Source: an uncultured bacterium
GTDB taxonomy: Bacteria > Chloroflexota > UBA5177 > JANWHV01
Direction of reading: 5' to 3'
DNA length: 64,000 nt
NCBI GenBank assembly: GCA_963827235.1
Contig: CAWHAE010000009.1
Coordinates: forward strand, 832,001-896,000
A program made the position numbers and the translations under genes. Of this stretch, positions 1 to 64,000 are shown one piece after another. The notes beneath the pieces were generated by a model. That model did not search any database. It worked only from the letters and a program-made list of their open reading frames with translations, and was not told where the DNA came from. Each line of letters opens with the position of its first letter. Position 1 is the stretch's first letter.

Positions 1-669
1 CTCACCGCGTTGCGCCTGCCCGATCCGCAGCTCAGCGAGAGCGCGCGGCCGGTCGTGCAACACTGGCGCGCCCTGTGGCTGGATCCGTGGCACAACGCGG
101 ACTTCTCGTGGGTCTTTGCCACCCGCACCATGATGATGATCGCTCTCTACACCCTGTTCACGTTCGTGGCCTTTTACGTACGCGATGTCGTGCACGTGAC
201 CGCCTTCGTCGCTGGAGCGGCTATTCTGGCAGGCGTGGCGACGGTAGCGGCTCTGTTCAGCGGCCTGGTGACGGGTTGGATTTCCGACCGCATAGGCCGG
301 CGCTGGCTGGTGAGCATTGCCAGCGTCCTGATGTCCGGCGCTCTTTTCGGCCTGGCGTTCGTCCACGATCTTAACCTAGTGCTGGTGCTGGGCGTATTCT
401 TCGGCCTGGCGCTCGGCACGTACATGTCGGTAGATTGGGCGCTGGCGGTCGATGTGCTGCCGCACGAGGGCTTCGCGGCCAAGGACCTGGGCCTGTGGGG
501 GCTCTCCACCAACGTGCCGCAGACGGTGGCGCCGTTTCTCGGCGGCGCCGTGCTGCTGGTCTGCTCGCCGCTCGGAAAAGCGGGCAGCTACGGCGTGCTG
601 TTTCTCGGCGCCTCCGTGTGCGCGGCAGCCAGCGGCGTCCTGGTCTGGCAGGTGCGCAGTGTCCGCTAG
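1..669 (+). CDS. MFS transporter, 5'-truncated by the window edge
   Basis: Open in frame from base 1; multiple TM helices; MFS motif A GWISDRIGRR; SVDWALAVDVLP...AAKDLGLW. Confidence 0.85.
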   Translation, partial: LTALRLPDPQLSESARPVVQHWRALWLDPWHNADFSWVFATRTMMMIALYTLFTFVAFYVRDVVHVTAFVAGAAILAGVATVAALFSGLVTGWISDRIGRRWLVSIASVLMSGALFGLAFVHDLNLVLVLGVFFGLALGTYMSVDWALAVDVLPHEGFAAKDLGLWGLSTNVPQTVAPFLGGAVLLVCSPLGKAGSYGVLFLGASVCAAASGVLVWQVRSVR

Positions 670-1411
670 CCACGCCGCTCCCAAGCTGGTGGTCTCGATC
701 CACGACGTCGCGCCTTCGCAGGCGGACGACCTGCGCTACCTTCTGGAAGCGTGCGATGCTGCCGGCGCGCGCCCTCGGGTGCTGAAGGTGATCCCGGACG
801 AAGGCGGCCGGCAGGATATTCGCGCGTATCCCGAGTTCACCGCGCTGCTTCGCGCCGAGGCACAGGCCGGCTCCGAGATCGTGTTGCACGGCTACACGCA
901 CACGGCGGCGCGGGCGATTCAGGGCTGGAGACTGCCGAGCCTCCGCGCTCGTCTGTTCGCGCCCAAAGCCGCCGAGTTCGTCACGCTGGACGGCGCCGAG
1001 ATGGCGGCGCGGTTGACGGCGGGCCGGCGCATCCTGGAAGAGGTCGGCCTGCAGGTACAGGGCTTCTGCGCCCCGGGCTGGCTGGCGACGCCCGAGCTGC
1101 CGCGGCAGCTCAAACGCTGCGGGTTCCGCTATGCAGTCTCCATGGCCTGGCTCTCTGATGTCGTCTCGGGCAAGAGGATGTTCACGCCCTGGCAGGGGTT
1201 CATGGGAGCCGGCCCCGGCCAGGAACGCATGATCGGGTTGGGTAGCTGGGCCTGCATGCGCCTGGCGCCGCGCGCGGAAGCTGTGAAGCTGTTCCTGCAT
1301 CCGCAGGGCGCGCGCACCTCCGCCGATTGCCGTCGCATCCTGAACGGCATGCGCGATCTGCTCGGGCAGCGTACCTGCGTGACCTTCGGCGATCTCGTCG
1401 ATGGTTGGTGA
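659..1411 (+). CDS. Polysaccharide deacetylase / DUF2334-like protein
   Basis: VVSIHDVAP, VLHGYTH, GFCAPGW and LFLHP motifs; GTG at 659 overlaps the MFS 3' end. Confidence 0.8.
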   Translation: MSASHAAPKLVVSIHDVAPSQADDLRYLLEACDAAGARPRVLKVIPDEGGRQDIRAYPEFTALLRAEAQAGSEIVLHGYTHTAARAIQGWRLPSLRARLFAPKAAEFVTLDGAEMAARLTAGRRILEEVGLQVQGFCAPGWLATPELPRQLKRCGFRYAVSMAWLSDVVSGKRMFTPWQGFMGAGPGQERMIGLGSWACMRLAPRAEAVKLFLHPQGARTSADCRRILNGMRDLLGQRTCVTFGDLVDGW

Positions 1412-1516
1412 GGACAACCGCTTGCATACGCCGCACGCAAGCTGAATCACCCCATCCTGGCCGGATGCCGATATGGGTTGACCGTCAACTGCCGTCCGGC
1501 GCTGTGCAGCGCGGGA

Positions 1517-2098
1517 TCACGCGGAAGTGGCCCGCACGCCGCCTTGCCCTGAGGATGACTCGGTCATCAATCCGAGCAGCGTGGTCAGCGTGCGCCAATT
1601 GCGGCCAGTGCTGATCGTGGCCAGCTTGGCGTCGAAGTAGGCCGTGCTCAGCTTGGTCTCGGCCACGCCGTTGGGCAGCCACAGGTACACCTCGCGGCCG
1701 CGCACGGCGAACCGGTCGGGCGGCGACCGGTCGGGATCGAGCGCGCCGACTCTGCCGGCCTCCGGCTGGCCTGCCAGGAACAGCACGTGCAGCGCCTCTT
1801 CCGGCGCGCCTGCCTCGAGGAACGGGTTCGCCCGCACGGTCTCGGCAAGCTCGGTGGCAGAACGGACCACCACGGGCACGCGGAGCGCGAGCCGGCGGGC
1901 AATCTCGGCGCTGATCAGGGCGGCAAGCGTCGACTGGATGGCGGGATCGGCGCTGAATATGGCGTTGCCGCTCTGGATATAGGTGCGTACGTCGCCGCAG
2001 CCTATCCCGCAACAGATCTCGACCAGCGCCTTCATCGGCAGCTTGTTCTTGCCGCCGACGTTGACGCCCCGAAGCAAGGCGAGGTACGTCTCCGCCAT
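1517..2098 (-). CDS. DUF1697 family protein
   Basis: YLALLRGVNVGGKNKLPM, VRTYIQSGN and TGRNWRT signature motifs. Confidence 0.9.
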   Translation of the reverse strand: MAETYLALLRGVNVGGKNKLPMKALVEICCGIGCGDVRTYIQSGNAIFSADPAIQSTLAALISAEIARRLALRVPVVVRSATELAETVRANPFLEAGAPEEALHVLFLAGQPEAGRVGALDPDRSPPDRFAVRGREVYLWLPNGVAETKLSTAYFDAKLATISTGRNWRTLTTLLGLMTESSSGQGGVRATSA

Positions 2099-2544
2099 GG
2101 CACAGTGCTTTCCAGCCGGCACGGTCGCTACCCGACGGCTGCAAAACGCGTCGTACGCAGGTAGGCCATTCCGCCTTCTCAGTCTCGGGGAGCCGCGACG
2201 CGGCGTCAACCGCCTTTTCCTGATCAGCCGCTTTCCGCCGGGCAGCGCCGCGCACTGGAGCGCTGGGCCATGAGTTCGGTGCTCTTGAGCGATTGGACAT
2301 CCAGATAAGTACGGCGCTACACCGTAATCAAGCACGAGGGTGTACGATTGGCACGGTTGCATCGTGCATCGGCGTGCGCGTTGGTGTGGATCGTGTACAA
2401 CCACCGCCTCGCCCCTGGACGAATGCCGTTCGCCCTTCGATGATCGACCCGCTGAGTGTATGGCAGCCTGCCCTGGTACCTGCTCGCCGCCGCGGCTTCG
2501 GTGGGCGCGGGCGGACCGGGAAGGTGCATCCACGGAGGCATACG

Positions 2545-3300
2545 ATGAGGCGCCGCCGAAAGATCCTGCTCGTCACCGCCGGCTTACTCGCCGTGGTGCT
2601 CGTCGCCGTGGCCGCAGGCTGGCGAAAGCTGTCGGCCACCAGCAACCCCGTGCCGGTCGGAACGGCGGTCAGCCGGTACGAGCAGACGAGCAGCGGCCCC
2701 GCTGCCGGTCCACCACGCCCGGGAGTGTACACCTATGCCGTGCAGGGCCAGGAGTGCGCCGGCGTGGCTGCCTTGCGGCTCTGCCGGTCCTTCCCATCCG
2801 AGGCACGCATGATCCTCACCAGGAAAGACCATACGCTCACGCTCGAGGTTGACCTCTCGGAAGACCATCTGGAAGCCAGCCGCTTCGACGTGCGGCCGGA
2901 CGGCCGTTACCTGGCCTGGCAGCGCACGCGGATCGTGTTCGGCATCGCACAGGAGAGCGCGGGGGCAACCGTGCCGGAGACACTGGCCCAGCCGTCGAAG
3001 CTCCGCGTCGGCCAGAGCTGGACGCAGCACTTCTCGGCCGGCGGGCTACCGGTAGTCAGCACTAACCTGGTCACACGACAGCTGACGATGGGCATCGGAG
3101 GAGCAAGTGTCAAGGTGCTCGAGATCGATGCCAGCTCGACAACCGCCGGCGACCACCCAGGTACCGAGACCGATGTCACCTGGTTCGATCCCATCAGCGG
3201 CCTGGACGCGCGGCTGATCGTCCACCGGCGGATCGGCGGCGCCTTCCCCTACACGATGGACGTCGACGCTACCTTGCAGTCGCTGAAGCCGGTGCGGTAG
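2545..3300 (+). CDS. Hypothetical exported or membrane-anchored beta-rich protein
   Basis: GGAGG RBS; basic N-terminus plus hydrophobic helix (MRRRRKILLVTAGLLAVVLVAVAAGW); PGVYTYAVQG. Confidence 0.7.
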   Translation: MRRRRKILLVTAGLLAVVLVAVAAGWRKLSATSNPVPVGTAVSRYEQTSSGPAAGPPRPGVYTYAVQGQECAGVAALRLCRSFPSEARMILTRKDHTLTLEVDLSEDHLEASRFDVRPDGRYLAWQRTRIVFGIAQESAGATVPETLAQPSKLRVGQSWTQHFSAGGLPVVSTNLVTRQLTMGIGGASVKVLEIDASSTTAGDHPGTETDVTWFDPISGLDARLIVHRRIGGAFPYTMDVDATLQSLKPVR

Positions 3301-3310
3301 CGCGAGCCCG

Positions 3311-4105
3311 TCAGTTGAGCAAGGTGGGCTCGGCAAGCCGCTTGACGACGCGCGCTGGGTTGCCGGCCACGACGACGTTCGCGGGCACGGAACCGGCGAC
3401 GACCGCGCGAAACGCCACGACCGAGTTCTCGCCCACGGTCGATCCCTTGAGCAGCGCGCTCTGTCCGCCCAGCCAGACGTTGGCGCCCACGCGCACGAGC
3501 CTGCTGCACACCGGGGCACGCGGATCGTGGCGAAGCCGGGGATCGAGAGGATGGAAGTCGTTGTCCACGATCAAGGTTGAGCCGAGGATGCAGCGCGGGC
3601 CGATACGGATGCCGGTACGCGCCATCATGCCGGCGCCGTTCAGCCTCGTGCCATTGCCGATCTCGATGCGTGCCACGGGTGTATAGGTGATGAAGACGTT
3701 CTTCTCGGCGTGGCACCAGGCGTTGACGTCGTCGCCAAAGACCACGCGGCCTGGGCCGCGAATGACCAGGCGGCCGTTTGTGCAGAAGTTGCGCCCGAAC
3801 TCCACGCGTTCGCCCAGGCGCAGCCGGTACCACGTGACCCACACGCGGCTGACCATCGGCGCCACGTGCAGCTTGAGCCATGCGCGAACGCCCTCCCGTG
3901 TGGGAAAGAGGCGGCGCTGCGCGGCAAGCGGGTCCAATACCTGGGGTAGCGCGATCGGCTCTTGCAGAGCCAGCACGTCCGCACTGGAAAGGGAGCCAGT
4001 CGCGGCCACTTTCAGGTGACGGCGCGCGACGCGCGACACCGGAACGCGCCGAGGAACGCTCGGGACGTGAAGTGATGCCGGTATGTGCGGCTGTGACATG
4101 GCCAT
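3311..4105 (-). CDS. Hexapeptide-repeat (left-handed beta-helix) O-acyltransferase
   Basis: IRIGPRCILG, DNDFHP, VRVGANVWLG...GSTVGENSVV...VVVAGNPARVVK. Confidence 0.85.
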   Translation of the reverse strand: MAMSQPHIPASLHVPSVPRRVPVSRVARRHLKVAATGSLSSADVLALQEPIALPQVLDPLAAQRRLFPTREGVRAWLKLHVAPMVSRVWVTWYRLRLGERVEFGRNFCTNGRLVIRGPGRVVFGDDVNAWCHAEKNVFITYTPVARIEIGNGTRLNGAGMMARTGIRIGPRCILGSTLIVDNDFHPLDPRLRHDPRAPVCSRLVRVGANVWLGGQSALLKGSTVGENSVVAFRAVVAGSVPANVVVAGNPARVVKRLAEPTLLN

Positions 4106-4285
4106 GTACGTGACTCCCCGGTACTGGCGCCCGTGGCCGCGCAGCTACGGACAATCGATCCGGGTTCCGCGGATTGATTGCTGCCACAATAGCATGTGCC
4201 GGCGTGCCGTGATACCAGGGTGGTGGTTAACTGCGCGCGTGGTCGTCATCCTGTCGCCGGCGAAAGGGGTGTCCGCATGCACCCG

Positions 4286-4765
4286 CTATCCGGCAGGCTC
4301 CCAGATCGGGTCGGCTTCAACCACCGTGTTCACGGAATTGGCGATAAAGCATTCCTCGTGGGCCTGATGGTGCATGGCTCGCACCTCCGCCTCCGAGGGC
4401 ACACCGGTCCCGGCGAACCGCGTGTGAGGGTGCAGAGTGACACGAGTCATGGCGAGCTTGCTGAGCTCGTTTCTGGCCAGCACGCCCACGGCATGGTCGG
4501 CGTAGCGGTCGACGACGAACCCGCGTTTAGCGGCGATGGCGAGAAAGGTCAGCATGTGGCAGCTCGACAGAGCGGCGACAAAGGCTTCCTCCGGATCGAC
4601 GTTGGTCGCCAGGGAATACGGTTCCGGCACGATATGCGTAGAGCTCGACGCCGGCACCGTCATGCCGCCGTCGAAGCGCCAGCTATGAGCGCGGCTGTAC
4701 TTGTTGTCGACGAATACGGCTTCACCGCGCTCCCACGTAACATCCACGGCGTACTCCGCCACCAC
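4286..4765 (-). CDS. OsmC/Ohr family protein
   Basis: YSRAHSWRFDGG, DPEEAFVAALSSCHMLTFL, AHEECFIANSV (both Cys present). Confidence 0.9.
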   Translation of the reverse strand: MVAEYAVDVTWERGEAVFVDNKYSRAHSWRFDGGMTVPASSSTHIVPEPYSLATNVDPEEAFVAALSSCHMLTFLAIAAKRGFVVDRYADHAVGVLARNELSKLAMTRVTLHPHTRFAGTGVPSEAEVRAMHHQAHEECFIANSVNTVVEADPIWEPAG

Positions 4766-4943
4766 GCCCTCCCGCGATCTCCTACGTTGTTCCTTAGTCT
4801 ACCCGGGACCATGTACCGGCCGGCCGCGGGTCTGCGCATGTGACGCGCCAGCGTCGGGCCAGGAGCCCGGCGGCGCACATCACACCGCCTGTCCTGGCCC
4901 AATCGTGCTCTCGGACTCGAGGCGCCTTTGCACTCCGGTCCGT

Positions 4944-7916
4944 TCAGCCGGCCGGGTCAGTCTTGAGCGCCAGCGCGATGGCCTCGTTCAGCGCCATTTC
5001 CAGCCCCTCGGCCCAGGCCGCCTCGAACGTCTCATGCCCCAGTGTCGAGCGCATGATCTGCACCGCCTGCTCATGGTCATGGCGATCTGTAGACGGCACT
5101 GGTTGGCCAAGGACGTCCCGCTCCGCCTGAGCAGCCGCACCCAGCCACGCGGCCCGTCGCGACTGCCCCTGCGCCGCGGCCACCCAGGCCAGGCCTTCCA
5201 GCGCCTCGGCCAGGATGTGCCTGGCGCCGATGTCGCGGCTCAGAAGGAGGGCCTCCTCGAACAGCGCCGCCGCCCGCTCGTAGTCGCCCTGTGCGGACGC
5301 CACCAGCCCCAGGTTGTTGAGCGACTCGGCGATGCCGCGCTGGTCGTCCTGCTCACGCCGCAACGCAAGGCTTTCCCCTAGCAATGCTGCTGCCTGCTCG
5401 TACTGGCCCTGCCCACGCGCCGCCATCCCCCGGTTGTTGAGTGCGGTGGCGCAGCCCCACTGATCCCCCAGCGCGTGACACAGCTCCAATCCCTCGGCAT
5501 ACAGGGCATGCGCCTGCTCATACTCAGCCGCCTCATAGAGCGCATTCGCTACGTTGTTAAGCGAGCTAGAAATGCCCCCGGCATCGCCCAGCTCGCGCCG
5601 CAGCGCCAGAGCCTCCTGGTGCAGGGCCAGCGCGATCCGATACTCACCCTGACGCATCGCCAGGTTTCCGGCGCCGTTCAGCGCTCGAGCACGGGTAGCA
5701 GGCGAGCCCAGGCCGCCGGCGAGCGTCTCCTCCAGCCAGCGCCGCCCTTCGCCCAGATAGCCGCGGGTCTCCCAGAACCACGAGAGCGACGACGCCAGGC
5801 GCTGCCCCTCCACTGCCATCGCTCGCTTTCGCGCCCAGATCAGAGCTGCCCGCAGGTTATCGTGCTCCTGTTCCAGCCGATCCAGCCATGATCCCTGCTC
5901 AGCGCCGCGCAGCGCCGCGCCCGCCTGCTCCGCCAGAGCCAGAAAGTGCATCAGGTGCAGGTCGCGGGTGGCGGCCTCCTCACCTGCAGCCTCGAACCGC
6001 TCCCAAGCGTACCGGCGCACCGTCTCCAGTAGCCGGTAGCGGACCGCTCCCTCGCCCGACTCGTCCACGTGCACCAGCGAGCGGTTCACGAGCCCGTCGA
6101 GCCCATCCATCACCGCCCACGATTCCATCCCCTCTCCCGCGCAGACCGCCTCCGCCGCCTCCAGCGTCCAGCCACCCGCGAACACCGAGAGCCGGCCGAG
6201 CAGCGTTCGCTCCGGCACGTCCAGCAGGTCCCAGCTCCAGTCCAGGGCGGCCCGCAGCGTCCGCTGCCGCGTGGGGAGGTCCCGCGAGCCGGTGCTCAGC
6301 AGCCGGAAGCGGTCATCCAGGCGGGCGGCGATCGCCTCCACGCTCATGCTGCCGACTCTCGCCGCGGCCAGCTCGATCGCCAGCGGCACGCCGTCCAGCC
6401 GGGCGCAGATCTCGGACACCGCCCGGGCATTGGCGGTGGTGAGGGCGAAGCTGTCCCGCCGCTCCTGCGCACGAGCCACGAACAGACGCACCGCCTCGTA
6501 GCTGCCCGCCAGCTCGGGCGAGGGTAGATGCTGGGGATCGGGAACGCTCAGTGAGGGGACCCGGTAGTGGTGCTCGCCGGCGACTCCCAGCGCCTCCCGG
6601 CTGGTTGCCAGGATGCGCAGCTCGGGCGCCGCCCGCAGCAGTGCACCGGCCAGCGCGGTGCAGGCCGCTAGGAGGTGCTCGCAGTTGTCCAGCACCAGCA
6701 GCATGCGCTTTCCTGAGCAACGATCGCTCACCGTCTGCAGAACCGGGCGGCTCAGCTCCTCATGCAGGCCCAGGGCCTGGGCCACCGCACCCGGCACCAG
6801 CCCGGGTTCGGCCAGCGGGGCCAGCTCCACCAGCCACACGCCATCGGGATAGGCAGCGAGGAGTCCCTCCCCAACCGCGAGGGCGAGCCGCGTCTTCCCC
6901 ACCCCGCCTGTGCCGACCAGCGTTACCATGCGATGGGCTGCGAGGAGCTCACGTACCCTGGCCCGAGCGTGCTCGCGCCCAACAAAAGTGGACAGGGTCG
7001 CGGGAAGGTTGTGTGGTGGACCGGCGACCGGGAGCATGACCTTTCCAGCCGTCACGTCCAACGCCGCCGAGTCGGAGGCCACCACGACCAGCTCTGGCCC
7101 ACCCATACTTGTCCGCACCAGCCAGGCGCGCACTGGACGCGCAATACCTTGCAGCGTCAGCTCTCCCCGATCCTGATAGCTCAGCCCCTCGATGCGACGG
7201 GCCGATCGTACCGCCGCGTCGCTGGCCAAGATCTCGCCTGGCTCCGCGCGCGCGCAGAGCTGCGCTGCCGTCGTGATCGCCTCCCCTCGATACGGGCCGG
7301 CCGCTATGACCGGCTCTCCCACATCCAGTCCCGCGCGGACACGCAGCGGCAACTCCGGCGTTGCCGCATCGGCACACCGGGCCAGCAGCCGTGTCGCGGC
7401 GTGCAGCGCCGCGCGTCCCGAGGTGAAGGCGGCCAGCACCTCGCTGCCCCGTACCTCAATCACGTGCCCACCCTCGGCCGTCGCAGCCTCCTCGACGATC
7501 TCGCCAAAGCGCAGGGCCATGGCCGTGTGGGACGCGTCTCCGTGCAGCGGAGTGAAGGTGGTGGCGGCACGCGCTTCGACCAGCAGCACCGCGAGCATCC
7601 CTGCCGGTAGCGCGGAGAGGACGCCGGCCGGCGATGAAGACACTCCGCTCGGGGCGGATGCGGATGGGGGAGTGACATCGGACCGGACAGACTGTATCAA
7701 CGCCCCACGCTGGTGGGGCGTGAGGGCCAGAGCCTCAGCCAGGCGGATCAGCGTGCCCGGATACGGACGATGCTTGCCGCGCTCCAGATAGAGGAGGCCC
7801 CGCGGGCTCAGCCCCGCGCGCTCGGCGAGGGCCTCCTGTGATAGGCCGGCGGCCTCTCGATAGCGCCGAATGAGGTCACCACAGGCGCTGTAAGTCCCGG
7901 AGGGCTGCCCGGACAT
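4944..7916 (-). CDS. XRE-HTH + degenerate class III cyclase-like + STAND (NB-ARC-like) ATPase + TPR transcriptional regulator
   Basis: GLSQEALAERAGLS HTH; cyclase-like LRVRAGLDVGE; Walker A GTGGVGKT; Walker B LLVLDNCEH; LDGVPLAIELAA; C-terminal TPRs; start chosen from the AGGAGG RBS. Confidence 0.88.
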   Translation of the reverse strand: MSGQPSGTYSACGDLIRRYREAAGLSQEALAERAGLSPRGLLYLERGKHRPYPGTLIRLAEALALTPHQRGALIQSVRSDVTPPSASAPSGVSSSPAGVLSALPAGMLAVLLVEARAATTFTPLHGDASHTAMALRFGEIVEEAATAEGGHVIEVRGSEVLAAFTSGRAALHAATRLLARCADAATPELPLRVRAGLDVGEPVIAAGPYRGEAITTAAQLCARAEPGEILASDAAVRSARRIEGLSYQDRGELTLQGIARPVRAWLVRTSMGGPELVVVASDSAALDVTAGKVMLPVAGPPHNLPATLSTFVGREHARARVRELLAAHRMVTLVGTGGVGKTRLALAVGEGLLAAYPDGVWLVELAPLAEPGLVPGAVAQALGLHEELSRPVLQTVSDRCSGKRMLLVLDNCEHLLAACTALAGALLRAAPELRILATSREALGVAGEHHYRVPSLSVPDPQHLPSPELAGSYEAVRLFVARAQERRDSFALTTANARAVSEICARLDGVPLAIELAAARVGSMSVEAIAARLDDRFRLLSTGSRDLPTRQRTLRAALDWSWDLLDVPERTLLGRLSVFAGGWTLEAAEAVCAGEGMESWAVMDGLDGLVNRSLVHVDESGEGAVRYRLLETVRRYAWERFEAAGEEAATRDLHLMHFLALAEQAGAALRGAEQGSWLDRLEQEHDNLRAALIWARKRAMAVEGQRLASSLSWFWETRGYLGEGRRWLEETLAGGLGSPATRARALNGAGNLAMRQGEYRIALALHQEALALRRELGDAGGISSSLNNVANALYEAAEYEQAHALYAEGLELCHALGDQWGCATALNNRGMAARGQGQYEQAAALLGESLALRREQDDQRGIAESLNNLGLVASAQGDYERAAALFEEALLLSRDIGARHILAEALEGLAWVAAAQGQSRRAAWLGAAAQAERDVLGQPVPSTDRHDHEQAVQIMRSTLGHETFEAAWAEGLEMALNEAIALALKTDPAG

Positions 7917-7973
7917 TATCCCTCCTGATGCCAGCGCTACTCGAAGCAAAGCAGTCATTCCCGGATATATCTC

Positions 7974-7982
7974 ATCATATCA
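7974..7982 (-). promoter_or_regulatory. Putative extended -10 (TGaTATGAT) for the regulator
   Basis: Reverse complement of atcatatca, ~60 bp upstream of the start, in an AT-rich patch. Confidence 0.4.
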
Positions 7983-8154
7983 CGCTCATCAATAAGGAAC
8001 GCTCGCTGTGCCCCGGGCGTACATACAGCCCCGAGGCCGGTACCCGTTTCTGTACAACCCATCCTGAGCTTTGGCGTTGCCGGCTCTGGGGCTGCCCCTG
8101 TACGTGCTCGCACGCGCAGCCGGCATACGTGCCGTCCGCAGTGCATGGAGTGAC

Positions 8155-8209
8155 AGTGCGGCAAGAGTGCGGCAACTGTGCGGGATCTCTTCATGGTGGG
8201 CCGTATCCT
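8155..8209 (+). promoter_or_regulatory. Three direct repeats (agtgcggcaa, agtgcggcaa, tgtgcgggat; 11-bp period) abutting the -35 position of a TATCCT -10
   Basis: Repeats start at 8155, 8166 and 8177; TATCCT at 8204-8209. Confidence 0.55.
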
Positions 8210-8229
8210 GCTAGCCCAGAATGGAGATT

Positions 8230-8385
8230 GTGAGCCGCAGTGAAGCGGTTCGGACTGTGGAGAAGGGTGCCTACTCGCGGGCGGAGGAGGTACATGCCGC
8301 GGCACGAGAGAAAGACGAGAAGAGGCCCGTTGCGCGTGCCTACGATGAGCAGGACCTCAGGAAGGTCTTGGCGAAATCGGGATAA
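8230..8385 (+). CDS. Small hypothetical protein (51 aa, charged)
   Basis: GGAGA RBS then GTG; MSRSEAVRTVEKGAYSRAEEVHAAAREKDEKRPVARAYDEQDLRKVLAKSG; below the ORF-track length cutoff. Confidence 0.45.
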   Translation: MSRSEAVRTVEKGAYSRAEEVHAAAREKDEKRPVARAYDEQDLRKVLAKSG

Positions 8386-8556
8386 GGTGCGACAGCGCAC
8401 CCAACGAGCTGTCAGCACATGCGGGCATTTGGCTGCCGGGGCGGACCCGCTCTGACACCGTGGCTTGAGGGTGAAGGACGCGCGATTGCAGCCAGTACGC
8501 CGCCCCGGTCCACGCCGGGGGGTGAAGACCACGGTCAGTGAAAAGGAATGGAAGCT

Positions 8557-8829
8557 ATGGCCATGCTACTTGTTTGTCATCAGGTCAGAGACTATCGCGC
8601 CTGGCGGCGCGTGTACGACGAGGTCGGGCCGTTGCAGAAGGCTGGCGGAGTGACCGCCGAAAGCGTCTACCAGTCCAAAGACGATCCGAACACCGTGCTG
8701 GTTCTGCACAGCTTCGCCACGATGGCGGCTGCCGAGGCGTTCGCGGCCAATCCGGCGTTGCGCGAGGCCATGCAGAAGGGCGGGGTGGAAGGCGCGCCGC
8801 GGGTAGAGTTCTTCGAGGACGCGCCCTGA
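8557..8829 (+). CDS. Small dimeric alpha-beta barrel ('cyclase'/ABM-like) protein
   Basis: HQVRDYRAWRRVYD...DDPNTVLVLHSF...LREAMQKGGVEGAP pattern. Confidence 0.75.
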   Translation: MAMLLVCHQVRDYRAWRRVYDEVGPLQKAGGVTAESVYQSKDDPNTVLVLHSFATMAAAEAFAANPALREAMQKGGVEGAPRVEFFEDAP

Positions 8830-8946
8830 GCGTCGCGCACGTTGCCCGACGCGGGGCAGCAGGCAGCCCTATAGCACTCGATGCCAGAGTTCGTTCCCTG
8901 AGATGAGTCGCGGGTTTCCCGCGACATGGCGCTGGGAGGTCATCCT

Positions 8947-9381
8947 ATGACAACAGAAGACGAGGTCCGGCAAGCATCCGATCGGTTCTATGCTGCGTTG
9001 AGCCGTATGGCCAACGGCGATGCCGGCGCAATGAGCGCGATCTGGGCGCATGGCGGGGATGTGACCGCTTTGCACCCGATCGGGGAGCGGGGGGAAGGCT
9101 GGGAGCAGGTACGGCCCCAGTTCGAGCAGGTAGGATCGCTCGCCAGCGGGGGACAGGTTCGGCTGCGCGACCAGTTGATCCGCGTGGGTACGGATCTGGC
9201 CTACGAGGTCGGCGTGGAGGATGGGGAGTTGACACTGGCCGGCGAGCGGGTCGCCATCAACCAGCGCGTTACCAACATCTACCGCCGTGAGGGTGGGGAG
9301 TGGAAGATGGTCCACCACCATTCCGATATCTCACCGGCGATGAACGACCTGGTCAGCCGCCTCCGGCCTCCACAACAGTAG
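8947..9381 (+). CDS. SnoaL/NTF2-like (DUF4440-like) protein
   Basis: RFYAALSRMANGDA, VTALHPIG, RVTNIYRREGGEWKMVHHHSD; GGAGG RBS. Confidence 0.85.
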   Translation: MTTEDEVRQASDRFYAALSRMANGDAGAMSAIWAHGGDVTALHPIGERGEGWEQVRPQFEQVGSLASGGQVRLRDQLIRVGTDLAYEVGVEDGELTLAGERVAINQRVTNIYRREGGEWKMVHHHSDISPAMNDLVSRLRPPQQ

Positions 9382-9430
9382 CGGGAGAGAGCAGACGTTC
9401 ATAGCCAAGAAGCACAAGGGGAAAAGACCA

Positions 9431-10030
9431 ATGACCGGACCATCCAAGGATGCAACTATCGCGTGGCCAACGCTCCACCACGTGAATCTGAAGACGATGC
9501 GCATGGAGGAGATGATCTCTTGGTACGGAACGGTCGTGGGCATGCGGCCGAACTTTCAGAGTCCCGGCATTTCCTTCCTGACCAATGACGCAGCAAACCA
9601 CCGACTGGCGTTGATGGCGATGCCTCATTTCGAGGACCATCCGCAGAAGCTTCGGCACACCGGCATGCATCACCTGGCGTTCGAGTTCCGGACGATGCAA
9701 GACCTGCTTGATACCTTCACCCGTCTGCAGGAACAAGGGATACGGCCGCACGCCTGTCTTGACCATGGCCTGACGACCTCCTTTTACTACGCTGACCCCG
9801 ACGGTAACAGCGTGGAGCTCCAGGTGGACAACTATGGCGACTGGGCGAAGTCTTCCGCGTTCGTGCGTATGGATCCTGCCTTCGCGGCGAATCCGATCGG
9901 GGTCAGCATCGATCCAGACCAACTGATCGCCGCGCGCGCTGGTGGAGCTTCCCCGGACACGATCCACCGGCAGGCCTATAGCGGCGCGTTCGACCCGGGA
10001 ACTGCACTCGACCTCCGGGTCGGTCTCTAG
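9431..10030 (+). CDS. VOC (glyoxalase/extradiol dioxygenase-like) protein
   Basis: LHHVNLKT, NHRLAL, GMHHLAFEF, DHGLTTSFYYADPDGNSVELQVD. Confidence 0.88.
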   Translation: MTGPSKDATIAWPTLHHVNLKTMRMEEMISWYGTVVGMRPNFQSPGISFLTNDAANHRLALMAMPHFEDHPQKLRHTGMHHLAFEFRTMQDLLDTFTRLQEQGIRPHACLDHGLTTSFYYADPDGNSVELQVDNYGDWAKSSAFVRMDPAFAANPIGVSIDPDQLIAARAGGASPDTIHRQAYSGAFDPGTALDLRVGL

Positions 10031-10309
10031 CGTCAAAGGCCTGCGGAGCGCGGCGTCCAGACGCGACGCTGCGTGTGTGCACGTGCATTCTGAGCCGTAT
10101 TGCGAGCAGGTGCAGCCCCAGTTCGGACAGGTAAGCTCAGTATGGGCTTAACCCAGGCGCGGAATTGCATTCGAGCGGATGATGGCAACTAGACTCGTGG
10201 GACCAGTAGTAACCACACTTTTCCCGCTATCGCTTGACCTTCCGGCGGGGCTCTATTCGGCACCACAAACGAGGCAGAAGTAACCTATCATCCGGCCCGG
10301 AGTCTCGGA

Positions 10310-10987
10310 TCAGGTGCGCAAGTTCCCTCTGGCCTCAAAGCTTGCCGCTCGTATATGTGAGGCATGCAGCAGCTCGGGTGGCACGACCTTAGGTCCTCCG
10401 ATGGATCCGGCGAGGATGGCGACCTGCGCCGCTTCCTCGACGATCACATTCATCTGCACGGCCATGGCTGGAGTGGTGTGAAAGCACAGCACGCCGTGGT
10501 TGGCCAGGAGGACGGCGCGCGTCCTGGCCGTGAGGGCGGCCCGGATGTTCTGCACCGCCTGCTCGGAGCCGCGAGCACCGTACGGTGCCAGCGGCACGCC
10601 ATCCTCCAGGCCAAAGATGCCGAATGCCTCGGTCCAGCCCTCGATCGGCCGGTTGGCTACCGCAAAGGCAGTCGCGAACGGCGAATGGGTGTGCAGCACA
10701 CAGCCGGTATCAGGACGTTCCTGATAGATGGCTGTGTGCATGGGGATGACGGCGGCAGCTATCGGTGGCACCTCGCCCTCCAAAATGCTGCCGTCAAGAT
10801 GCAGGCGCACGATGCTCGAGTCCTGGAAACCGTTGAGAGTCGATGCCGTGGTGTAGAGAATCTCGTCGCGTTCCGGCACGCGGACGCTGATGTTGCCGTG
10901 TCCGGACATGGAAATCGCCCCGCTCCGCACAATGGCCTGCGCTGTCTCAACCAACTGGGCATACAGCACGCGAATATCTGGCGGCAT
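10310..10987 (-). CDS. Class II aldolase/adducin family protein
   Basis: GHGNISVR, MHTAIY, VLHTHSP and LLANHG Zn-binding motifs. Confidence 0.9.
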   Translation of the reverse strand: MPPDIRVLYAQLVETAQAIVRSGAISMSGHGNISVRVPERDEILYTTASTLNGFQDSSIVRLHLDGSILEGEVPPIAAAVIPMHTAIYQERPDTGCVLHTHSPFATAFAVANRPIEGWTEAFGIFGLEDGVPLAPYGARGSEQAVQNIRAALTARTRAVLLANHGVLCFHTTPAMAVQMNVIVEEAAQVAILAGSIGGPKVVPPELLHASHIRAASFEARGNLRT

Positions 10988-10993
10988 AGATCC

Positions 10994-11155
10994 TCATCCC
11001 TTGTCTACCACGCAACCCCCGGCCGCGATCGGCTCGCCTTTCAGTTGCGACAAGGATCGTAGCGCATGGCACGATAGGAAGCTTCCTGCGAGCTTGTCAT
11101 CGACGAATGCGGCTTCGCCGCGTTCCCAGCTCACATCCACGAAGTGCTTCGCCAT
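10994..11155 (-). pseudogene. Internally deleted OsmC-family relic (53 aa)
   Basis: MAKHFVDVSWERGEAAFVDDK...FLSCHAL...IAAGGCVVDK aligns in pieces to the OsmC at 4286-4765. Confidence 0.7.
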
Positions 11156-11439
11156 CGATTTCGCCGCGGGATCTCGTGCATCGATCCGAGCTCAGCGCGC
11201 CGCCGAATACTGGCGGGCTGGCGCGCCGAGCCTGTCTCCGCCAGCGAGAATAAGCACAGGCGGGGCCACCCGAGGATGCCCGCGCTCGATGCCAGGCAGA
11301 ACGGCGAAGCAAGACCGATCGGGGGGTGGCGCGAGGATGCATGCACTGCCACAATAGACGCTGCTCGTGCAGGAAATGTATCATGTGCCGGGCACCTTAT
11401 GCGATGCGTCTACTCGTAGCCTGCCAGGAGGTTCTCCCG

Positions 11440-11712
11440 ATGCTTCACGCGAAACGCCGCGCCTACTATGGCGCGTGTGAGCAGTACCTGCAGACGCCGT
11501 CTCTCGCCCTTGCCAGGCAGCTGCATGGCCATGCCGAGGAAGTACGCGTGGGCTTCGTCGAGGCAGGCGACGGCGACAACGCCTCACTGTGGGCGCACAA
11601 CGTCGCCTACTGGCTCGACGTGCTGCATCGGGCAGGCATCTTTCCCTCCCCTCGCCCCGCGCCTGCCGCGCCGCTGGCGATGGCGAGCGCGGCGGAGCTG
11701 GATGCATCCTGA
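11440..11712 (+). CDS. Hypothetical protein (~90 aa)
   Basis: AGGAGG RBS, GC3-biased codons, no recognised family. Confidence 0.55.
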   Translation: MLHAKRRAYYGACEQYLQTPSLALARQLHGHAEEVRVGFVEAGDGDNASLWAHNVAYWLDVLHRAGIFPSPRPAPAAPLAMASAAELDAS

Positions 11713-11838
11713 ACCGCTCCAAAGGAGAAGTCCACACCCTGTAGGGGCGTGCGCGCCGCGCCCTCCTTCCGGCGGCTCCTGCCTCGAGAGTCCGCCGGCA
11801 CGGGAGAATTCGCCACATGCCCGGCTGAATCCCCGGGG

Positions 11839-12582
11839 TTACTGCTTGGTGATCGTCCAGCCGCCGTCGACCACGAGAGCAGCGCCGGTGACGTACGAGG
11901 CATCAGCGGAGGCCAGGAAGCAGGCAACCGCTGCGACCTCCTCGGGCCTGCCGATACGCCTGGCCACCAGGTGCCGCTCGAACTCAGCGCGTGTCTCCGG
12001 GGTGAATGCCGACGCCGGCGTGTCGATCGCGCCCGGCAATACCGCGTTGACCCGGACCTCCGGGCCGTATTCCACGGCCAGCTGGCGCGTCAACGCACAT
12101 ATGGCGCCCTTTGCGGCAGCGTACGCCGGGTGACCAGCCACGCCGACGAGCGCGTGCACCGACGAGATGTTCACCATCGAACCGCCTGAGCTCTGCAGCG
12201 CCGGCATACAGACCCGCACCGACAGATACACCTGTTTCAGGCAGACGGCGATCTGCCGATCCCAGGCATCTTCAGGCAGCTCGTGCGCCGGAGCAGTGAC
12301 CAGCGTGTAGGCATTGTTGACCACGATGTCGAGGCACCCAAAGCGTGTGAGCACGCGGGCACCAAGCGCCTGCCAGTCCTGCATCGTGGCGACGTCGCAG
12401 TGCCGGTAGATCGCCTCGTGGCCCCGCCCGACGAGCTCACGGACCAGCGCCTCACCCTGCTCGTCCCGTACGTCCGCCACGACGACCCGTGCCCCCTCCG
12501 ATGCCAGTCGCCGTGCGGTGGCGGCGCCGATGCCGCTGGCCGCGCCGGTAACGATGGCGACCTTCTCTTCGAATTGCGACAC
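11839..12582 (-). CDS. SDR family NAD(P)-dependent oxidoreductase
   Basis: TGAASGIG, VNNA, YAAAKG, VNAVLPG, VDGG. Confidence 0.95.
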   Translation of the reverse strand: MSQFEEKVAIVTGAASGIGAATARRLASEGARVVVADVRDEQGEALVRELVGRGHEAIYRHCDVATMQDWQALGARVLTRFGCLDIVVNNAYTLVTAPAHELPEDAWDRQIAVCLKQVYLSVRVCMPALQSSGGSMVNISSVHALVGVAGHPAYAAAKGAICALTRQLAVEYGPEVRVNAVLPGAIDTPASAFTPETRAEFERHLVARRIGRPEEVAAVACFLASADASYVTGAALVVDGGWTITKQ

Positions 12583-12706
12583 GGCTCGTCCTTCTCAACC
12601 CCTTCGGCACATCGCGGCAGTAGCGCAGCAGTCCGCGAAGCCGCAAAACGGCCCGTGGCGGTGCCGCGCTTCCGGCCCAGGCCGGGACCCCACCGGATTG
12701 GTGCGT

Positions 12707-13894
12707 TCAGCGCGCCCGTGCGCTCCTGCTACCCTCCGTCGCCGTTCTCGGCAAGGCGCCGAGCCCGCCGTCATTGGGCGACAACGGATATCCGCCATAC
12801 TCCTCGACCAGCTCGCTGACACGCTCGACACGCTCGATGAGCGTCAACGGCATTGCATTGTCCGCGATGCCAAGAATGAAGGCGTCACCCGGCGCCACAG
12901 TCCGGAATATGCCGCGGACGTACTCCTCGAATTGCTCCTCGGGCGTCGTGGCCTCCAATAGAGTCGATGGCAAGGCTCCCCAGATAATCACGTCGTTGCC
13001 CCATGCTGCGCGGGCCTGTGCGAGCGTACAGCGTACCATCGGCTGGGTGGTAAAGCATTCTGCCATGTCAAAGCCCGCATCCCTGACATGCGGCAGGATC
13101 AAGCGCGAGTCGTTGTCGGCATGAAACGCCAGCGACTTGCCATGGGCATGCAGGATGGCCGAGAACTCGCGGTAGTACGGCTCGATGTACTGAGCAAAGA
13201 GGCGGGGCGGCGTGAGCTGGGAATCGAAGTGCACGCCGTGCAAGATCAGGCGCGCCTCGGAGCCGGCGACGACCGGCCACAGCCGCTCGCGGTCGCAGTC
13301 GGTCATGACCCGCAACAGTCGCTCGACGCGGTGCGGCCGGTCGAACAGCTCGAGATGGCCCTGCTGATAGCCGGCCAGGCTCATCAGGAAGCAGTGGAAG
13401 GGGCAGTCGCCTGCATCTACCAACGGCAGGCCGTCCTCGCCAATGCCGGCATCATAGGCGCGATAGGCCTCGGGCATGGGATCGTAGTAGGTATGCTCCG
13501 CCACGTATTCCCAGACGTCGTAGTCGCGCTCGCCTTTGATAGGGTACTCCACGTCGAGCCCATCGTCCGCGTAGCCGACCAGCGACTCAGCGAGCTCGAC
13601 ACGTCTGGACACGGTGCCGAATGGGGTCACGTAGCGCGTGGTCGAAACTCGTCCCTCGCGCTTGGTGACGATCTCCACGCCCTCGTAGCGCACCGCGAAG
13701 ATGCGCCCATCACGAGCGGGAGTGCCCACTCTCAGGGCATGTTCGACGTCGCGCAGCGTCATGCCTGCGAATCGCGCCGGCATGGTGCCTTCAGCACGAC
13801 GTGCGTTGTACCAGAGCTGCAGACGCGGAATCCAGGGGATACGGTCGGGGCTCTTGCCGTCGAGAATGGCAAGCAGCCGCCGGCGATTCGTCAT
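12707..13894 (-). CDS. Uroporphyrinogen decarboxylase / MtaA-like family protein
   Basis: MTNRRRLLAILDGKSPDRIPWIPR, EYPIK, FHADND, IIWGALPS, FILGIADN. Confidence 0.8.
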   Translation of the reverse strand: MTNRRRLLAILDGKSPDRIPWIPRLQLWYNARRAEGTMPARFAGMTLRDVEHALRVGTPARDGRIFAVRYEGVEIVTKREGRVSTTRYVTPFGTVSRRVELAESLVGYADDGLDVEYPIKGERDYDVWEYVAEHTYYDPMPEAYRAYDAGIGEDGLPLVDAGDCPFHCFLMSLAGYQQGHLELFDRPHRVERLLRVMTDCDRERLWPVVAGSEARLILHGVHFDSQLTPPRLFAQYIEPYYREFSAILHAHGKSLAFHADNDSRLILPHVRDAGFDMAECFTTQPMVRCTLAQARAAWGNDVIIWGALPSTLLEATTPEEQFEEYVRGIFRTVAPGDAFILGIADNAMPLTLIERVERVSELVEEYGGYPLSPNDGGLGALPRTATEGSRSARAR

Positions 13895-13940
13895 CACCAC
13901 GCCACCTCTTTGCGAGACGCCGTAACAGGACACTGTTCGC

Positions 13941-13952
13941 ACTGTTAACAGT
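13941..13952. promoter_or_regulatory. Perfect palindrome ACTGTTAACAGT, putative operator
   Basis: 12-bp palindrome ~47 bp upstream of the URO-D-like start, with a neighbouring cactgtt half-site. Confidence 0.4.
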
Positions 13953-14148
13953 CTACGGCATCGCTGGTCCCGGACGCACAGGAGTACACGTCGCAGTCGC
14001 TCACTGCGCCGGGCGATTTCCGCTGGGGAAGAGGCTGGTGTAATATCGAACACTGTGTTGTACGCGCGCATGGAGCAGGACTATGCTGGTGCTGGATCGC
14101 CGGATGCCGGCAGGACCGGTGTCGTCGGGGCGACGCGTGGAGATGCCG

Positions 14149-15111
14149 ATGAGCACGGTCACTGCGCAGACCAGCCTTGAAATCTGCGATCTGCGCAAAG
14201 TCTACGGCAAGGGGGTTATTGCCAACGACGGTATCTCGCTGCACGTGGCGCCGGGCGAGGTGTACGGCTTGCTCGGCCCCAATGGTGCCGGCAAGTCGAC
14301 GTTGGTCAAGCAGATCATCGGTCTGCTCAAGCCTACCTCGGGCACCATTCGGCTGGGCTCCTACGATCTGGTCCGCTATCCGGCGGTGGCGCGGCAGCTC
14401 TGCTCGTACCTGCCGCAGGCGCAGATGCCGATCGAGTCTCTCAAGGTGCGCGAGGCGATTCAGATCACGGGGCTGATCCGCGGCGGCCCGCGCGAGCTGG
14501 TAAAGCAACGCACGGACGAGCTGATCGATGCTCTCGAGCTGGGCGAATGGCGCGGCGCAATCGGCATGAAGCTATCCGGCGGCGTGCGCAGGTTGGTGGG
14601 CTTCGCCATGGTCACCGTGTATCCGGGAAGCCTGGTGATCCTGGACGAGCCCACCAATGACGTCGATCCGTTGCGGCGGCGCCTGCTCTGGGAACAGGTA
14701 CGGCGGCTGGCGGACGGCGGCGTGGCGGTGGCCCTGGTGACCCACAACGTGTTGGAGGCCGAAAAAGCCGTAGACCGGCTTGCCATCATCGACAACGGCC
14801 GCATGATTGCGGAAGGCACGCCGTCGTCGCTCAAGGCAGACGCGCGCGGCCGGCTCCGTCTGCAGGTGATGCTGGTGCCGGGCACCACCACCCCGGAGCT
14901 GCCGCCATTCGTCGAGCGCCAGGCACGCGTGGGCAATAATCTGGTGGCGGTCATCTCCGACGGCGACGCTGCTCCAGGCATTGCATGGGCCCAGGAACTG
15001 GTGGACGCGGGTACTGCGGAGGAGTATGCCCTGGGCGCGACGACCCTGGAAGACGTGTACGTCCGCCTGACGGGCCACGGCTCGCTCGACAGCGTGAAGC
15101 CGAGCGTCTGA
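14149..15111 (+). CDS. ABC exporter ATP-binding protein (DrrA-like)
   Basis: GPNGAGKST, LSGG, ILDEPT, VTHN. Confidence 0.93.
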   Translation: MSTVTAQTSLEICDLRKVYGKGVIANDGISLHVAPGEVYGLLGPNGAGKSTLVKQIIGLLKPTSGTIRLGSYDLVRYPAVARQLCSYLPQAQMPIESLKVREAIQITGLIRGGPRELVKQRTDELIDALELGEWRGAIGMKLSGGVRRLVGFAMVTVYPGSLVILDEPTNDVDPLRRRLLWEQVRRLADGGVAVALVTHNVLEAEKAVDRLAIIDNGRMIAEGTPSSLKADARGRLRLQVMLVPGTTTPELPPFVERQARVGNNLVAVISDGDAAPGIAWAQELVDAGTAEEYALGATTLEDVYVRLTGHGSLDSVKPSV

Positions 15112-15920
15112 TGGAGAGTGCGGCGGGCGCGAGGGTGTGGTCCCCGATACCGGTGATGGCGCAACCGCGCGAGGGGCCGGCGTACTGGGGACGATCCTAC
15201 CTGGCAATGCTTCGCTGGCAGTTTGCCAGCATGCGCGTCTTGCTGGCGGTGATCGTGCTCGTGCAGATTCTGACCGGCGTGGGCCTGGTGCTGAGCTTCG
15301 GCTTGTTCTTTCCCACCCATATTCCGGTTGCCGCCGCGCTCTACGTCAGCACGGGCGCTCCCATCATCAACCTCTACGTCGTGGGGCTCGTCGTAGGCCC
15401 TCAGGTCGTGGCCCAGCAGCGGTTTTCGCATACCTACGACTACGTGCAGTCCATGCCCGTACCGGCGGCGGTAGCGGCGCTGGCCTGGTACACCGTTACG
15501 CTGTTTATGGGGCTGCCGGCTATGGTCGCCAGTCTTTTGGTCGCCGTCATTCGCTATCCCATCCACCTCACCGTTTCGCTCTCCATCGTTCCCGCCGTGC
15601 TGCTCATCTGTGCTACGGCCACGTTTACGGGCTCAGCGCTGGCCTACGCCGTGCAGCAGCCGATGATCACGCAGGTTCTCACGCAGGTCCTCAACGTGTT
15701 CGTGATCGGCTTTTCGCCCGTTTGCTTCCCCAGCGCGCAGCTCCCGGATTGGCTCGCCAGGCTGAATACTGTGCTGCCGTTCGCGCACATGGCTACCGTC
15801 ATGCACGGTGCCCTGGCGCCCACACTGGCGGATGATGTTGGACGCTCGTACCTGGTGCTCGTGGCCTGGACGATAGTCACCGCCGCGATCGCCGGCCTGT
15901 CTATGTTGAAGCGGGGATGA
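15111..15920 (+). CDS. ABC-2 type permease
   Basis: About 6 TM helices; FSPVCFP..QLPDWL; start overlaps the ATPase stop. Confidence 0.88.
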   Translation: MESAAGARVWSPIPVMAQPREGPAYWGRSYLAMLRWQFASMRVLLAVIVLVQILTGVGLVLSFGLFFPTHIPVAAALYVSTGAPIINLYVVGLVVGPQVVAQQRFSHTYDYVQSMPVPAAVAALAWYTVTLFMGLPAMVASLLVAVIRYPIHLTVSLSIVPAVLLICATATFTGSALAYAVQQPMITQVLTQVLNVFVIGFSPVCFPSAQLPDWLARLNTVLPFAHMATVMHGALAPTLADDVGRSYLVLVAWTIVTAAIAGLSMLKRG

Positions 15921-15923
15921 GCC

Positions 15924-16736
15924 ATGCCGATTGATCCGAGCGCGACGGAAGGGCGGACGGCTGCGCTCGCGATCGATCGCTGGCCCGGCAATACGCCTTC
16001 CTGGTACCTGCGCAGCTATCTCCAGATGCTGCGTTTTGACTTTGCCAGTCAGCGCGCCTGGCTGCCGTTCACCGCGATCATGCAGATCCTGCTGGGCGCC
16101 GGCATGGCCGTGGTGTACGGCTTCTACGTGCCACACCTGCCAAAGCGGTCTCTGTTGTACCTGGTGACGGGCGCTCCGACGCTGGCTCTGATCCCGGTCG
16201 GACTGGTAATGGTCCCTGCCCTGGTGAGTCAGCAGAAGACAGAGGGCATGTTCGACTTCATCTGGTCGCTGCCGGTGTCGCGTGTCGTCTCGACGGCTTC
16301 CTCGCTTACCATCTTCACTCTGGTGGCCTTGCCGGGCAGCTGTGTGACCGTCGTGCTTGCCGCCTGGCGCTACCAGGTCAACCTATCGATCTCGCCGTCC
16401 GTGGTGCCGGCGGTGCTGCTCACGGCGCTCATGTCGGCGTCCGTGGGCACCGGGCTGGCACACGGCATCAACAATCCCGTGGTCACGAACCTGATTACCA
16501 ACGCGCTCGTCTTCGTCGTCCTGCTCTTTTCGCCGATAGCCTTCCCCAGGTCGCAGTTTCCAACCTGGCTGGCCGACGTGCACGAAGTGTTGCCGCTCTA
16601 TCACATGGGCGTGGTGATCAGAGCCGGTCTGTCCAACGGCCTCGTCTCCGACGTGTGGCTGTCCTATCTGGTACTCGTGGCCTGGACATGCGCAGGCTGG
16701 TCGGTCACCGCCCTGATCGTCGGCCGGCGCGGTTAA
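15924..16736 (+). CDS. ABC-2 type permease (paralogue)
   Basis: About 6 TM helices; FSPIAFP..QFPTWL. Confidence 0.88.
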   Translation: MPIDPSATEGRTAALAIDRWPGNTPSWYLRSYLQMLRFDFASQRAWLPFTAIMQILLGAGMAVVYGFYVPHLPKRSLLYLVTGAPTLALIPVGLVMVPALVSQQKTEGMFDFIWSLPVSRVVSTASSLTIFTLVALPGSCVTVVLAAWRYQVNLSISPSVVPAVLLTALMSASVGTGLAHGINNPVVTNLITNALVFVVLLFSPIAFPRSQFPTWLADVHEVLPLYHMGVVIRAGLSNGLVSDVWLSYLVLVAWTCAGWSVTALIVGRRG

Positions 16737-16751
16737 GGCGTCGTGGCGATC

Positions 16752-17531
16752 TCACCCGGCATGCAGATGGGTGACATCCAGCTCGCAGAGCAGCAGGTCT
16801 GCTCTGTTGGTCGGTCCTTGCAGGACTTTCTGACCGTGCGGTCCAAACACGAGGCTGTCTCCCTGCAGGACCTTGCCCTTCCAGGGACCTTCGGTGACCG
16901 GTCCCACACCGTTGGCCGCGACAAGGTACAGGGATTTCTCCAGCGTGTGCGATCGGTAGATCTGGCTGATCCACTCCACGTTGGCCGCTTCTCCTCCCGG
17001 CTCGATGGCCCAGGCGCAGGGTGAGACCACGATCTGGGCACCCATCAGATACAGGCTTTCGACCAGATGGGGCGTCCAGCTATCCGCACAGATGTCTATC
17101 CCCACGGTGAGACCTTCGAGATCGACCACGTGCAGCGATCTGCCCCTGCTATAGATCTGGAGTCCTACCGGCAGCTCGTTGATCTTGCGATGCTTGAGGA
17201 CGATGCTGCCGCCACGATCGATCAGCACGGCGCTATTGTAGAGTGTGTCGCCTTCTCGTTCCTCTATCCCTGCCACGATGGCCAGGTGATACCGGCGGGC
17301 AAGGTGGCCGAGCGATTTGGTTACGGCACCCGGGATGGGCTCGGCTTCGCTCGAAGCGGCGGGAGAGAGCCAGCCCGCGAGCGCGCATTCCGGCAGGACG
17401 ATGAGGTCGCATTGTGCCGCGGCGGCAGATTCGACTGCCTGCTCCATGGCGCGAATATTGGCCGTCTTGTCACCCATCGCGATCGAGATCTGGCCGAGGG
17501 CAACCCGTAACGAACGGTGTATGCGAGACAT
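16752..17531 (-). CDS. Carbon-nitrogen hydrolase (nitrilase superfamily)
   Basis: Catalytic triad E (VLPEC), K (HRKINE), C (DICAD). Confidence 0.92.
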   Translation of the reverse strand: MSRIHRSLRVALGQISIAMGDKTANIRAMEQAVESAAAAQCDLIVLPECALAGWLSPAASSEAEPIPGAVTKSLGHLARRYHLAIVAGIEEREGDTLYNSAVLIDRGGSIVLKHRKINELPVGLQIYSRGRSLHVVDLEGLTVGIDICADSWTPHLVESLYLMGAQIVVSPCAWAIEPGGEAANVEWISQIYRSHTLEKSLYLVAANGVGPVTEGPWKGKVLQGDSLVFGPHGQKVLQGPTNRADLLLCELDVTHLHAG

Positions 17532-17572
17532 CGCCTGCCTCCTTCCGGGTCTTCCTGTCCCCCGCAGAGACG

Positions 17573-19108
17573 CTATGCCTTATCCAGCACTCCGTCCAAG
17601 CTTGGCAGCTGCAGCCGGAACGTGCTGCCGTCGGATCCCGTCTTCTCCAGATCGATATTGCCGCCCATGGCCACGGCAAGCTCGCGCGAGATATAAAGCC
17701 CTAGCCCGGTGCCAACCCTGCCGGCCCGCATCCTGCTGCCGGCAACGCGGCCAAACCGCGTGAAAAGACGCTCGCGGCCGTCCTCGGGCACTCCGGGTCC
17801 GTGATCGCGAATCCGCACGGCGACCAGAGCGCCCTCCTGCCGCCACGAAATGGAGATTGGCCCGCCGTCGGGCGAGTACTTCGCCGCGTTGTCGATCACG
17901 TTGGCAAGTATCTGAATGACGCGGGCCTGGTCGGCGCACACCGATAGATCGGAGGGCCCCTGCAGGTCCACAACCTGGCCGGCATAGTAGCCGATCACCT
18001 CGTCGGCCGCTCGGTGCACCAGCGGAGCGAGCAGTAGGGGCTGGCAATCTACCAGGAGGGGCTCGTAGTCCAGCCTCGTGAGCAGTAACAGATCCTCGAC
18101 CAGGCGTTGCTGACGACTGGCGGCACGGACGATGCAGGCGACCCAGCCCAGGCGCTGCCTATCTTCCAGGCCGGGCCACCGGGCCTGGAGAAGCTCGGCG
18201 TATCCCAGGATCGAGGTGAGCGGTGTTCGCAGCTCGTGGCTGACCGCCATCACGAAGTCCCTCTGCCGCTGCGCTAGCTCCTCGGCTGCGCTCGCCCTGT
18301 CCTTCTCGGCGAGGTAGAGCCGTTCGTGCAGCTCGGCCAACGTGCGCTCGGCGAGACGTTGTCCGGTCCTGTCGTCGACGAGGGCGATCACGTAGTCGCG
18401 CTCGCCGCGCATGTCGTGAGCAAGCGACAGGCTGACCTGGCAGATTCGCGCGCCGGCTGAGGTCGCGATCGTCACCTCCCGGCTGATCTCGGCAGTCCGC
18501 GCCTCGGACACCGACCGCAGGTCATCGGCGGAGACCTGGTCGACCCAATGCGTGAACGGCCTCGTGCAAAGCTCTGCCTCACCGCGGCCGAGCAGATCCT
18601 GCATTCGCGAGTTTGCGCGTAGTACCGATCCGTCGTCGACCGCCAGGTGGGCCATGCCGATGCCCGCCTGCTCAAAGGCGCCGCGGAACCGTCGCTCGCT
18701 TTCGATCAGATTTCGCCGGCTGAGGCAGCTTTCCAGGGCATTGCGCAAAGTGAGGCGAACTTCGGCCTCGCTCCATGGCTTGCGAAAGTAGTAATAGATC
18801 TTGCCGAGGTTGACTGCGGCGACCACGGCGTCTATGTCCGCGTAACCAGTGAGGATCATGCGCATGGTATCCGGATACTCGACGGCAACCCGCTCGAGAA
18901 ATTCGACGCCGCTTTGTCCCGGCATGCGTTGATCGGAGACGATCAGGGGGATGTCCCGGCTGCGCAGGAGCGCATAGGCATCTTCGGTATTCTCGGCGAT
19001 CAGCACGTCGTACGTATCGCGCAACAGTGCCCGAAATGCGATCAGGTTCGGGCGCTCGTCGTCGACGTAGAGCACCTTCGGCTTGACGCTGGATCTCGCC
19101 TGAGTCAC
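17573..19108 (-). CDS. Hybrid REC-PAS-histidine kinase
   Basis: VLYVDDE...SDQRMP; PAS FEQAGIGMA; SHELRTPL; NAAKYS; GTGLGL. Confidence 0.92.
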   Translation of the reverse strand: MTQARSSVKPKVLYVDDERPNLIAFRALLRDTYDVLIAENTEDAYALLRSRDIPLIVSDQRMPGQSGVEFLERVAVEYPDTMRMILTGYADIDAVVAAVNLGKIYYYFRKPWSEAEVRLTLRNALESCLSRRNLIESERRFRGAFEQAGIGMAHLAVDDGSVLRANSRMQDLLGRGEAELCTRPFTHWVDQVSADDLRSVSEARTAEISREVTIATSAGARICQVSLSLAHDMRGERDYVIALVDDRTGQRLAERTLAELHERLYLAEKDRASAAEELAQRQRDFVMAVSHELRTPLTSILGYAELLQARWPGLEDRQRLGWVACIVRAASRQQRLVEDLLLLTRLDYEPLLVDCQPLLLAPLVHRAADEVIGYYAGQVVDLQGPSDLSVCADQARVIQILANVIDNAAKYSPDGGPISISWRQEGALVAVRIRDHGPGVPEDGRERLFTRFGRVAGSRMRAGRVGTGLGLYISRELAVAMGGNIDLEKTGSDGSTFRLQLPSLDGVLDKA

Positions 19109-20406
19109 AGCTCGCCTCCTGTCCCGCTATTCTCGCGCTGAGGCAGGACGATACGAAATACGCTGCCATCCCCCGGCCGGCTTGTTACCTCGATGTGGCC
19201 GCCATGCTCGGCGACGATACCATGAGAGATTGCCAGCCCCAACCCGACCCCCTCGCCTACCTCTTTGGTCGTGAAGAAAGGCTCGAACAACCGCTGCACC
19301 GTCGCTTCATCCATTCCCACCCCGGTGTCGGCAATCTCCACGATAGCACACTGCTGTCCGGATCGGTCTTCCAGGAACGTCGTGACCCGGATCTCGTCCA
19401 ACCCGGGCTTCGGCTGGGCCAGAATGGCATCCCCCGCATTGGCCAGGATATTCATGAACACCTGGTTGAGCTTGCCGGGTTGGCAGAGCCAAGGTGGCAA
19501 ATCACCGTACCTCTTGACGACCCGAATGCGGCTCGAGAAACGGCTGTGCAGCAGCAACAGCGCGGCGTTGAGATTCTGGTGCAAGTCGGTCGGCTTGACT
19601 TCGGCCTCATCCAGACGCGAAAAGCTGCGCAGGCCTTGAACGATTTCGGCGGCCTTGTCAACCCCGAGGTAGGCGTTATCGACCAGCTCGTTCAGCGTCG
19701 TGCGGAGGTCTACTGGGTCGTTTGTGGACAACCACAGGCGAAGTCGCTGGACGACGCGGTCTGCAATCTCGGCGGGAGCGGCCGTACGTTGGATCTCCAG
19801 GCAGTCGGCGATCAGCTCGTCCAGGGGTGCGACCGTCCTTCTCAGAGCCTGCACGCTGGCGGCGACGAAGTTGAGCGGATTATTCAGCTCGTGCGCGACA
19901 CCAGCGGTGAGCACGCCAAGGGCAGCCATTTTCTCCGACTGTACCAGGTGAGTTTGAGCAAGCTTGAGCTGAGACAATGCGCGCGTCAGCGCCTGGTTCT
20001 TTTCTGCCAGAGCGGACTGGCTTCGCGCCAGGGCAAGGTGAGTTTCTACTCGAGCGAGGACTTCTTCGGCCTGGAACGGCTTCGTGATGTAGTCCCGGCC
20101 GCCTTCGCGAAACGCCTGCACCTTATCCGCCATGTCCGTCGCGGCGCTGATGAAGATGATCGGGATCGGCTGCAGGCGCTTGTCGGCCTGGATGGCACGG
20201 CAGACGGCAAAGCCATCCATATCCGGCATACCGATATCCAGCAGCACAACGTCCGGCGGCTGCGCACGAGCGGCAGCCAGCGCCACGGGACCGCTCAGTG
20301 CAGCCCGCACAGTGTGGCCCCGATTGGTCAGCAGACTGTCCAGGAGCTTGAGGTTGGCCGGGTTGTCGTCGACGACGAGGATATCGGCAGACTCAGGCGG
20401 TGTCAT
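19105..20406 (-). CDS. Hybrid REC-histidine kinase
   Basis: VVDDNP...DIGMP; QSEKMAALG..AHELNNP; FFTTKEVGEGVGLGL. Confidence 0.93.
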   Translation of the reverse strand: MTPPESADILVVDDNPANLKLLDSLLTNRGHTVRAALSGPVALAAARAQPPDVVLLDIGMPDMDGFAVCRAIQADKRLQPIPIIFISAATDMADKVQAFREGGRDYITKPFQAEEVLARVETHLALARSQSALAEKNQALTRALSQLKLAQTHLVQSEKMAALGVLTAGVAHELNNPLNFVAASVQALRRTVAPLDELIADCLEIQRTAAPAEIADRVVQRLRLWLSTNDPVDLRTTLNELVDNAYLGVDKAAEIVQGLRSFSRLDEAEVKPTDLHQNLNAALLLLHSRFSSRIRVVKRYGDLPPWLCQPGKLNQVFMNILANAGDAILAQPKPGLDEIRVTTFLEDRSGQQCAIVEIADTGVGMDEATVQRLFEPFFTTKEVGEGVGLGLAISHGIVAEHGGHIEVTSRPGDGSVFRIVLPQRENSGTGGEL

Positions 20407-23400
20407 AGGCCATCCTTCCGGCCGGTAGCTTCGCTCCCGGCGAGACCGGCCTCTTCTGCATCAGCGGCGAGGATATCCTGGTAGGCGTAGTCACCTGCCT
20501 TTTGCTTCAGCCACTCGGCCAGCGGCGCATCAATCTGCTCCATCTCGGCGATCGCTGCCGCCAGCGCCTTGCGATCCAGCGCGGTGGCAGCGGCACGTAC
20601 GCGCTGTCGAAGTGACTCCGGCGCGGCCGATAGGCTCACCGGCACGCGGCTGAGCCTCTCGGCGATCTCCGCCTCAAAGCTATAGCGCACACCGGCCAGC
20701 CGCGCGATCTCGGTCAGAATCTCGTTCGCCTGGAAGGGTTTGCGAATGAAGCCGTTCGCTCCGCTCTGCAACACACCCGCGACGTCGTCTTCGAGCGTGC
20801 TCGCGGACACGGCGAGGATCGGCACCCGGGTGTCGAGCGCCCGGATCCGGCGCGTCGCTTCGCGTCCGTCGAGCTCGGGCATGACCACGTCCATGAGCAC
20901 GACGTGCGGCCGCACCTCGGCGAAGCGCTCGATCCCTTCCTGCCCCGACGCGGCTTCAAACACGCGGAAGCCAATGCGACTGAGCAGACTCCGCAGCAGG
21001 TCGCGATTCGTTTCACGGTCGTCCACGACCAGCACGCGCACCTCGGGCTGGCCCTGTGCCAGGCCGGTGATTCTGACCGGCTCGACGACGGACACGGCCG
21101 CGGCCTCTGAACGCTGCACGGGCACGCGCAGGGTAAAACAGCTTCCCCTTCCCAGCTGGCTGACGAGGGTCAGCTCGCCGTCCATGAGGGAAGCAAACTC
21201 GTGGCTGATGGATAGGCCCAGTCCGGTACCCTCGCCGGTCATGCGGCCTGCCGAGGTCTGAACGAAGGCCTGGAACACCGAGGCCTGTTCGGCCGGCGCG
21301 ATTCCGGGGCCTGTATCCTCTATTGCCAGGCTGAGCCACGTCCGCTCGTCGCCGGGCTCTGCGTCAGCACGCAGCACCACGCCGCCGGCGGAGGTGAACT
21401 TCACCGCATTACCCAACAAGTTGAGCAGAACCTGTCGAAGGCGGCGCTCATCGGCTTCGACATAGCGCGGCACGGTCGCGGCGATCACAAAGCTCAGCGA
21501 AAGGCCCTTGGCGACGGCACGACCGCGCGTGAGAGTCTCGAGATCGGCGAGCAGTCCCAGGAGGTCGAAAGGCCGTGATTCGAGGCTGAGCCGCCCGGCT
21601 TCCACCTTGGCGAGATCCAGAATATCGTTGATCAGCTCGAGAAGGTGCGCTCCGGAGCGGTGAATCGTCTCCGCGTACTGGAGTATCTCTGCCGGCAGCG
21701 TGCCGTCTCCACGCATGAGCTCGCTGAACCCGATGATCGCGTTGAGCGGCGTGCGGATCTCATGACTCATGTTGGCCAGGAACACCGACTTGGCCCGGTT
21801 GGCGGATCTGGCCTCGTCTCTCGCTATGGTGAGCTCCGCGGTACGAACGCGAACCAATTCCTCGAGTTGCTCCTTGTGCAGCCGCAGCTCGTTGGCGTCA
21901 CTCACGCGCTGCGTGACATCCAGATTGGCACCTACAAGCCTGACCGCGTGTCCGTCGGCGCCACGAATGCATCCCGCCGCGGCATAGACGTGCCGGATTG
22001 AGCCGTCACCGCGCACGATGCGGAATTCGTACGGGCTTTGGGTGCTGCCGTCGACGACGTTTTGCAGCGCCTGCAGCACGTGAGGCAGATCCTCGGGATG
22101 CACCATCTCTTGCCACTGCTCATGCTGTAGGGTCTCGGCGTGCGGGATCGCGTACAGCGCGAACATGCGGTCATCCCACAGTGTCAGGTCGGAGCGCAGA
22201 TCCCATTCCCACACGCCGATGGATGCTACTTGCGTGGCGAGCGAGAGATTTTCGTTCAGCGTCACCAGTCGCTCTTCGATGCGCTTGCGCTCGGCCAGCT
22301 CATCCTGTGAACGACGAAACAGCTCAGCATTTTCGATGGCGATGGCGATGTGCGTGGCCAATGCCTGGAGAACTCGCACCCGCTCTTGCGTGAACGCTCC
22401 ACCGACCAGCCGGTTCTCGAGGTACAGCAGGCCCGTGAAGCGGCCCCCGCGCGTAATGGGAATGCACAGGATGGACTGCGGCCGCTCCCGGCGAATGTAC
22501 GGCTCCTGCGAAAACTGCGGATCTCGATGCGCGTCGTTGAGGAGCACCGTCTCGCCGGTACGTCGAGCAAGGTAGAGGATCTGGCGAGGCAGATCGACCT
22601 CAGCCGGGTCGGGCAGCGGGACCGCGCGGGCGCCGCTCTGGTCGACGTCGCTGGCGCCGATGGCCGTGAGCCGATCGCCCTCGGAAGCACGCAGCAATAC
22701 CGCGCGGCCGGCTCCGGCGGTAGTGAGCACGATCTGCATCACTTTTGGCACCAGACTGTCCAGATCCAGCTCACCGGCCAGCACCTGAGATGCCTGCATG
22801 ACGGCTTCGAGGTCGAAGATACCGGGCTCCGGCAGCACCTCAGGATCCTGCCGGCGTCGCGGCTGGCTCCCTCCGGCAGTCTCCCGGCACAGTGCCGAGG
22901 CTCCCCAGGCAGCGAACATGCCGTACGCTTTGCGCTCGTACGCTTCCGCCGCCACCGGTATGCCGCGCCTCCGGTAGAAGCGGGCCGCGCACTGGCACGC
23001 GAAGGCGAGATGCCAGGGCCTCACCTGCTGTTCGGCTAGCGCGATGCACTCCTCAAATGCCATCGCGGCTTCCTCAAACCCGCCGTCGGCTTGCCGCTGG
23101 GCCTCCACGAGCTTGAAGAGATGCAGGAAGTTCGCCGGGGCGTCCAGGGCTCGTTCCGATAGCCACAACTGGTTGGCGGCGATCTGCTCGGATAGCGACG
23201 CGTTTTCGCCGTCCGCTAAGGCGACTTCTTGCATGCGGCGGCACAGACAGTATGAGTGCAAGAAGCAGTGCAGCGCGGTGGGATAGAAACCGGCAATGTA
23301 GGGTAGAAGGGTTCGCGCCTGCTCCACGAGGTCCAGGCAGATCGACCACTGGTCGAACAGGGCTGCTGCAAGGCCCCGATAGATCAGGTAGTAGGCTCTC

Positions 23401-26400
23401 GCCATGCCGTTCTGCTTCACGGTACGCAGGTGTTCGAGTTCGTCGAACTCTTCGTCGTCGAAGCTCCCGGGTGCCGTGGTCTTGCCGCGCAACGCGCGCG
23501 TCAACTGCCGAAAGGCCAGCGCGATCGAACACGCGTGCCAGTTTTCGTAGTGCAGGCCCAGGGCGAGTGCTTCAGCGGTTTCATCCTCGAGACTGGCGAG
23601 CGTCGCGGCGGTATCGAGCAGGGCTGCCTGCGGCGCGAAGGTAGCGTAGCAGGCGAACTCGTGGTCGAAGTGATCGAGCAGGACGGCACGAGCCCGGTGA
23701 GCGTACGCGATGTCTTCCTGCAACGGCCGAGACCAGTGGCAGATCGCCAGACCGTACAGGTGATACTGGCGTCCCGTGTCGGAAGAGGGCGGTAGGTCGT
23801 CGGTGACCGGGAGGGCTCGCTCGGCCAGTCGCCGCGGGGTCAGGTAATCGTCCCGTAGCGAGACCAGGGCTATGAAGGCAGAGTATGCCGTGGTAAGCGA
23901 TACCTCGCTCCAGCCGTGTGCGAAAGCGCGGTTCGTCATGTGTAGGGTGAGGGCAAAGGCAATGTGCGGCATGTAGAACAGCGCCGGCGCGCGTATCCTG
24001 CTCATGACCTTGTTCGCGGCTTGCGCTATGGGATCTCGCGTCCCCGACAGCTCGAGCGGTCTGTCCAGAATCCCGGCCGCAATCCAGGTGTCGAGCTGCG
24101 CCAGCTCCGAGGCCAGCGTCGTCTCGAGATTCTCCGTATCGATGTGGTAGCCAAGCTGGTCGAGAAAGCGCAAGCCGAGCGCGACGCCCTCGCCGAAACG
24201 CGTGCGATTAGACAGGCTCATGGCCTGCAGGCACACGGTGTCGGTCCGGCCGAGCACGTCGATCGGCAGGGCTTCGTACCTCGCGTACACGGGATCGGCT
24301 TCGTCCAGACGGCCGAGTCCGTACAGAGAGGTATGAAGAACGGAGAGGCATTCAGCCTGCATTGCCACGTCCCAGGCACCTGCATCCAGAAGCTCGAGAG
24401 CGGACGACGCAAACCGATGCGCTGCCGTATACGTGCTGCCATGGATCGCGTTTCGCGCTGCCGTGAGCAGCAGGCCGGCAATGTGGCGACGCTCTGCGGC
24501 ATCGTCTGCCGCGGCCAGGCCGGCGATATAGTGCTCAACCACTGCCAGCAGTTGGTCCGGTGTGCGGACCACCCCGGTCGCCTCGAGACGCCTGGCAATG
24601 CGCAGGTGAAAGTTGCCGAGCGCGGACTCGGGAAGCAACGTGCGCGCGGCCTGCTGCACCCGGTCGTGACTGAAGACGAACGCCACATCCTCGACCCGGT
24701 CGCCCGAGGCGACTCGGTGGAGAAAGCCCTTGGTAACCAGCGTGGCCAGGCTCGCGGCTGCTGAGTCGAGATCTGTACCGGCAAGCGACGCCACCAGGCT
24801 GGGATCGAAGCTGTTGCCGACACATGCCGCTACGCCGATCAGATGCTGCTGATCGACCGGCAGAGTGTGCAGCCGGCCGACCAGCAGGTGCACGACGTTG
24901 TCCGCAAGGCTAACCCTTTGGCCGATCGCCTCCGGGTCCCAGTGCCAGCGGCCGTCGGCTGTCTCGAAGGTGAGGAGCCGTTCGGCCTCCAGGGCATGCA
25001 GTAGCTGGCGCACGAACAGCGGATTGCCTCCGGTTGCTCGCACGAGATGCGCGGCCAGCTCGCGCGCGGACTCGGCACTGCAGTGCAGGCTGTCCGCTAC
25101 CAGCTGGGTCGTGTCTTCCTCGGCAAGCCCGCTGAGCGCCAAGCGGCGGATCGTCGTGCCGCGGTGTTCGAGGCGTGAGAACGCCATCAGTGCCGGGTGA
25201 GCTGCATCGACTTCATTGTCGCGATAGGCGCCGATGATCAGGAGAGCTCCGATATCGACCTCGCTGAGGAGCATTTCGACCAGCTCGAGGGAGAGCGGGT
25301 CCATCCACTGCAGGTCGTCGAGAAAGAGGACCAGAGGGTGCGCGGGCCTTGCCACGACGCGGATGATCTGGAGGAAGGCGTGGCGAAAACGCGCCTTGCC
25401 ATCACCGACGTCCCAATCGGCCACTGCCCCTGGCAGACCGAGTAACAAGCCGAGCTCCGGAAGCGCCTCTACGAGGATCGCTGCTTGCGGGCCCAGGGCC
25501 GATGCGAAGTCCTTTCTCCACTCCGTCAGCTCTGCTTCGGGAAGTGAGATGACGTGCCGCAGCAGTCGGCGAAGACTGGAGGCCATTTGGCCGGATGGCG
25601 TGTCGCGGCGGTACTGGTCGAACTTGCATTCGGCGAATATGCCGCCGTAGGCCGTGATCGGTCCCTGAATCTCGTGTGCGAGCATGCTCTTGCCGACTCC
25701 GGCGTAGCCTGCCAAGAGCAACAGCTCCGTGCGCCCGGTGGATACTTCGGCGCTTGCGGCAAGCAGCTCGTTCAGCTCGCGCGCCCGCCCGTAGAGCTTC
25801 TCGGGAACCGTCAGCGTGGAGGAATAATCGCCCTGCCCGAGAGCGAAATCCGCGATATAGCCGACCCGGGACAGACTGTGCCGGCATCGCTCGAGGTCCG
25901 CCGCCAGGCCTGCCGCCGATTGATAGCGGTCGGCGGCGTTCTTCGCCAGCAGCTTTAGCACGATATGGGACAGGGCTACCGGCACGTCCGGTCGAAGCAA
26001 GTGGGGCGGCTGCGGCAGGCGCGCGATATGGCTGTAGATGAGCTCGTGCGCATCGCCGGCCGTGAAAGGCGGCCGGCCGGTTAGCATCTCGTAGAAGGTG
26101 ACGCCGAGCGAGTACAGGTCCGTGCGCCAATCGACCGTGCGATTTATACGGCCGGTCTGCTCGGGCGAGATGTAGGCCAGCCATCCTTTGACGATGCCCG
26201 GCTCCAGGTAGGAGCGCTTCTCCCGCGAGAGAATGCTTGCCTTACCGAAATCCACGATCTCGGTGGCGCCTGTTTCGGGATTGTGCACGATATTCTCGGG
26301 CATAATCTCGTGATGCACGACGCTCGCCCCATGAATCGCGGCGCAGACCCGGGCTACCTTGAGGGCCAAGTCGACGAACTCGAGGATGGCATAGGGCGGT

Positions 26401-26684
26401 GTGGGCTGCAGCACTCGCAGTGAGCCGCCGCCGATATCGGCAATCTCGAGGAGCTCCCCGTCGGAGCGTACTTCGCGACGGCAGAGCGTCGGCACACCCG
26501 GCGTTCCGGCAAGATGTGCGAGAATCCGGGCCTCGGAGGTGAGTCGCGAGGGAGTGCCTCCGGAGGAAGGGGGAGACAGCACCTTGAGGATCACGTGTGC
26601 GCCGTCCACGCGCCGCTTTGCGGCGTACACCGACACGTTGCCACCGGCATACAACAATCTCTGGGCTTCGTACGGCTCAAACAC
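20403..26684 (-). CDS. Giant Ser/Thr kinase-like + AAA ATPase + GAF + PAS + HisKA/HATPase + REC sensor
   Basis: DFG and YISPEQTGR; GYAGVGKS; FLDDLQW; GAF LYLENRL; PAS VWEWD; SHEIRTPLN; REC MDVVMP. Start uncertain: GTG 26684 versus 26765. Confidence 0.92.
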   Translation of the reverse strand: MFEPYEAQRLLYAGGNVSVYAAKRRVDGAHVILKVLSPPSSGGTPSRLTSEARILAHLAGTPGVPTLCRREVRSDGELLEIADIGGGSLRVLQPTPPYAILEFVDLALKVARVCAAIHGASVVHHEIMPENIVHNPETGATEIVDFGKASILSREKRSYLEPGIVKGWLAYISPEQTGRINRTVDWRTDLYSLGVTFYEMLTGRPPFTAGDAHELIYSHIARLPQPPHLLRPDVPVALSHIVLKLLAKNAADRYQSAAGLAADLERCRHSLSRVGYIADFALGQGDYSSTLTVPEKLYGRARELNELLAASAEVSTGRTELLLLAGYAGVGKSMLAHEIQGPITAYGGIFAECKFDQYRRDTPSGQMASSLRRLLRHVISLPEAELTEWRKDFASALGPQAAILVEALPELGLLLGLPGAVADWDVGDGKARFRHAFLQIIRVVARPAHPLVLFLDDLQWMDPLSLELVEMLLSEVDIGALLIIGAYRDNEVDAAHPALMAFSRLEHRGTTIRRLALSGLAEEDTTQLVADSLHCSAESARELAAHLVRATGGNPLFVRQLLHALEAERLLTFETADGRWHWDPEAIGQRVSLADNVVHLLVGRLHTLPVDQQHLIGVAACVGNSFDPSLVASLAGTDLDSAAASLATLVTKGFLHRVASGDRVEDVAFVFSHDRVQQAARTLLPESALGNFHLRIARRLEATGVVRTPDQLLAVVEHYIAGLAAADDAAERRHIAGLLLTAARNAIHGSTYTAAHRFASSALELLDAGAWDVAMQAECLSVLHTSLYGLGRLDEADPVYARYEALPIDVLGRTDTVCLQAMSLSNRTRFGEGVALGLRFLDQLGYHIDTENLETTLASELAQLDTWIAAGILDRPLELSGTRDPIAQAANKVMSRIRAPALFYMPHIAFALTLHMTNRAFAHGWSEVSLTTAYSAFIALVSLRDDYLTPRRLAERALPVTDDLPPSSDTGRQYHLYGLAICHWSRPLQEDIAYAHRARAVLLDHFDHEFACYATFAPQAALLDTAATLASLEDETAEALALGLHYENWHACSIALAFRQLTRALRGKTTAPGSFDDEEFDELEHLRTVKQNGMARAYYLIYRGLAAALFDQWSICLDLVEQARTLLPYIAGFYPTALHCFLHSYCLCRRMQEVALADGENASLSEQIAANQLWLSERALDAPANFLHLFKLVEAQRQADGGFEEAAMAFEECIALAEQQVRPWHLAFACQCAARFYRRRGIPVAAEAYERKAYGMFAAWGASALCRETAGGSQPRRRQDPEVLPEPGIFDLEAVMQASQVLAGELDLDSLVPKVMQIVLTTAGAGRAVLLRASEGDRLTAIGASDVDQSGARAVPLPDPAEVDLPRQILYLARRTGETVLLNDAHRDPQFSQEPYIRRERPQSILCIPITRGGRFTGLLYLENRLVGGAFTQERVRVLQALATHIAIAIENAELFRRSQDELAERKRIEERLVTLNENLSLATQVASIGVWEWDLRSDLTLWDDRMFALYAIPHAETLQHEQWQEMVHPEDLPHVLQALQNVVDGSTQSPYEFRIVRGDGSIRHVYAAAGCIRGADGHAVRLVGANLDVTQRVSDANELRLHKEQLEELVRVRTAELTIARDEARSANRAKSVFLANMSHEIRTPLNAIIGFSELMRGDGTLPAEILQYAETIHRSGAHLLELINDILDLAKVEAGRLSLESRPFDLLGLLADLETLTRGRAVAKGLSLSFVIAATVPRYVEADERRLRQVLLNLLGNAVKFTSAGGVVLRADAEPGDERTWLSLAIEDTGPGIAPAEQASVFQAFVQTSAGRMTGEGTGLGLSISHEFASLMDGELTLVSQLGRGSCFTLRVPVQRSEAAAVSVVEPVRITGLAQGQPEVRVLVVDDRETNRDLLRSLLSRIGFRVFEAASGQEGIERFAEVRPHVVLMDVVMPELDGREATRRIRALDTRVPILAVSASTLEDDVAGVLQSGANGFIRKPFQANEILTEIARLAGVRYSFEAEIAERLSRVPVSLSAAPESLRQRVRAAATALDRKALAAAIAEMEQIDAPLAEWLKQKAGDYAYQDILAADAEEAGLAGSEATGRKDGL

Positions 26685-27060
26685 GGGTCGCCCCCAGTCC
26701 GGCCGGCCTAAGGCGCCGGTGCTCACGAAGCACCGAGGGGCGCAGATCGCCGCCTGCGGCGCCACGGGCCGCGCCGCGGCAACCGCGCGCCGCCTGGGGA
26801 AGGCGAGGCGACGGAGCGCTATGCTGAACTAACGGCGGCGATAGCTCGCACCGGACGAGCTCCATGCCAGTCCTTTTCTTCGCTTCAGGCCCGCACGTTG
26901 ACGCGCTCGAAGGGCATGCTGTCCGCCCTGCCTCAGGCCGAGACGGTGGCGCTGGGCGTGCTACGGCTCATTGTACGTTGCGGGCTACCCGGCGGATATC
27001 CCACGTTGAGCACATCGGTATGCCCGTGCGGCCCAGTGCCGTAGTGCTCGGAGGCGGCGT

Positions 27061-27477
27061 TCAGCCCGCGGTAGCCGTACGCAGTCGCCCTATGGGGCTA
27101 GCAGCATGCCGTGCTCGGCTATCGACAGGCCGAACAGCACGCAGCGTCTGTTCCACTTCGTCGGGCGGTTGTCCCAGCCACACGAACGCGTCCGCGCCGG
27201 CGGCGAGCGCTTCAGTCTCGATCTCCGAGCGCAGGCTGAGCACGGTCACCGCCAGATCGAGCCGTAGCGCGTGCAGCGTGCAAAGCGCGGACCGGCAATC
27301 GGGGCGGAGCATATCCCAGTCCACCAGCAGCAAGGCAGGTGGATCCGAGCGCACCTGTTCCCACAGGGCTGCGCAATCCTGGGCCTCGCCAAGCCGTTCC
27401 AGGCGCAGATGGTGACGCAGGAGCAGCCGCAGTGCCGATCGCACGTCCTCCTGCTTTACCGCTACCAATGCATCCAT
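27061..27477 (-). CDS. Stand-alone degenerate receiver domain protein
   Basis: VRSALRLLL...LGEAQD...PALLLVDWD...ALAAGADAFV; lacks the acidic pair and the conserved Lys. Confidence 0.7.
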   Translation of the reverse strand: MDALVAVKQEDVRSALRLLLRHHLRLERLGEAQDCAALWEQVRSDPPALLLVDWDMLRPDCRSALCTLHALRLDLAVTVLSLRSEIETEALAAGADAFVWLGQPPDEVEQTLRAVRPVDSRARHAASPIGRLRTATAG

Positions 27478-27543
27478 GCGCCAACCCTTCGCTTTCGGCC
27501 CGTAGGACCTCAGAATCTACAGTACGCCTGCGCGGGCCGGCGG

Positions 27544-27610
27544 CCATCGACTGGTCAGGGGAATTCCCGCCTGACTGCCTGGCCTGATTTCGACCTGGCC
27601 GCTGGGAGAA
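27544..27610 (-). promoter_or_regulatory. Copy 1 of a 67-bp duplicated promoter element
   Basis: 58/67 identical to the reverse complement of 27977-28043; TACTGT 19 nt downstream on the minus strand. Confidence 0.7.
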
Positions 27611-27625
27611 GCAGGGCAGGCCCCG

Positions 27626-27692
27626 GGAGGAGGAGGCCGTCATCCCCCAGGAGGAGAGGTAGGAGGAGGAGGCCGTCATCCCCCAGGAGGAG
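27626..27692 (+). repeat. Tandem duplication (31 identical bp, 36-bp period) in a purine-rich tract
   Basis: ggaggaggaggccgtcatcccccaggaggag at 27626 and 27662. Confidence 0.85.
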
Positions 27693-27976
27693 GAAAAGTA
27701 AGAGGAAGAGGAAAAGTGGGAGGCAGAGAACAGGCGCTGCCGGCACCGGTATTCCGACCCGTAGCCCTCGCTGCATGTCGCGGAATGGGGCGGTGCTCGA
27801 CTGGAATGCTGCTTCGCACCGCCTCCCAGCGCTAAGGCCGGCTCGATCGAGTGACTGCGAACGTGGCGAGACGCTTGCCTCAACAGCCGCGGATGGTTGC
27901 ACGGAGCAGCCGGCCGTGCCGGGTGCCTACCTCCACCCGGCGGATAGTGACCCCCGCCACCTGACCGGTTCGCCGG

Positions 27977-28043
27977 TTCTTCCAGCGGCCAGGTCGAAAT
28001 CCGGTCATCCAGTCAAGTCGAAATTCCCCTGACCAGTCGATGG
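27977..28043 (+). promoter_or_regulatory. Copy 2 of the 67-bp duplicated promoter element
   Basis: Inverted copy of 27544-27610; TAATCT 19 nt downstream (28063-28068). Confidence 0.7.
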
Positions 28044-28130
28044 CTAGAGCGCCGCTCTCGCGTAATCTAAATCCCGGACGAGTACCAGTACGGCTAGCGA
28101 GAGCTGCCAGGGCGCAGGAGAGCACACGCA

Positions 28131-28430
28131 GTGCAGAACCGGCCTGTGCTCACGGTCGAGCCCAATTATCGCCTGGTGAGCACTTTCGAGGGGCTCAGCG
28201 AGGCGCAACGTGCAATCTGTCCCGATGAGGGCACCAGCCGGAGCGAGTCCTCCATCCATTCGGGCGTGGATGGCGGGCACCACGTGCAGGTAGCACTCAT
28301 CCAGGTAGAGCGGGTGGCCCCTTCCCGCCGCCACCCGCTCCACCGACGTATCTCGCCCAGCCACTCGGATGAGACCGGCAGTATCGTTCGCCTGCCTCCT
28401 TCCCTACGCACCGTAGGCCGGGAAGCGTGA
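28131..28430 (+). CDS. Hypothetical or degenerate ORF (99 aa)
   Basis: AGGAGA RBS then GTG downstream of promoter copy 2; no family recognised. Confidence 0.3.
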   Translation: MQNRPVLTVEPNYRLVSTFEGLSEAQRAICPDEGTSRSESSIHSGVDGGHHVQVALIQVERVAPSRRHPLHRRISPSHSDETGSIVRLPPSLRTVGREA

Positions 28431-28753
28431 CACACGTCAGTCGCTGGCGGCAGGTTCGTCCTGGACAGCGGAAAGACGGCTGCCCGGGTTCAGCAACCGC
28501 CACACACGTACTCTATGGCTAGTCCTCGCGCGCTCGTCCCGGCCGCGGGTCGCGCAAGCCAGCCTGGTGAAGGCACGTACTAGCTGTCGGCGAGTCGAGA
28601 AGACCCCCTCTTGGGCCACAGGCAGGGCTCCGGGACGGCGGTTGAAGGGTGACTATCGCCGTAAATTCGCAGGCAACTCAGCCCTATACCTGGTCGACCC
28701 AAATGACCTCCAATGGAGAAGACTCGGCTTACTTCGGCGGGATCTGGGGGTCC

Positions 28754-31700
28754 ATGAAGACCAGCACGACGCGCGCGGGACGCTTGTGCCAGTCCGTTCA
28801 ATCCTGGCGCACCGATGCTTACTCCTGGCTTGGCGCCGTGAGCCGGTGCATGTTGCGCGTGCGCGAGCCACGGGCGCTGTGCGAGGCGGTGTGCCGCCTT
28901 GCGGTCGAGCAAGGCGGCTTTCACATGGCCTGGATCGGGTTGCTGGATCCTGAGATCCACGCGATAACGGTTGCCGCGCAAGCGGGAGCGACTGTTGACC
29001 TGCCGCCGCTTCGTCTCGGCGTCACGGACGGCGGCAGCGGTGACCAGGATCCGATCGGCGCCCTTTTCGGCTTTGCTGAGCACGTGGTGGTGAATGACGT
29101 CGGCGCCGATTCCGGCGTGGACGTGTGGCATGAGATCGCCGTGCGAGCGGGCTGCCGCGCCTGCGTAGCCCTGCCACTGATCATCGCCGGCCGCGCACGC
29201 GGGGCGCTGAGCTTGTATGCCGCGGAGCCTGCTTGCTTCGACGACGATGCGCTGAGGCAGCTCGGCGAGATGGCGGCGGACCTCGGTCTCGCCCTGGAGC
29301 ACGCCGAACAAGAGCAGCGGCACCGCCAAGTGGAGAAGCAGCTCGCGCAGATGAAGCGTCTATACGCCACACTGAGCCAGGTGAATCAGATGATCGTGCG
29401 TGTCCGGGACCGCGACGCTCTGTTTCAAGGCATCTGCGACATTGCCACGAGGCACGGCGAGTTTGCCCTGGCCTGGATCGGGCTTCCGGTCGACGCAACC
29501 GGCGACCTCGTGCCGGTTGCGGCCAGCAGTCTGGATGTGACGAGCCGGCCGTTCTCACTCGTCAATAGCTGTGCAGGAGCCTTGAAAGACGAGCCGGCTG
29601 CGACGGCTTTGCGCACATCCCGTGTTGCAGTCACCGCGGACGTTCAGGGCGGGGCAAATGCTGAGCAGATGCGGAATCAGATTGGGAGCCTTGCCTACCA
29701 CGCCTCGGCAGCCGTCCCGTTTCATCTGAGAGGGAAGCCCGTGGGCGCGCTCACCCTGATCTCTCGCGAGATGGGGTTCTTCAGCTCCGATGAGGAAGTG
29801 CGTCTGCTCGAGGAGATGGGGCTGGACATCTCGTTTGCCCTGGACACGATCGAAGCTGAAGGAGACCGGAGAGCAGCCGAAGAGAAGCTGCGGGAGAGCG
29901 AGTGCCGGCTCAAGCGCTTCATCGAGCTGGCTCCCGCGGCCGTCGCTATGCTCGACCGCGACATGCGGTATATCGCGGCAAGCCGTCGCTGGCTTGCCGA
30001 CTACCGCCTGGCAGACGCGGACATCACCGGCCGCTCGCACTATGAGGTCTTCCCTGAGATCTCTGAGTCGTGGAAGGAGATCCACCGGCGCTGCCTGGCC
30101 GGAGCCGTGGAAAGAGCCACAGACGATCCCTTCCTGCGCGCGGACGGGACTCTGGACTGGGTGCGGTGGGAAGTCCATCCCTGGTATGAGATGCCCGGAG
30201 AGATAGGCGGCATCATCCTATACACCGAGGTGATCACCGGGCGTAGGCAGGCGGAGAAGGAGCTCCAGGCCAGTGAGGCGCACTACCGTACCCTGATCGA
30301 GTGCTCCAGCTCCGTGATTGCCACGATCGACATCGACGGCTACTTTCATTTCGGAAACGCTGTTGCTGCTTCCCAGCTTGGCTGCAGCCCAGGCGACATC
30401 GTCGGCAAGCACATGAGCGACTTCTTCGCGGCCGATGTCGCCGAGTACCATGTCCGCCAGATCCGCCGCGTGCTGGAATCCAACGAAGGGTTGATCGAAG
30501 AGTCGGAGACGGTTGTCAATGGACAACGACACTTCTACCTCAACAATATCCAGCCGATCCGGGACGCATCGGGACAGACCGCGCTGGCGATGCTGAACGC
30601 GCAGGACATTACCGACCTGAAGCGAGCGGAGGAGCAGCTTCGGCGAAGCGAGGAGCGCTTCCGCACGGTGTTCGAACAGGCACCGTTTGCCATGGCGATG
30701 TATACGCCGGACGGTGCTCAGCAGCGGGTCAACCGCGCTTGGGAGAACCTGTTGGGCGTGACGGCTGAGCAGTGGCGGACGTTCAACATTCTGGACGATA
30801 CACGAACCAGGACTACGCCGAACCTGCAGCAGGTCGAGCGAATCTTCGTCAACGGAGAGGCCGCTCCGCTGCTCCCGGAATTCTACGATCCTGGCGACCG
30901 TGGGCTGCCGGGCCGATCGCGCTGGATAGAGGGCTCGATGTATCCCGTGCGCGACGCGGCCGGCGCGCTGAGCGAGGTGGTTCTGATGCTGCGAGACATT
31001 ACCGAGGCCCGGCAAGCCGCGGCAACACGAGCTCGCCTGGCGGCAGTCGTGGAGACTTCAGAAGACGCGATAATCGGCATTACCGCCGACCGTATCATCG
31101 AGACATGGAACAGGGGTGCAACGCGTCTGCTGGGTTATGACGCCGCAGAAGCCGTCGGCCAACCGGTGACCATGCTCCTACCGCGCGAGCCCCACGCCGG
31201 CCTACCGCCAGGCATGCCTTTTCAGGAGTTGGGCGGTCATATCGCTCCTCTTGAAACCGAGCTCGTGCACAAGACTGGCAGCGCGGTCCTCGTATCGGTA
31301 ACAGTGGCACCATTGGTCGATGCGGACGGAGTCCCCGGAGCGGCGGCCATTGTCCGCGACATCAGCGCGCGGGTGCGCGCGCAAAAGATGCTGGAGAAGC
31401 GGGTGAAGGCGCGTACGCGGGAACTGGAGTCCCTGCTGGAGATCTCGCGTGTGGTGGCCTCCACCCTGGAGCTTGGGCCACTGATGGACTTGTTGCTCGA
31501 CCGCCTCCAGGAGCTGGTGGGGTACAAGACGGCGCGGATCATCTCGCTAGAGGGGTCCGGCGGCCCGCCCAAGCTGCTGGCCCTGCGCCACGGCGGCGCG
31601 ACCATGCCGCCGGCGGGCTTGGTCGATCACGTGCTGCCGTCACTGCGCGCGTTGGTCGCAGGCCGCAAGCCGGTATTCGTCGCCGATCTGCACCGGGACG

Positions 31701-32566
31701 AGAGGCCACTGGTGGCGGCGTTTCGCCGCGCGTTCGCCGAGCACAAGGGCTTCCTTCCGGCCGAGTACGTCTCGTGGATGATGCTGCCCTTGTTACTGGG
31801 AGACCGCGTGCTCGGGTTCATCACGCTCACGGACGACCGTCGCGGACGCTACTCGGCGCGAGACGCGGACCTGGGCGTGCTGCTGGCGAGTCAGGCCGCC
31901 GTGGCGATCGAGAATGCCACGTTGTACGCGCGGGCACGGGAGGTCGCCGTGCTGGAGGAACGCGGCCGCCTGGCGCGCGAGCTACACGACTCGGTGACCC
32001 AGATGCTCTTCTCCGCCGGTCTGATCACCGAGGTGCTGCCCCAGCTCTGGGACCGGGATCCGATGGACGCAAAGCAGCATCTGGGCGATCTCCAGCTCCT
32101 GGTGCGCGGGGCGCTGGCGGAGATGCGGGCCCTGCTTCTGGAGTTGCGCCCGGCAGCCTTGACCGACGTCGATCTGGGCGGCTTGCTCCGTTCCCTGAGC
32201 GATGCTACGACCGGGCGGACGCGGCTTCCCGTGACTCTGACGGTGGACGGCCGGCGGCTACTGCCACCCGACGTGCAGGTAGCACTGTACCGGATCGCCC
32301 AAGAGGCGCTGACCAATGCTACCAAACACGCGGGGGCCTCGGCGCTGACCGTGAGCTTGCGCTACATGGCGCGGGACGTTGAGCTGCGAATAGGCGACGA
32401 TGGCACCGGTTTTGACCCGACTGCAGTCGGGCCGGAGCATCTGGGCCTGCGGATCATGGCAGAGCGTGCCTCCCAAGTAGGAGCAACGCTGGCGATCGAG
32501 AGCACGCCTGGAAACGGTACAATGGTGACTTTGCGATGGATTGGTCCGGCAGTCGAGGAGGTGTAA
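28754..32566 (+). CDS. Soluble sensor kinase: 2xGAF-4xPAS-GAF-HisKA_3-HATPase
   Basis: GAFs (MAWIGL, LAWIGL), four PAS domains, EERGRLARELHDSVTQ, QEALTNATKHA, DDGTGF; start uncertain (28649-28754). Confidence 0.92.
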   Translation: MKTSTTRAGRLCQSVQSWRTDAYSWLGAVSRCMLRVREPRALCEAVCRLAVEQGGFHMAWIGLLDPEIHAITVAAQAGATVDLPPLRLGVTDGGSGDQDPIGALFGFAEHVVVNDVGADSGVDVWHEIAVRAGCRACVALPLIIAGRARGALSLYAAEPACFDDDALRQLGEMAADLGLALEHAEQEQRHRQVEKQLAQMKRLYATLSQVNQMIVRVRDRDALFQGICDIATRHGEFALAWIGLPVDATGDLVPVAASSLDVTSRPFSLVNSCAGALKDEPAATALRTSRVAVTADVQGGANAEQMRNQIGSLAYHASAAVPFHLRGKPVGALTLISREMGFFSSDEEVRLLEEMGLDISFALDTIEAEGDRRAAEEKLRESECRLKRFIELAPAAVAMLDRDMRYIAASRRWLADYRLADADITGRSHYEVFPEISESWKEIHRRCLAGAVERATDDPFLRADGTLDWVRWEVHPWYEMPGEIGGIILYTEVITGRRQAEKELQASEAHYRTLIECSSSVIATIDIDGYFHFGNAVAASQLGCSPGDIVGKHMSDFFAADVAEYHVRQIRRVLESNEGLIEESETVVNGQRHFYLNNIQPIRDASGQTALAMLNAQDITDLKRAEEQLRRSEERFRTVFEQAPFAMAMYTPDGAQQRVNRAWENLLGVTAEQWRTFNILDDTRTRTTPNLQQVERIFVNGEAAPLLPEFYDPGDRGLPGRSRWIEGSMYPVRDAAGALSEVVLMLRDITEARQAAATRARLAAVVETSEDAIIGITADRIIETWNRGATRLLGYDAAEAVGQPVTMLLPREPHAGLPPGMPFQELGGHIAPLETELVHKTGSAVLVSVTVAPLVDADGVPGAAAIVRDISARVRAQKMLEKRVKARTRELESLLEISRVVASTLELGPLMDLLLDRLQELVGYKTARIISLEGSGGPPKLLALRHGGATMPPAGLVDHVLPSLRALVAGRKPVFVADLHRDERPLVAAFRRAFAEHKGFLPAEYVSWMMLPLLLGDRVLGFITLTDDRRGRYSARDADLGVLLASQAAVAIENATLYARAREVAVLEERGRLARELHDSVTQMLFSAGLITEVLPQLWDRDPMDAKQHLGDLQLLVRGALAEMRALLLELRPAALTDVDLGGLLRSLSDATTGRTRLPVTLTVDGRRLLPPDVQVALYRIAQEALTNATKHAGASALTVSLRYMARDVELRIGDDGTGFDPTAVGPEHLGLRIMAERASQVGATLAIESTPGNGTMVTLRWIGPAVEEV

Positions 32567-33207
32567 TGGAGGAATCAGCGCGTATCCGCGTACTGATCGT
32601 CGACGACCATGCGATGGTCCGGCGCGGCCTCGCTACGTTTCTCAAGGCGTACGATGACCTGGAGCTGGTCGGCGAGGCGGGCAGCGGTGTCGATGCGGTA
32701 GCGTGCTGCGGGAAGACCCAGCCCGACGTCGTGTTGATGGATCTATTGATGCCGCAGATGGACGGCATCGCCGCCACGCGGGCGATTCGCGCCCAGTATC
32801 CCACCGTGCAGGTGCTTGCGCTGACGAGCTTTCCCGACGAGGCCCTGGTGCAACGTGCGCTGCAGGCCGGGGCTAGAGGATTTCTACTCAAGGACATCTC
32901 CGCGGAAGAACTGGCCGGAGCCATTCGCGGAGCGCGGCGAGGCCAATCCACGCTGGCGCCGGAAGCACTGCAGGCGCTGGTTCAGGCGACGGCCCGCCCG
33001 CCGGCCCCGGGCCAAACGCTGAGCCCGCGCGAGCGGGAAGTCCTGGCGTTGATGGTAGAGGGTCTGAGCAATCCGGCGATCGCCGAACGGCTCGTGGTCA
33101 GTCCAACTACGATCAAGGCGCACGTCAGCAGCATCCTCAACAAGCTGGCGGTGACGAGCCGCACCGAGGCCGTGGCGATGGCGGTCGAGCACCATATTCT
33201 CCGGTGA
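32566..33207 (+). CDS. NarL/LuxR family response regulator
   Basis: IVDDHAMVRRG, MDLLMP, LSPREREVL..GLSN..IAERL; start overlaps the kinase stop. Confidence 0.95.
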   Translation: MEESARIRVLIVDDHAMVRRGLATFLKAYDDLELVGEAGSGVDAVACCGKTQPDVVLMDLLMPQMDGIAATRAIRAQYPTVQVLALTSFPDEALVQRALQAGARGFLLKDISAEELAGAIRGARRGQSTLAPEALQALVQATARPPAPGQTLSPREREVLALMVEGLSNPAIAERLVVSPTTIKAHVSSILNKLAVTSRTEAVAMAVEHHILR

Positions 33208-33317
33208 CCGGCAGGCGCGGCCTCTCGAAGCCAGTCGCCTGCGAGAGAGCCGCGGGCCTGAAGGTCGCACACGACCGGCGCCCCACCAGCGAGCGTAATT
33301 GGGGAGGGCGGTGGCGA

Positions 33318-34562
33318 TCAGGACGGCGAGGTCAGGTCCGTGAGCCTGAACGCGGCGATGATGCCACCCTGGACCTGGCCAGCCGAGCGCGGCTTGGGCA
33401 CGGGAGAGAGCAGCCGCCGAAGACCTCCCGGCAGCCACCACCAGGGATCGGCAGCGGCATGCGCGACACTTTGGCCCACGACAAGCAGGCGGCTACTGCG
33501 CTCATCGAGTGCCAGCGCTACCGGCGCGGCGTCCAGCGTGAAGGTGCGTCGAGTGGCGCCGCTCCGGGGATCCAGCACCTGCAGGCGGCTCTGCGGACTG
33601 TTGCGCGCCACAATAATGCTATCGTTTCCAGGATCGACCGCCGCGGCGGTGACGCCTGCACCCGTGGGGACGTCGTACAGAACGCGATAGTTCACTGCGT
33701 CGACGGTACATAGCGTGCCCGCTTCGAGGACGTAGATGCGTGCGGCTTCCGGCACCGCGAGCACGATGGCCACGGCGCCGCCGTACACTGCCAGTGCGCT
33801 GCTTCGCCTCGTGGCCTGACCCGGCGGTAGGAGGGCCACGGTACGCACCAGGGCGCTGTTGCGGGCATCCAGCACACTGAGCAGCCCCTGCCCGGCCACG
33901 TAGACCCGAGCGCGGCGCGCGTCCACCGCGATGCCGGCGAAGTCTCCCGCGTTGGGCACCTGGACGGTCCGCAACAGGTTGCCGGTCCGTGAGTCCAGCA
34001 TGCTGACCGTGCCATCTCCGGCATTGACGACGAACACACGGTTGGTGGCCGCGGACACCGCGAGGGCGGTCGGACGGGTGCCGACCGTTACGCTGCGCAG
34101 GGGCCGCATGCGCCGGCTATCCAGTACCTCGACGAGGTTCTCATCCTCGCTGGTCACATACAGCAGTCCATCGCGAGAATCGACGGCCGCCGTGCCGGGA
34201 TCGGCGGCTACCGGCACGGCTGGGCCGGCGAGCCTGCTTCCGCGCGCCACGAGACTGATCGTGTCCGGGCTGGGTAGGACGTTCCCACCGATCCGCGTGC
34301 CCACGGCCGCGCCGTTGACCGCGAAGCCGTAGCTGCCGGCGCTGGAGAACGCGTACATGCGGGCGACGCCCGCAGCGGCGAGCGATCGACTGACGACGAA
34401 GATCTGCCCGGATTGCTCGTCGAGAGCGGCGGTCCAGGGTACCGATTTCAACGCGACCGTGTACTCGACGGGTTCGCCGGAGAGCCGGCCCGCCGCGCCC
34501 CTGGCAGCTACGGAGACCGCGATCGCCAGGATCGACGCGGCGAGGAGAAGTCGCATGCGCAT
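33318..34562 (-). CDS. Exported YVTN/YncE-type beta-propeller protein
   Basis: Signal peptide; repeats LYVTS, VFVVNAGDGTVSMLD, RVYVAG. Confidence 0.8.
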   Translation of the reverse strand: MRMRLLLAASILAIAVSVAARGAAGRLSGEPVEYTVALKSVPWTAALDEQSGQIFVVSRSLAAAGVARMYAFSSAGSYGFAVNGAAVGTRIGGNVLPSPDTISLVARGSRLAGPAVPVAADPGTAAVDSRDGLLYVTSEDENLVEVLDSRRMRPLRSVTVGTRPTALAVSAATNRVFVVNAGDGTVSMLDSRTGNLLRTVQVPNAGDFAGIAVDARRARVYVAGQGLLSVLDARNSALVRTVALLPPGQATRRSSALAVYGGAVAIVLAVPEAARIYVLEAGTLCTVDAVNYRVLYDVPTGAGVTAAAVDPGNDSIIVARNSPQSRLQVLDPRSGATRRTFTLDAAPVALALDERSSRLLVVGQSVAHAAADPWWWLPGGLRRLLSPVPKPRSAGQVQGGIIAAFRLTDLTSPS

Positions 34563-34854
34563 GAGGGTGTGTCCTCAGCCCATTATGAGCGCGGTGATGA
34601 AGCGTGTCCACATACGTCCCGATCCGTCTTGGCGATTCTCCGCACGGTGGCATGGCGGTGACGACCACAAAGCGGAATGGCGTAGCAGTTCTTCGCCGGG
34701 TGGCTTGAACTACCTGGAGGCGCGACACTGCTGCCGAGCAACGACCGGGGAGCGGTCAGCAGCAACACCTGTCTTCGAGGCTGAAGAGGATGAGCATGAC
34801 GATCGGTGCGACGACTACGGCGAGCATAGTCACCATCCTTCGGCGCCGCGGCTC

Positions 34855-34977
34855 CTACTCGAACAGCTTGCCGATATCCTGCATCTCACGCTCGCCGATT
34901 GCGAACGTGCCGAACCTGTATGCGCGACGCCGTCGCGCGAGGATTTTCCGCAGTACCCGTGCTATCGCCTTGCCCAC
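34855..34977 (-). CDS. Candidate small basic protein (40 aa)
   Basis: AGGAG 8 nt before GTG; MGKAIARVLRKILARRRRAYRFGTFAIGEREMQDIGKLFE. Confidence 0.35.
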   Translation of the reverse strand: MGKAIARVLRKILARRRRAYRFGTFAIGEREMQDIGKLFE

Positions 34978-35129
34978 TTCGCGTGCTCCTATTCTGTAAT
35001 CACCACGGTTCAGTACTTACACCATAATCGACTCATGAGCAGCTCACTACGGCCCGCAAGGGCTATTGCCGCTGGCCGATTTACGCGCACGAGCCTGCTA
35101 GAACGTATTGATGCGACGACCGGGCACCG

Positions 35130-36329
35130 TCACCGAGCGTTCAGCTCGCCGGCCATGAAGCGATCCACGTCGGGCAGGCTTGCCCTGATCAACCCCGACA
35201 GCGGGCCCTCTGGATCCAGACCGCACACGTCCTTGAGCACGACGTCGAGGCCATCGTCCGAAAGCCGCTGTTGCAGCCTGAGCGCGGACGGGTCGGTGGG
35301 CTCGTGGTAACGAAGGGCGGCGGCGATGACCAGGGCCAGGGCTCGCGGCTCCACGTTTTCCTCGAGACAGAGCGAGGCCGGTCCCACAAGTCGATCGTAC
35401 CGGCTGAGCTTGCGGAGCGGATCGCGGGCGTGCCGCTCCAGCGTGTCGGGATTGCGCGCATCCTGGAACGCTTCCAGTGACTCCTGAGCGTGCTCGGCCT
35501 GGCTTTCAGCCGAATGTCCGTGGCGGCGGCACAGGGCGGTGCCCGACTCGCTCAGCACCTCTCGTGCTACCGCGAGAACGCGCGTGTCGACCGCGGCATC
35601 GTGCAAGGTGCGAAAACCGAGCAGTGCTCCCAGGTAGGAGATGGACGCGCTGAGCGCGCTGTAGGTGAAGAGCTTGCGCTCAAGCGCGCTCTGGAAATCG
35701 GCCACGGGCACGATCCCGGTCAACTGCGGGAAGGGCTGACGCACCATATCGCCGTCGACCTGAAGCTGCCAGTAGTCGGTTCCCTGCACGGCCAGGGGAT
35801 CGTAGGCTCGCTGCTCGGTTGTCGGCTCGATACAGCCACGGTAGACAGTGGATTCGGCGACGCCGCAGCACTGCTCGAAGTACGCCAATGCCTCCGGAGG
35901 CAGGCTGGCGGCGAGGCTGTTGCGCAGCAATGCGCCCGGCCTGGTCCAATTCTCGCATGTGATCAGGTTGAGCACCGTCGGGTTCTCGCGGACCCGGCGG
36001 GCGATACCGGGAGCCAGCAACGGTCCAAGCGAGGCAAGTCGCTCGCCGCCGACGGCGGTGAAGACGAGGTCCGCGCCGGCGACGAGATCCGCGATTCGCG
36101 CGACGTCGCCTGCCGCCACGATACTGTATCCCTGTATCACATCCTCGCGCATAGGGTTGCTGGCCACGTACACGTGGTAGCTACCCCGGCGTGCCATCTC
36201 GGCGACGAGCTCCTGGCTCCATTCGACGAAGGCGACGCGCGCCCCGGCAAGCGTGAGGAGGTGGGCGATAAAGCCGCGACCCACCTTGCCGGCGCCGATG
36301 ATCACGGCGCTGGTTGTTCGATCCGACAT
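35130..36329 (-). CDS. Mannitol-1-phosphate 5-dehydrogenase-like polyol-phosphate dehydrogenase
   Basis: IGAGKVGRGF, ITCEN, ERKLFT, RDPLRKLSRYDRLVGPA. Confidence 0.82.
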   Translation of the reverse strand: MSDRTTSAVIIGAGKVGRGFIAHLLTLAGARVAFVEWSQELVAEMARRGSYHVYVASNPMREDVIQGYSIVAAGDVARIADLVAGADLVFTAVGGERLASLGPLLAPGIARRVRENPTVLNLITCENWTRPGALLRNSLAASLPPEALAYFEQCCGVAESTVYRGCIEPTTEQRAYDPLAVQGTDYWQLQVDGDMVRQPFPQLTGIVPVADFQSALERKLFTYSALSASISYLGALLGFRTLHDAAVDTRVLAVAREVLSESGTALCRRHGHSAESQAEHAQESLEAFQDARNPDTLERHARDPLRKLSRYDRLVGPASLCLEENVEPRALALVIAAALRYHEPTDPSALRLQQRLSDDGLDVVLKDVCGLDPEGPLSGLIRASLPDVDRFMAGELNAR

Positions 36330-36831
36330 GCTGTAGTTTCCTTCATAACAGACCCGCGCGCGACGCCTGTGCTGCCCGTGTTGGGTGCGCTTGCAGCGCG
36401 TCGAGCGAATACGGAAGTCCACGAGAACGCACCAAAGTGCTGCACCTAGTGTAGCCAATCCGCGGGTGCCCTCTTCTGTGTATCGAGCACGAGCATACCG
36501 CAGGCGCCGGTGGCAGGAGTTGTGGTGGAGCAACGTCGAGAAGCTCGAGGCCGTACGTGACGAAGTGAAGGATGTCCTTTTGTCGCAGGTGCGGCCGGCA
36601 TCCGAGATGCGGGCCCATACAGTCCGTCTGCCTGGTGAGCAGATCAAGCCGCTTCATGTGACGCGGAGCGTCTGCAGGCTCTGCGCTATCGACATAGGCT
36701 GACATGTGCTCCAATGGCGGGGAGTAGAATGGAGCGCGTTGGGCATATTGTTCCAGTCCGTGCCTTCAGGTGAGCAGACTGGAACAACCGGCAGTGCGAT
36801 GTCATACACCTGTAGACGAGGACACTAGCTG

Positions 36832-37401
36832 ATGAACGGCATGGAACCGATCGCGAGCCTCGGCAGACACGCGTCCGAGGAGATCACGGCGGTGCTGGCA
36901 GGGGTGCGCGAAGAGCAGATTGCCGCCTTGCGTGCCGCCCTGCGGAACTCCTCCCAGATACTCACCCACGGGGTGGGTCGCGAGGGATTGGTGATGCGCA
37001 GCTTCGCCATGCGCCTCATGCATCTCGGCCTACCGGTCGGCGTGGTCGGCGACATGACGTGCGGACCGAGCGGACCGGGCGCGCTGTTCGTATGCAGCGC
37101 CGGTCCAGGAGAGTTCGGCACGATCGGTGCCCTGATCGACCTGGCGCGCAAGGCCGGAGCATCCGTTGCCCTGTTCACCGCGCACCCGGAAGCAGGACTG
37201 GCTGCCCGGGCGCACTTCGTGGTCGAAGTGCCGGCTCAGACGATGGCGGGATCGCGGACCGGCACGGCGTCGCAGCAGATTATGGGCTCCATCTATGAGC
37301 AGGCGCTCTGGGTGCTGCTGGATTGCCTCATCTGGCAGCTGGCGCAGGAGCTCGGACTCACGCAGGAGCAGATGGCAGCCAGGCACACGAACATGGAGTA
37401 A
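36832..37401 (+). CDS. SIS-domain sugar-phosphate isomerase (6-phospho-3-hexuloisomerase/HxlB-like)
   Basis: GVGREGLVMRSFAMRLMHLG, SAGPG, MGSIYE, RHTNME. Confidence 0.88.
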   Translation: MNGMEPIASLGRHASEEITAVLAGVREEQIAALRAALRNSSQILTHGVGREGLVMRSFAMRLMHLGLPVGVVGDMTCGPSGPGALFVCSAGPGEFGTIGALIDLARKAGASVALFTAHPEAGLAARAHFVVEVPAQTMAGSRTGTASQQIMGSIYEQALWVLLDCLIWQLAQELGLTQEQMAARHTNME

Positions 37402-37538
37402 GCGCCTGCGGATCGGCCCCGTGGCCGGCACAGACCGGACGCTCTTCAGGCACCGGAGGGTACGCGTGCGTGCGTACGGCACGATCACGGCGCACGACCT
37501 GGCCGTGGACTGAGCGTTCCAGATACATAGCTGTCATG

Positions 37539-37600
37539 AAACGCACACCAGGTTATGCGTTTGTGCGTTTATTGACAGGCCAGACGGGAGGGACTATAAT
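37539..37600 (+). promoter_or_regulatory. Consensus sigma70 promoter TTGACA-17-TATAAT with an upstream inverted repeat
   Basis: TTGACA 37572-37577, TATAAT 37595-37600; aaacgcaca (37539-47) / tgtgcgttt (37562-70). Confidence 0.8.
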
Positions 37601-37729
37601 CCCCTCGCATTCTATAGCCAATGTTGTGAATTAAGCACCATATTCTGTGCGAAACTGACCAAAGGGTGCAAGCCTGCACAGCGGGTGTGCTTTGCCCGAA
37701 CGCTGGAGCGAAGCGACAAGGGGGCTGCA

Positions 37730-38578
37730 ATGCCCGGTAGCCAGAGTGCAACCAAGCAAGACCACCGCACGTCTCCCGTGGAGAGGCAGGCCCGCATTGT
37801 CGAGAACTTTGAGAGCCGTCACTACTGCAGCACGGTGGAGCTCAGCCGGCTGCTGCGCGTGTCGGCGATGACGGTGCGCAGGGATCTGCGCGAGCTGGCG
37901 GAGATGGGTGTGCTGACCCTCGTTCATGGGGGTGCGCGGCTCAACCAATCCGCCATTCTCGAGCCGGGCGTCTCGGCGCGCAGCTCGGAGCATCGACCCG
38001 AGAAGGAGGCGATCGGGGCCTACGCGGCCGGCATGATTCAGCCCGGGGAGGCGCTCTGCGTCGACGCCGGCAGCACGGCACTGGAGGTAGCGCGGCACCT
38101 CAAGCAGCTCTCGGGGCTGACCGTGGTGACACATTCGCTCTCGGTCATGGTGGAGCTGTCGCGGCATAGCAACGTCACCGTGGTGTCCTTGGGAGGCACC
38201 CTCCACCACTCCTCACTGCTGTTTTCGGGGCCGGACGTCGTGACGGCGCTGTCGCGGCTTCATTTCTCGACCATCGTGGTAGGAATGAGCGGGATCGACT
38301 TCACGTTGGGCATGACGTGCGGCGATCTCAGCGAGGCCGAAACGAAGCGGGCCATGATTCGCGCTGCCGAGCGTGTGATCATCGTGGCCGATCACACCAA
38401 GATCGGCAAGCGGTTCCTGGCGAAAGTCGGTCCGCTCGAGGCAGGCCAGATCCTCGTTACCGACGACAGAGTGCACGATGCCGCGTTGAGGCATCTTGGC
38501 CACATCGGCGTCGAGGTGCACACGGTTCGCGCGACGCCATCCGGGATCAACCTGGTCGCAGCCCTGGAAGGGGGGTGA
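37730..38578 (+). CDS. DeoR/GlpR family transcriptional regulator
   Basis: VSAMTVRRDL, VHGGA, DAGSTA, VADHTKIG. Confidence 0.93.
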   Translation: MPGSQSATKQDHRTSPVERQARIVENFESRHYCSTVELSRLLRVSAMTVRRDLRELAEMGVLTLVHGGARLNQSAILEPGVSARSSEHRPEKEAIGAYAAGMIQPGEALCVDAGSTALEVARHLKQLSGLTVVTHSLSVMVELSRHSNVTVVSLGGTLHHSSLLFSGPDVVTALSRLHFSTIVVGMSGIDFTLGMTCGDLSEAETKRAMIRAAERVIIVADHTKIGKRFLAKVGPLEAGQILVTDDRVHDAALRHLGHIGVEVHTVRATPSGINLVAALEGG

Positions 38579-38702
38579 TAGCAGTCCGCGGAACGAAGCC
38601 GCGGCACTGCAGTGAGAGCAGTGCCGGGCTGTAATCCTTCCACCTGATTCGGTGAGAGAGGGCATATGCCGTCTCGCCAATGAAGAATGGAACCCACTGA
38701 CG

Positions 38703-40166
38703 ATGAGTACGATTACGCGCAAGGGCTTTATCGCCGGCACAGCGGCCACCGCGGCCGGCGCGGCGTTCGCAGGCAGCTCGTTCACCTGGTACAGGGGAAC
38801 GACGCTGGCCGAGCGGGCGCAAGCCGACTTGTGGAAGCAGTACAGCGGCGCGAAGCTCAACTTCATCTCGGAGAATACGAATCCGAGCACCGCGGCTGCC
38901 CACTATATGGGCGCGTTCACGGCGCTCACGGGCATCGACGTGAAGATCACGCAGACAGAGCTGGGCAACGTGGTGGAGAAGGTCGCTCTCGACATGGGGA
39001 GTGGCTCGGCCGCCTACCAGCTGATCTACGCGGATCCCTATCAGATCCTGGCGCCGTACTACAAGGGTCTGGTCGATCTCAGCACGTTTGTGAGCAACCC
39101 CAAGTTCCCGGCGGTCCCGGGGCCCGGCGGCATCAAGGACTTCATTCCCTCGCAGCTGGTGGGCTGCAGCTACTTCCTGGATCGGAAGCACATCTACACC
39201 TTCCCGTACGACTGCCCAACCATGATCTGGATCTACAGGAAGGACATCATCGCCAAGTACAAGAGCGCCTTCATGAAGGCCAACGGCTTCGACTGGACCC
39301 CCGGGCCGCACCTGACCTGGGAGCAGTACTACACGATGGCCGAGTGGATGAACAAGAACGTCCACGAAGTGAAGTACGGCACGGGTCACCAGGCCAAGGA
39401 GTATGACTCGCTGCAATGCGACTTCTCCAACGTGCTCTATGCCTACGGTGCGCAGTACTTCCCGGGTGAGCCCGATCCTGTGGACTCGATTGGCGTCCTG
39501 AAGGCGGGCAAGTGCCAGCTCACGTCGCCCCAGGCGCTCCAAGCGGCAGCCTTCTATCAGAAGCTGCTCAAGATCGCCCATCCCAGCAGCACGTCGTGGG
39601 ATTGGACCGATGTCTCTAACGCGTTCGAGGCCGGCGATATCGCCATGATGCCTGAGTGGCACGAGTTTGCTGCCTCGCTGGAAGATCCGAAGATGTCGAA
39701 GGTGGCAGGCAAGGTCGGCTACGCGGCACTGCCACGTGGGACGAAGCGGAGCTGCAATCTCTGGGGCGGCACGGGCATAGCCATCAACGCCAATGCCAGC
39801 GCCGACGAGCAGGGTGCGGCCTACCTGTTCATCCTCTGGGTCACCTCGCCGGATACCGAAGTCTTGGCCGCCGGCGGCACAGTAGGCGGTGAGACGCCCG
39901 TGCGGACGTCGGTCTACGCTCGGCCCGACATTCAGGCGGCGGAGAAGTCGTTCAGCCCGAAGTACCCGAACTTGGTATCCATGCAGGGCTGTCTACCGGC
40001 CTGGCTGCCGCAAAACGTGGGCTACCGGCCGAAAGTGGGCACCTGGCTCAAGTGCGATACTGTTATCTTCACAGAGCTGTCCAAGATGCTGGCCGGCCAG
40101 CAGTCGTCCGCGGCGGCCATGCAGAGTGCCGCCAAGCAATTCGACGCGGCAAACGGCGTCTCGTAG
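38703..40166 (+). CDS. Sugar/polyol ABC transporter solute-binding protein (Tat-like signal)
   Basis: TRKGFIAG signal; SBP family 1 features (FPYDCPTM, SKVAGKVGYA.LP, GGTGIAIN). Confidence 0.9.
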   Translation: MSTITRKGFIAGTAATAAGAAFAGSSFTWYRGTTLAERAQADLWKQYSGAKLNFISENTNPSTAAAHYMGAFTALTGIDVKITQTELGNVVEKVALDMGSGSAAYQLIYADPYQILAPYYKGLVDLSTFVSNPKFPAVPGPGGIKDFIPSQLVGCSYFLDRKHIYTFPYDCPTMIWIYRKDIIAKYKSAFMKANGFDWTPGPHLTWEQYYTMAEWMNKNVHEVKYGTGHQAKEYDSLQCDFSNVLYAYGAQYFPGEPDPVDSIGVLKAGKCQLTSPQALQAAAFYQKLLKIAHPSSTSWDWTDVSNAFEAGDIAMMPEWHEFAASLEDPKMSKVAGKVGYAALPRGTKRSCNLWGGTGIAINANASADEQGAAYLFILWVTSPDTEVLAAGGTVGGETPVRTSVYARPDIQAAEKSFSPKYPNLVSMQGCLPAWLPQNVGYRPKVGTWLKCDTVIFTELSKMLAGQQSSAAAMQSAAKQFDAANGVS

Positions 40167-40184
40167 CAGGTTAGGAAAGACATG

Positions 40185-40214
40185 CCGGGGCAGCACATTG
40201 TGCTGCCCCGGTTT
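40185..40214 (+). terminator. Intercistronic hairpin (12-bp stem)
   Basis: ccggggcagcac-att-gtgctgccccgg followed by ttt, between SBP and permease. Confidence 0.7.
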
Positions 40215-40241
40215 GCCGGTTGAACCGCGAGGGGATCACGT

Positions 40242-41213
40242 GTGAAGGAACCACCCATAGTACTCGCACCCGAGGCGCCGCCTAGTCGCCGTCAAGAAGC
40301 CGTCGTCTTCCGCAAGAAGCGCCGGCTGCGCCGGCCTTCGGCCGAATTCTGGATGCTATTGCCTGCTCTCGTGGTACTCGCGGCGCTGAGCATCTACCCG
40401 TTCTTCTATCTCATCTGGATGAGCCTGAACAACATCACTCTTGTCGGCGGCATCAGCTTCAGCTTCGTCGGGCTCGACAACTGGCGGACGCTGTTCTCGG
40501 ATTCGCAGGTGTGGAGCAGCTGGCTCACGACTGTGCAGTTCGTGGGCGCGACCCTGATCGTCGAGATGCTGCTCGGCATCTGCGTGGCTCTTGCCATTAC
40601 CGCGATGGGCGTTTTGCGCAACGTGGTGCTCACGCTGGTGATCCTGCCCATGTTCATGGCACCGATCGTGGTAGGGCTTCTCGGCCTCTTCCTGACCAAC
40701 TCCACGTACGGACTCTACTACTATTTTCTGAATAATCTCGGTTTCTTCAAGAACTCCGACATCCTGGGTAGCACGACCACGGCGTTGCCGGCAGTGGTGC
40801 TGATGGATGCCTGGGAGTGGACGCCGCTGATCATCCTGATCGTGGCGGCGGGCCTGAGCTCCCTGCCGAAAGAGCCTCTGGAGGCGGCTGCTGTCGACGG
40901 CGCCTCCTCATGGCAGCGTCTTTGGTTCGTGATCATGCCCATGCTCCGCTCGACCATTCTGGTTGCACTGCTCATCCGCTCGATGGACGCCATCCGGTAC
41001 TACGACATCATCTGGGTCACCACGGCGGGCGGGCCGGCAGACTCCACCAAGATCATTCCCATACGCCTCTACGAGCAGGCTTTCCGGTTCTTTAACCTCG
41101 GCTACGCATCGGCGATCGGTCTCAGCATGCTGGTCGTGACCATCATCCTGGGCAAGCTCTTCGTCGGGTTCATGACGAAAGGAGACGCCAATGTCGCTCG
41201 TGATGCCGCGTAA
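40242..41213 (+). CDS. Carbohydrate ABC transporter permease
   Basis: FVGLDNW, DAWEWTP, EAAAVDGAS (EAA loop). Confidence 0.93.
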   Translation: MKEPPIVLAPEAPPSRRQEAVVFRKKRRLRRPSAEFWMLLPALVVLAALSIYPFFYLIWMSLNNITLVGGISFSFVGLDNWRTLFSDSQVWSSWLTTVQFVGATLIVEMLLGICVALAITAMGVLRNVVLTLVILPMFMAPIVVGLLGLFLTNSTYGLYYYFLNNLGFFKNSDILGSTTTALPAVVLMDAWEWTPLIILIVAAGLSSLPKEPLEAAAVDGASSWQRLWFVIMPMLRSTILVALLIRSMDAIRYYDIIWVTTAGGPADSTKIIPIRLYEQAFRFFNLGYASAIGLSMLVVTIILGKLFVGFMTKGDANVARDAA

Positions 41214-42048
41214 GAGGCGCCTGAATGTGACGCTGCCACGTCTGGCTCTCTACCTGTTCGTCACAGTGTTCTTGCTCTGGACGATGGTACCGATCGTGTG
41301 GATGATCCTGTCCTCCTTCCGCACGCAGGTGAGCATGCTTTCCATGCCTCCCAAGCTATTCGTGCCTATCGACACAGGTTCGTACCACTACATGTTCTTC
41401 GGGGGCGGGGGCTTCGGGAATTACCTGCTGAATAGCGTGATCGCCTCCGGCGGCTCGACCATCATCTCCCTGACGTTCGGGGCTACCGGCGGCTTCGCCC
41501 TCGCTCGTGTGAACTGGAAGCGCAAGTCCGACCTGTCTTTCTGGATCATCAGCACGCGCATGGCGCCGATCGCGGCCGTAATCGTGCCTCTCTACATGAC
41601 CTTTCGCGAGCTCGGCCTCTTGAATTCGCTCATGGGCTTGATCGTGGCGTACTGCACATTCAACCTGCCGTTCGCCATCTGGATCATGCAGGCATTCTTC
41701 CGCGACCTGCCGAAAGAGCTCGAGGAATCAGCCAAGGTAGACGGCTGCTCGACCTTCGGCAGCTTTATCCGCGTGGCGCTGCCGCTCTCCGCGCCGGGCG
41801 TCGTGGCGACGGGCGTGCTGTGCCTGGTGTTCGCCTGGAACGATTTTGCCTTTGCCTCGACTTTTACCGGGGCCGACAGCCAGACCATACCGGTGGCCGC
41901 CTCGCAGTTGGTCACGCAGAATGGCGTAGTCTGGGGTCAGCTCATGGCCACGGGCACCGTCATCCTGGTACCGATGGTGATCTGCGGGGTGGCGATCCGC
42001 CGCTGGCTGGTGCGCGGCTTGACCATGGGTGCGATGAGCGGGCAATGA
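41191..42048 (+). CDS. Carbohydrate ABC transporter permease
   Basis: NSVIAS, ELEESAKVDGC, AWNDF, LVRGLTMGA. Confidence 0.93.
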   Translation: MSLVMPRKRRLNVTLPRLALYLFVTVFLLWTMVPIVWMILSSFRTQVSMLSMPPKLFVPIDTGSYHYMFFGGGGFGNYLLNSVIASGGSTIISLTFGATGGFALARVNWKRKSDLSFWIISTRMAPIAAVIVPLYMTFRELGLLNSLMGLIVAYCTFNLPFAIWIMQAFFRDLPKELEESAKVDGCSTFGSFIRVALPLSAPGVVATGVLCLVFAWNDFAFASTFTGADSQTIPVAASQLVTQNGVVWGQLMATGTVILVPMVICGVAIRRWLVRGLTMGAMSGQ

Positions 42049-42099
42049 TGTGGGACCACTGGGCAGATCACGGCGATGGCCGGTTGGAAAGGACTGAAG

Positions 42100-43137
42100 A
42101 TGACTTCTCTGGTACTTGAGCGAGCGCACGTGTTGAAGCTGCGAGATATCGACGTGCCGTCGACGCTGGGCCCGAACGACGTGCGCATCAAAATGCATAC
42201 GGTGGGAATCTGCGGCAGCGACGTCCACTACTACGAGCACGGCGCGATCGGCCAGTTCGTCGTCCGCGAGCCCATGGTGCTGGGCCACGAGGGCTCGGGC
42301 ACGGTGGTGGAAGTGGGCGGAGCAGTGCGCACACTGCAGGCCGGCGATCGAGTGTGCATGGAGCCGGGCATTCCCGACCCGAACAGCAGGGCTTCACGAC
42401 TTGGCCTGTACAACCTGGATCCTGCCGTGCGCTTCTGGGCCACGCCGCCGGTACATGGCTGCCTGACGCCCTTTGTGGTGCATCCGGCCGCATTCACCTA
42501 CAAGCTGCCCGACCAGGTCAGCTATCCCGAAGGAGCGATGGTCGAGCCGCTGGCCGTGGGCATGCACGCGGCGACCAAGGCCCAGATCAAGCCGGGTGAG
42601 CTCGCGGTGGTGTTGGGTGCGGGGACGATCGGCATGGTGACCGCGTTGGCGGCACTGGCTGCCGGCTGCGGCCGCGTAATCATCACGGACATCGAGCAGC
42701 CGAAGCTCGACCTGGCGGCACGGCTGGGGCCGATCACGCCGGTCAACGTTCGGGAGCAATCCCTGGCGCCGGTGGTGGAGGAGCTGACCGACGGATGGGG
42801 AGCGGACGTCGTCTTCGAGTGCAGCGGGAACGTGCGCGCCGCCGCCGCGGCCATCGAGCCCTTGTGTCCCGGCGGACGCATTGTATACATCGGCATGCCG
42901 GGCGAGCCCATCCCGTTCGACGTGGTTGCGGCTGCTGCCAAGGAGGCACGTGTAGAGACCGTCTTCCGCTATGCGCACGTCTATCCGCGGGCCGTGGCAC
43001 TGTTGGCAGGCGGGAGGATCGACGTCAAGCCGCTGCTGACGGACCAGTTCGCCTTCGAGCGAAGCATCGAAGCCTTTGAGTTCGCGGCGCACATGCCGCC
43101 GAGCTCGGTGAAGGTCTCCATCACGCTGCCGCAGTGA
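42100..43137 (+). CDS. Zn-dependent polyol (xylitol/sorbitol) dehydrogenase
   Basis: [41 protein letters not shown]. Confidence 0.92.
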
Positions 43138-43222
43138 TGCGAAAGCACGCTGCCGCGAGAATCTGGACCATCTCTCGAGCGGGCGTTGGGGCGTCGATCA
43201 GGCCTGGTATGTCGCCGGCAGG

Positions 43223-44725
43223 CTACGAGTCCGAGCCTGCTCCATCCAGCCAGGCCTGGTAGGCGGCATCGTAGTGTTCGCGATCGACCGGGTTGGGCAG
43301 AACGGTGGTGTGCCTGGCTAGATCGTGGCCGGCAGTAGCGACGTCCGCGGCGTAACCCGCACCTACCCAGGCACAGGCCGCTGCTCCAAGCGCCGCCGCC
43401 TCCGGCGCGCCTACGAGCAGCGGGATGCCCAGCACGTCTGCGACGATTTCGCGCCACAGCTTGCTGCGCGTCTGGCCACCGCCCACAAAGAGGGTCGAGA
43501 CGGCGGCACCGGTTACCTGCTGCAAGAGGCCGACATTGTAGCGCATCACAAAGGCGATATTCTCCAAGGTGGCGCGTGTGATCGCGGCGCGCGCCTTGGC
43601 CGCCGGCTCGCCGATCGGTACTCCCCGCAGGTCTCCAGTCCGCTGCACGATGTCGCGGCGGCGCAGGTCCGCTGCGCTGCCGCCAAGATAGGCGCGCAGG
43701 CCGGCGGTGCCGATCGGCGCCGTTCGTGCGGATCGATCCATGTCGTCGAACGTGGTTGGTCCCGCCTCCTCGCCATCGCGCGCCCACAGTAGATCGCGGA
43801 GCCAGCGGTAGCTCAGGCCGGTCGCGCCGGCATTGGCTTCCACGACCCACAGGCCGGGCACGACGTGACAGCGCGTCCACGTCCTCTCCTTGGCATCAAG
43901 GCGTGGCTCGGCAACTGTGAGCAGAATGGGTGTCGTCGTGCCTGCGATTGCTCCGGCCTGTGCCGGCTCGACTGCGCCCAGGCCGACCATACCGCACTGC
44001 CCATCGCCACCGCCGAGGACGATGGGCGTGCCGGGCATCAGGCCGAGACCCTCGGCCGCCGGACGCGACAATCCACCTACTACCCGACCGGCAACGCCCA
44101 CGCTGGGGAGGATATGCGCCGGTACGCCCGCGAGGTCGCAGATAGAGTCCGACCAGGTGCAACGCCTGATGTCAAACAGCAGGCTGGCCGAGGCGCTCGA
44201 AGGCTCGATGACCGCCTCGCCGCTCATCTTGTAGCAGAGCCAGCTATCGACCATGAACAGCTTCTGAACGGAATCGAACAGCGACGGCTCGTGGATCCGA
44301 AGCCAGCGCAGCCGTCCGGGGGCGTGCACCGCGTTCAGTCTCTGGCCGCTGGTCTCATAGATCAGCTTCCCATGGGTGGCGGCGAGTGCTTCGTTCTCCG
44401 CACTGCCACGCGCATCCATTGACGAGGCGGCGTGCAGCACGCGTCCATGGGCGCCGGTCAGGATCAGCGCTTCCCGTTGGCTGGTTGCGCTGATGGCGCG
44501 AACGGCTTGGGCACTGATGCCGCCCGATGCCATGGCACCTCGCGTGGCAATGCACAGATCAGACCACAACGCCTCGGCGTCGAAGACGCTGCTGCCGGGA
44601 ACGCTGGGCAAAGAGGTGTACGACCACTCGCGGTAGACCGAGGCGACGGCACGCCCGGATAGGTCACATACGAGACTGCGTCCGCCGCCAATACCCGCGT
44701 CGAGCGCAATAACGCACTCTTCCAT
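43223..44725 (-). CDS. FGGY carbohydrate kinase (LsrK/xylulokinase-like)
   Basis: ALDAGIGGGR, SATSQRE, GGGDGQCG, GGGQTRSKLW..IVADVLG. Confidence 0.9.
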   Translation of the reverse strand: MEECVIALDAGIGGGRSLVCDLSGRAVASVYREWSYTSLPSVPGSSVFDAEALWSDLCIATRGAMASGGISAQAVRAISATSQREALILTGAHGRVLHAASSMDARGSAENEALAATHGKLIYETSGQRLNAVHAPGRLRWLRIHEPSLFDSVQKLFMVDSWLCYKMSGEAVIEPSSASASLLFDIRRCTWSDSICDLAGVPAHILPSVGVAGRVVGGLSRPAAEGLGLMPGTPIVLGGGDGQCGMVGLGAVEPAQAGAIAGTTTPILLTVAEPRLDAKERTWTRCHVVPGLWVVEANAGATGLSYRWLRDLLWARDGEEAGPTTFDDMDRSARTAPIGTAGLRAYLGGSAADLRRRDIVQRTGDLRGVPIGEPAAKARAAITRATLENIAFVMRYNVGLLQQVTGAAVSTLFVGGGQTRSKLWREIVADVLGIPLLVGAPEAAALGAAACAWVGAGYAADVATAGHDLARHTTVLPNPVDREHYDAAYQAWLDGAGSDS

Positions 44726-44970
44726 TCGTGCGCCCCTCCTGCCACGGTAGCCCTATTGTGCCGCCTGCGCGCGGGCCCTAGCCGCTGAGACGGCCGATGA
44801 TATAGGGCCATCGGTGCATCGTACGAGCCCATTCTGCCGAATCGCCAGGATCGGCGCGACCTCGGTCGAGCATTCCCTATGCTACCACAGCAACTCAAGG
44901 GCCGGAGCGCAGGCGAGAGCACCAGGTGCACCCGTGACTGTTACATAATGCCCAGATGACTGTGCATTCT

Positions 44971-45000
44971 TTGACAGGCGGAGCGGTCAGTGTCTATCAT
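44971..45000 (+). promoter_or_regulatory. Sigma70 promoter TTGACA-18-TATCAT
   Basis: Upstream of the second DeoR; shares TTGACAGGC and an upstream tgtgc with the 37572 promoter. Confidence 0.65.
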
Positions 45001-45119
45001 AGGGCCGTGCTTGGCGAAGCGGTGCCTGTGGGTGACGGCGGCCGCAGGCGGCTGCTGCTGTCGGCTCGCACAGGGGCCCGCATCCGGCGCCTGCCGGCCC
45101 GGCTTCGTGGAGGAGATAG

Positions 45120-45938
45120 ATGCTTACGCCGAATGAACGGCGAGCGCGCATCATCGATCTGTTCGAGCGCCGGCCTTACTACAGCACCCTCGAGCTCAGC
45201 ACGCTGCTGCACACCTCACGAATGAGCGTGCGCCGCGATCTCCAGGGATTGGCGGGGGAAGGCGTTGTCAGTCTGGTACATGGCGGGGCCCAGCTCAACG
45301 TCAGCTCAACGATCGAGCGCGATATGCTGGGACGCAGCCAAGAGAATCGCCTCGAAAAGGAAGCGATTGGCTCCTTCGCCGCCGGCATGATCGGGTCCGG
45401 CGAGGAGATCGGCGTTGACGGGGGGAGCACCACCCTGGAGGTCGTGCGCCATATCGAACCCGGCTGCGGCCTGACCGTGGCGACGCACTCATTGCCCGTG
45501 ATGATGGAACTCGCCGGCCGGAAAGACATTACGCTCTTCGCGCTCGGAGGCACTCTACACCACGGCCATCTCGTGTTCACGGGTCCGACGGTGATCGCCA
45601 TGCTGGCCACCGTCCACCTTTCGACTCTGATACTCGGCACGAGCGGCATCGACGCCGAGGGCGGGCTGAGCTGCGGAGAAATCGCAGACGCAGAGACCAA
45701 GCGGGCGTTGATCCACGCCGCGGACCGCGTCATCGTGGTTGCCGACCATAGCAAGATCGGCCGCAGGCGATTGGCTATCGTCGCCTCGCTGAAGCCCGGC
45801 TACGTGCTGGTGACGGATTCGGGCGTGCGAGATGCCGACCGCGAGCGTTTGAGCCGGCTCGGCGTCGACGTGCGCGTCGTCGCGTGCGCCGCCGGTGAGC
45901 CTTCCGACGCAGGCCCCGCGCGACGCATCTCCTCATAG
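45120..45938 (+). CDS. DeoR/GlpR family transcriptional regulator (paralogue)
   Basis: MSVRRDL, VHGGA, DGGSTT, VADHSKIG. Confidence 0.93.
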   Translation: MLTPNERRARIIDLFERRPYYSTLELSTLLHTSRMSVRRDLQGLAGEGVVSLVHGGAQLNVSSTIERDMLGRSQENRLEKEAIGSFAAGMIGSGEEIGVDGGSTTLEVVRHIEPGCGLTVATHSLPVMMELAGRKDITLFALGGTLHHGHLVFTGPTVIAMLATVHLSTLILGTSGIDAEGGLSCGEIADAETKRALIHAADRVIVVADHSKIGRRRLAIVASLKPGYVLVTDSGVRDADRERLSRLGVDVRVVACAAGEPSDAGPARRISS

Positions 45939-46347
45939 ACTGCATGCGCGATCGCGACCTATGCATCCTGCCTGATGCACGTACGGCGTACGCCACTGCC
46001 GGACCGAGCACGTGACCGGAGCTTCCAGTCTGGAGGGATCGTGACCGTTCTCTGGACCCGCCGGCCGGACCATTCGATAAGGCGCACGCTCCGCAGCCGC
46101 TCAGGTGGCCCTTTCTCCTGAGAAAGGTGTCTCGCCGTGTAGTGGCGGGCCTTCCATTGTAGGGCATTTTTGGCGCGATTTGAAGGCTATACAGGCTGTC
46201 CACTTAGGGGTATTCTGAGGCATGGCCCAGGCCGGTGTCTTCGCACCGCGAAGTTGTGGCAGGATTCGCGGCGCGTAGGCTCGTCGTGCCGTGATCGCAT
46301 GGTGCCGGTGTAGAGCCGGCAGCCGTCAGAGTATCTGGAGGCGTGGA

Positions 46348-49300
46348 ATGCACCGTGCAATCCTCGATCTTGCAGCCCTGCGAGCGTCTCGTACCCACCC
46401 GGCCGGAGACTCCGCGGGACTCGCCTGTGACGACTTCAGCCTCACGCGGCGCAAGGCGCTTGGCCTGGCCGGCATCGCCGCGGCAGGTATCTCCCCGGCC
46501 CTTCGAGCGGTGGAAGGAAGTATTTTCGGCACCTTTGACCTGGTACGGAGCGGCAAGGGGCGAATCGCCTTCGTCTACGGCGGGGAAGAGCGATGGGTGA
46601 TCGATACGCGGCGCTTCTCGGGATCGCCTGTGCTGCACGTGGAACAGAGCGCGGATCGCATCCTGCTCGACCTACATGGTGCCTTTTACCCCGGAACGGA
46701 CTTCGCTGCCGACCTGCAGGCAGATATTCGTCGCGGTAGCGGCGGCTGGCATATCTGGCTGAAGTTGGTGGCCGGCGGGTTCTCTGCGGATGGTCCCTTC
46801 GTGCCCTGGCTGGCCGGCCTGGACAGTCTTCGCTCTCGCGTCCGCCTCTCCGGCGCGCCGATCCAGCTCGATCCGGCGACATCCCTGATCGTGACCGGCT
46901 TCGCGCAAGCGACGTATACACCCGACTGGGTAACCACGCTTCGCGGGAAGGGCGTTGCCAGCCTGCGCGGGCTGGGCTCTCCGCTGGTCTCCGATGTCTT
47001 GCGCCTTGCGCTACCGACGGCAGCCGAAACCGGCCTGCTGCGTGGGGCGGCGAAGCACACGCTTCTGCTGCTGCAGCGCGGTGACCGCACCTGGATGTTG
47101 AAGCCCGCGTTTCAGCCCGCCGCGCGGTGGCGGCTCAGCATCCCTGCGAAGGCGTTTGACTCTATCGTGATCGATCTGGGTGAAGATAGCGCCCACGGCC
47201 GCATCTCGGCACTCGTCGCCGAGGCGGGCGAGCCTATCGCCTTCATGCCGCACACCGGCTTCCTGGACGCGTCAGGGGGTGCGGTCGCGCTACCGCTGAG
47301 CGGGGCACGCTACGCCATAGCCTTCAATGCCGGCGGCAATCAGCACGCCCTGGTGGCGCGGTTCGCCGAGCAGTCGACGTGGGTGCAGGTGGGAACCGGC
47401 GCGGTGCAAGTGGGGAGCCAGCCCGGCACGCTGCCGTTCGAGATCCACGCGCGTGGCTCGACGGTGACGGCGGTCCGCTGCACGCCGGCCGTGCTGCAAG
47501 TCTCGCTGCCGGTCGCCGGCGCCGTGGCGGCGCCAACGAAGCTTAGCGCACCGGTGCACCTTGCCTTCGTGACCAAGGGTTTGGAGCGGCCGGGCACGGA
47601 TCACGCGGCGCAGATCGTGCTGACCGACCATCCGGCGAGCTCCTTCCAGCGCTTTACGCTGATCAACCCGCAGATCTCCGTCGTACGACCGGCCGACCTG
47701 ATGGCGATGACCTTCGAGTTCATCAACATGAAGATCGACGTCTCTGCGACGAACAAGCCGCCGCAAGCGGTGCCGCGCAGCGCCAAGCTGAAGCCCTACC
47801 TTGCCGTGCACTTTCAGGGCCAGAATATCGCCGAGCAGGCGTTCTTTCAAGTGGAGCAGCAGGGCGTGGCGGTGCCGACGCGGCCCTATCCGGGCTCCAG
47901 CGGCGTGACTGACCCAGACGCGGGGTCCACGAGCAAGGAGTTCCCGGACGGTGCGCCCTACTCTCCGGTGGGCGCCCGCCTGGCCGGCGACAGCCGGCTG
48001 GTGTTCTCACTGCCGGCAGGCGTGAAGAGCCTGGCTCTGACGTTGGACGATCTGCTGGATTGGTCGAAGTTCACGCCCAGCGTGCCGCCCACGGCTTTGC
48101 CGGCCGGAGGCTACACGAAGTCGAAGATCGCGGCGCCGCTGTCGACCGAGACCTCCCTGGAGATACCGTGGCGTCTCAGCATCTCGCCGAACGTGTTTTC
48201 GGGGTGGGTGCATGCGTTCAGGCCGGTGACGCACAACGGCTGGACAGAACTGTGGCACACACGCTTGGGCGTGAAGGTCACGCTGCCAAAGTCAGCATAT
48301 TCGCCAAGCCGGACCTTTCTTGTGGATACGCATTATGCCTACGAGGCGAGCGACACGTCCGTGGGGCGAACGTACGGTGTGACCATCGACGCCTACGTGG
48401 GCGGGCAGCCCTTCGACCTCCTCCAGGCCTGGCGGACGATCCGCGCCTCGTGGTCGCAAGACTACCTGCCGAACTACAACTACTCGAACGCCCTGGGCGA
48501 GAACGTGCCGTTTCGCATGTCGCTGAGCGGGCGGGATCGCATGCAGATCGTGATCCTGACCTCGGACTTCAGCAAGGCGGTACCACCGGCTGCGAAGGTC
48601 GCGATCCCCTTGCCGTTGGTGCCCAGGCAGATCGTTATTCTTCCCAAGGGGATCGAGACCGAGCCCGCCGCGTTCATCCCACCATCGCACTACAATCCCT
48701 TGCCGGTGCAGGTTGACCGCTTAATGCTGTCTACGCTCGGCGCCTGGGTGGACATGCGTGGGGCCTGGCCTCTTGCCGTCAACCTGGGTATCCCACTCGT
48801 GGAGTGGCGGCACCGGGGGACGCAGGGCCGCGACAATTACGTGCGCGTGGTCTACAAGGGATACCTGTTCCCCTTCGGCCATTCCGCCTCGCTGGTCAAG
48901 GTCACGGAGCGCAAGTTCTTCTACCAGAACGGGCGCAATGTCGCGTACCTCTTCCAGCGTATGTTCATCGTCGTGCGTGAGCCGATCAAGCTGTTCGGCA
49001 ACACCGGCATCTTGATGCCGTTGGCGCAGCCCGGGCACCAGGGCTCCATCGACAATGCCATGCCTTTCAAGCAGGTGGAGATCACCACCAAGACCACACC
49101 GGATCTCGATCCGCCGGACGGCAAGAGCATCCTGCCGCTCGGCCCCCACCTGACGAAGAGCCAGGGCCTCGATTCGACACAGGGGTTTCTGGATCAGGAC
49201 GATTTCTGGCCGCAGGTCGGCGGCACGGACTTCCAGTTCCACCTGATCGGGCAGGACACTGCCGGCCAGCGGACGGAGTTCACGTCGCCACTAGCCTTCA

Positions 49301-51450
49301 TCAGCGTGGAGAGCTACCTGTCGTTCGACGCCGACTATATGAACATGGTGCGAACAAAGTACAACTCCAACGCCAGCGGGTACGCCGCCCGGCGAACCCG
49401 ACCGTTGAGCGGTCAGAAGGTGGCCTTCGCGCCGCCGAACAAGCCGGGCGACACCACCTTGAACGCCACGGACATGACGTTCGACGTCTACGTGCCGCCG
49501 TCGCCGTCGCGGCAGGCGCTGATCAATGCCGACCAGCCGCGGTTCTATCCGATCATGGCGACATCTACGGTTGGCATACCGGCGGTGGAGGCGCTGCTGC
49601 ACTCGGGTCAGAAGCCGCAGATCAAGCTGAGCAGTCACTACCTGGAGAACAACCTGGGTGGTACCGCGAACGTGGGCGAGGTGTTCGCGGAGATTCTGGA
49701 TTCCAGCCAGGCAAAGGTCGCCTTTGGCGGCAGCAGCTCGGGCGGTACCAGCACGCCGGGTACGGTGACGCCCAACCTGGCGATCACCGCTCTCTCCCGG
49801 GTAACGGGGCCGGTCGGCGGCGATTTCGACAAGATAGCCGACGGCACGGCGGCAGACGGCGCCGCGTCGCAGATCGAGGACTTCCTGAAGAACTTCTTCG
49901 ATAGCGATGCGAAAATCCTGGGAGCCGTACCACTTTCCTCGATCATCAAGCTGCCGTCGCTGAAACCGCTGTTCCAGGTCCTCTCGCTTGTCCAGGCCGT
50001 GGAGAGTGCGCCCGACACGCTGAACCAGCTGATCACTGATGCGGTGGCTAAGCTGCAAGGAAACCTGGCTGCGCTCCAGGCCCAGGCGTTGGCAACTCTG
50101 CAGTCGGATCTGGCACCGTTGCGATCCGCCCTTGCCGACCTGCAGTCTCCGCTAAATGCCTTACACAGTGCACTCAACTCGCTGCCGTCGATTCTCACAG
50201 ACCTCCTGGGCGACGGCATCGGCACGATCATTTCGGACCTGGGCACCCTGATTTCGGACCTGACCTCGGTTATCACGGATCTGGACAAGCTGCTGGGCGA
50301 TCTCGGCTCGGCGAACGTGGGCGCTCTTTCGGGCGACGTCAGCGCGCTGCAGACGCCGATCACCTCGTTCCCAACCGACCTCAAGACGCTGGTGGACGAT
50401 CTGAACAACCTGCAGGGCATCAACCCGCTTCCGTTGCTCAAGCATGGAGAGTTGCCCACGGCTATCGACACCACGCTCACGTGGTCGCCGCATCTGCAGG
50501 ATTTCGCTCCGTTCAAGGCTCTGGACAAGTTCCTGAGCGTGACGGCCACCGTGCACATTCCGCTCGACGGCAGCAGCGACCCGTCGTTCAGCATCGTCGG
50601 CACACTCGGTAAAATAGGCATCGACCTTGCCGACATTATCTACGTCGGCTTCGCCGGGCTGGTCTTCAAAGCGTCCAGCGGCGAGAAGCCCGACGTGACC
50701 GTGCCCGACCCCGGTGTCGAGGTGATGTTCGAGGGCCCGCTCTCCTTCGTCAACGACCTCAAGGATGCGATCCCCTCGGATGGGTTCACCGACCCACCGT
50801 TCCTGAACATCACGGCCGACGGGGTGGAAGCAGGCTTCACCTTCGACCTGCCCAGCATCGGCGTGGGCATATTCAGCCTGGAGAACATCTCGCTGGGCGC
50901 CAAGGTCACCATTCCCTTCATCGGTAGCAGTCCGGCTCAGGTGTACTTCAACTTCTGCACGCGCGAGCATCCCTTCACGCTGACGGTCTCCATGCTCGGC
51001 GGCGGTGGGTTCTTCGGCATCAGCCTGGGGCTTGATGGGCTGGACATGCTGGAGGCATCGCTTGAGTTCGGCGCCGAGCTCTCGCTCGATTTCGGTATTG
51101 CCAGCGGCAGCGTCTCGGTCATGGCCGGCATCTACTTCAAGATGGAGAAGAGTCCGCATGACCAGACCATACTCACCGGATTCGTGCACATACACGGCGA
51201 GGTGGAGGTGCTCGGCGGCATCATCTCCGCCTCGATCGATGTCGAGCTGGATCTGACCTACGAGAAGGATGGCCACGACACCAAGGTAGTTGGTGAGGCC
51301 ACGCTCACCATCTCGGTGCATATCGTCTTCTTCAGCATTACGGTCTCGGCGTCGGTCCAGCGCGAGTTTGCCGGTTCGCATAACGATCCGACCTTCGCCG
51401 ACCAGGTGAGCGAGCAGAACTGGAACGACTACCTCTTGGCGTTTGCGTGA
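46348..51450 (+). CDS. Giant uncharacterised protein A (~1,700 aa): Tat-like signal, beta-rich, amphipathic helical insert
   Basis: GGAGG RBS; TRRKALGLAG signal; uninterrupted 5.1 kb frame with GC3 bias; alternating-hydrophobic beta C-terminus. Confidence 0.85.
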   Translation: MHRAILDLAALRASRTHPAGDSAGLACDDFSLTRRKALGLAGIAAAGISPALRAVEGSIFGTFDLVRSGKGRIAFVYGGEERWVIDTRRFSGSPVLHVEQSADRILLDLHGAFYPGTDFAADLQADIRRGSGGWHIWLKLVAGGFSADGPFVPWLAGLDSLRSRVRLSGAPIQLDPATSLIVTGFAQATYTPDWVTTLRGKGVASLRGLGSPLVSDVLRLALPTAAETGLLRGAAKHTLLLLQRGDRTWMLKPAFQPAARWRLSIPAKAFDSIVIDLGEDSAHGRISALVAEAGEPIAFMPHTGFLDASGGAVALPLSGARYAIAFNAGGNQHALVARFAEQSTWVQVGTGAVQVGSQPGTLPFEIHARGSTVTAVRCTPAVLQVSLPVAGAVAAPTKLSAPVHLAFVTKGLERPGTDHAAQIVLTDHPASSFQRFTLINPQISVVRPADLMAMTFEFINMKIDVSATNKPPQAVPRSAKLKPYLAVHFQGQNIAEQAFFQVEQQGVAVPTRPYPGSSGVTDPDAGSTSKEFPDGAPYSPVGARLAGDSRLVFSLPAGVKSLALTLDDLLDWSKFTPSVPPTALPAGGYTKSKIAAPLSTETSLEIPWRLSISPNVFSGWVHAFRPVTHNGWTELWHTRLGVKVTLPKSAYSPSRTFLVDTHYAYEASDTSVGRTYGVTIDAYVGGQPFDLLQAWRTIRASWSQDYLPNYNYSNALGENVPFRMSLSGRDRMQIVILTSDFSKAVPPAAKVAIPLPLVPRQIVILPKGIETEPAAFIPPSHYNPLPVQVDRLMLSTLGAWVDMRGAWPLAVNLGIPLVEWRHRGTQGRDNYVRVVYKGYLFPFGHSASLVKVTERKFFYQNGRNVAYLFQRMFIVVREPIKLFGNTGILMPLAQPGHQGSIDNAMPFKQVEITTKTTPDLDPPDGKSILPLGPHLTKSQGLDSTQGFLDQDDFWPQVGGTDFQFHLIGQDTAGQRTEFTSPLAFISVESYLSFDADYMNMVRTKYNSNASGYAARRTRPLSGQKVAFAPPNKPGDTTLNATDMTFDVYVPPSPSRQALINADQPRFYPIMATSTVGIPAVEALLHSGQKPQIKLSSHYLENNLGGTANVGEVFAEILDSSQAKVAFGGSSSGGTSTPGTVTPNLAITALSRVTGPVGGDFDKIADGTAADGAASQIEDFLKNFFDSDAKILGAVPLSSIIKLPSLKPLFQVLSLVQAVESAPDTLNQLITDAVAKLQGNLAALQAQALATLQSDLAPLRSALADLQSPLNALHSALNSLPSILTDLLGDGIGTIISDLGTLISDLTSVITDLDKLLGDLGSANVGALSGDVSALQTPITSFPTDLKTLVDDLNNLQGINPLPLLKHGELPTAIDTTLTWSPHLQDFAPFKALDKFLSVTATVHIPLDGSSDPSFSIVGTLGKIGIDLADIIYVGFAGLVFKASSGEKPDVTVPDPGVEVMFEGPLSFVNDLKDAIPSDGFTDPPFLNITADGVEAGFTFDLPSIGVGIFSLENISLGAKVTIPFIGSSPAQVYFNFCTREHPFTLTVSMLGGGGFFGISLGLDGLDMLEASLEFGAELSLDFGIASGSVSVMAGIYFKMEKSPHDQTILTGFVHIHGEVEVLGGIISASIDVELDLTYEKDGHDTKVVGEATLTISVHIVFFSITVSASVQREFAGSHNDPTFADQVSEQNWNDYLLAFA
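50221..50304 (+). repeat. Degenerate 21-bp coding tandem repeat (heptads)
   Basis: ggcacgatcatttcggacctg / ggcaccctgatttcggacctg / acctcggttatcacggatctg / gacaagctgctgggcgatctc. Confidence 0.65.
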
Positions 51451-51463
51451 AAGGAGGCTACGC

Positions 51464-54400
51464 GTGAAGAAGCAAGTGATCACCTGGACTGCCATTCCGC
51501 ACGGTCCGCAGGGGCCGTTGGCGTCGGGCGACAAGCTGGGCGTCAGCGTCTTCGTATCACCGCGCCTCCAGGAAAGCGGCACGCCGACGCTTGGCGACTT
51601 CCCGGACTGGCTCAAGTGGCCGGAGACGGTCGCTCCCATAGGCTTCAAGGTGGCGTTTGCCGGCGGACCTACGTTCGACGCGCACGTGGTAAGCGCACGG
51701 CCGGACATGGACCTGTGGCACGCCCTATTCACGGAGATGACGCCGATCATTCCCTTCGTGTTCGAGGATCGCACGAATCAAATCGTGCGATCCTACCCGG
51801 TTGGCAGGCTGCAGAACGACATCCAACAACGCTATCGGAACGTCATTCAGACCGTGGCAAAGACACCCAGCCAGTTTCCGGGTATTCGGGTTCTCTACGA
51901 GTCGTTCTCACCGCTGATGAACCGGCAGACGAGAGGAGCTACGCTCAGCCAGAACTTCACGGCGCAGCTTCGCGACCGCAAGATCAAGGCGTTCCGGCCG
52001 GACGAGCAGCCAGGCGGTATCGCCGGCGACTATCAGCAGGTCGACGCGTTCCTGCATCGCACCCCGGCAGGTTCCTTCACCTACACAGCAGATCCGGCGA
52101 CACATCCTGCGAGGCCGACGAAGGCCAACCTCGTCGACTCGTTTGACTTCCACAAGATGATCTCGGCACTGGGGGGTTATCCGGAGCTGCTGGTCAAGCT
52201 GGGCTTGGTGATCGAGCTGGAGATCCCGTTCGAAGCGAGCATACCGATGGGCGCGGCTGCGACGACGGTCTCCATCCTACCTTCCAGGTTTGGCGGCGCC
52301 CCGAACGTGCGCCCGAATACCCACTACTCGCTCGACAACAATAGTGGGTTCCGAGCAAGACCACAGCCGGGCTCCTATCTCACCGGCGATCTGCTGCTGG
52401 CGCTCAGCGACGGCAAGACCTTCGAAATCATGCAAACGGATGTCGGCGGCACATCCGTGAAGCTGCTCGGCATGGCGGAGAGCGTCCTCCAGCACGTGGA
52501 AAGGCCGATTGCCGGTCAGCCAATGAATCAGAGCGTGCCGTCGCTGCGCTCGGCAGGCATTTCCTTGATCCACACGGGCCGTGCCTACGATCTTGCGCAG
52601 CGCTTCCAGACGGCTGCCCAACAGAACGCAGCCGCCGAGAGCAATGCCCCGGTCGACCTGTACGCGGACGACCTGGTGCGCGGCTACGCCATCGACATAT
52701 GGCACAAGATGACCGGCAAGTGGCTCTCGATCAGCCGCAGGAACGGCACGTTCACGTTCAAACACGCCCCGGCGTCGAAGAGGGTCCTGCAGACGGAAGG
52801 CGAAGCTTGTGTGACCATGGCGGGCACTGAGGAGACCGGTACGCCCAACTCAGACCTGCACGTGCACGAGCAGATCTTCCGCTGGTCGGGTTGGAGCCTG
52901 GCGGCCCCTCGCCCGGTGACGCCGATCGGTATCGACGGCAACACGAGCACCCCTGAGACGCCGACGGAGCTCTCGGATCCCAACCTTACGCGGTACGGTC
53001 TGACGATCAACTTCAAGGCCCCTCCTCACAGTCTGCCCAAGCTGCGCTTCGGCCACTTTTACAAGGCGCGGGCGCGGATGGTCGACGTCGCCGGCAACAG
53101 TATCGATCCCACCGCGCCGGGCGCACAGCTTCCGGCCGTGCAGACGAATGCTGTCTACTACGCCCGCTGGGAGCCGGTGATTGCGCCGGCGATTGCCCTG
53201 CGCAGCTCCATCACCGGATCGCCGGGCGAGTCGATGGGCCGGCTGGTCATTCGCAGCGACTTCGATCGCAGCGTCGAGGCGTACTACGCGGACCAGTCTT
53301 CGCCGACCTACAACGAGTATGCCGAGCGGCACTTCCTTCCTCCCAAGACCAGCGAGATGATGGCCGAGACGCACGGCATGTTTGATAACCCACCGCCCCC
53401 GCAGGCCGGCGGCAAGTCGTGGTACGAGGTGATCAAGGACACCGACGTCAGTCTGCCGCAAGACACCAAGCAGGTGTTGACCCACACCGGGCCGGTCGTT
53501 GCTCCGGCCAACCCGCTCTCCAGTCCCCCTCCGCAGGTTATTCGGGGAGCGACATACACTCCCACTCCCCTGGATACCGATCATTTCCCTCTGCCGTATC
53601 TGCCGGACCCGCTGGGCGAAGGGGCGAGCTTTCTTGGTCTGCCGGGCATCAAGCCGGGAGCGGCCTTTCTCGCCGCTACATGGGGTGGCCACTGGCCGTA
53701 CTACGGCACGTTCCGGCTGTTGCTGAAAGGCATTGACGAGCATGCCTTGCCTGCGCTGCCGAAGTGGGTGACCAGCCCGCATCCACTGCTGACCGTCGAG
53801 CTGCCCAGGGGCGAGACTGTGACGGTGCAGTACAGCTCCCGACCGTTCGCCGCGGCGCTTGCCCTGCTCGGCATGTGGGACTGGATAGTGCTTTCCGGCC
53901 TGGGCGGCGCCTTGCTGAAGGCCGCTCAGGAAGGGCTCGTCTGGCTCCTCACGCCGTTCCACGAGATGACCCTGGTGCATGCCGTGCAGCACCCCCTGGT
54001 CAAGCCGGGGTTCTCGCAGCGGTTCTTCGCGGCACGCCAGCCCGGCGCTACTTCCGCGCTCTTGGTCGACATGCCCATGCCGATCAGCGGCAACAGCACG
54101 GTCAAGATGGATCTGACGGCTCAGTGGTACGAGCCGGTAGACGACGTGACTCAGACCGGACCCGCCGTACAGAGTCACAACGGGCACATCTCCGAGATTC
54201 CGATCAATTATGGTGACACCACGGTTGCGTTTCCCGCCGCCAATCCGGCTGAGGCGAGTGACAGGAACAAGCTGTTCACGCACGAGTTCAACAATACGAA
54301 GTATCACAGGGTTTCGTACACTGCCGTTGGTACAACCCGATACCGCGAGTACTTCCCGTTTACCAAAGATGAGCTCGCTGCCAAGCCCGATCTCATCACT

Positions 54401-55456
54401 CGGTCGAGCGACACCGGGGCGATTAGCGCGCCAACTCCGGACCACGCGGCCGCGGCGAGCGTCGTCGACGCCACTCACAGGCTGCCGTCGGGTGTGATCG
54501 ACGTGCCGAGCTCGGCGCGGCCGCAGTCGCCGAACCTGCTCTACGTGCTGCCTATCTTCTCGCATTCGGCAGCGGCCGTGCCCTCGGGAATAGGCACGCT
54601 GCGGCTGGGCGGTGGCCTGCGCGTGTACCTCGAGCGACCGTGGTACTCGTCCGGCGAGGGTGAGCTCCTGGGCGTGGTGCTGCCGGCCGTACACCCACCA
54701 TTGAGCTTCGTGCCGCGGCAGCCAGATCCCTCGCACATCACGCAGTGGGGCATCGATCCCATCTGGCGGTCGTTTAATCCGCCCACGCCGACTTCGCCTC
54801 CGTTGAGCGCCTTCGTCCACGCCGTGCGCACCGGCAACAATCTGACCATCGACGAACAAGCAGGCGTCACCGTGGCAGTGGCCGGGCACGAGGTCACCTA
54901 CGACCCCGATCGCCGGCTGTGGTATGCCGACGTGCTGATCAGCGGCGGGTTGGCATACTACCCGTTCATCAGGCTCGTGCTGGCGCGCTACCAGCCGAAC
55001 TCGATCGCCAACGCCTACCTGTCGCGCCTGGTGCTGGCAGACTTTTCGCAGATCGCGCCGGACCGCCTGGCGACGGTGATCTTCGACGGCAAGGTACCAC
55101 AGCGCATGACCGTCACCGTGGTGGGGCAGGCACCGCTGCGCACGACCAACATCATCGAAGTGAGCATGGAGCAGCAGATCAGCAGATATCCGGAGGCCGA
55201 CGCGGACGTCGGCTGGGTGCCGGTGCAGCAGGATCCCGTGGTGCTACACGGCGCGACGGTAAAGAACGAGACAGTGTGGACCGGTGCATATTCCCTGCCC
55301 AAGCTCTCGACACCGCTGCCGCCGCTTCGGCTGGTGCTGCGTGAGTACGAGCTGTATCCGGGATCGGGCGCGGCGGAGCTTGCCGCCACCCTTGTTCAGG
55401 GCACGGCCATGCGGCTGGTGTATGCGGAGACCCTGGACGTGCTGCTGCCGATCTGA
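51464..55456 (+). CDS. Giant uncharacterised protein B (~1,330 aa), Pro/Trp/beta-rich, no signal peptide
   Basis: AAGGAGG RBS right after the A stop; 4 kb frame; Ig/FN3-like motif YKARARMVDVAGN. Confidence 0.85.
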   Translation: MKKQVITWTAIPHGPQGPLASGDKLGVSVFVSPRLQESGTPTLGDFPDWLKWPETVAPIGFKVAFAGGPTFDAHVVSARPDMDLWHALFTEMTPIIPFVFEDRTNQIVRSYPVGRLQNDIQQRYRNVIQTVAKTPSQFPGIRVLYESFSPLMNRQTRGATLSQNFTAQLRDRKIKAFRPDEQPGGIAGDYQQVDAFLHRTPAGSFTYTADPATHPARPTKANLVDSFDFHKMISALGGYPELLVKLGLVIELEIPFEASIPMGAAATTVSILPSRFGGAPNVRPNTHYSLDNNSGFRARPQPGSYLTGDLLLALSDGKTFEIMQTDVGGTSVKLLGMAESVLQHVERPIAGQPMNQSVPSLRSAGISLIHTGRAYDLAQRFQTAAQQNAAAESNAPVDLYADDLVRGYAIDIWHKMTGKWLSISRRNGTFTFKHAPASKRVLQTEGEACVTMAGTEETGTPNSDLHVHEQIFRWSGWSLAAPRPVTPIGIDGNTSTPETPTELSDPNLTRYGLTINFKAPPHSLPKLRFGHFYKARARMVDVAGNSIDPTAPGAQLPAVQTNAVYYARWEPVIAPAIALRSSITGSPGESMGRLVIRSDFDRSVEAYYADQSSPTYNEYAERHFLPPKTSEMMAETHGMFDNPPPPQAGGKSWYEVIKDTDVSLPQDTKQVLTHTGPVVAPANPLSSPPPQVIRGATYTPTPLDTDHFPLPYLPDPLGEGASFLGLPGIKPGAAFLAATWGGHWPYYGTFRLLLKGIDEHALPALPKWVTSPHPLLTVELPRGETVTVQYSSRPFAAALALLGMWDWIVLSGLGGALLKAAQEGLVWLLTPFHEMTLVHAVQHPLVKPGFSQRFFAARQPGATSALLVDMPMPISGNSTVKMDLTAQWYEPVDDVTQTGPAVQSHNGHISEIPINYGDTTVAFPAANPAEASDRNKLFTHEFNNTKYHRVSYTAVGTTRYREYFPFTKDELAAKPDLITRSSDTGAISAPTPDHAAAASVVDATHRLPSGVIDVPSSARPQSPNLLYVLPIFSHSAAAVPSGIGTLRLGGGLRVYLERPWYSSGEGELLGVVLPAVHPPLSFVPRQPDPSHITQWGIDPIWRSFNPPTPTSPPLSAFVHAVRTGNNLTIDEQAGVTVAVAGHEVTYDPDRRLWYADVLISGGLAYYPFIRLVLARYQPNSIANAYLSRLVLADFSQIAPDRLATVIFDGKVPQRMTVTVVGQAPLRTTNIIEVSMEQQISRYPEADADVGWVPVQQDPVVLHGATVKNETVWTGAYSLPKLSTPLPPLRLVLREYELYPGSGAAELAATLVQGTAMRLVYAETLDVLLPI

Positions 55457-55502
55457 GCCGTCAGGTTGCTTGTCGCGGCGCCAGGGGCGCAGTCACTCGA
55501 GA

Positions 55503-55556
55503 CGAGGGCCGTCCGCCGGGATCCGGGCACGAAGATCCCCGGTGCGACGGCCCTCG
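55503..55556. terminator. Long hairpin between convergent genes
   Basis: cgagggccgtc...gacggccctcg arms with an extended inner stem. Confidence 0.55.
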
Positions 55557-55800
55557 CATCACCGTCAAGGTGGATCACTGCTTCCAGTTCAAGCCGTGCT
55601 ATCTGGGCGCACGCTGGCCCCCTACTGCCCGCCGAACAGCCCTTGAGAGGCGACGTCCCAGCAGTGCAGCCCCAAGGCCCTTACGTGCTCCTTGCAAAGC
55701 CGGGGTGCTGGAAACACCTGGACGCTGCTCAGCATGCCGATACTGGGTACTGCCTCGTGCCGGCACTCGCTCGCGGCCGAGCCGCCTGGCCCTGCCCGCG

Positions 55801-56163
55801 CTACAGCCGTTCCGGCTCGGCGACGGTGCGGTCGCCAACCACGTTGCCCGTATTCAGGGTGGTCTTCGGCTCGAGCAGCACGACGTGTGCCTCGTCGGCG
55901 GCAACCGGCATGTGCTCGACGCCGCGCGGGATGACGACCAGCTCGCCCGGCCCCAGCTGCACATCGCCGTCGCGTAGCTTGATGGTCAGATGGCCTGAGA
56001 CGACCAGGAAGAGCTCGTCTTCCGTCTCGTGGTGGTGCCAGATGAAACTGTCCTTCACCTTGACCACCTTGACGTAGGCGTCGTTGAGCTCGCCCACGAT
56101 TTTGGGCTGCCAGTACGCCTCGAAGCGGGTGAATGCGGCGGCCAGATTGACCTTCTCGACCAT
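55801..56163 (-). CDS. Cupin domain protein
   Basis: YWQPKIVGELN, FIWHHHETEDELF, IPRGVEHMP. Confidence 0.92.
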   Translation of the reverse strand: MVEKVNLAAAFTRFEAYWQPKIVGELNDAYVKVVKVKDSFIWHHHETEDELFLVVSGHLTIKLRDGDVQLGPGELVVIPRGVEHMPVAADEAHVVLLEPKTTLNTGNVVGDRTVAEPERL

Positions 56164-56353
56164 GGGAACCTCCAGCCTTCGGTGTGGCCTCTTTGCCTCT
56201 TGATCCAATTATCGTTGCCCGGCGTACAACCTGTAGCTGCCCGCACAGGGCAGGGTGGAGACCGGCCTGCAGGGCTGCTCGAACGGCGAACCATGGCGCC
56301 GCGGCAAGGCGAGTCTGCTGCACGGCCGACAGCCAGAGGAAGGCAGAGAGACA

Positions 56354-56623
56354 ATGACCGGTTTGTCACGCAAGAGCTTCATCGAACAGGCTACCGTGGG
56401 CGCTGCGGCCGCGGCCGCGTTCGTGGCCATGCCGGGCTACGCGCTGGCGCGCGAGAATAGCGCGGCCACCACCACCCGCACTGGAGCGACCGTGCATGGC
56501 GGGCCTGTCCTGGCCCACGTGCGCAACGTGCAGACGGGGGAGATCGCCGTCATGTTCGGCACGCGCGAAGTGATCATCCACGACCGCGAGGTTGCCAGCC
56601 GCCTGCTCCGAGCCACGCAGTAG
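56354..56623 (+). CDS. Small Tat-signal protein upstream of DUF4331
   Basis: LSRKSFIE..GAAAAAA signal; PVLAHVRNVQTGEIAVMFGTREV. Confidence 0.75.
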   Translation: MTGLSRKSFIEQATVGAAAAAAFVAMPGYALARENSAATTTRTGATVHGGPVLAHVRNVQTGEIAVMFGTREVIIHDREVASRLLRATQ

Positions 56624-56745
56624 CGTACCCAGCGACACCGCCCCCTTACCGCCGCACACCGCGCGGCGCCTGCCGCTGTCGCCGGATCGGCGCCGCGGCC
56701 TGATACCTCTCCGACCAATGCTTCCCAGAGGAAGGAACCAGACAC

Positions 56746-58092
56746 ATGTCATCTCATCGCGAGGCACCGGGTATCCTGAACGATCCGGCAGCCGACAGCA
56801 CCGACCTGTACGCGTTCGTGAGCCCCGATCAGCCGGACACCGTGACGATTGTCTGCAACTACGTGCCGCTCGAGGCTCCAGACGGTGGTCCTAATTTCTT
56901 CCAGTTCGGCGATGACGTTCTCTACGAGATTCGCATCGACAACACCGGCGACGGCGTTGCCGAGGTGGTCTACCAGTTCACATTCCACACCGAAGTGCGG
57001 AACCCGGACACGTTTCTCTACAACACGGGACCGATCGCCGCGCTCGACAGCCCGAACTGGAATCGGCGCCAGTTCATGAAGGTGACCAAGGTCGTGAAGG
57101 GCCAGTCGACCGTTCTGGGCACCGAGCTTGCCTGTCCGCCGTGCAATATCGGCCCGCGATCGACGCCCAACTACGCGGCACTGGCCCAGGCAGCCATACA
57201 CACGCTTCCCGGAGGCGTGAAGGTGTTTGCGGGCCAGCGCCGCGAGGGCTTCTACATCGACCTGGGCGCGATCTTCGACCTCGGGGACCTGAGGCCCTTC
57301 CAGAATCTTCATCTGATCCCCTCGCCGGCCAGCCTCGGCGTGGATGCAACCAAGACCGTGAACGTGCATTCCATTGCCATACAGGTGCCTATTGCCAGCC
57401 TCACGCGTGACGGCTCGAAGCCGACCAGCGTAGCGGATTCCCGCGCCGTTATCGGCGTATGGTGCGATGCCAGGCGGCAGAAGGCTGCGGTACAGGGCGA
57501 AGCGGTGGGACCGTGGGGCCAGGTTTCTCGTCTCGGCAATCCGCTGATCAACGAGGTGATCATCCCGATGGGCCGGAAAGACGAGTGGAACGTCAAGGAT
57601 CCGGCGCAGGACTCGCTGTTCCTCCAGTACGTGCAGCATCCCGAGCTGGCGGGACTGCTTCCCGTGCTGTATCCCAAAGTCTTTCCCAACCTTGCCGCTT
57701 ACACCAAGCCGCGCGCCGATCTGGCCGCCATCTTGATGACCGGCATCCCCACCGGCGTCGTTCCGGGCTTCCAGAACTTCACGGGTACCACGCCGGCCGA
57801 TATGCTGCGCCTGAACGTTGCCGTCCCGCCGGCGTCGACGCCCAACGCGCTCGGCGTGGTCGGCGGCGACCTGGCCGGCTACCCGAACGGCCGGCGCGTC
57901 ACGGACGACGTGTTCACGATCGAGCTTCGCGCGGTGGCCGGCGTCACGATTCCGCTCGTGGACAAGACCTTCACCCCGGACGCCGCGGCGTCCAAGGTGT
58001 CGGACAACCTCACGCCGTCCGGCGATCGCTTCATCAGCAGCTTCCCCTATCTCGGCACGCCGCTCGACGGCTACAACACGCCCAGCTCCTGA
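56746..58092 (+). CDS. DUF4331 domain protein
   Basis: MSSHREAP, DSTDLYAF, QVSRLGNPLINEV, DMLRLN, GYPNGRR..DD, FPYL. Confidence 0.93.
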   Translation: MSSHREAPGILNDPAADSTDLYAFVSPDQPDTVTIVCNYVPLEAPDGGPNFFQFGDDVLYEIRIDNTGDGVAEVVYQFTFHTEVRNPDTFLYNTGPIAALDSPNWNRRQFMKVTKVVKGQSTVLGTELACPPCNIGPRSTPNYAALAQAAIHTLPGGVKVFAGQRREGFYIDLGAIFDLGDLRPFQNLHLIPSPASLGVDATKTVNVHSIAIQVPIASLTRDGSKPTSVADSRAVIGVWCDARRQKAAVQGEAVGPWGQVSRLGNPLINEVIIPMGRKDEWNVKDPAQDSLFLQYVQHPELAGLLPVLYPKVFPNLAAYTKPRADLAAILMTGIPTGVVPGFQNFTGTTPADMLRLNVAVPPASTPNALGVVGGDLAGYPNGRRVTDDVFTIELRAVAGVTIPLVDKTFTPDAAASKVSDNLTPSGDRFISSFPYLGTPLDGYNTPSS

Positions 58093-58107
58093 TCTGGACA
58101 CTGGTCC

Positions 58108-58147
58108 CAGGCCGCGGTCGCCGTTTCTCTCGTGCGGCCGCGGCCTG
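58108..58147. terminator. GC-rich hairpin after DUF4331
   Basis: caggccgcggtcgc...gcggccgcggcctg. Confidence 0.5.
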
Positions 58148-58353
58148 ACGATGCGTGCGGCCGGGGCTCATTTGCCGGCGTGGGGGATATTCTGGGCCGG
58201 CAGACCGGCGCGTTGCGAGAATCCTCAAAACGCCCGGCGGCCGGGCCACAGCTGAGCAGGGACCCGGCGGCATCAGTCCGCCGGGTTTCCGTGTCGACAA
58301 AGATCAGGCAACCGGCCTCGGATCTCGATCTCCGGCAGAGCAAGGCGGCTTGC

Positions 58354-60105
58354 CTACCACTGCATGGCCTGCTGAACCTTGCCCACGCAATGGGCAACGT
58401 CCTCGTTGTTCGGCGCGATCTGCGCTGCAGCGCTGATTGCCGCCTGTGCCTCCTCCAGCCTGTCGCAGCGCAACAGGCTCAGCGTGAGCGCGCACAAGAT
58501 AGACACGCTTCGCGGATCCAGCTCGCGCGCGCGCAGCAGGGCTTGCAAGGCGTCGGCGTCCAGGTTCCCTGCCATGAGTGCGATCCCCAGTCCATACAGC
58601 GCTTCCGGCAAGTCCGGCCGCGCGCTGGCTACGAACGTGTACGCTTGCAGTGCTTCCTCGATCCGCCCCTGGTTCAGGGCGCTATAACCCAGGGCCAGTG
58701 CGGACGGCCAGTAGCCGGGAAGCAGCTCGAGGGCGCGCTTGTTGTGCCATTCCGCTGCATCGTCCTGTCCTGTGCGCACGGAGCAGCGAGCAGCCAGAAT
58801 GTGCAGATACGGCAGCGAATCGCTCATCTCGAGACCGGCGACGCACGCCTCGACGGCATCCTCGATGCGGCCCAGACGGTAGGCGGCGACGGCCAGCTGG
58901 TAGAGCGAATCGGGCGTCGACGCTCCCCTGGCATCGACCTGTGCGAGGACCTCGTAGGCACGCTCGTGCTCGCCCGCCGTCGCAAGGTAGGAGCCGAGCC
59001 TGAGCAGGACTTTCGGTTGGTCCGGATCGAGATCGAGGGCGATCTGCCACTGGATTGCCGCGCCCGCGATGCGGTTGGAGGCCGCGAGCACGTTGCCTTG
59101 CAGGACATAGGCAGCCGGGTGATCCGGGGCAATATCGAGCAAGCGCTGAACGATCCTTCTGGCGCGAGCGAAATGGCCTGCGCGGTAGGCTTGCTGGCCT
59201 GCGAGCACCAGCGCGTTGACGTTGTCGGGCTGCTGCCCGAGGACGGCGGAAGCCAGCACGACGGCCTGCGCATTGAATCCATCCTGCTCGAGGATACGTG
59301 CGACGCGCTCGAGGGCCACGACACCCGGCTCGCCCCAGGCTTCCATCGTGCCAATCAGGTCGTCGCTCACGGCATCGTCGGCCGGGTTTGCCGCGATCTC
59401 CGCGGCAAGCACGGCGGCAGGGGCCTCGAAATCGGGGTCCAGCGCCAGCGCTTCGAACAACTTGGCGCGAGCTTCCAACGGGTTCGCATGCGTAATGCCG
59501 TGCTGCGCGCGCAAATCGACGCCGCTCAAGTAGGCAAGCAGTGCGTCCAGCCGGCTGGTTTCACGGCACTCGACGTACTCGAGCTGGTCGTCGCTGAGCT
59601 CCAGGCCGAGCGCGTTGGTCACCGTGATTGCCACGTCGCCGGCGGCGTCGAGCAGGTCTTCCGGGTCGCCGATCAGCGTGTCCTCGAACAGGGTAGTCTT
59701 CTGTGCCGCGTCTCGGAGCGTGAGGCTCCAGCGGAGCGCCGGGTTCAGGGTGATCGCGCCCGAGAGGACATACTCGGCGTGCCAGCTCGTGCTGCAGAAG
59801 AATGCTTGCTCGTCCGACAGGGGATGATGGATGGGCACGTATCGGCGACCATCCGGGCCGGTAAGCACGAGCAGGCCAAGGCCGGTTATCAACTCCGAGA
59901 TCGGGCCCAGCCTTCGTTGCACGAGCTCCCCGACTCGTCGGCCGAGGGCTTCCTCACCCTGTGATGTCGAGAACGGCAGGATGAGCAGGCTGCGACCGTC
60001 CGTTGCCGGGCAGTCTACCACCATCGACAGCTTCTCGGCCCCGGCTTCGCGCCTCGCGGCCGCAGCCGTGGCTTGGTCGCGCAGGCCGGAACCCTGCGAG
60101 GCCAT
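58354..60105 (-). CDS. Tetratricopeptide repeat protein with an N-terminal alpha/beta (TolB-N-like) domain
   Basis: LLILPFS...YVLSGAI; many TPRs (ALDLDPDQP, ARPDLPEALYGLG). Confidence 0.82.
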   Translation of the reverse strand: MASQGSGLRDQATAAAARREAGAEKLSMVVDCPATDGRSLLILPFSTSQGEEALGRRVGELVQRRLGPISELITGLGLLVLTGPDGRRYVPIHHPLSDEQAFFCSTSWHAEYVLSGAITLNPALRWSLTLRDAAQKTTLFEDTLIGDPEDLLDAAGDVAITVTNALGLELSDDQLEYVECRETSRLDALLAYLSGVDLRAQHGITHANPLEARAKLFEALALDPDFEAPAAVLAAEIAANPADDAVSDDLIGTMEAWGEPGVVALERVARILEQDGFNAQAVVLASAVLGQQPDNVNALVLAGQQAYRAGHFARARRIVQRLLDIAPDHPAAYVLQGNVLAASNRIAGAAIQWQIALDLDPDQPKVLLRLGSYLATAGEHERAYEVLAQVDARGASTPDSLYQLAVAAYRLGRIEDAVEACVAGLEMSDSLPYLHILAARCSVRTGQDDAAEWHNKRALELLPGYWPSALALGYSALNQGRIEEALQAYTFVASARPDLPEALYGLGIALMAGNLDADALQALLRARELDPRSVSILCALTLSLLRCDRLEEAQAAISAAAQIAPNNEDVAHCVGKVQQAMQW

Positions 60106-60283
60106 ACCCTGCTCCCCTCAGCATCTGACACGTGATGCCGGATGCACGTTCCATCCCCGGCCGGCATTGCAGGCGGGCACGGCACAGCTTCCGGTACTCT
60201 CGATGCGACGTACCGTCTGGTAAGGATCAGTATGGACCGTGGAGTGCAGGCTCGCAAGCAGTGCTTTCGGGTAGATAGGTCTG

Positions 60284-61270
60284 CTATCCGGCGTCTGAAG
60301 ACTCCGGGCCGGGCAGCGGCGAATCGGAAGCGGGGTCCTGCGCGGCGGCTTCGAGGTTGTGCTCGCCGGGCTCGTCGTCTGCGTCAGCCGCCTGGTCGTC
60401 GAGCTCTTCGCCTTCCTCGTATTCCTCGTCGTCGCTCTCGTCGTCCTCGACGGCATAGGCGGGATCGAAGACCCAGGGCTTGAGCAGCATGAAATAGACG
60501 CCGAGCACCAACAGCGCCTGCACCACCACTGCCGTGATCTGCGCCTGCTTGAGGCCGAGCGCTACGATGTCGTTGTCCCGCCAGATGAAGAGAATGAACT
60601 GGCCGACACAATAGAGGCTGAGGTAGAGCACGAACAGCATGCCGGCCGGTCTCAGCCGGTTGCGAAGCGGCCAAATGACGGCGAACAAGCCAAGGCAAAA
60701 CAGGAACTCGTATGCCGCGGCCGGCTGCACGGGCACGTTGAGCAGATCCTGCGGGACAAATCCGTTGTTCGCGTTGCTGTACTTCACCGCCCAGGGAAGA
60801 TTGCTCTGGTACCCGATGATGTCGCCGTTGATCAAGTTGCCGACGCGCCCGACTGCCTGGGCAAGCGGCGCGAAGATCGCCGCGCAATCCAACGCCAGTC
60901 CCAGCGGCACCTTCTCGATGCGGGCCAGCACGATCAACGTCGGCACGCCGAGGATGACCGCGCCGAAGAAGGCCATGCCGCCCTGCCAGAGCGCCACGAT
61001 GTCGCCGGGATGGTTCGCGTAGTGCCCTGGGTCGTTCTGCACGACATAATACAGGCGGCCGCCGATCAGGCCGGCGATGACCACGCCCGCCGCGATGTTC
61101 CAGATCTGCTCGCTGGTGATCTCCAGGCTGCGCGCGTATGGCACCATGACCAGCATGCCCACCACGATGGCGAGCAGATAGGCCAGGGCGTACCAACGGA
61201 GGGAGAACGGGCCCGCCTTTACGAGCACGGGGTCGATATTGATCGTGACGTAGCCGAGCAGTGCGAGCAT
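60284..61270 (-). CDS. lgt: Prolipoprotein diacylglyceryl transferase with an acidic C-terminal tail
   Basis: INIDP, LRWYAL, GGRLYYV, WQGGMAFFG, QAVGRVGNLINGD, QPAAAYE. Confidence 0.92.
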   Translation of the reverse strand: MLALLGYVTINIDPVLVKAGPFSLRWYALAYLLAIVVGMLVMVPYARSLEITSEQIWNIAAGVVIAGLIGGRLYYVVQNDPGHYANHPGDIVALWQGGMAFFGAVILGVPTLIVLARIEKVPLGLALDCAAIFAPLAQAVGRVGNLINGDIIGYQSNLPWAVKYSNANNGFVPQDLLNVPVQPAAAYEFLFCLGLFAVIWPLRNRLRPAGMLFVLYLSLYCVGQFILFIWRDNDIVALGLKQAQITAVVVQALLVLGVYFMLLKPWVFDPAYAVEDDESDDEEYEEGEELDDQAADADDEPGEHNLEAAAQDPASDSPLPGPESSDAG

Positions 61271-61690
61271 CACGCCTCCAAGTCCAATAGCTTTCAGGCG
61301 ATGCGCTGTTGATCGCCGTCGCCGCGTTCCATGAGGCCAATCTGTCGCCTGCTCCGGCTCGCGTGGCGAGGACAGCATGTCGGACGGGCCGCAAAGAGGA
61401 TACCATGCCAGGCCATTGGTGCGGTATGCTCAGGCTAGAGGCGATTTCTGGTGGGAGGTGAAGCTCGCAGGAGTTCCGTGACAACTGCGCCGAAGAGCGC
61501 GCGAAGAGTGGCAACTGAGAAGGCCAGGCCGGGTGTTCCACGGCGTTCAGCCGATGCGCCGCTCCGCTTGGAAGCCGCTTCTCTATCCGCGTTGAGACGG
61601 GAGAAGCGAAAAGTGGCACACTACTATCACGTGTGGTGAATCGCAGGTCATGATGTGTGTCGTGCGTAACCAGACCGGAGGTTTCGTCGG

Positions 61691-61957
61691 ATGTTGACCT
61701 TCTTGTTTCTCGTAGCGCTGGCAGTGATCGGCTTTGCGGCGGGTCGCTTGCGCAGAGCGCCTGCATTCCTCGATGGGGCTGCGCTTGCCGGTCTGGCAGC
61801 CGTCGCTTTCGTGCCGTTTGGATTTCACATCTTCGCCCTCGTCGTGGGCGTGCTGTGCCTAGCGGGCGGCTTCGTGGGCGGTGCAACCAGCGACGTGCGC
61901 AACATGAACAGGCGCAGACTGGGCGGCGGCGGCCGCGGCGGCTTGCTCGGCCGCTAG
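61691..61957 (+). CDS. Small membrane protein
   Basis: GGAGG RBS; three hydrophobic segments; ends 6 bp before the ArgE-like gene. Confidence 0.65.
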   Translation: MLTFLFLVALAVIGFAAGRLRRAPAFLDGAALAGLAAVAFVPFGFHIFALVVGVLCLAGGFVGGATSDVRNMNRRRLGGGGRGGLLGR

Positions 61958-61963
61958 GAGACA

Positions 61964-63253
61964 ATGCCGCTGCAGCCGATCGAGCGCGCGGTGCATGACG
62001 CGATCGACGAACGCGAGCTCGTCGAGACCATTCGTGACCTCGTTCGCGTCCCGAGCGTTACGGGCGACGAGCGCGCCGCGCAGCAATGGCTGGCGCAACG
62101 CCTGGGCGAGTGCGCGCTTGACGTCGATTACTGGCCGATAGACCTGCAGGCAATTCGCGACGATCCGTCATATCCCGGCGAGGAAACCGAGCGGAACGAC
62201 GCCTACGGGCTGACGGGTGCCCTTGGCGGCGACGCCGGACCGCGCTTGATCCTCAACGGGCACATTGACGTCGTGCCGCCGGGCAATCGAGAGAACTGGC
62301 ACGTCGATCCCTGGTGCGGCGATCTGCGCGACGGCCGCGTGTTTGGGCGGGGCGCCTGCGATATGAAAGGCGGCCTGGCGGCAGCGTTTGCCGCGATGCG
62401 CGCCGTGCAGCGGTCGGGAGTGCGGCTGCTGGGCAGCGTGCAGCTACAGAGTGTGGTAGGGGAAGAGGATGGCGGTATCGGCACGCTGGCGACTCTCCGT
62501 CGCGGGCATACAGGCGATGCGGCGGTGATTGTGGAGCCTACCGAGCTGAGCCTCATCCCAGCCCAGGCCGGCGCCCTCGGATTCGCCCTGTGCGTGCCGG
62601 GCCGTGCCGCACATGCGTGTGAGCGGCTGGCTGGGGTAAGCGCGATCGAGAAGTTCCTGCCGCTCTTCAGCGCTCTGCAGCGGCTCGAGCGGCGACGCAA
62701 CACCGGCGTCGGCCATCCGCTGTTTGCCGGGCAACCCTTGCCGTATCCACTGAGCATCGGCATGCTGCGCTCCGGGAACTGGCTCTCCACGGTGCCCGAA
62801 GAGCTCGAGGCGATCGGGCGCTACGGCGTGGCAATCGGAGAGGACCTTGCGTCGGCCCAGCGCGAGCTGGAGGAAGCTGTCCGCGCGGCGGCCCGTGAGG
62901 ATCCCTGGCTGGCCGCGCACTCACCGCGCGTGAGTTGGATCGGCGGGCGCTTTGCACCGGCCGCCACACCAACGGAGCATCCGTTTGTCGGCCTGCTGGC
63001 CGGCTGCGTGGTCGACGTGGAGGGCGCCGAACCGGCAGTCGAGGCCGCTACGTACGGGTCTGATCTGCGCCATTTCGTCAACGAGGCGCACATGCCGGCC
63101 GTGCTGTTTGGGCCTGGAGGCGCCCGTACCGCTCACATGCCGGACGAATTCGTGTCCGTGGCGCAGGTTATTGCTGCAGCTCGCATTCTAGCCGTGTTGA
63201 TCGTCCGTTACTGCGGCGTGGAACGAAGCTCGTGGCCTGTCGACCAGCAGTAG
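61964..63253 (+). CDS. ArgE/DapE family M20 deacylase
   Basis: LNGHIDVVP, GRGACDMKGG, GEEDGG, VEPT, YGSD, AHMPDE. Confidence 0.92.
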   Translation: MPLQPIERAVHDAIDERELVETIRDLVRVPSVTGDERAAQQWLAQRLGECALDVDYWPIDLQAIRDDPSYPGEETERNDAYGLTGALGGDAGPRLILNGHIDVVPPGNRENWHVDPWCGDLRDGRVFGRGACDMKGGLAAAFAAMRAVQRSGVRLLGSVQLQSVVGEEDGGIGTLATLRRGHTGDAAVIVEPTELSLIPAQAGALGFALCVPGRAAHACERLAGVSAIEKFLPLFSALQRLERRRNTGVGHPLFAGQPLPYPLSIGMLRSGNWLSTVPEELEAIGRYGVAIGEDLASAQRELEEAVRAAAREDPWLAAHSPRVSWIGGRFAPAATPTEHPFVGLLAGCVVDVEGAEPAVEAATYGSDLRHFVNEAHMPAVLFGPGGARTAHMPDEFVSVAQVIAAARILAVLIVRYCGVERSSWPVDQQ

Positions 63254-63324
63254 CTTCTGTGGGAAGCGGCCTGACACTTCAGCGACCATTCGTTCCCGCC
63301 GCGCTGCCGGCCGGCGGGGGACGC

Positions 63325-63362
63325 ACTGCATAAATCCGACTATTCCTGCATAAGGATTGATC
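63325..63362 (+). promoter_or_regulatory. Possible tandem ARG boxes (ArgR operator)
   Basis: TGCATAA at 63327 and 63347 (20-bp period); box 2 is TGCATaaggATTGA. Confidence 0.35.
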
Positions 63363-63658
63363 CGTTTCTGCCTCGATGCGGTATCATGGCTCACATCGTT
63401 TGCCGGTACCGATGGGGCGCGACGGCACGTGTGGTCAAAGGAGGTGCAACGCCAGGCGGTAAGGTAGAGCAATTGCGGCCTAGTACTGGGTGATTCTTCA
63501 CGATCGTCAAGCCTGGATCCCGTGGATCCCGAAGGCTGGCTCGGTAGACTCAGGGCGGACTTTACCGAGCCGAAGATTCGATGCCGAATCTCGTACTCCA
63601 CGCTCTCTGTGTTTATCCCCTGTGAACTTGAGTCATGTCACACTTCGAGGAGTCCCTG

Positions 63659-64000
63659 ATGAAGCGAATTCGTTTGATGATCGCCGGCATCGCCATGGTG
63701 AGTCTGCTGCCGCTGTCCGGCGCGGCTCATGGCGCTTCCCAGGTCACACCGCCGCCCGGCCTCAGGACGAGCGGCGCGCTCACCTTTGGCACGAACTTCG
63801 GCTATCCTCCCATGGAGGAGCTGATCGGCAAGAGCGCCACCATACAGTCCGGCGCAGACGTGGAGATTGGCAGGGCGATTGCCGCCAAGATGGGTCTGCG
63901 CGCTGTGTTCATCAACATCACCGATTTCGGCGTGATCATTACCGGCCTGCAGAGCCACCACTACGATGCGATCATCTCCTCGGTGAACATCACACCCGAT
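63659..64000 (+). CDS. Amino-acid ABC transporter substrate-binding protein (family 3), truncated by the window edge
   Basis: Signal peptide; LTFGTNFGYPPME, GADVEIGRAIAAKMGL, GLQSHHYDAIISS. Confidence 0.9.
   Translation, partial: MKRIRLMIAGIAMVSLLPLSGAAHGASQVTPPPGLRTSGALTFGTNFGYPPMEELIGKSATIQSGADVEIGRAIAAKMGLRAVFINITDFGVIITGLQSHHYDAIISSVNITPD

What the first reader, a model, noticed from the sequence alone, without database searches (positions are those of the whole stretch)
46348..55456. Two-gene operon of giant uncharacterised proteins: candidate Tat-exported envelope or extracellular machine
Seen in sequence: a ~1,700-aa ORF and a ~1,330-aa ORF sit 13 bp apart, with an AAGGAGG RBS between them and a hairpin after the second. 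The 9 kb unit has no enzyme, toxin, phage or transporter motif that I can recognise. A carries a twin-arginine-like signal (TRRKALGLAG). It continues with a ~400-aa beta-rich region, a motif-dense core (RPADLMAMTFEF, ELWHTRLG, GRDNYVRVVYKGYLFPFGH, PNLAITALSRVTGPVGG) and a helical insert. Its last ~330 aa are Gly-rich strands with alternating hydrophobic residues (GGGGFFGISLG, GSVSVMAGIYF, GEATLTISVHIVFFSITVS). B has no signal peptide and is rich in Pro/Trp/Tyr motifs (FRWSGWSLAAPRP, LPYLPDP, TTRYREYF, RPWYSSGEGELLGVV, YYPFIRLVLARYQP), with Ig/FN3-like strands. From memory, unverified, these motifs recur in paired 'hypothetical' giants in other phyla. Inference: A and B form a complex that folds in the cytoplasm and is co-exported by Tat, with B as a hitchhiker. 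A's one-sided hydrophobic beta sheet suggests a lipid-binding groove (AsmA/TamB/RBG- or DUF6603-like) or a membrane-inserting module, and B could be a scaffold.
Basis: partly seen in the sequence, partly recalled or inferred. Interest (0 to 1): 0.85.

Follow-up and report, generated by a model that had tools for sequence, protein, structure and literature searches.

The report
Widespread unnamed giant two-protein envelope module
Two very large neighbouring genes of unknown function are always found as a pair in bacteria of many phyla, and they probably encode a two-protein complex that is exported folded and acts at a membrane or the cell wall.

Summary
A (46348-51450, 1700 aa) and B (51464-55456, 1330 aa) lie 13 bp apart, each behind a GGAGG-type site, and a strong hairpin follows B. 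Neither matches Pfam, NCBIfam, PHROGs, PADLOC or PDB sequences.

The pairing is obligate. In 77 of 80 loci from over a dozen phyla, A lies directly upstream of B; the other three contigs end there. A second pair lies in the same genome. No other neighbour is conserved. B has 4049 representative clusters, all unnamed.

A carries a twin-arginine signal. It recurs in 87 of 120 close homologues but in only about half of the distant loci, and Bacillus, Paenibacillus, Bradyrhizobium and Geobacter lack it.

A complex prediction passed modestly (0.74 against a best control of 0.52). It docks A's conserved C-terminal tail on invariant B motifs. Some B relatives carry lectin or peptidoglycan-binding add-ons.

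Best reading: a Tat-exported heteromeric complex that acts on a membrane or the envelope. Its function is unproven.

The parts
46337..46341 (+). GGAGG ribosome-binding site of A, 6 nt before the ATG
46348..51450 (+). Gene A, 1700 aa plus stop
46348..46383 (+). A residues 1-12: conserved extreme N-terminal motif (consensus M.R.RLNL.ALR). It is kept even in long forms without an RR motif.
46444..46518 (+). A residues 33-57: twin-arginine (Tat-type) signal-like segment, with TRRKAL, a Gly/Ala-rich h-region and a basic c-region (SPALRA)
46519..47667 (+). A residues ~58-440: optional N-terminal beta-rich domain. It is present in 'long' forms (33 loci) and absent in 'short' forms (30 loci). It was not modelled.
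47668..49857 (+). A residues ~441-1170: universal conserved core (RPADLM..FEF, ELWHTRLG, GRDNYVRVVYKGYLFPFGH). The model is mostly confident. No clear relative was found among solved or viral structures.
49960..50430 (+). A residues 1205-1361: four-helix bundle with heptad-like repeats. It is the source of the sub-threshold coiled-coil hits.
50461..51369 (+). A residues 1372-1674: Gly-rich beta-hairpin meander with strands of up to 19 residues, one face hydrophobic and one polar/acidic. Residues 1479-1683 align to outer-membrane barrel walls.
51388..51447 (+). A residues 1681-1700: conserved C-terminal tail (W..Y..AFA), predicted to dock on B
51451..51457 (+). AAGGAGG ribosome-binding site of B
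51464..55456 (+). Gene B, 1330 aa plus stop, with no signal peptide
51464..53461 (+). B residues 1-666: N-terminal alpha/beta module. It is bounded by the low-confidence linker 667-694 and is the part predicted to hold A's C-terminal domain.
52865..53041 (+). B residues 468-526: invariant FRWSGWSLAAPRP and LPKLRFG motifs, which form the lowest-error contacts with A's tail
53546..55453 (+). B residues 695-1330: run of FN3/Ig-like beta-sandwich domains. In some relatives the C-terminal end carries add-on binding domains.
55503..55556 (+). Strong GC-rich hairpin 47 nt after the stop of B, without a U tract

Best explanation
A and B are the two subunits of one self-contained, horizontally mobile module, and they assemble into a heteromeric complex in the cytoplasm. 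B's N-terminal module clamps A's conserved C-terminal tail and lies against A's one-sided hydrophobic beta domain. In this organism the complex is taken across the cytoplasmic membrane by the Tat pathway through A's twin-arginine signal, with signal-less B riding along. Outside the cytoplasm, A's amphipathic, barrel-wall-like beta domain engages or inserts into a lipid membrane, with the four-helix bundle as a movable element. B's FN3-like array, and in relatives its lectin or peptidoglycan-binding add-ons, hold the complex to glycans or cell wall. The biological role is open; antagonism of other cells and envelope function are both possible.

Shown: obligate pairing, conservation, absence of any named domain, the signal motif, strand amphipathicity and fold-level likenesses.

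Supported by a model only: the A-B interface.

Inferred: export, hitchhiking, membrane insertion and the biological role.
For: Pairing:
- A lies directly upstream of B on the same strand in 77 of 80 loci from many phyla. The other 3 loci (L023, L054, L085) have under 251 bp of contig upstream of B.
- A paralogous pair lies on another contig of the same genome.
- Pairwise identities of A and B correlate (r 0.74; 0 of 999 Mantel permutations reach it; 62 protein pairs).

Autonomy:
- No neighbour cluster occurs in more than 7 of 77 loci.
- No Pfam family occurs in more than 1 of 38 adjacent same-strand ORFs.

Interface:
- Score 0.74 against a best control of 0.52. This mark was reached by 58 of 80 solved complexes and by 2 of 110 mismatched pairs.
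- The runs share at least 18% of their contacts, and the partner's pLDDT is at least 79.
- The lowest-error contacts join A's last residues to B 477-486, 518-526 and 654. These overlap the invariant columns W474, G476, W477, L479, R483, L524, R528 in B and the nearly invariant W1192, Y1195, F1199 (A1 numbering) in A.

Export:
- An RR motif plus a hydrophobic stretch is present in 87 of 120 close homologues.
- TatC is present in the genome.
- B has no signal peptide.
- Hitchhiker export of signal-less partners is an established Tat mode (abstracts of PMC4273604 and PMC10924467, seen in the listing).

Membrane-active part:
- All 19 of 19 model strands are amphipathic.
- Omp85/BamA and LptD were not found in this genome, which is 95.9% complete. 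The domain is therefore unlikely to be a BAM-assembled channel of the producer.

Extracytoplasmic hints from add-ons on B relatives:
- Fucose lectin on P0181 and P0239.
- PG_binding_1 and Laminin_G_3, on 1 each of the 26 long representatives scanned.
Against: - The Tat motif is not universal. A strict rule finds it in 32 of 64 loci, with 6 more by eye. Neither A nor B has any signal in the Bacillus plasmid, Paenibacillus, Bradyrhizobium, Geobacter or Streptoalloteichus. Export by Tat therefore cannot be essential to the family's function.
- One B relative carries an FHA domain, which is usually cytoplasmic.
- A plus B is about 3030 residues. From recall, that is larger than any documented Tat cargo. 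The passages I read in PMC9251779 gave no size limit.
- The conserved N-terminal motif before the RR segment is unusual for a cleaved signal.
- In the complex test, one control that kept B scored 0.52, and A's domain had a pLDDT of only about 50.
- Conservation of 35-40% identity across phyla over the full length is high for a fast-evolving toxin.
- There is no experimental or expression evidence.
Confidence: 0.35

Rival explanations
1. A static cell-envelope or surface structure. The exported A-B complex is a structural or adhesive component (S-layer-like, sheath or wall-anchored scaffold) with no membrane-inserting activity. The amphipathic sheet serves for self-assembly.
For: B has FN3/Ig-like arrays. 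Some B relatives carry PG_binding_1, Laminin_G_3 or lectin add-ons. The S-layer protein SbsC is a weak Foldseek hit for A (E 9e-3). Conservation is high and full-length.
Against: Distribution is patchy and accessory: B was found in 11 of 41 related genomes, G000 included, and in 5 of 31 genera. The pair occurs on megaplasmids. It has no anchoring motif or conserved assembly partners. Many lineages lack any export signal.
Confidence: 0.2
2. A lipid-binding or lipid-transfer complex. A's large amphipathic beta sheets form a lipid cavity or groove, as in large lipid transfer proteins or AsmA/TamB-like proteins, and B is a scaffold.
For: The Foldseek top hits for A are microsomal triglyceride transfer protein (E 1.4e-5, prob 0.54), lipovitellin (E 2.5e-5), vitellogenin and ApoB100. 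They show the same order of beta, helical and beta-sheet parts. The strands have one hydrophobic face.
Against: The TM-scores are 0.07-0.08 with rmsd above 34 A. None of these chains is in the top 50 by Z in the second look. Pfam gives no Vitellogenin_N or AsmA match. The C-terminal domain aligns best to barrel walls.
Confidence: 0.12
3. A cytoplasmic or inner-membrane-anchored machine, for example a defence or stress module. The RR segment is an uncleaved N-terminal anchor where present, and the complex works inside the cell.
For: About half of the distant loci have no signal on either protein. The module is a two-gene cassette in variable contexts, occurs on plasmids and has paralogues, which is typical of accessory defence genes. 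One B relative has an FHA add-on. A conserved N-terminal motif lies upstream of the RR segment.
Against: PADLOC gives no match. No ATPase, nuclease or other enzymatic domain was found. The lectin and peptidoglycan-binding add-ons point outside the cytoplasm. The RR motif, weak h-region and basic c-region are typical of Tat signals.
Confidence: 0.13
4. A Tat-exported heteromeric enzyme that acts on cell-wall or other glycans. The many invariant Asp, His, Glu and Arg residues would form an unrecognised active site.
For: Invariant charged residues include B D228, H230, D326, E469, R622, E635 and H839, and the ELWH and GRD..H..TERK motifs in A. Some relatives carry glycan or peptidoglycan-binding add-ons. 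Tat commonly exports folded hydrolases (recalled).
Against: Pfam, NCBIfam, Foldseek and VIA found no likeness to a catalytic fold or motif. Part of the invariant set is explained by the predicted A-B interface.
Confidence: 0.1

Closest known systems
Tat 'hitchhiker' heteromers (e.g. PaoABC; hydrogenase and DMSO-reductase subunit pairs, the latter recalled)
   Same: One subunit carries an S/T-R-R signal and the partner has none. The genes are adjacent, and assembly is presumed to precede export (abstracts of PMC4273604 and PMC10924467 seen).
   Different: Known cases are cofactor-bearing redox enzymes of modest size. Here there are no cofactor motifs (3 Cys in A and 1 in B), and the two subunits together are about 3030 residues. 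The signal is missing in about half of the lineages.
Outer-membrane beta-barrels and type V autotransporter beta domains (CymA, OmpG, FhaC, BrkA, EspP)
   Different: The signal is Tat-type rather than Sec-type. The protein ends in AFA, not an aromatic residue. The host lacks Omp85 and LptD. The family occurs in Bacillus, Paenibacillus and Streptomyces. No sequence match was found.
DUF6603 (PF20248) giant proteins
   Same: They are giant bacterial proteins with Gly-rich amphipathic beta hairpins. They are also the nearest named clusters in embedding space to A 1360-1700 (0.82-0.83).
   Different: There is no HMM hit at E up to 1 and none in this genome. There is no tblastn match. hhalign gives probability 0.1 against a two-sequence profile. 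The operon partners differ: Laminin_G_3 and metallo-beta-lactamase-fold proteins.
Large lipid transfer proteins (MTP, lipovitellin, vitellogenin, ApoB)
   Same: The order is beta region, helical region, then large amphipathic sheets. They are the weak Foldseek top hits.
   Different: TM is 0.07-0.08. There is no Pfam match, and they are not among the top 50 by Z.
Multi-subunit giant toxins and two-component pore formers (Tc toxins, YaxAB/AhlBC/ClyA-type; comparison from recall)

Membership tests
Tat (twin-arginine) substrate | N-terminal S/T-R-R-x-F/L-L-type motif followed by a weakly hydrophobic h-region and often a basic c-region | tested here: met
   TRRKALGLAGIAAAGISPALRA is at residues 33-54. 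The same motif is in 87 of 120 close homologues.
Tat (twin-arginine) substrate | Tat translocase encoded in the genome | tested here: met
   TatC (PF00902), 185 bits, at G000:C8:306398-307030
Tat (twin-arginine) substrate | Export depends on Tat | not testable with these tools
   Needs fractionation in wild type against a tatC mutant. Across the family the signal is present in only 32 of 64 loci by the strict rule, plus 6 by eye.
Tat hitchhiker pair | Signal-less partner that binds the signal-bearing subunit before export | tested here: inconclusive
   B has no signal. The predicted interface scores 0.74 against a best control of 0.52. Binding and co-export are not shown.
DUF6603 (PF20248) | Match to the family HMM above 27 bits | tested here: not met
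   There is no hit at E up to 1 for A. The family search of the own genome found none, while two genomes of the same phylum gave 485-499 bits.
DUF6603 (PF20248) | Remote homology by profile-profile comparison | tested here: inconclusive
   hhalign probability is 0.1, but the DUF6603 side had only 2 sequences. An embedding lead of 0.82-0.83 remains.
AsmA/TamB/RBG-type bridge lipid transporters | Long continuous beta-taco with a hydrophobic groove; AsmA/DUF490-type domains | tested here: inconclusive
   There is no Pfam match. None is listed among the Foldseek or VIA rows, but an unlisted family is not excluded.
Large lipid transfer proteins | Vitellogenin_N-type beta barrel plus helical domain plus open lipid-binding sheets | tested here: inconclusive
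   Foldseek gives E 1.4e-5 to 2.5e-5, prob about 0.5 and TM 0.07-0.08. They are not in the top 50 by Z. There is no Pfam match.
BAM-dependent outer-membrane beta-barrel / type V autotransporter | C-terminal membrane beta-barrel fold | tested here: inconclusive
BAM-dependent outer-membrane beta-barrel / type V autotransporter | Host has an outer membrane with Omp85/BamA; C-terminal aromatic beta-signal; Sec signal | tested here: not met
   Omp85 and LptD were not found in the genome, which is 95.9% complete. A ends in AFA. The signal is Tat-like. The family is present in Bacillus, Paenibacillus and Streptomyces.
Phage or contractile-injection structural proteins | Match to phage protein families or structures; phage neighbours | tested here: not met
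   PHROGs gives only coiled-coil noise. There was no hit in 50,697 phage records. BFVD hits have TM of at most 0.10. One of 38 neighbours had a gp19 tail-tube domain.
Known anti-phage defence systems | Match to a PADLOC model | tested here: not met
   No match for A or B at E up to 0.1

The most novel reading that the evidence does not exclude
The pair is a previously unrecognised, phylum-spanning class of two-component membrane-inserting machine. It would be a giant pre-assembled complex, exported folded by Tat where a signal is present. B holds A's barrel-forming amphipathic domain in a soluble state by gripping its C-terminal tail. A then releases that domain into a target or envelope membrane, without BAM, in hosts with or without an outer membrane.
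Probability: 0.22. Interest if true: 0.85.

Novelty: categorically new. Interest (0 to 1): 0.72.

Why it matters
B alone has 4049 representative clusters at 50% identity. It occurs from Chloroflexota and Acidobacteriota to the Bacillus cereus group, Rhizobium, Cupriavidus and Streptomyces replicons.

Despite this reach, neither protein has a Pfam or NCBIfam model, a solved relative or a name. Four full-text searches found no paper on it.

A 9 kb module kept intact across that range must do something useful. If it is exported as one complex, it would stretch the known size range of Tat cargo. If A's domain inserts into membranes, it would be a new route to beta-sheet membrane insertion in bacteria that lack BAM.

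At the least, two large families could now be defined and given a testable interface: A's last 20 residues against B 468-526.

Tried and rejected
**Families and sequence searches.** Pfam, NCBIfam, PHROGs and PADLOC on A and B gave nothing real. PDB sequence search gave only coiled-coil hits for A and none for B.

**DUF6603.**
- The family was absent from the own genome.
- Two weak hits in other genomes (L091, L092, refetched as L095, L096) gave no tblastn match to A or B.
- hhalign gave probability 0.1.
- I therefore rejected membership and kept DUF6603 only as a lead.

**A against B.** hhalign found no relation.

**Fold searches.**
- A against BFVD gave nothing convincing.
- No AsmA/TamB-type chain, phage baseplate or toxin fold appeared among the rows for A. 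That is an absence from the lists only.

**Fused forms.** A search for B-containing proteins of 2329-5000 aa found none. This is weak evidence.

**Neighbourhood.** No partner is conserved beyond the pair. The window's downstream genes (DUF4331 and a 610-aa ORF) gave no tblastn match in any fetched related locus. No B insertion or deletion tracks the long or short form of A.

**Expression and occurrence.** No sequencing run was listed and no RNA holder was listed.

**Literature.**
- 'DUF6603' returned 0 papers.
- Two broader term sets returned nothing relevant.
- The Tat hitchhiker search gave background papers, of which I saw only the listing and the starts of the abstracts.
- In PMC9251779 I read the passages found for 'kDa', 'hitchhiker' and 'largest'. 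None states a Tat cargo size limit, so the limit I mention is recalled.
- Supplementary files were not opened.

My second call, sent in the same turn, was answered with a format error. I did not try the tool again.

Full report
**1. What is there**

The window holds two long open frames on the + strand.
- A most likely starts at ATG 46348, six bases after GGAGG, and ends at 51450, giving 1700 aa.
- B starts at GTG 51464, six bases after AAGGAGG, and ends at 55456, giving 1330 aa.
- Thirteen bases separate them.
- The N-termini of homologues agree with both starts.
- A GC-rich hairpin at 55503-55556 (-44.8 kcal/mol, z -5.3, 0 of 200 shuffles as stable) follows B. It has no U tract and was not picked up by the consensus terminator scan.

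**2. No named family**

- Pfam and NCBIfam give only sub-threshold coiled-coil hits at A 1208-1356 and nothing for B.
- PHROGs and PADLOC give nothing.
- PDB sequence search gives only coiled-coil matches for A and none for B.
- In the large protein collection the listed homologues are unnamed or 'hypothetical', apart from one automatic label 'putative outer membrane channel' on a Chloroflexi MAG pair.
- The protein atlas finds only unnamed clusters for B at 0.98.

**3. The pair is obligate and self-contained**

It kept 80 loci. By record title these come from:
- Chloroflexota, Acidobacteriota, Armatimonadota, Actinomycetota
- Bacillota (Paenibacillus, Symbiobacteriaceae, Eubacteriales)
- Pseudomonadota (Bradyrhizobium) and Geobacter
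- Bacteroidota, Chlorobiota, Kapaibacteria, Balneolales, Rhodothermales
- Verrucomicrobiota, Aminicenantes, WS1 and others

tblastn finds A immediately upstream of B on the same strand in 77 of the 80 loci. The other three (L023, L054, L085) have less than 251 bp of contig before B, so the count is 77 of 77 testable loci.

The window's own genome holds a second pair, about 50% identical, on contig C18.

Pairwise identities of A and B correlate (r 0.74; 0 of 999 Mantel permutations; 62 pairs of proteins). Any two genes that share a history would do this to some degree.

Nothing else is conserved around the pair.
- No cluster of neighbouring ORFs occurs in more than 7 of 77 loci, and those clusters are close relatives.
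- No Pfam family occurs in more than 1 of 38 adjacent same-strand ORFs.
- A third gene of about 650-710 aa without a Pfam match follows B, or lies within about 2.5 kb of the pair, only in eight loci of the Bacteroidota-Chlorobiota group.
- The window's own neighbours are a sugar-utilisation cluster upstream and a DUF4331 gene downstream. The downstream genes are not found at the other loci.

**4. Reach**

- B 1-1200 finds 4049, 2932 and 1774 representative clusters at E up to 1e-3, 1e-10 and 1e-30.
- The distribution is patchy. B was found in 11 of 41 related genomes (own included), in 4 of 4 in the genus and in 5 of 31 genera.
- B occurs in 16 plasmid or chromid records: Bacillus cereus group 7, Rhizobium 3, Streptomyces 3, Cupriavidus 2, Diaphorobacter 1. 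It occurs in no phage record.
- In the Bacillus bombysepticus plasmid both genes are annotated 'hypothetical protein'.

**5. The signal**

A residues 33-57 read TRRKALGLAGIAAAGISPALRAVEG. This is a twin-arginine motif, a weak Gly/Ala-rich hydrophobic stretch and a basic c-region.
- The same arrangement is in 87 of 120 of the best A homologues. Several of the remaining 33 begin inside the hydrophobic stretch, which suggests miscalled starts.
- TatC is encoded in the genome.
- Among the more distant loci a strict rule finds the motif in 32 of 64: 22 long forms and 10 short forms.
- Six more (L021, L033, L068, L076, L078, L080) show an RR motif by eye, which the rule rejects because of a Lys.
- The motif is clearly missing in Bradyrhizobium, Geobacter, both Paenibacillus, Streptoalloteichus, several Anaerolineae and the Bacillus plasmid.
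- B never shows a signal.
- An extreme N-terminal motif (M.R.RLNL.ALR) precedes the RR segment and is kept in RR-less long forms. I cannot explain it. A binding site for a chaperone or for B is one possibility.

**6. Architecture**

A comes in a long form with residues about 58-440 (33 loci) and a short form that starts at about residue 440 (30 loci). In 14 loci the form could not be judged because the contig cuts A.

The model of A 501-1700 has mean pLDDT 76.0 and pTM 0.62.
- It has a mostly confident beta-rich core.
- A C-terminal meander of long hairpins follows.
- A 1479-1683 aligns to outer-membrane barrel walls:
- All 19 model strands in A 1372-1674 have one hydrophobic face and one polar, often acidic, face.
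- Foldseek's top PDB rows for A are large lipid transfer proteins, but with TM 0.07-0.08. They are not in the top 50 by Z.
- The genome, 95.9% complete, shows no Omp85/BamA and no LptD. The controls rang in 7 and 2 of the 14 reference genomes. In this host the domain is therefore unlikely to be a BAM-assembled channel.

The model of B 1-1200 is confident, with mean pLDDT 89.5 and pTM 0.80.
- An N-terminal alpha/beta module (1-666) is followed by a low-confidence linker (667-694) and then beta-sandwich domains.

**7. Do A and B touch?**

I sent one complex job: A 1370-1700 with B 1-666, each with its alignment.
- The verdict was that the model supports binding but does not show it.
- The score was 0.74 and the best of 3 controls was 0.52. 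This mark was reached by 58 of 80 solved complexes and by 2 of 110 mismatched pairs.
- The runs agree in at least 18% of contacts, and the partner's pLDDT is at least 79.
- The pass is modest. The control that kept B and swapped A's domain scored 0.52, and A's domain had a pLDDT of about 50.
- The lowest-error contacts join the last residues of A (…NWNDYLLAFA) to B 477-486, 518-526 and 654.
- These fall in the invariant FRW.GWSL..PRP and LP.LRFG motifs of B and the nearly invariant W, Y, F, A of A's tail. The predicted interface thus accounts for conservation that was otherwise unexplained.
- No similar solved complex is known to me, so a pass from memory is unlikely.

**8. Hints on location**

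Some B relatives carry C-terminal add-ons.
- Fucose-specific lectin: P0181 and P0239 above the cut-off, P0235 below it (6 proteins scanned).
- PG_binding_1, Laminin_G_3, an ASH/HYDIN-type Ig domain and fn3: one each of the 26 longest representatives scanned.
- One FHA plus Yop-YscD_cpl domain: P0236.

The glycan and wall binders point outside the cytoplasm. The FHA domain points the other way.

**9. Reading**

The shown facts fit a self-contained, horizontally spread two-subunit module. I think the most likely mechanism (0.35) has these steps.
- The complex assembles in the cytoplasm, with B gripping A's tail and lying on its amphipathic domain.
- In this organism it is exported by Tat, with B as hitchhiker.
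- It acts at a membrane or the envelope through A's beta domain, while B's sandwich array binds the surface.

The steps from 'exported' onward are inference. The main objection is that about half of the lineages lack any signal, so either release is by other means there or the site of action is not what I infer.

The rivals are:
- a static surface or wall structure (0.20)
- a cytoplasmic or anchored machine such as a defence module (0.13)
- a lipid-binding complex (0.12)
- an unrecognised glycan-active enzyme (0.10)

**10.

- Pairing, the Tat-like signal, the one-sided sheet and B's Ig/FN3 strands are confirmed.
- The hitchhiker idea is consistent with the evidence but untested.
- DUF6603 membership is not met: no HMM hit, no hit in the own genome, no tblastn match and hhalign probability 0.1. 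An embedding lead remains.
- An AsmA/TamB-like groove found no support.
- 'Membrane-inserting module' fits the fold matches better.

**11. Novelty and verdict**

Neither protein can be filed under a known family or system by sequence or fold, and four text searches found nothing on it. I rate the pair as lying outside known kinds. The caveat is that unknown function is not the same as a new mechanism. Interest is 0.72.

Noticed in passing
L099 (G000:C18:14000-30000), about 8265-8638: In the paralogous pair, A' loses homology in its main frame near L099 8320. The last ~68 codons of the tail (ending ...WDNYWAAFA) read in another frame. This is a frameshift or an assembly error exactly in the part predicted to dock on B.
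   Followed up: partly
window 46348-46383, and homologues: A conserved extreme N-terminal motif (M.R.RLNL.ALR) lies upstream of the twin-arginine segment. It is retained in long forms that lack the RR motif (Bradyrhizobium, Bacillus plasmid). This is unusual for the n-region of a cleaved signal and remains unexplained.
   Followed up: partly
L026 14378-16504, L027 14466-16415, L028 14424-16565, L037 11269-13401, L064 14548-16473; tblastn matches also in L046, L059, L060: A third gene of about 650-710 aa without a Pfam match follows B or lies near the pair, but only in Bacteroidota, Chlorobiota, Kapaibacteria, Balneolales and Rhodothermales loci. It may be a lineage-specific accessory.
   Followed up: partly
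window 56746-59964: A DUF4331 gene (448 aa, E 1.4e-141) is followed by a 610-aa ORF with no Pfam match. Neither gave a tblastn match in any fetched related locus.
   Followed up: partly
window 37685-45938: A sugar-utilisation cluster lies upstream: two DeoR regulators, an ABC solute-binding protein and two permeases, a zinc alcohol dehydrogenase and an FGGY kinase. It appears unrelated to the pair.
   Followed up: no
L093 4072-15429 and L094 4661-15908: True DUF6603 giants (1443 and 1432 aa) in two genomes of the same phylum sit in a conserved operon. They follow a Laminin_G_3 protein and a metallo-beta-lactamase-fold protein and precede an unnamed 627/839-aa protein.
   Followed up: partly
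P0238 (B homologue, 1415 aa), residues about 1270-1288: A weak LAGLIDADG_3 hit (24.7 bits against a cut-off of 22.5, with no stretch passing on its own) may be an intein or homing-endonuclease remnant in a B gene.
   Followed up: no
G154 (same genus): C8:125875-129934, C10:1285957-1289892, C4:30584-34315: One relative has three B loci, so the module multiplies within genomes of this genus.
   Followed up: no
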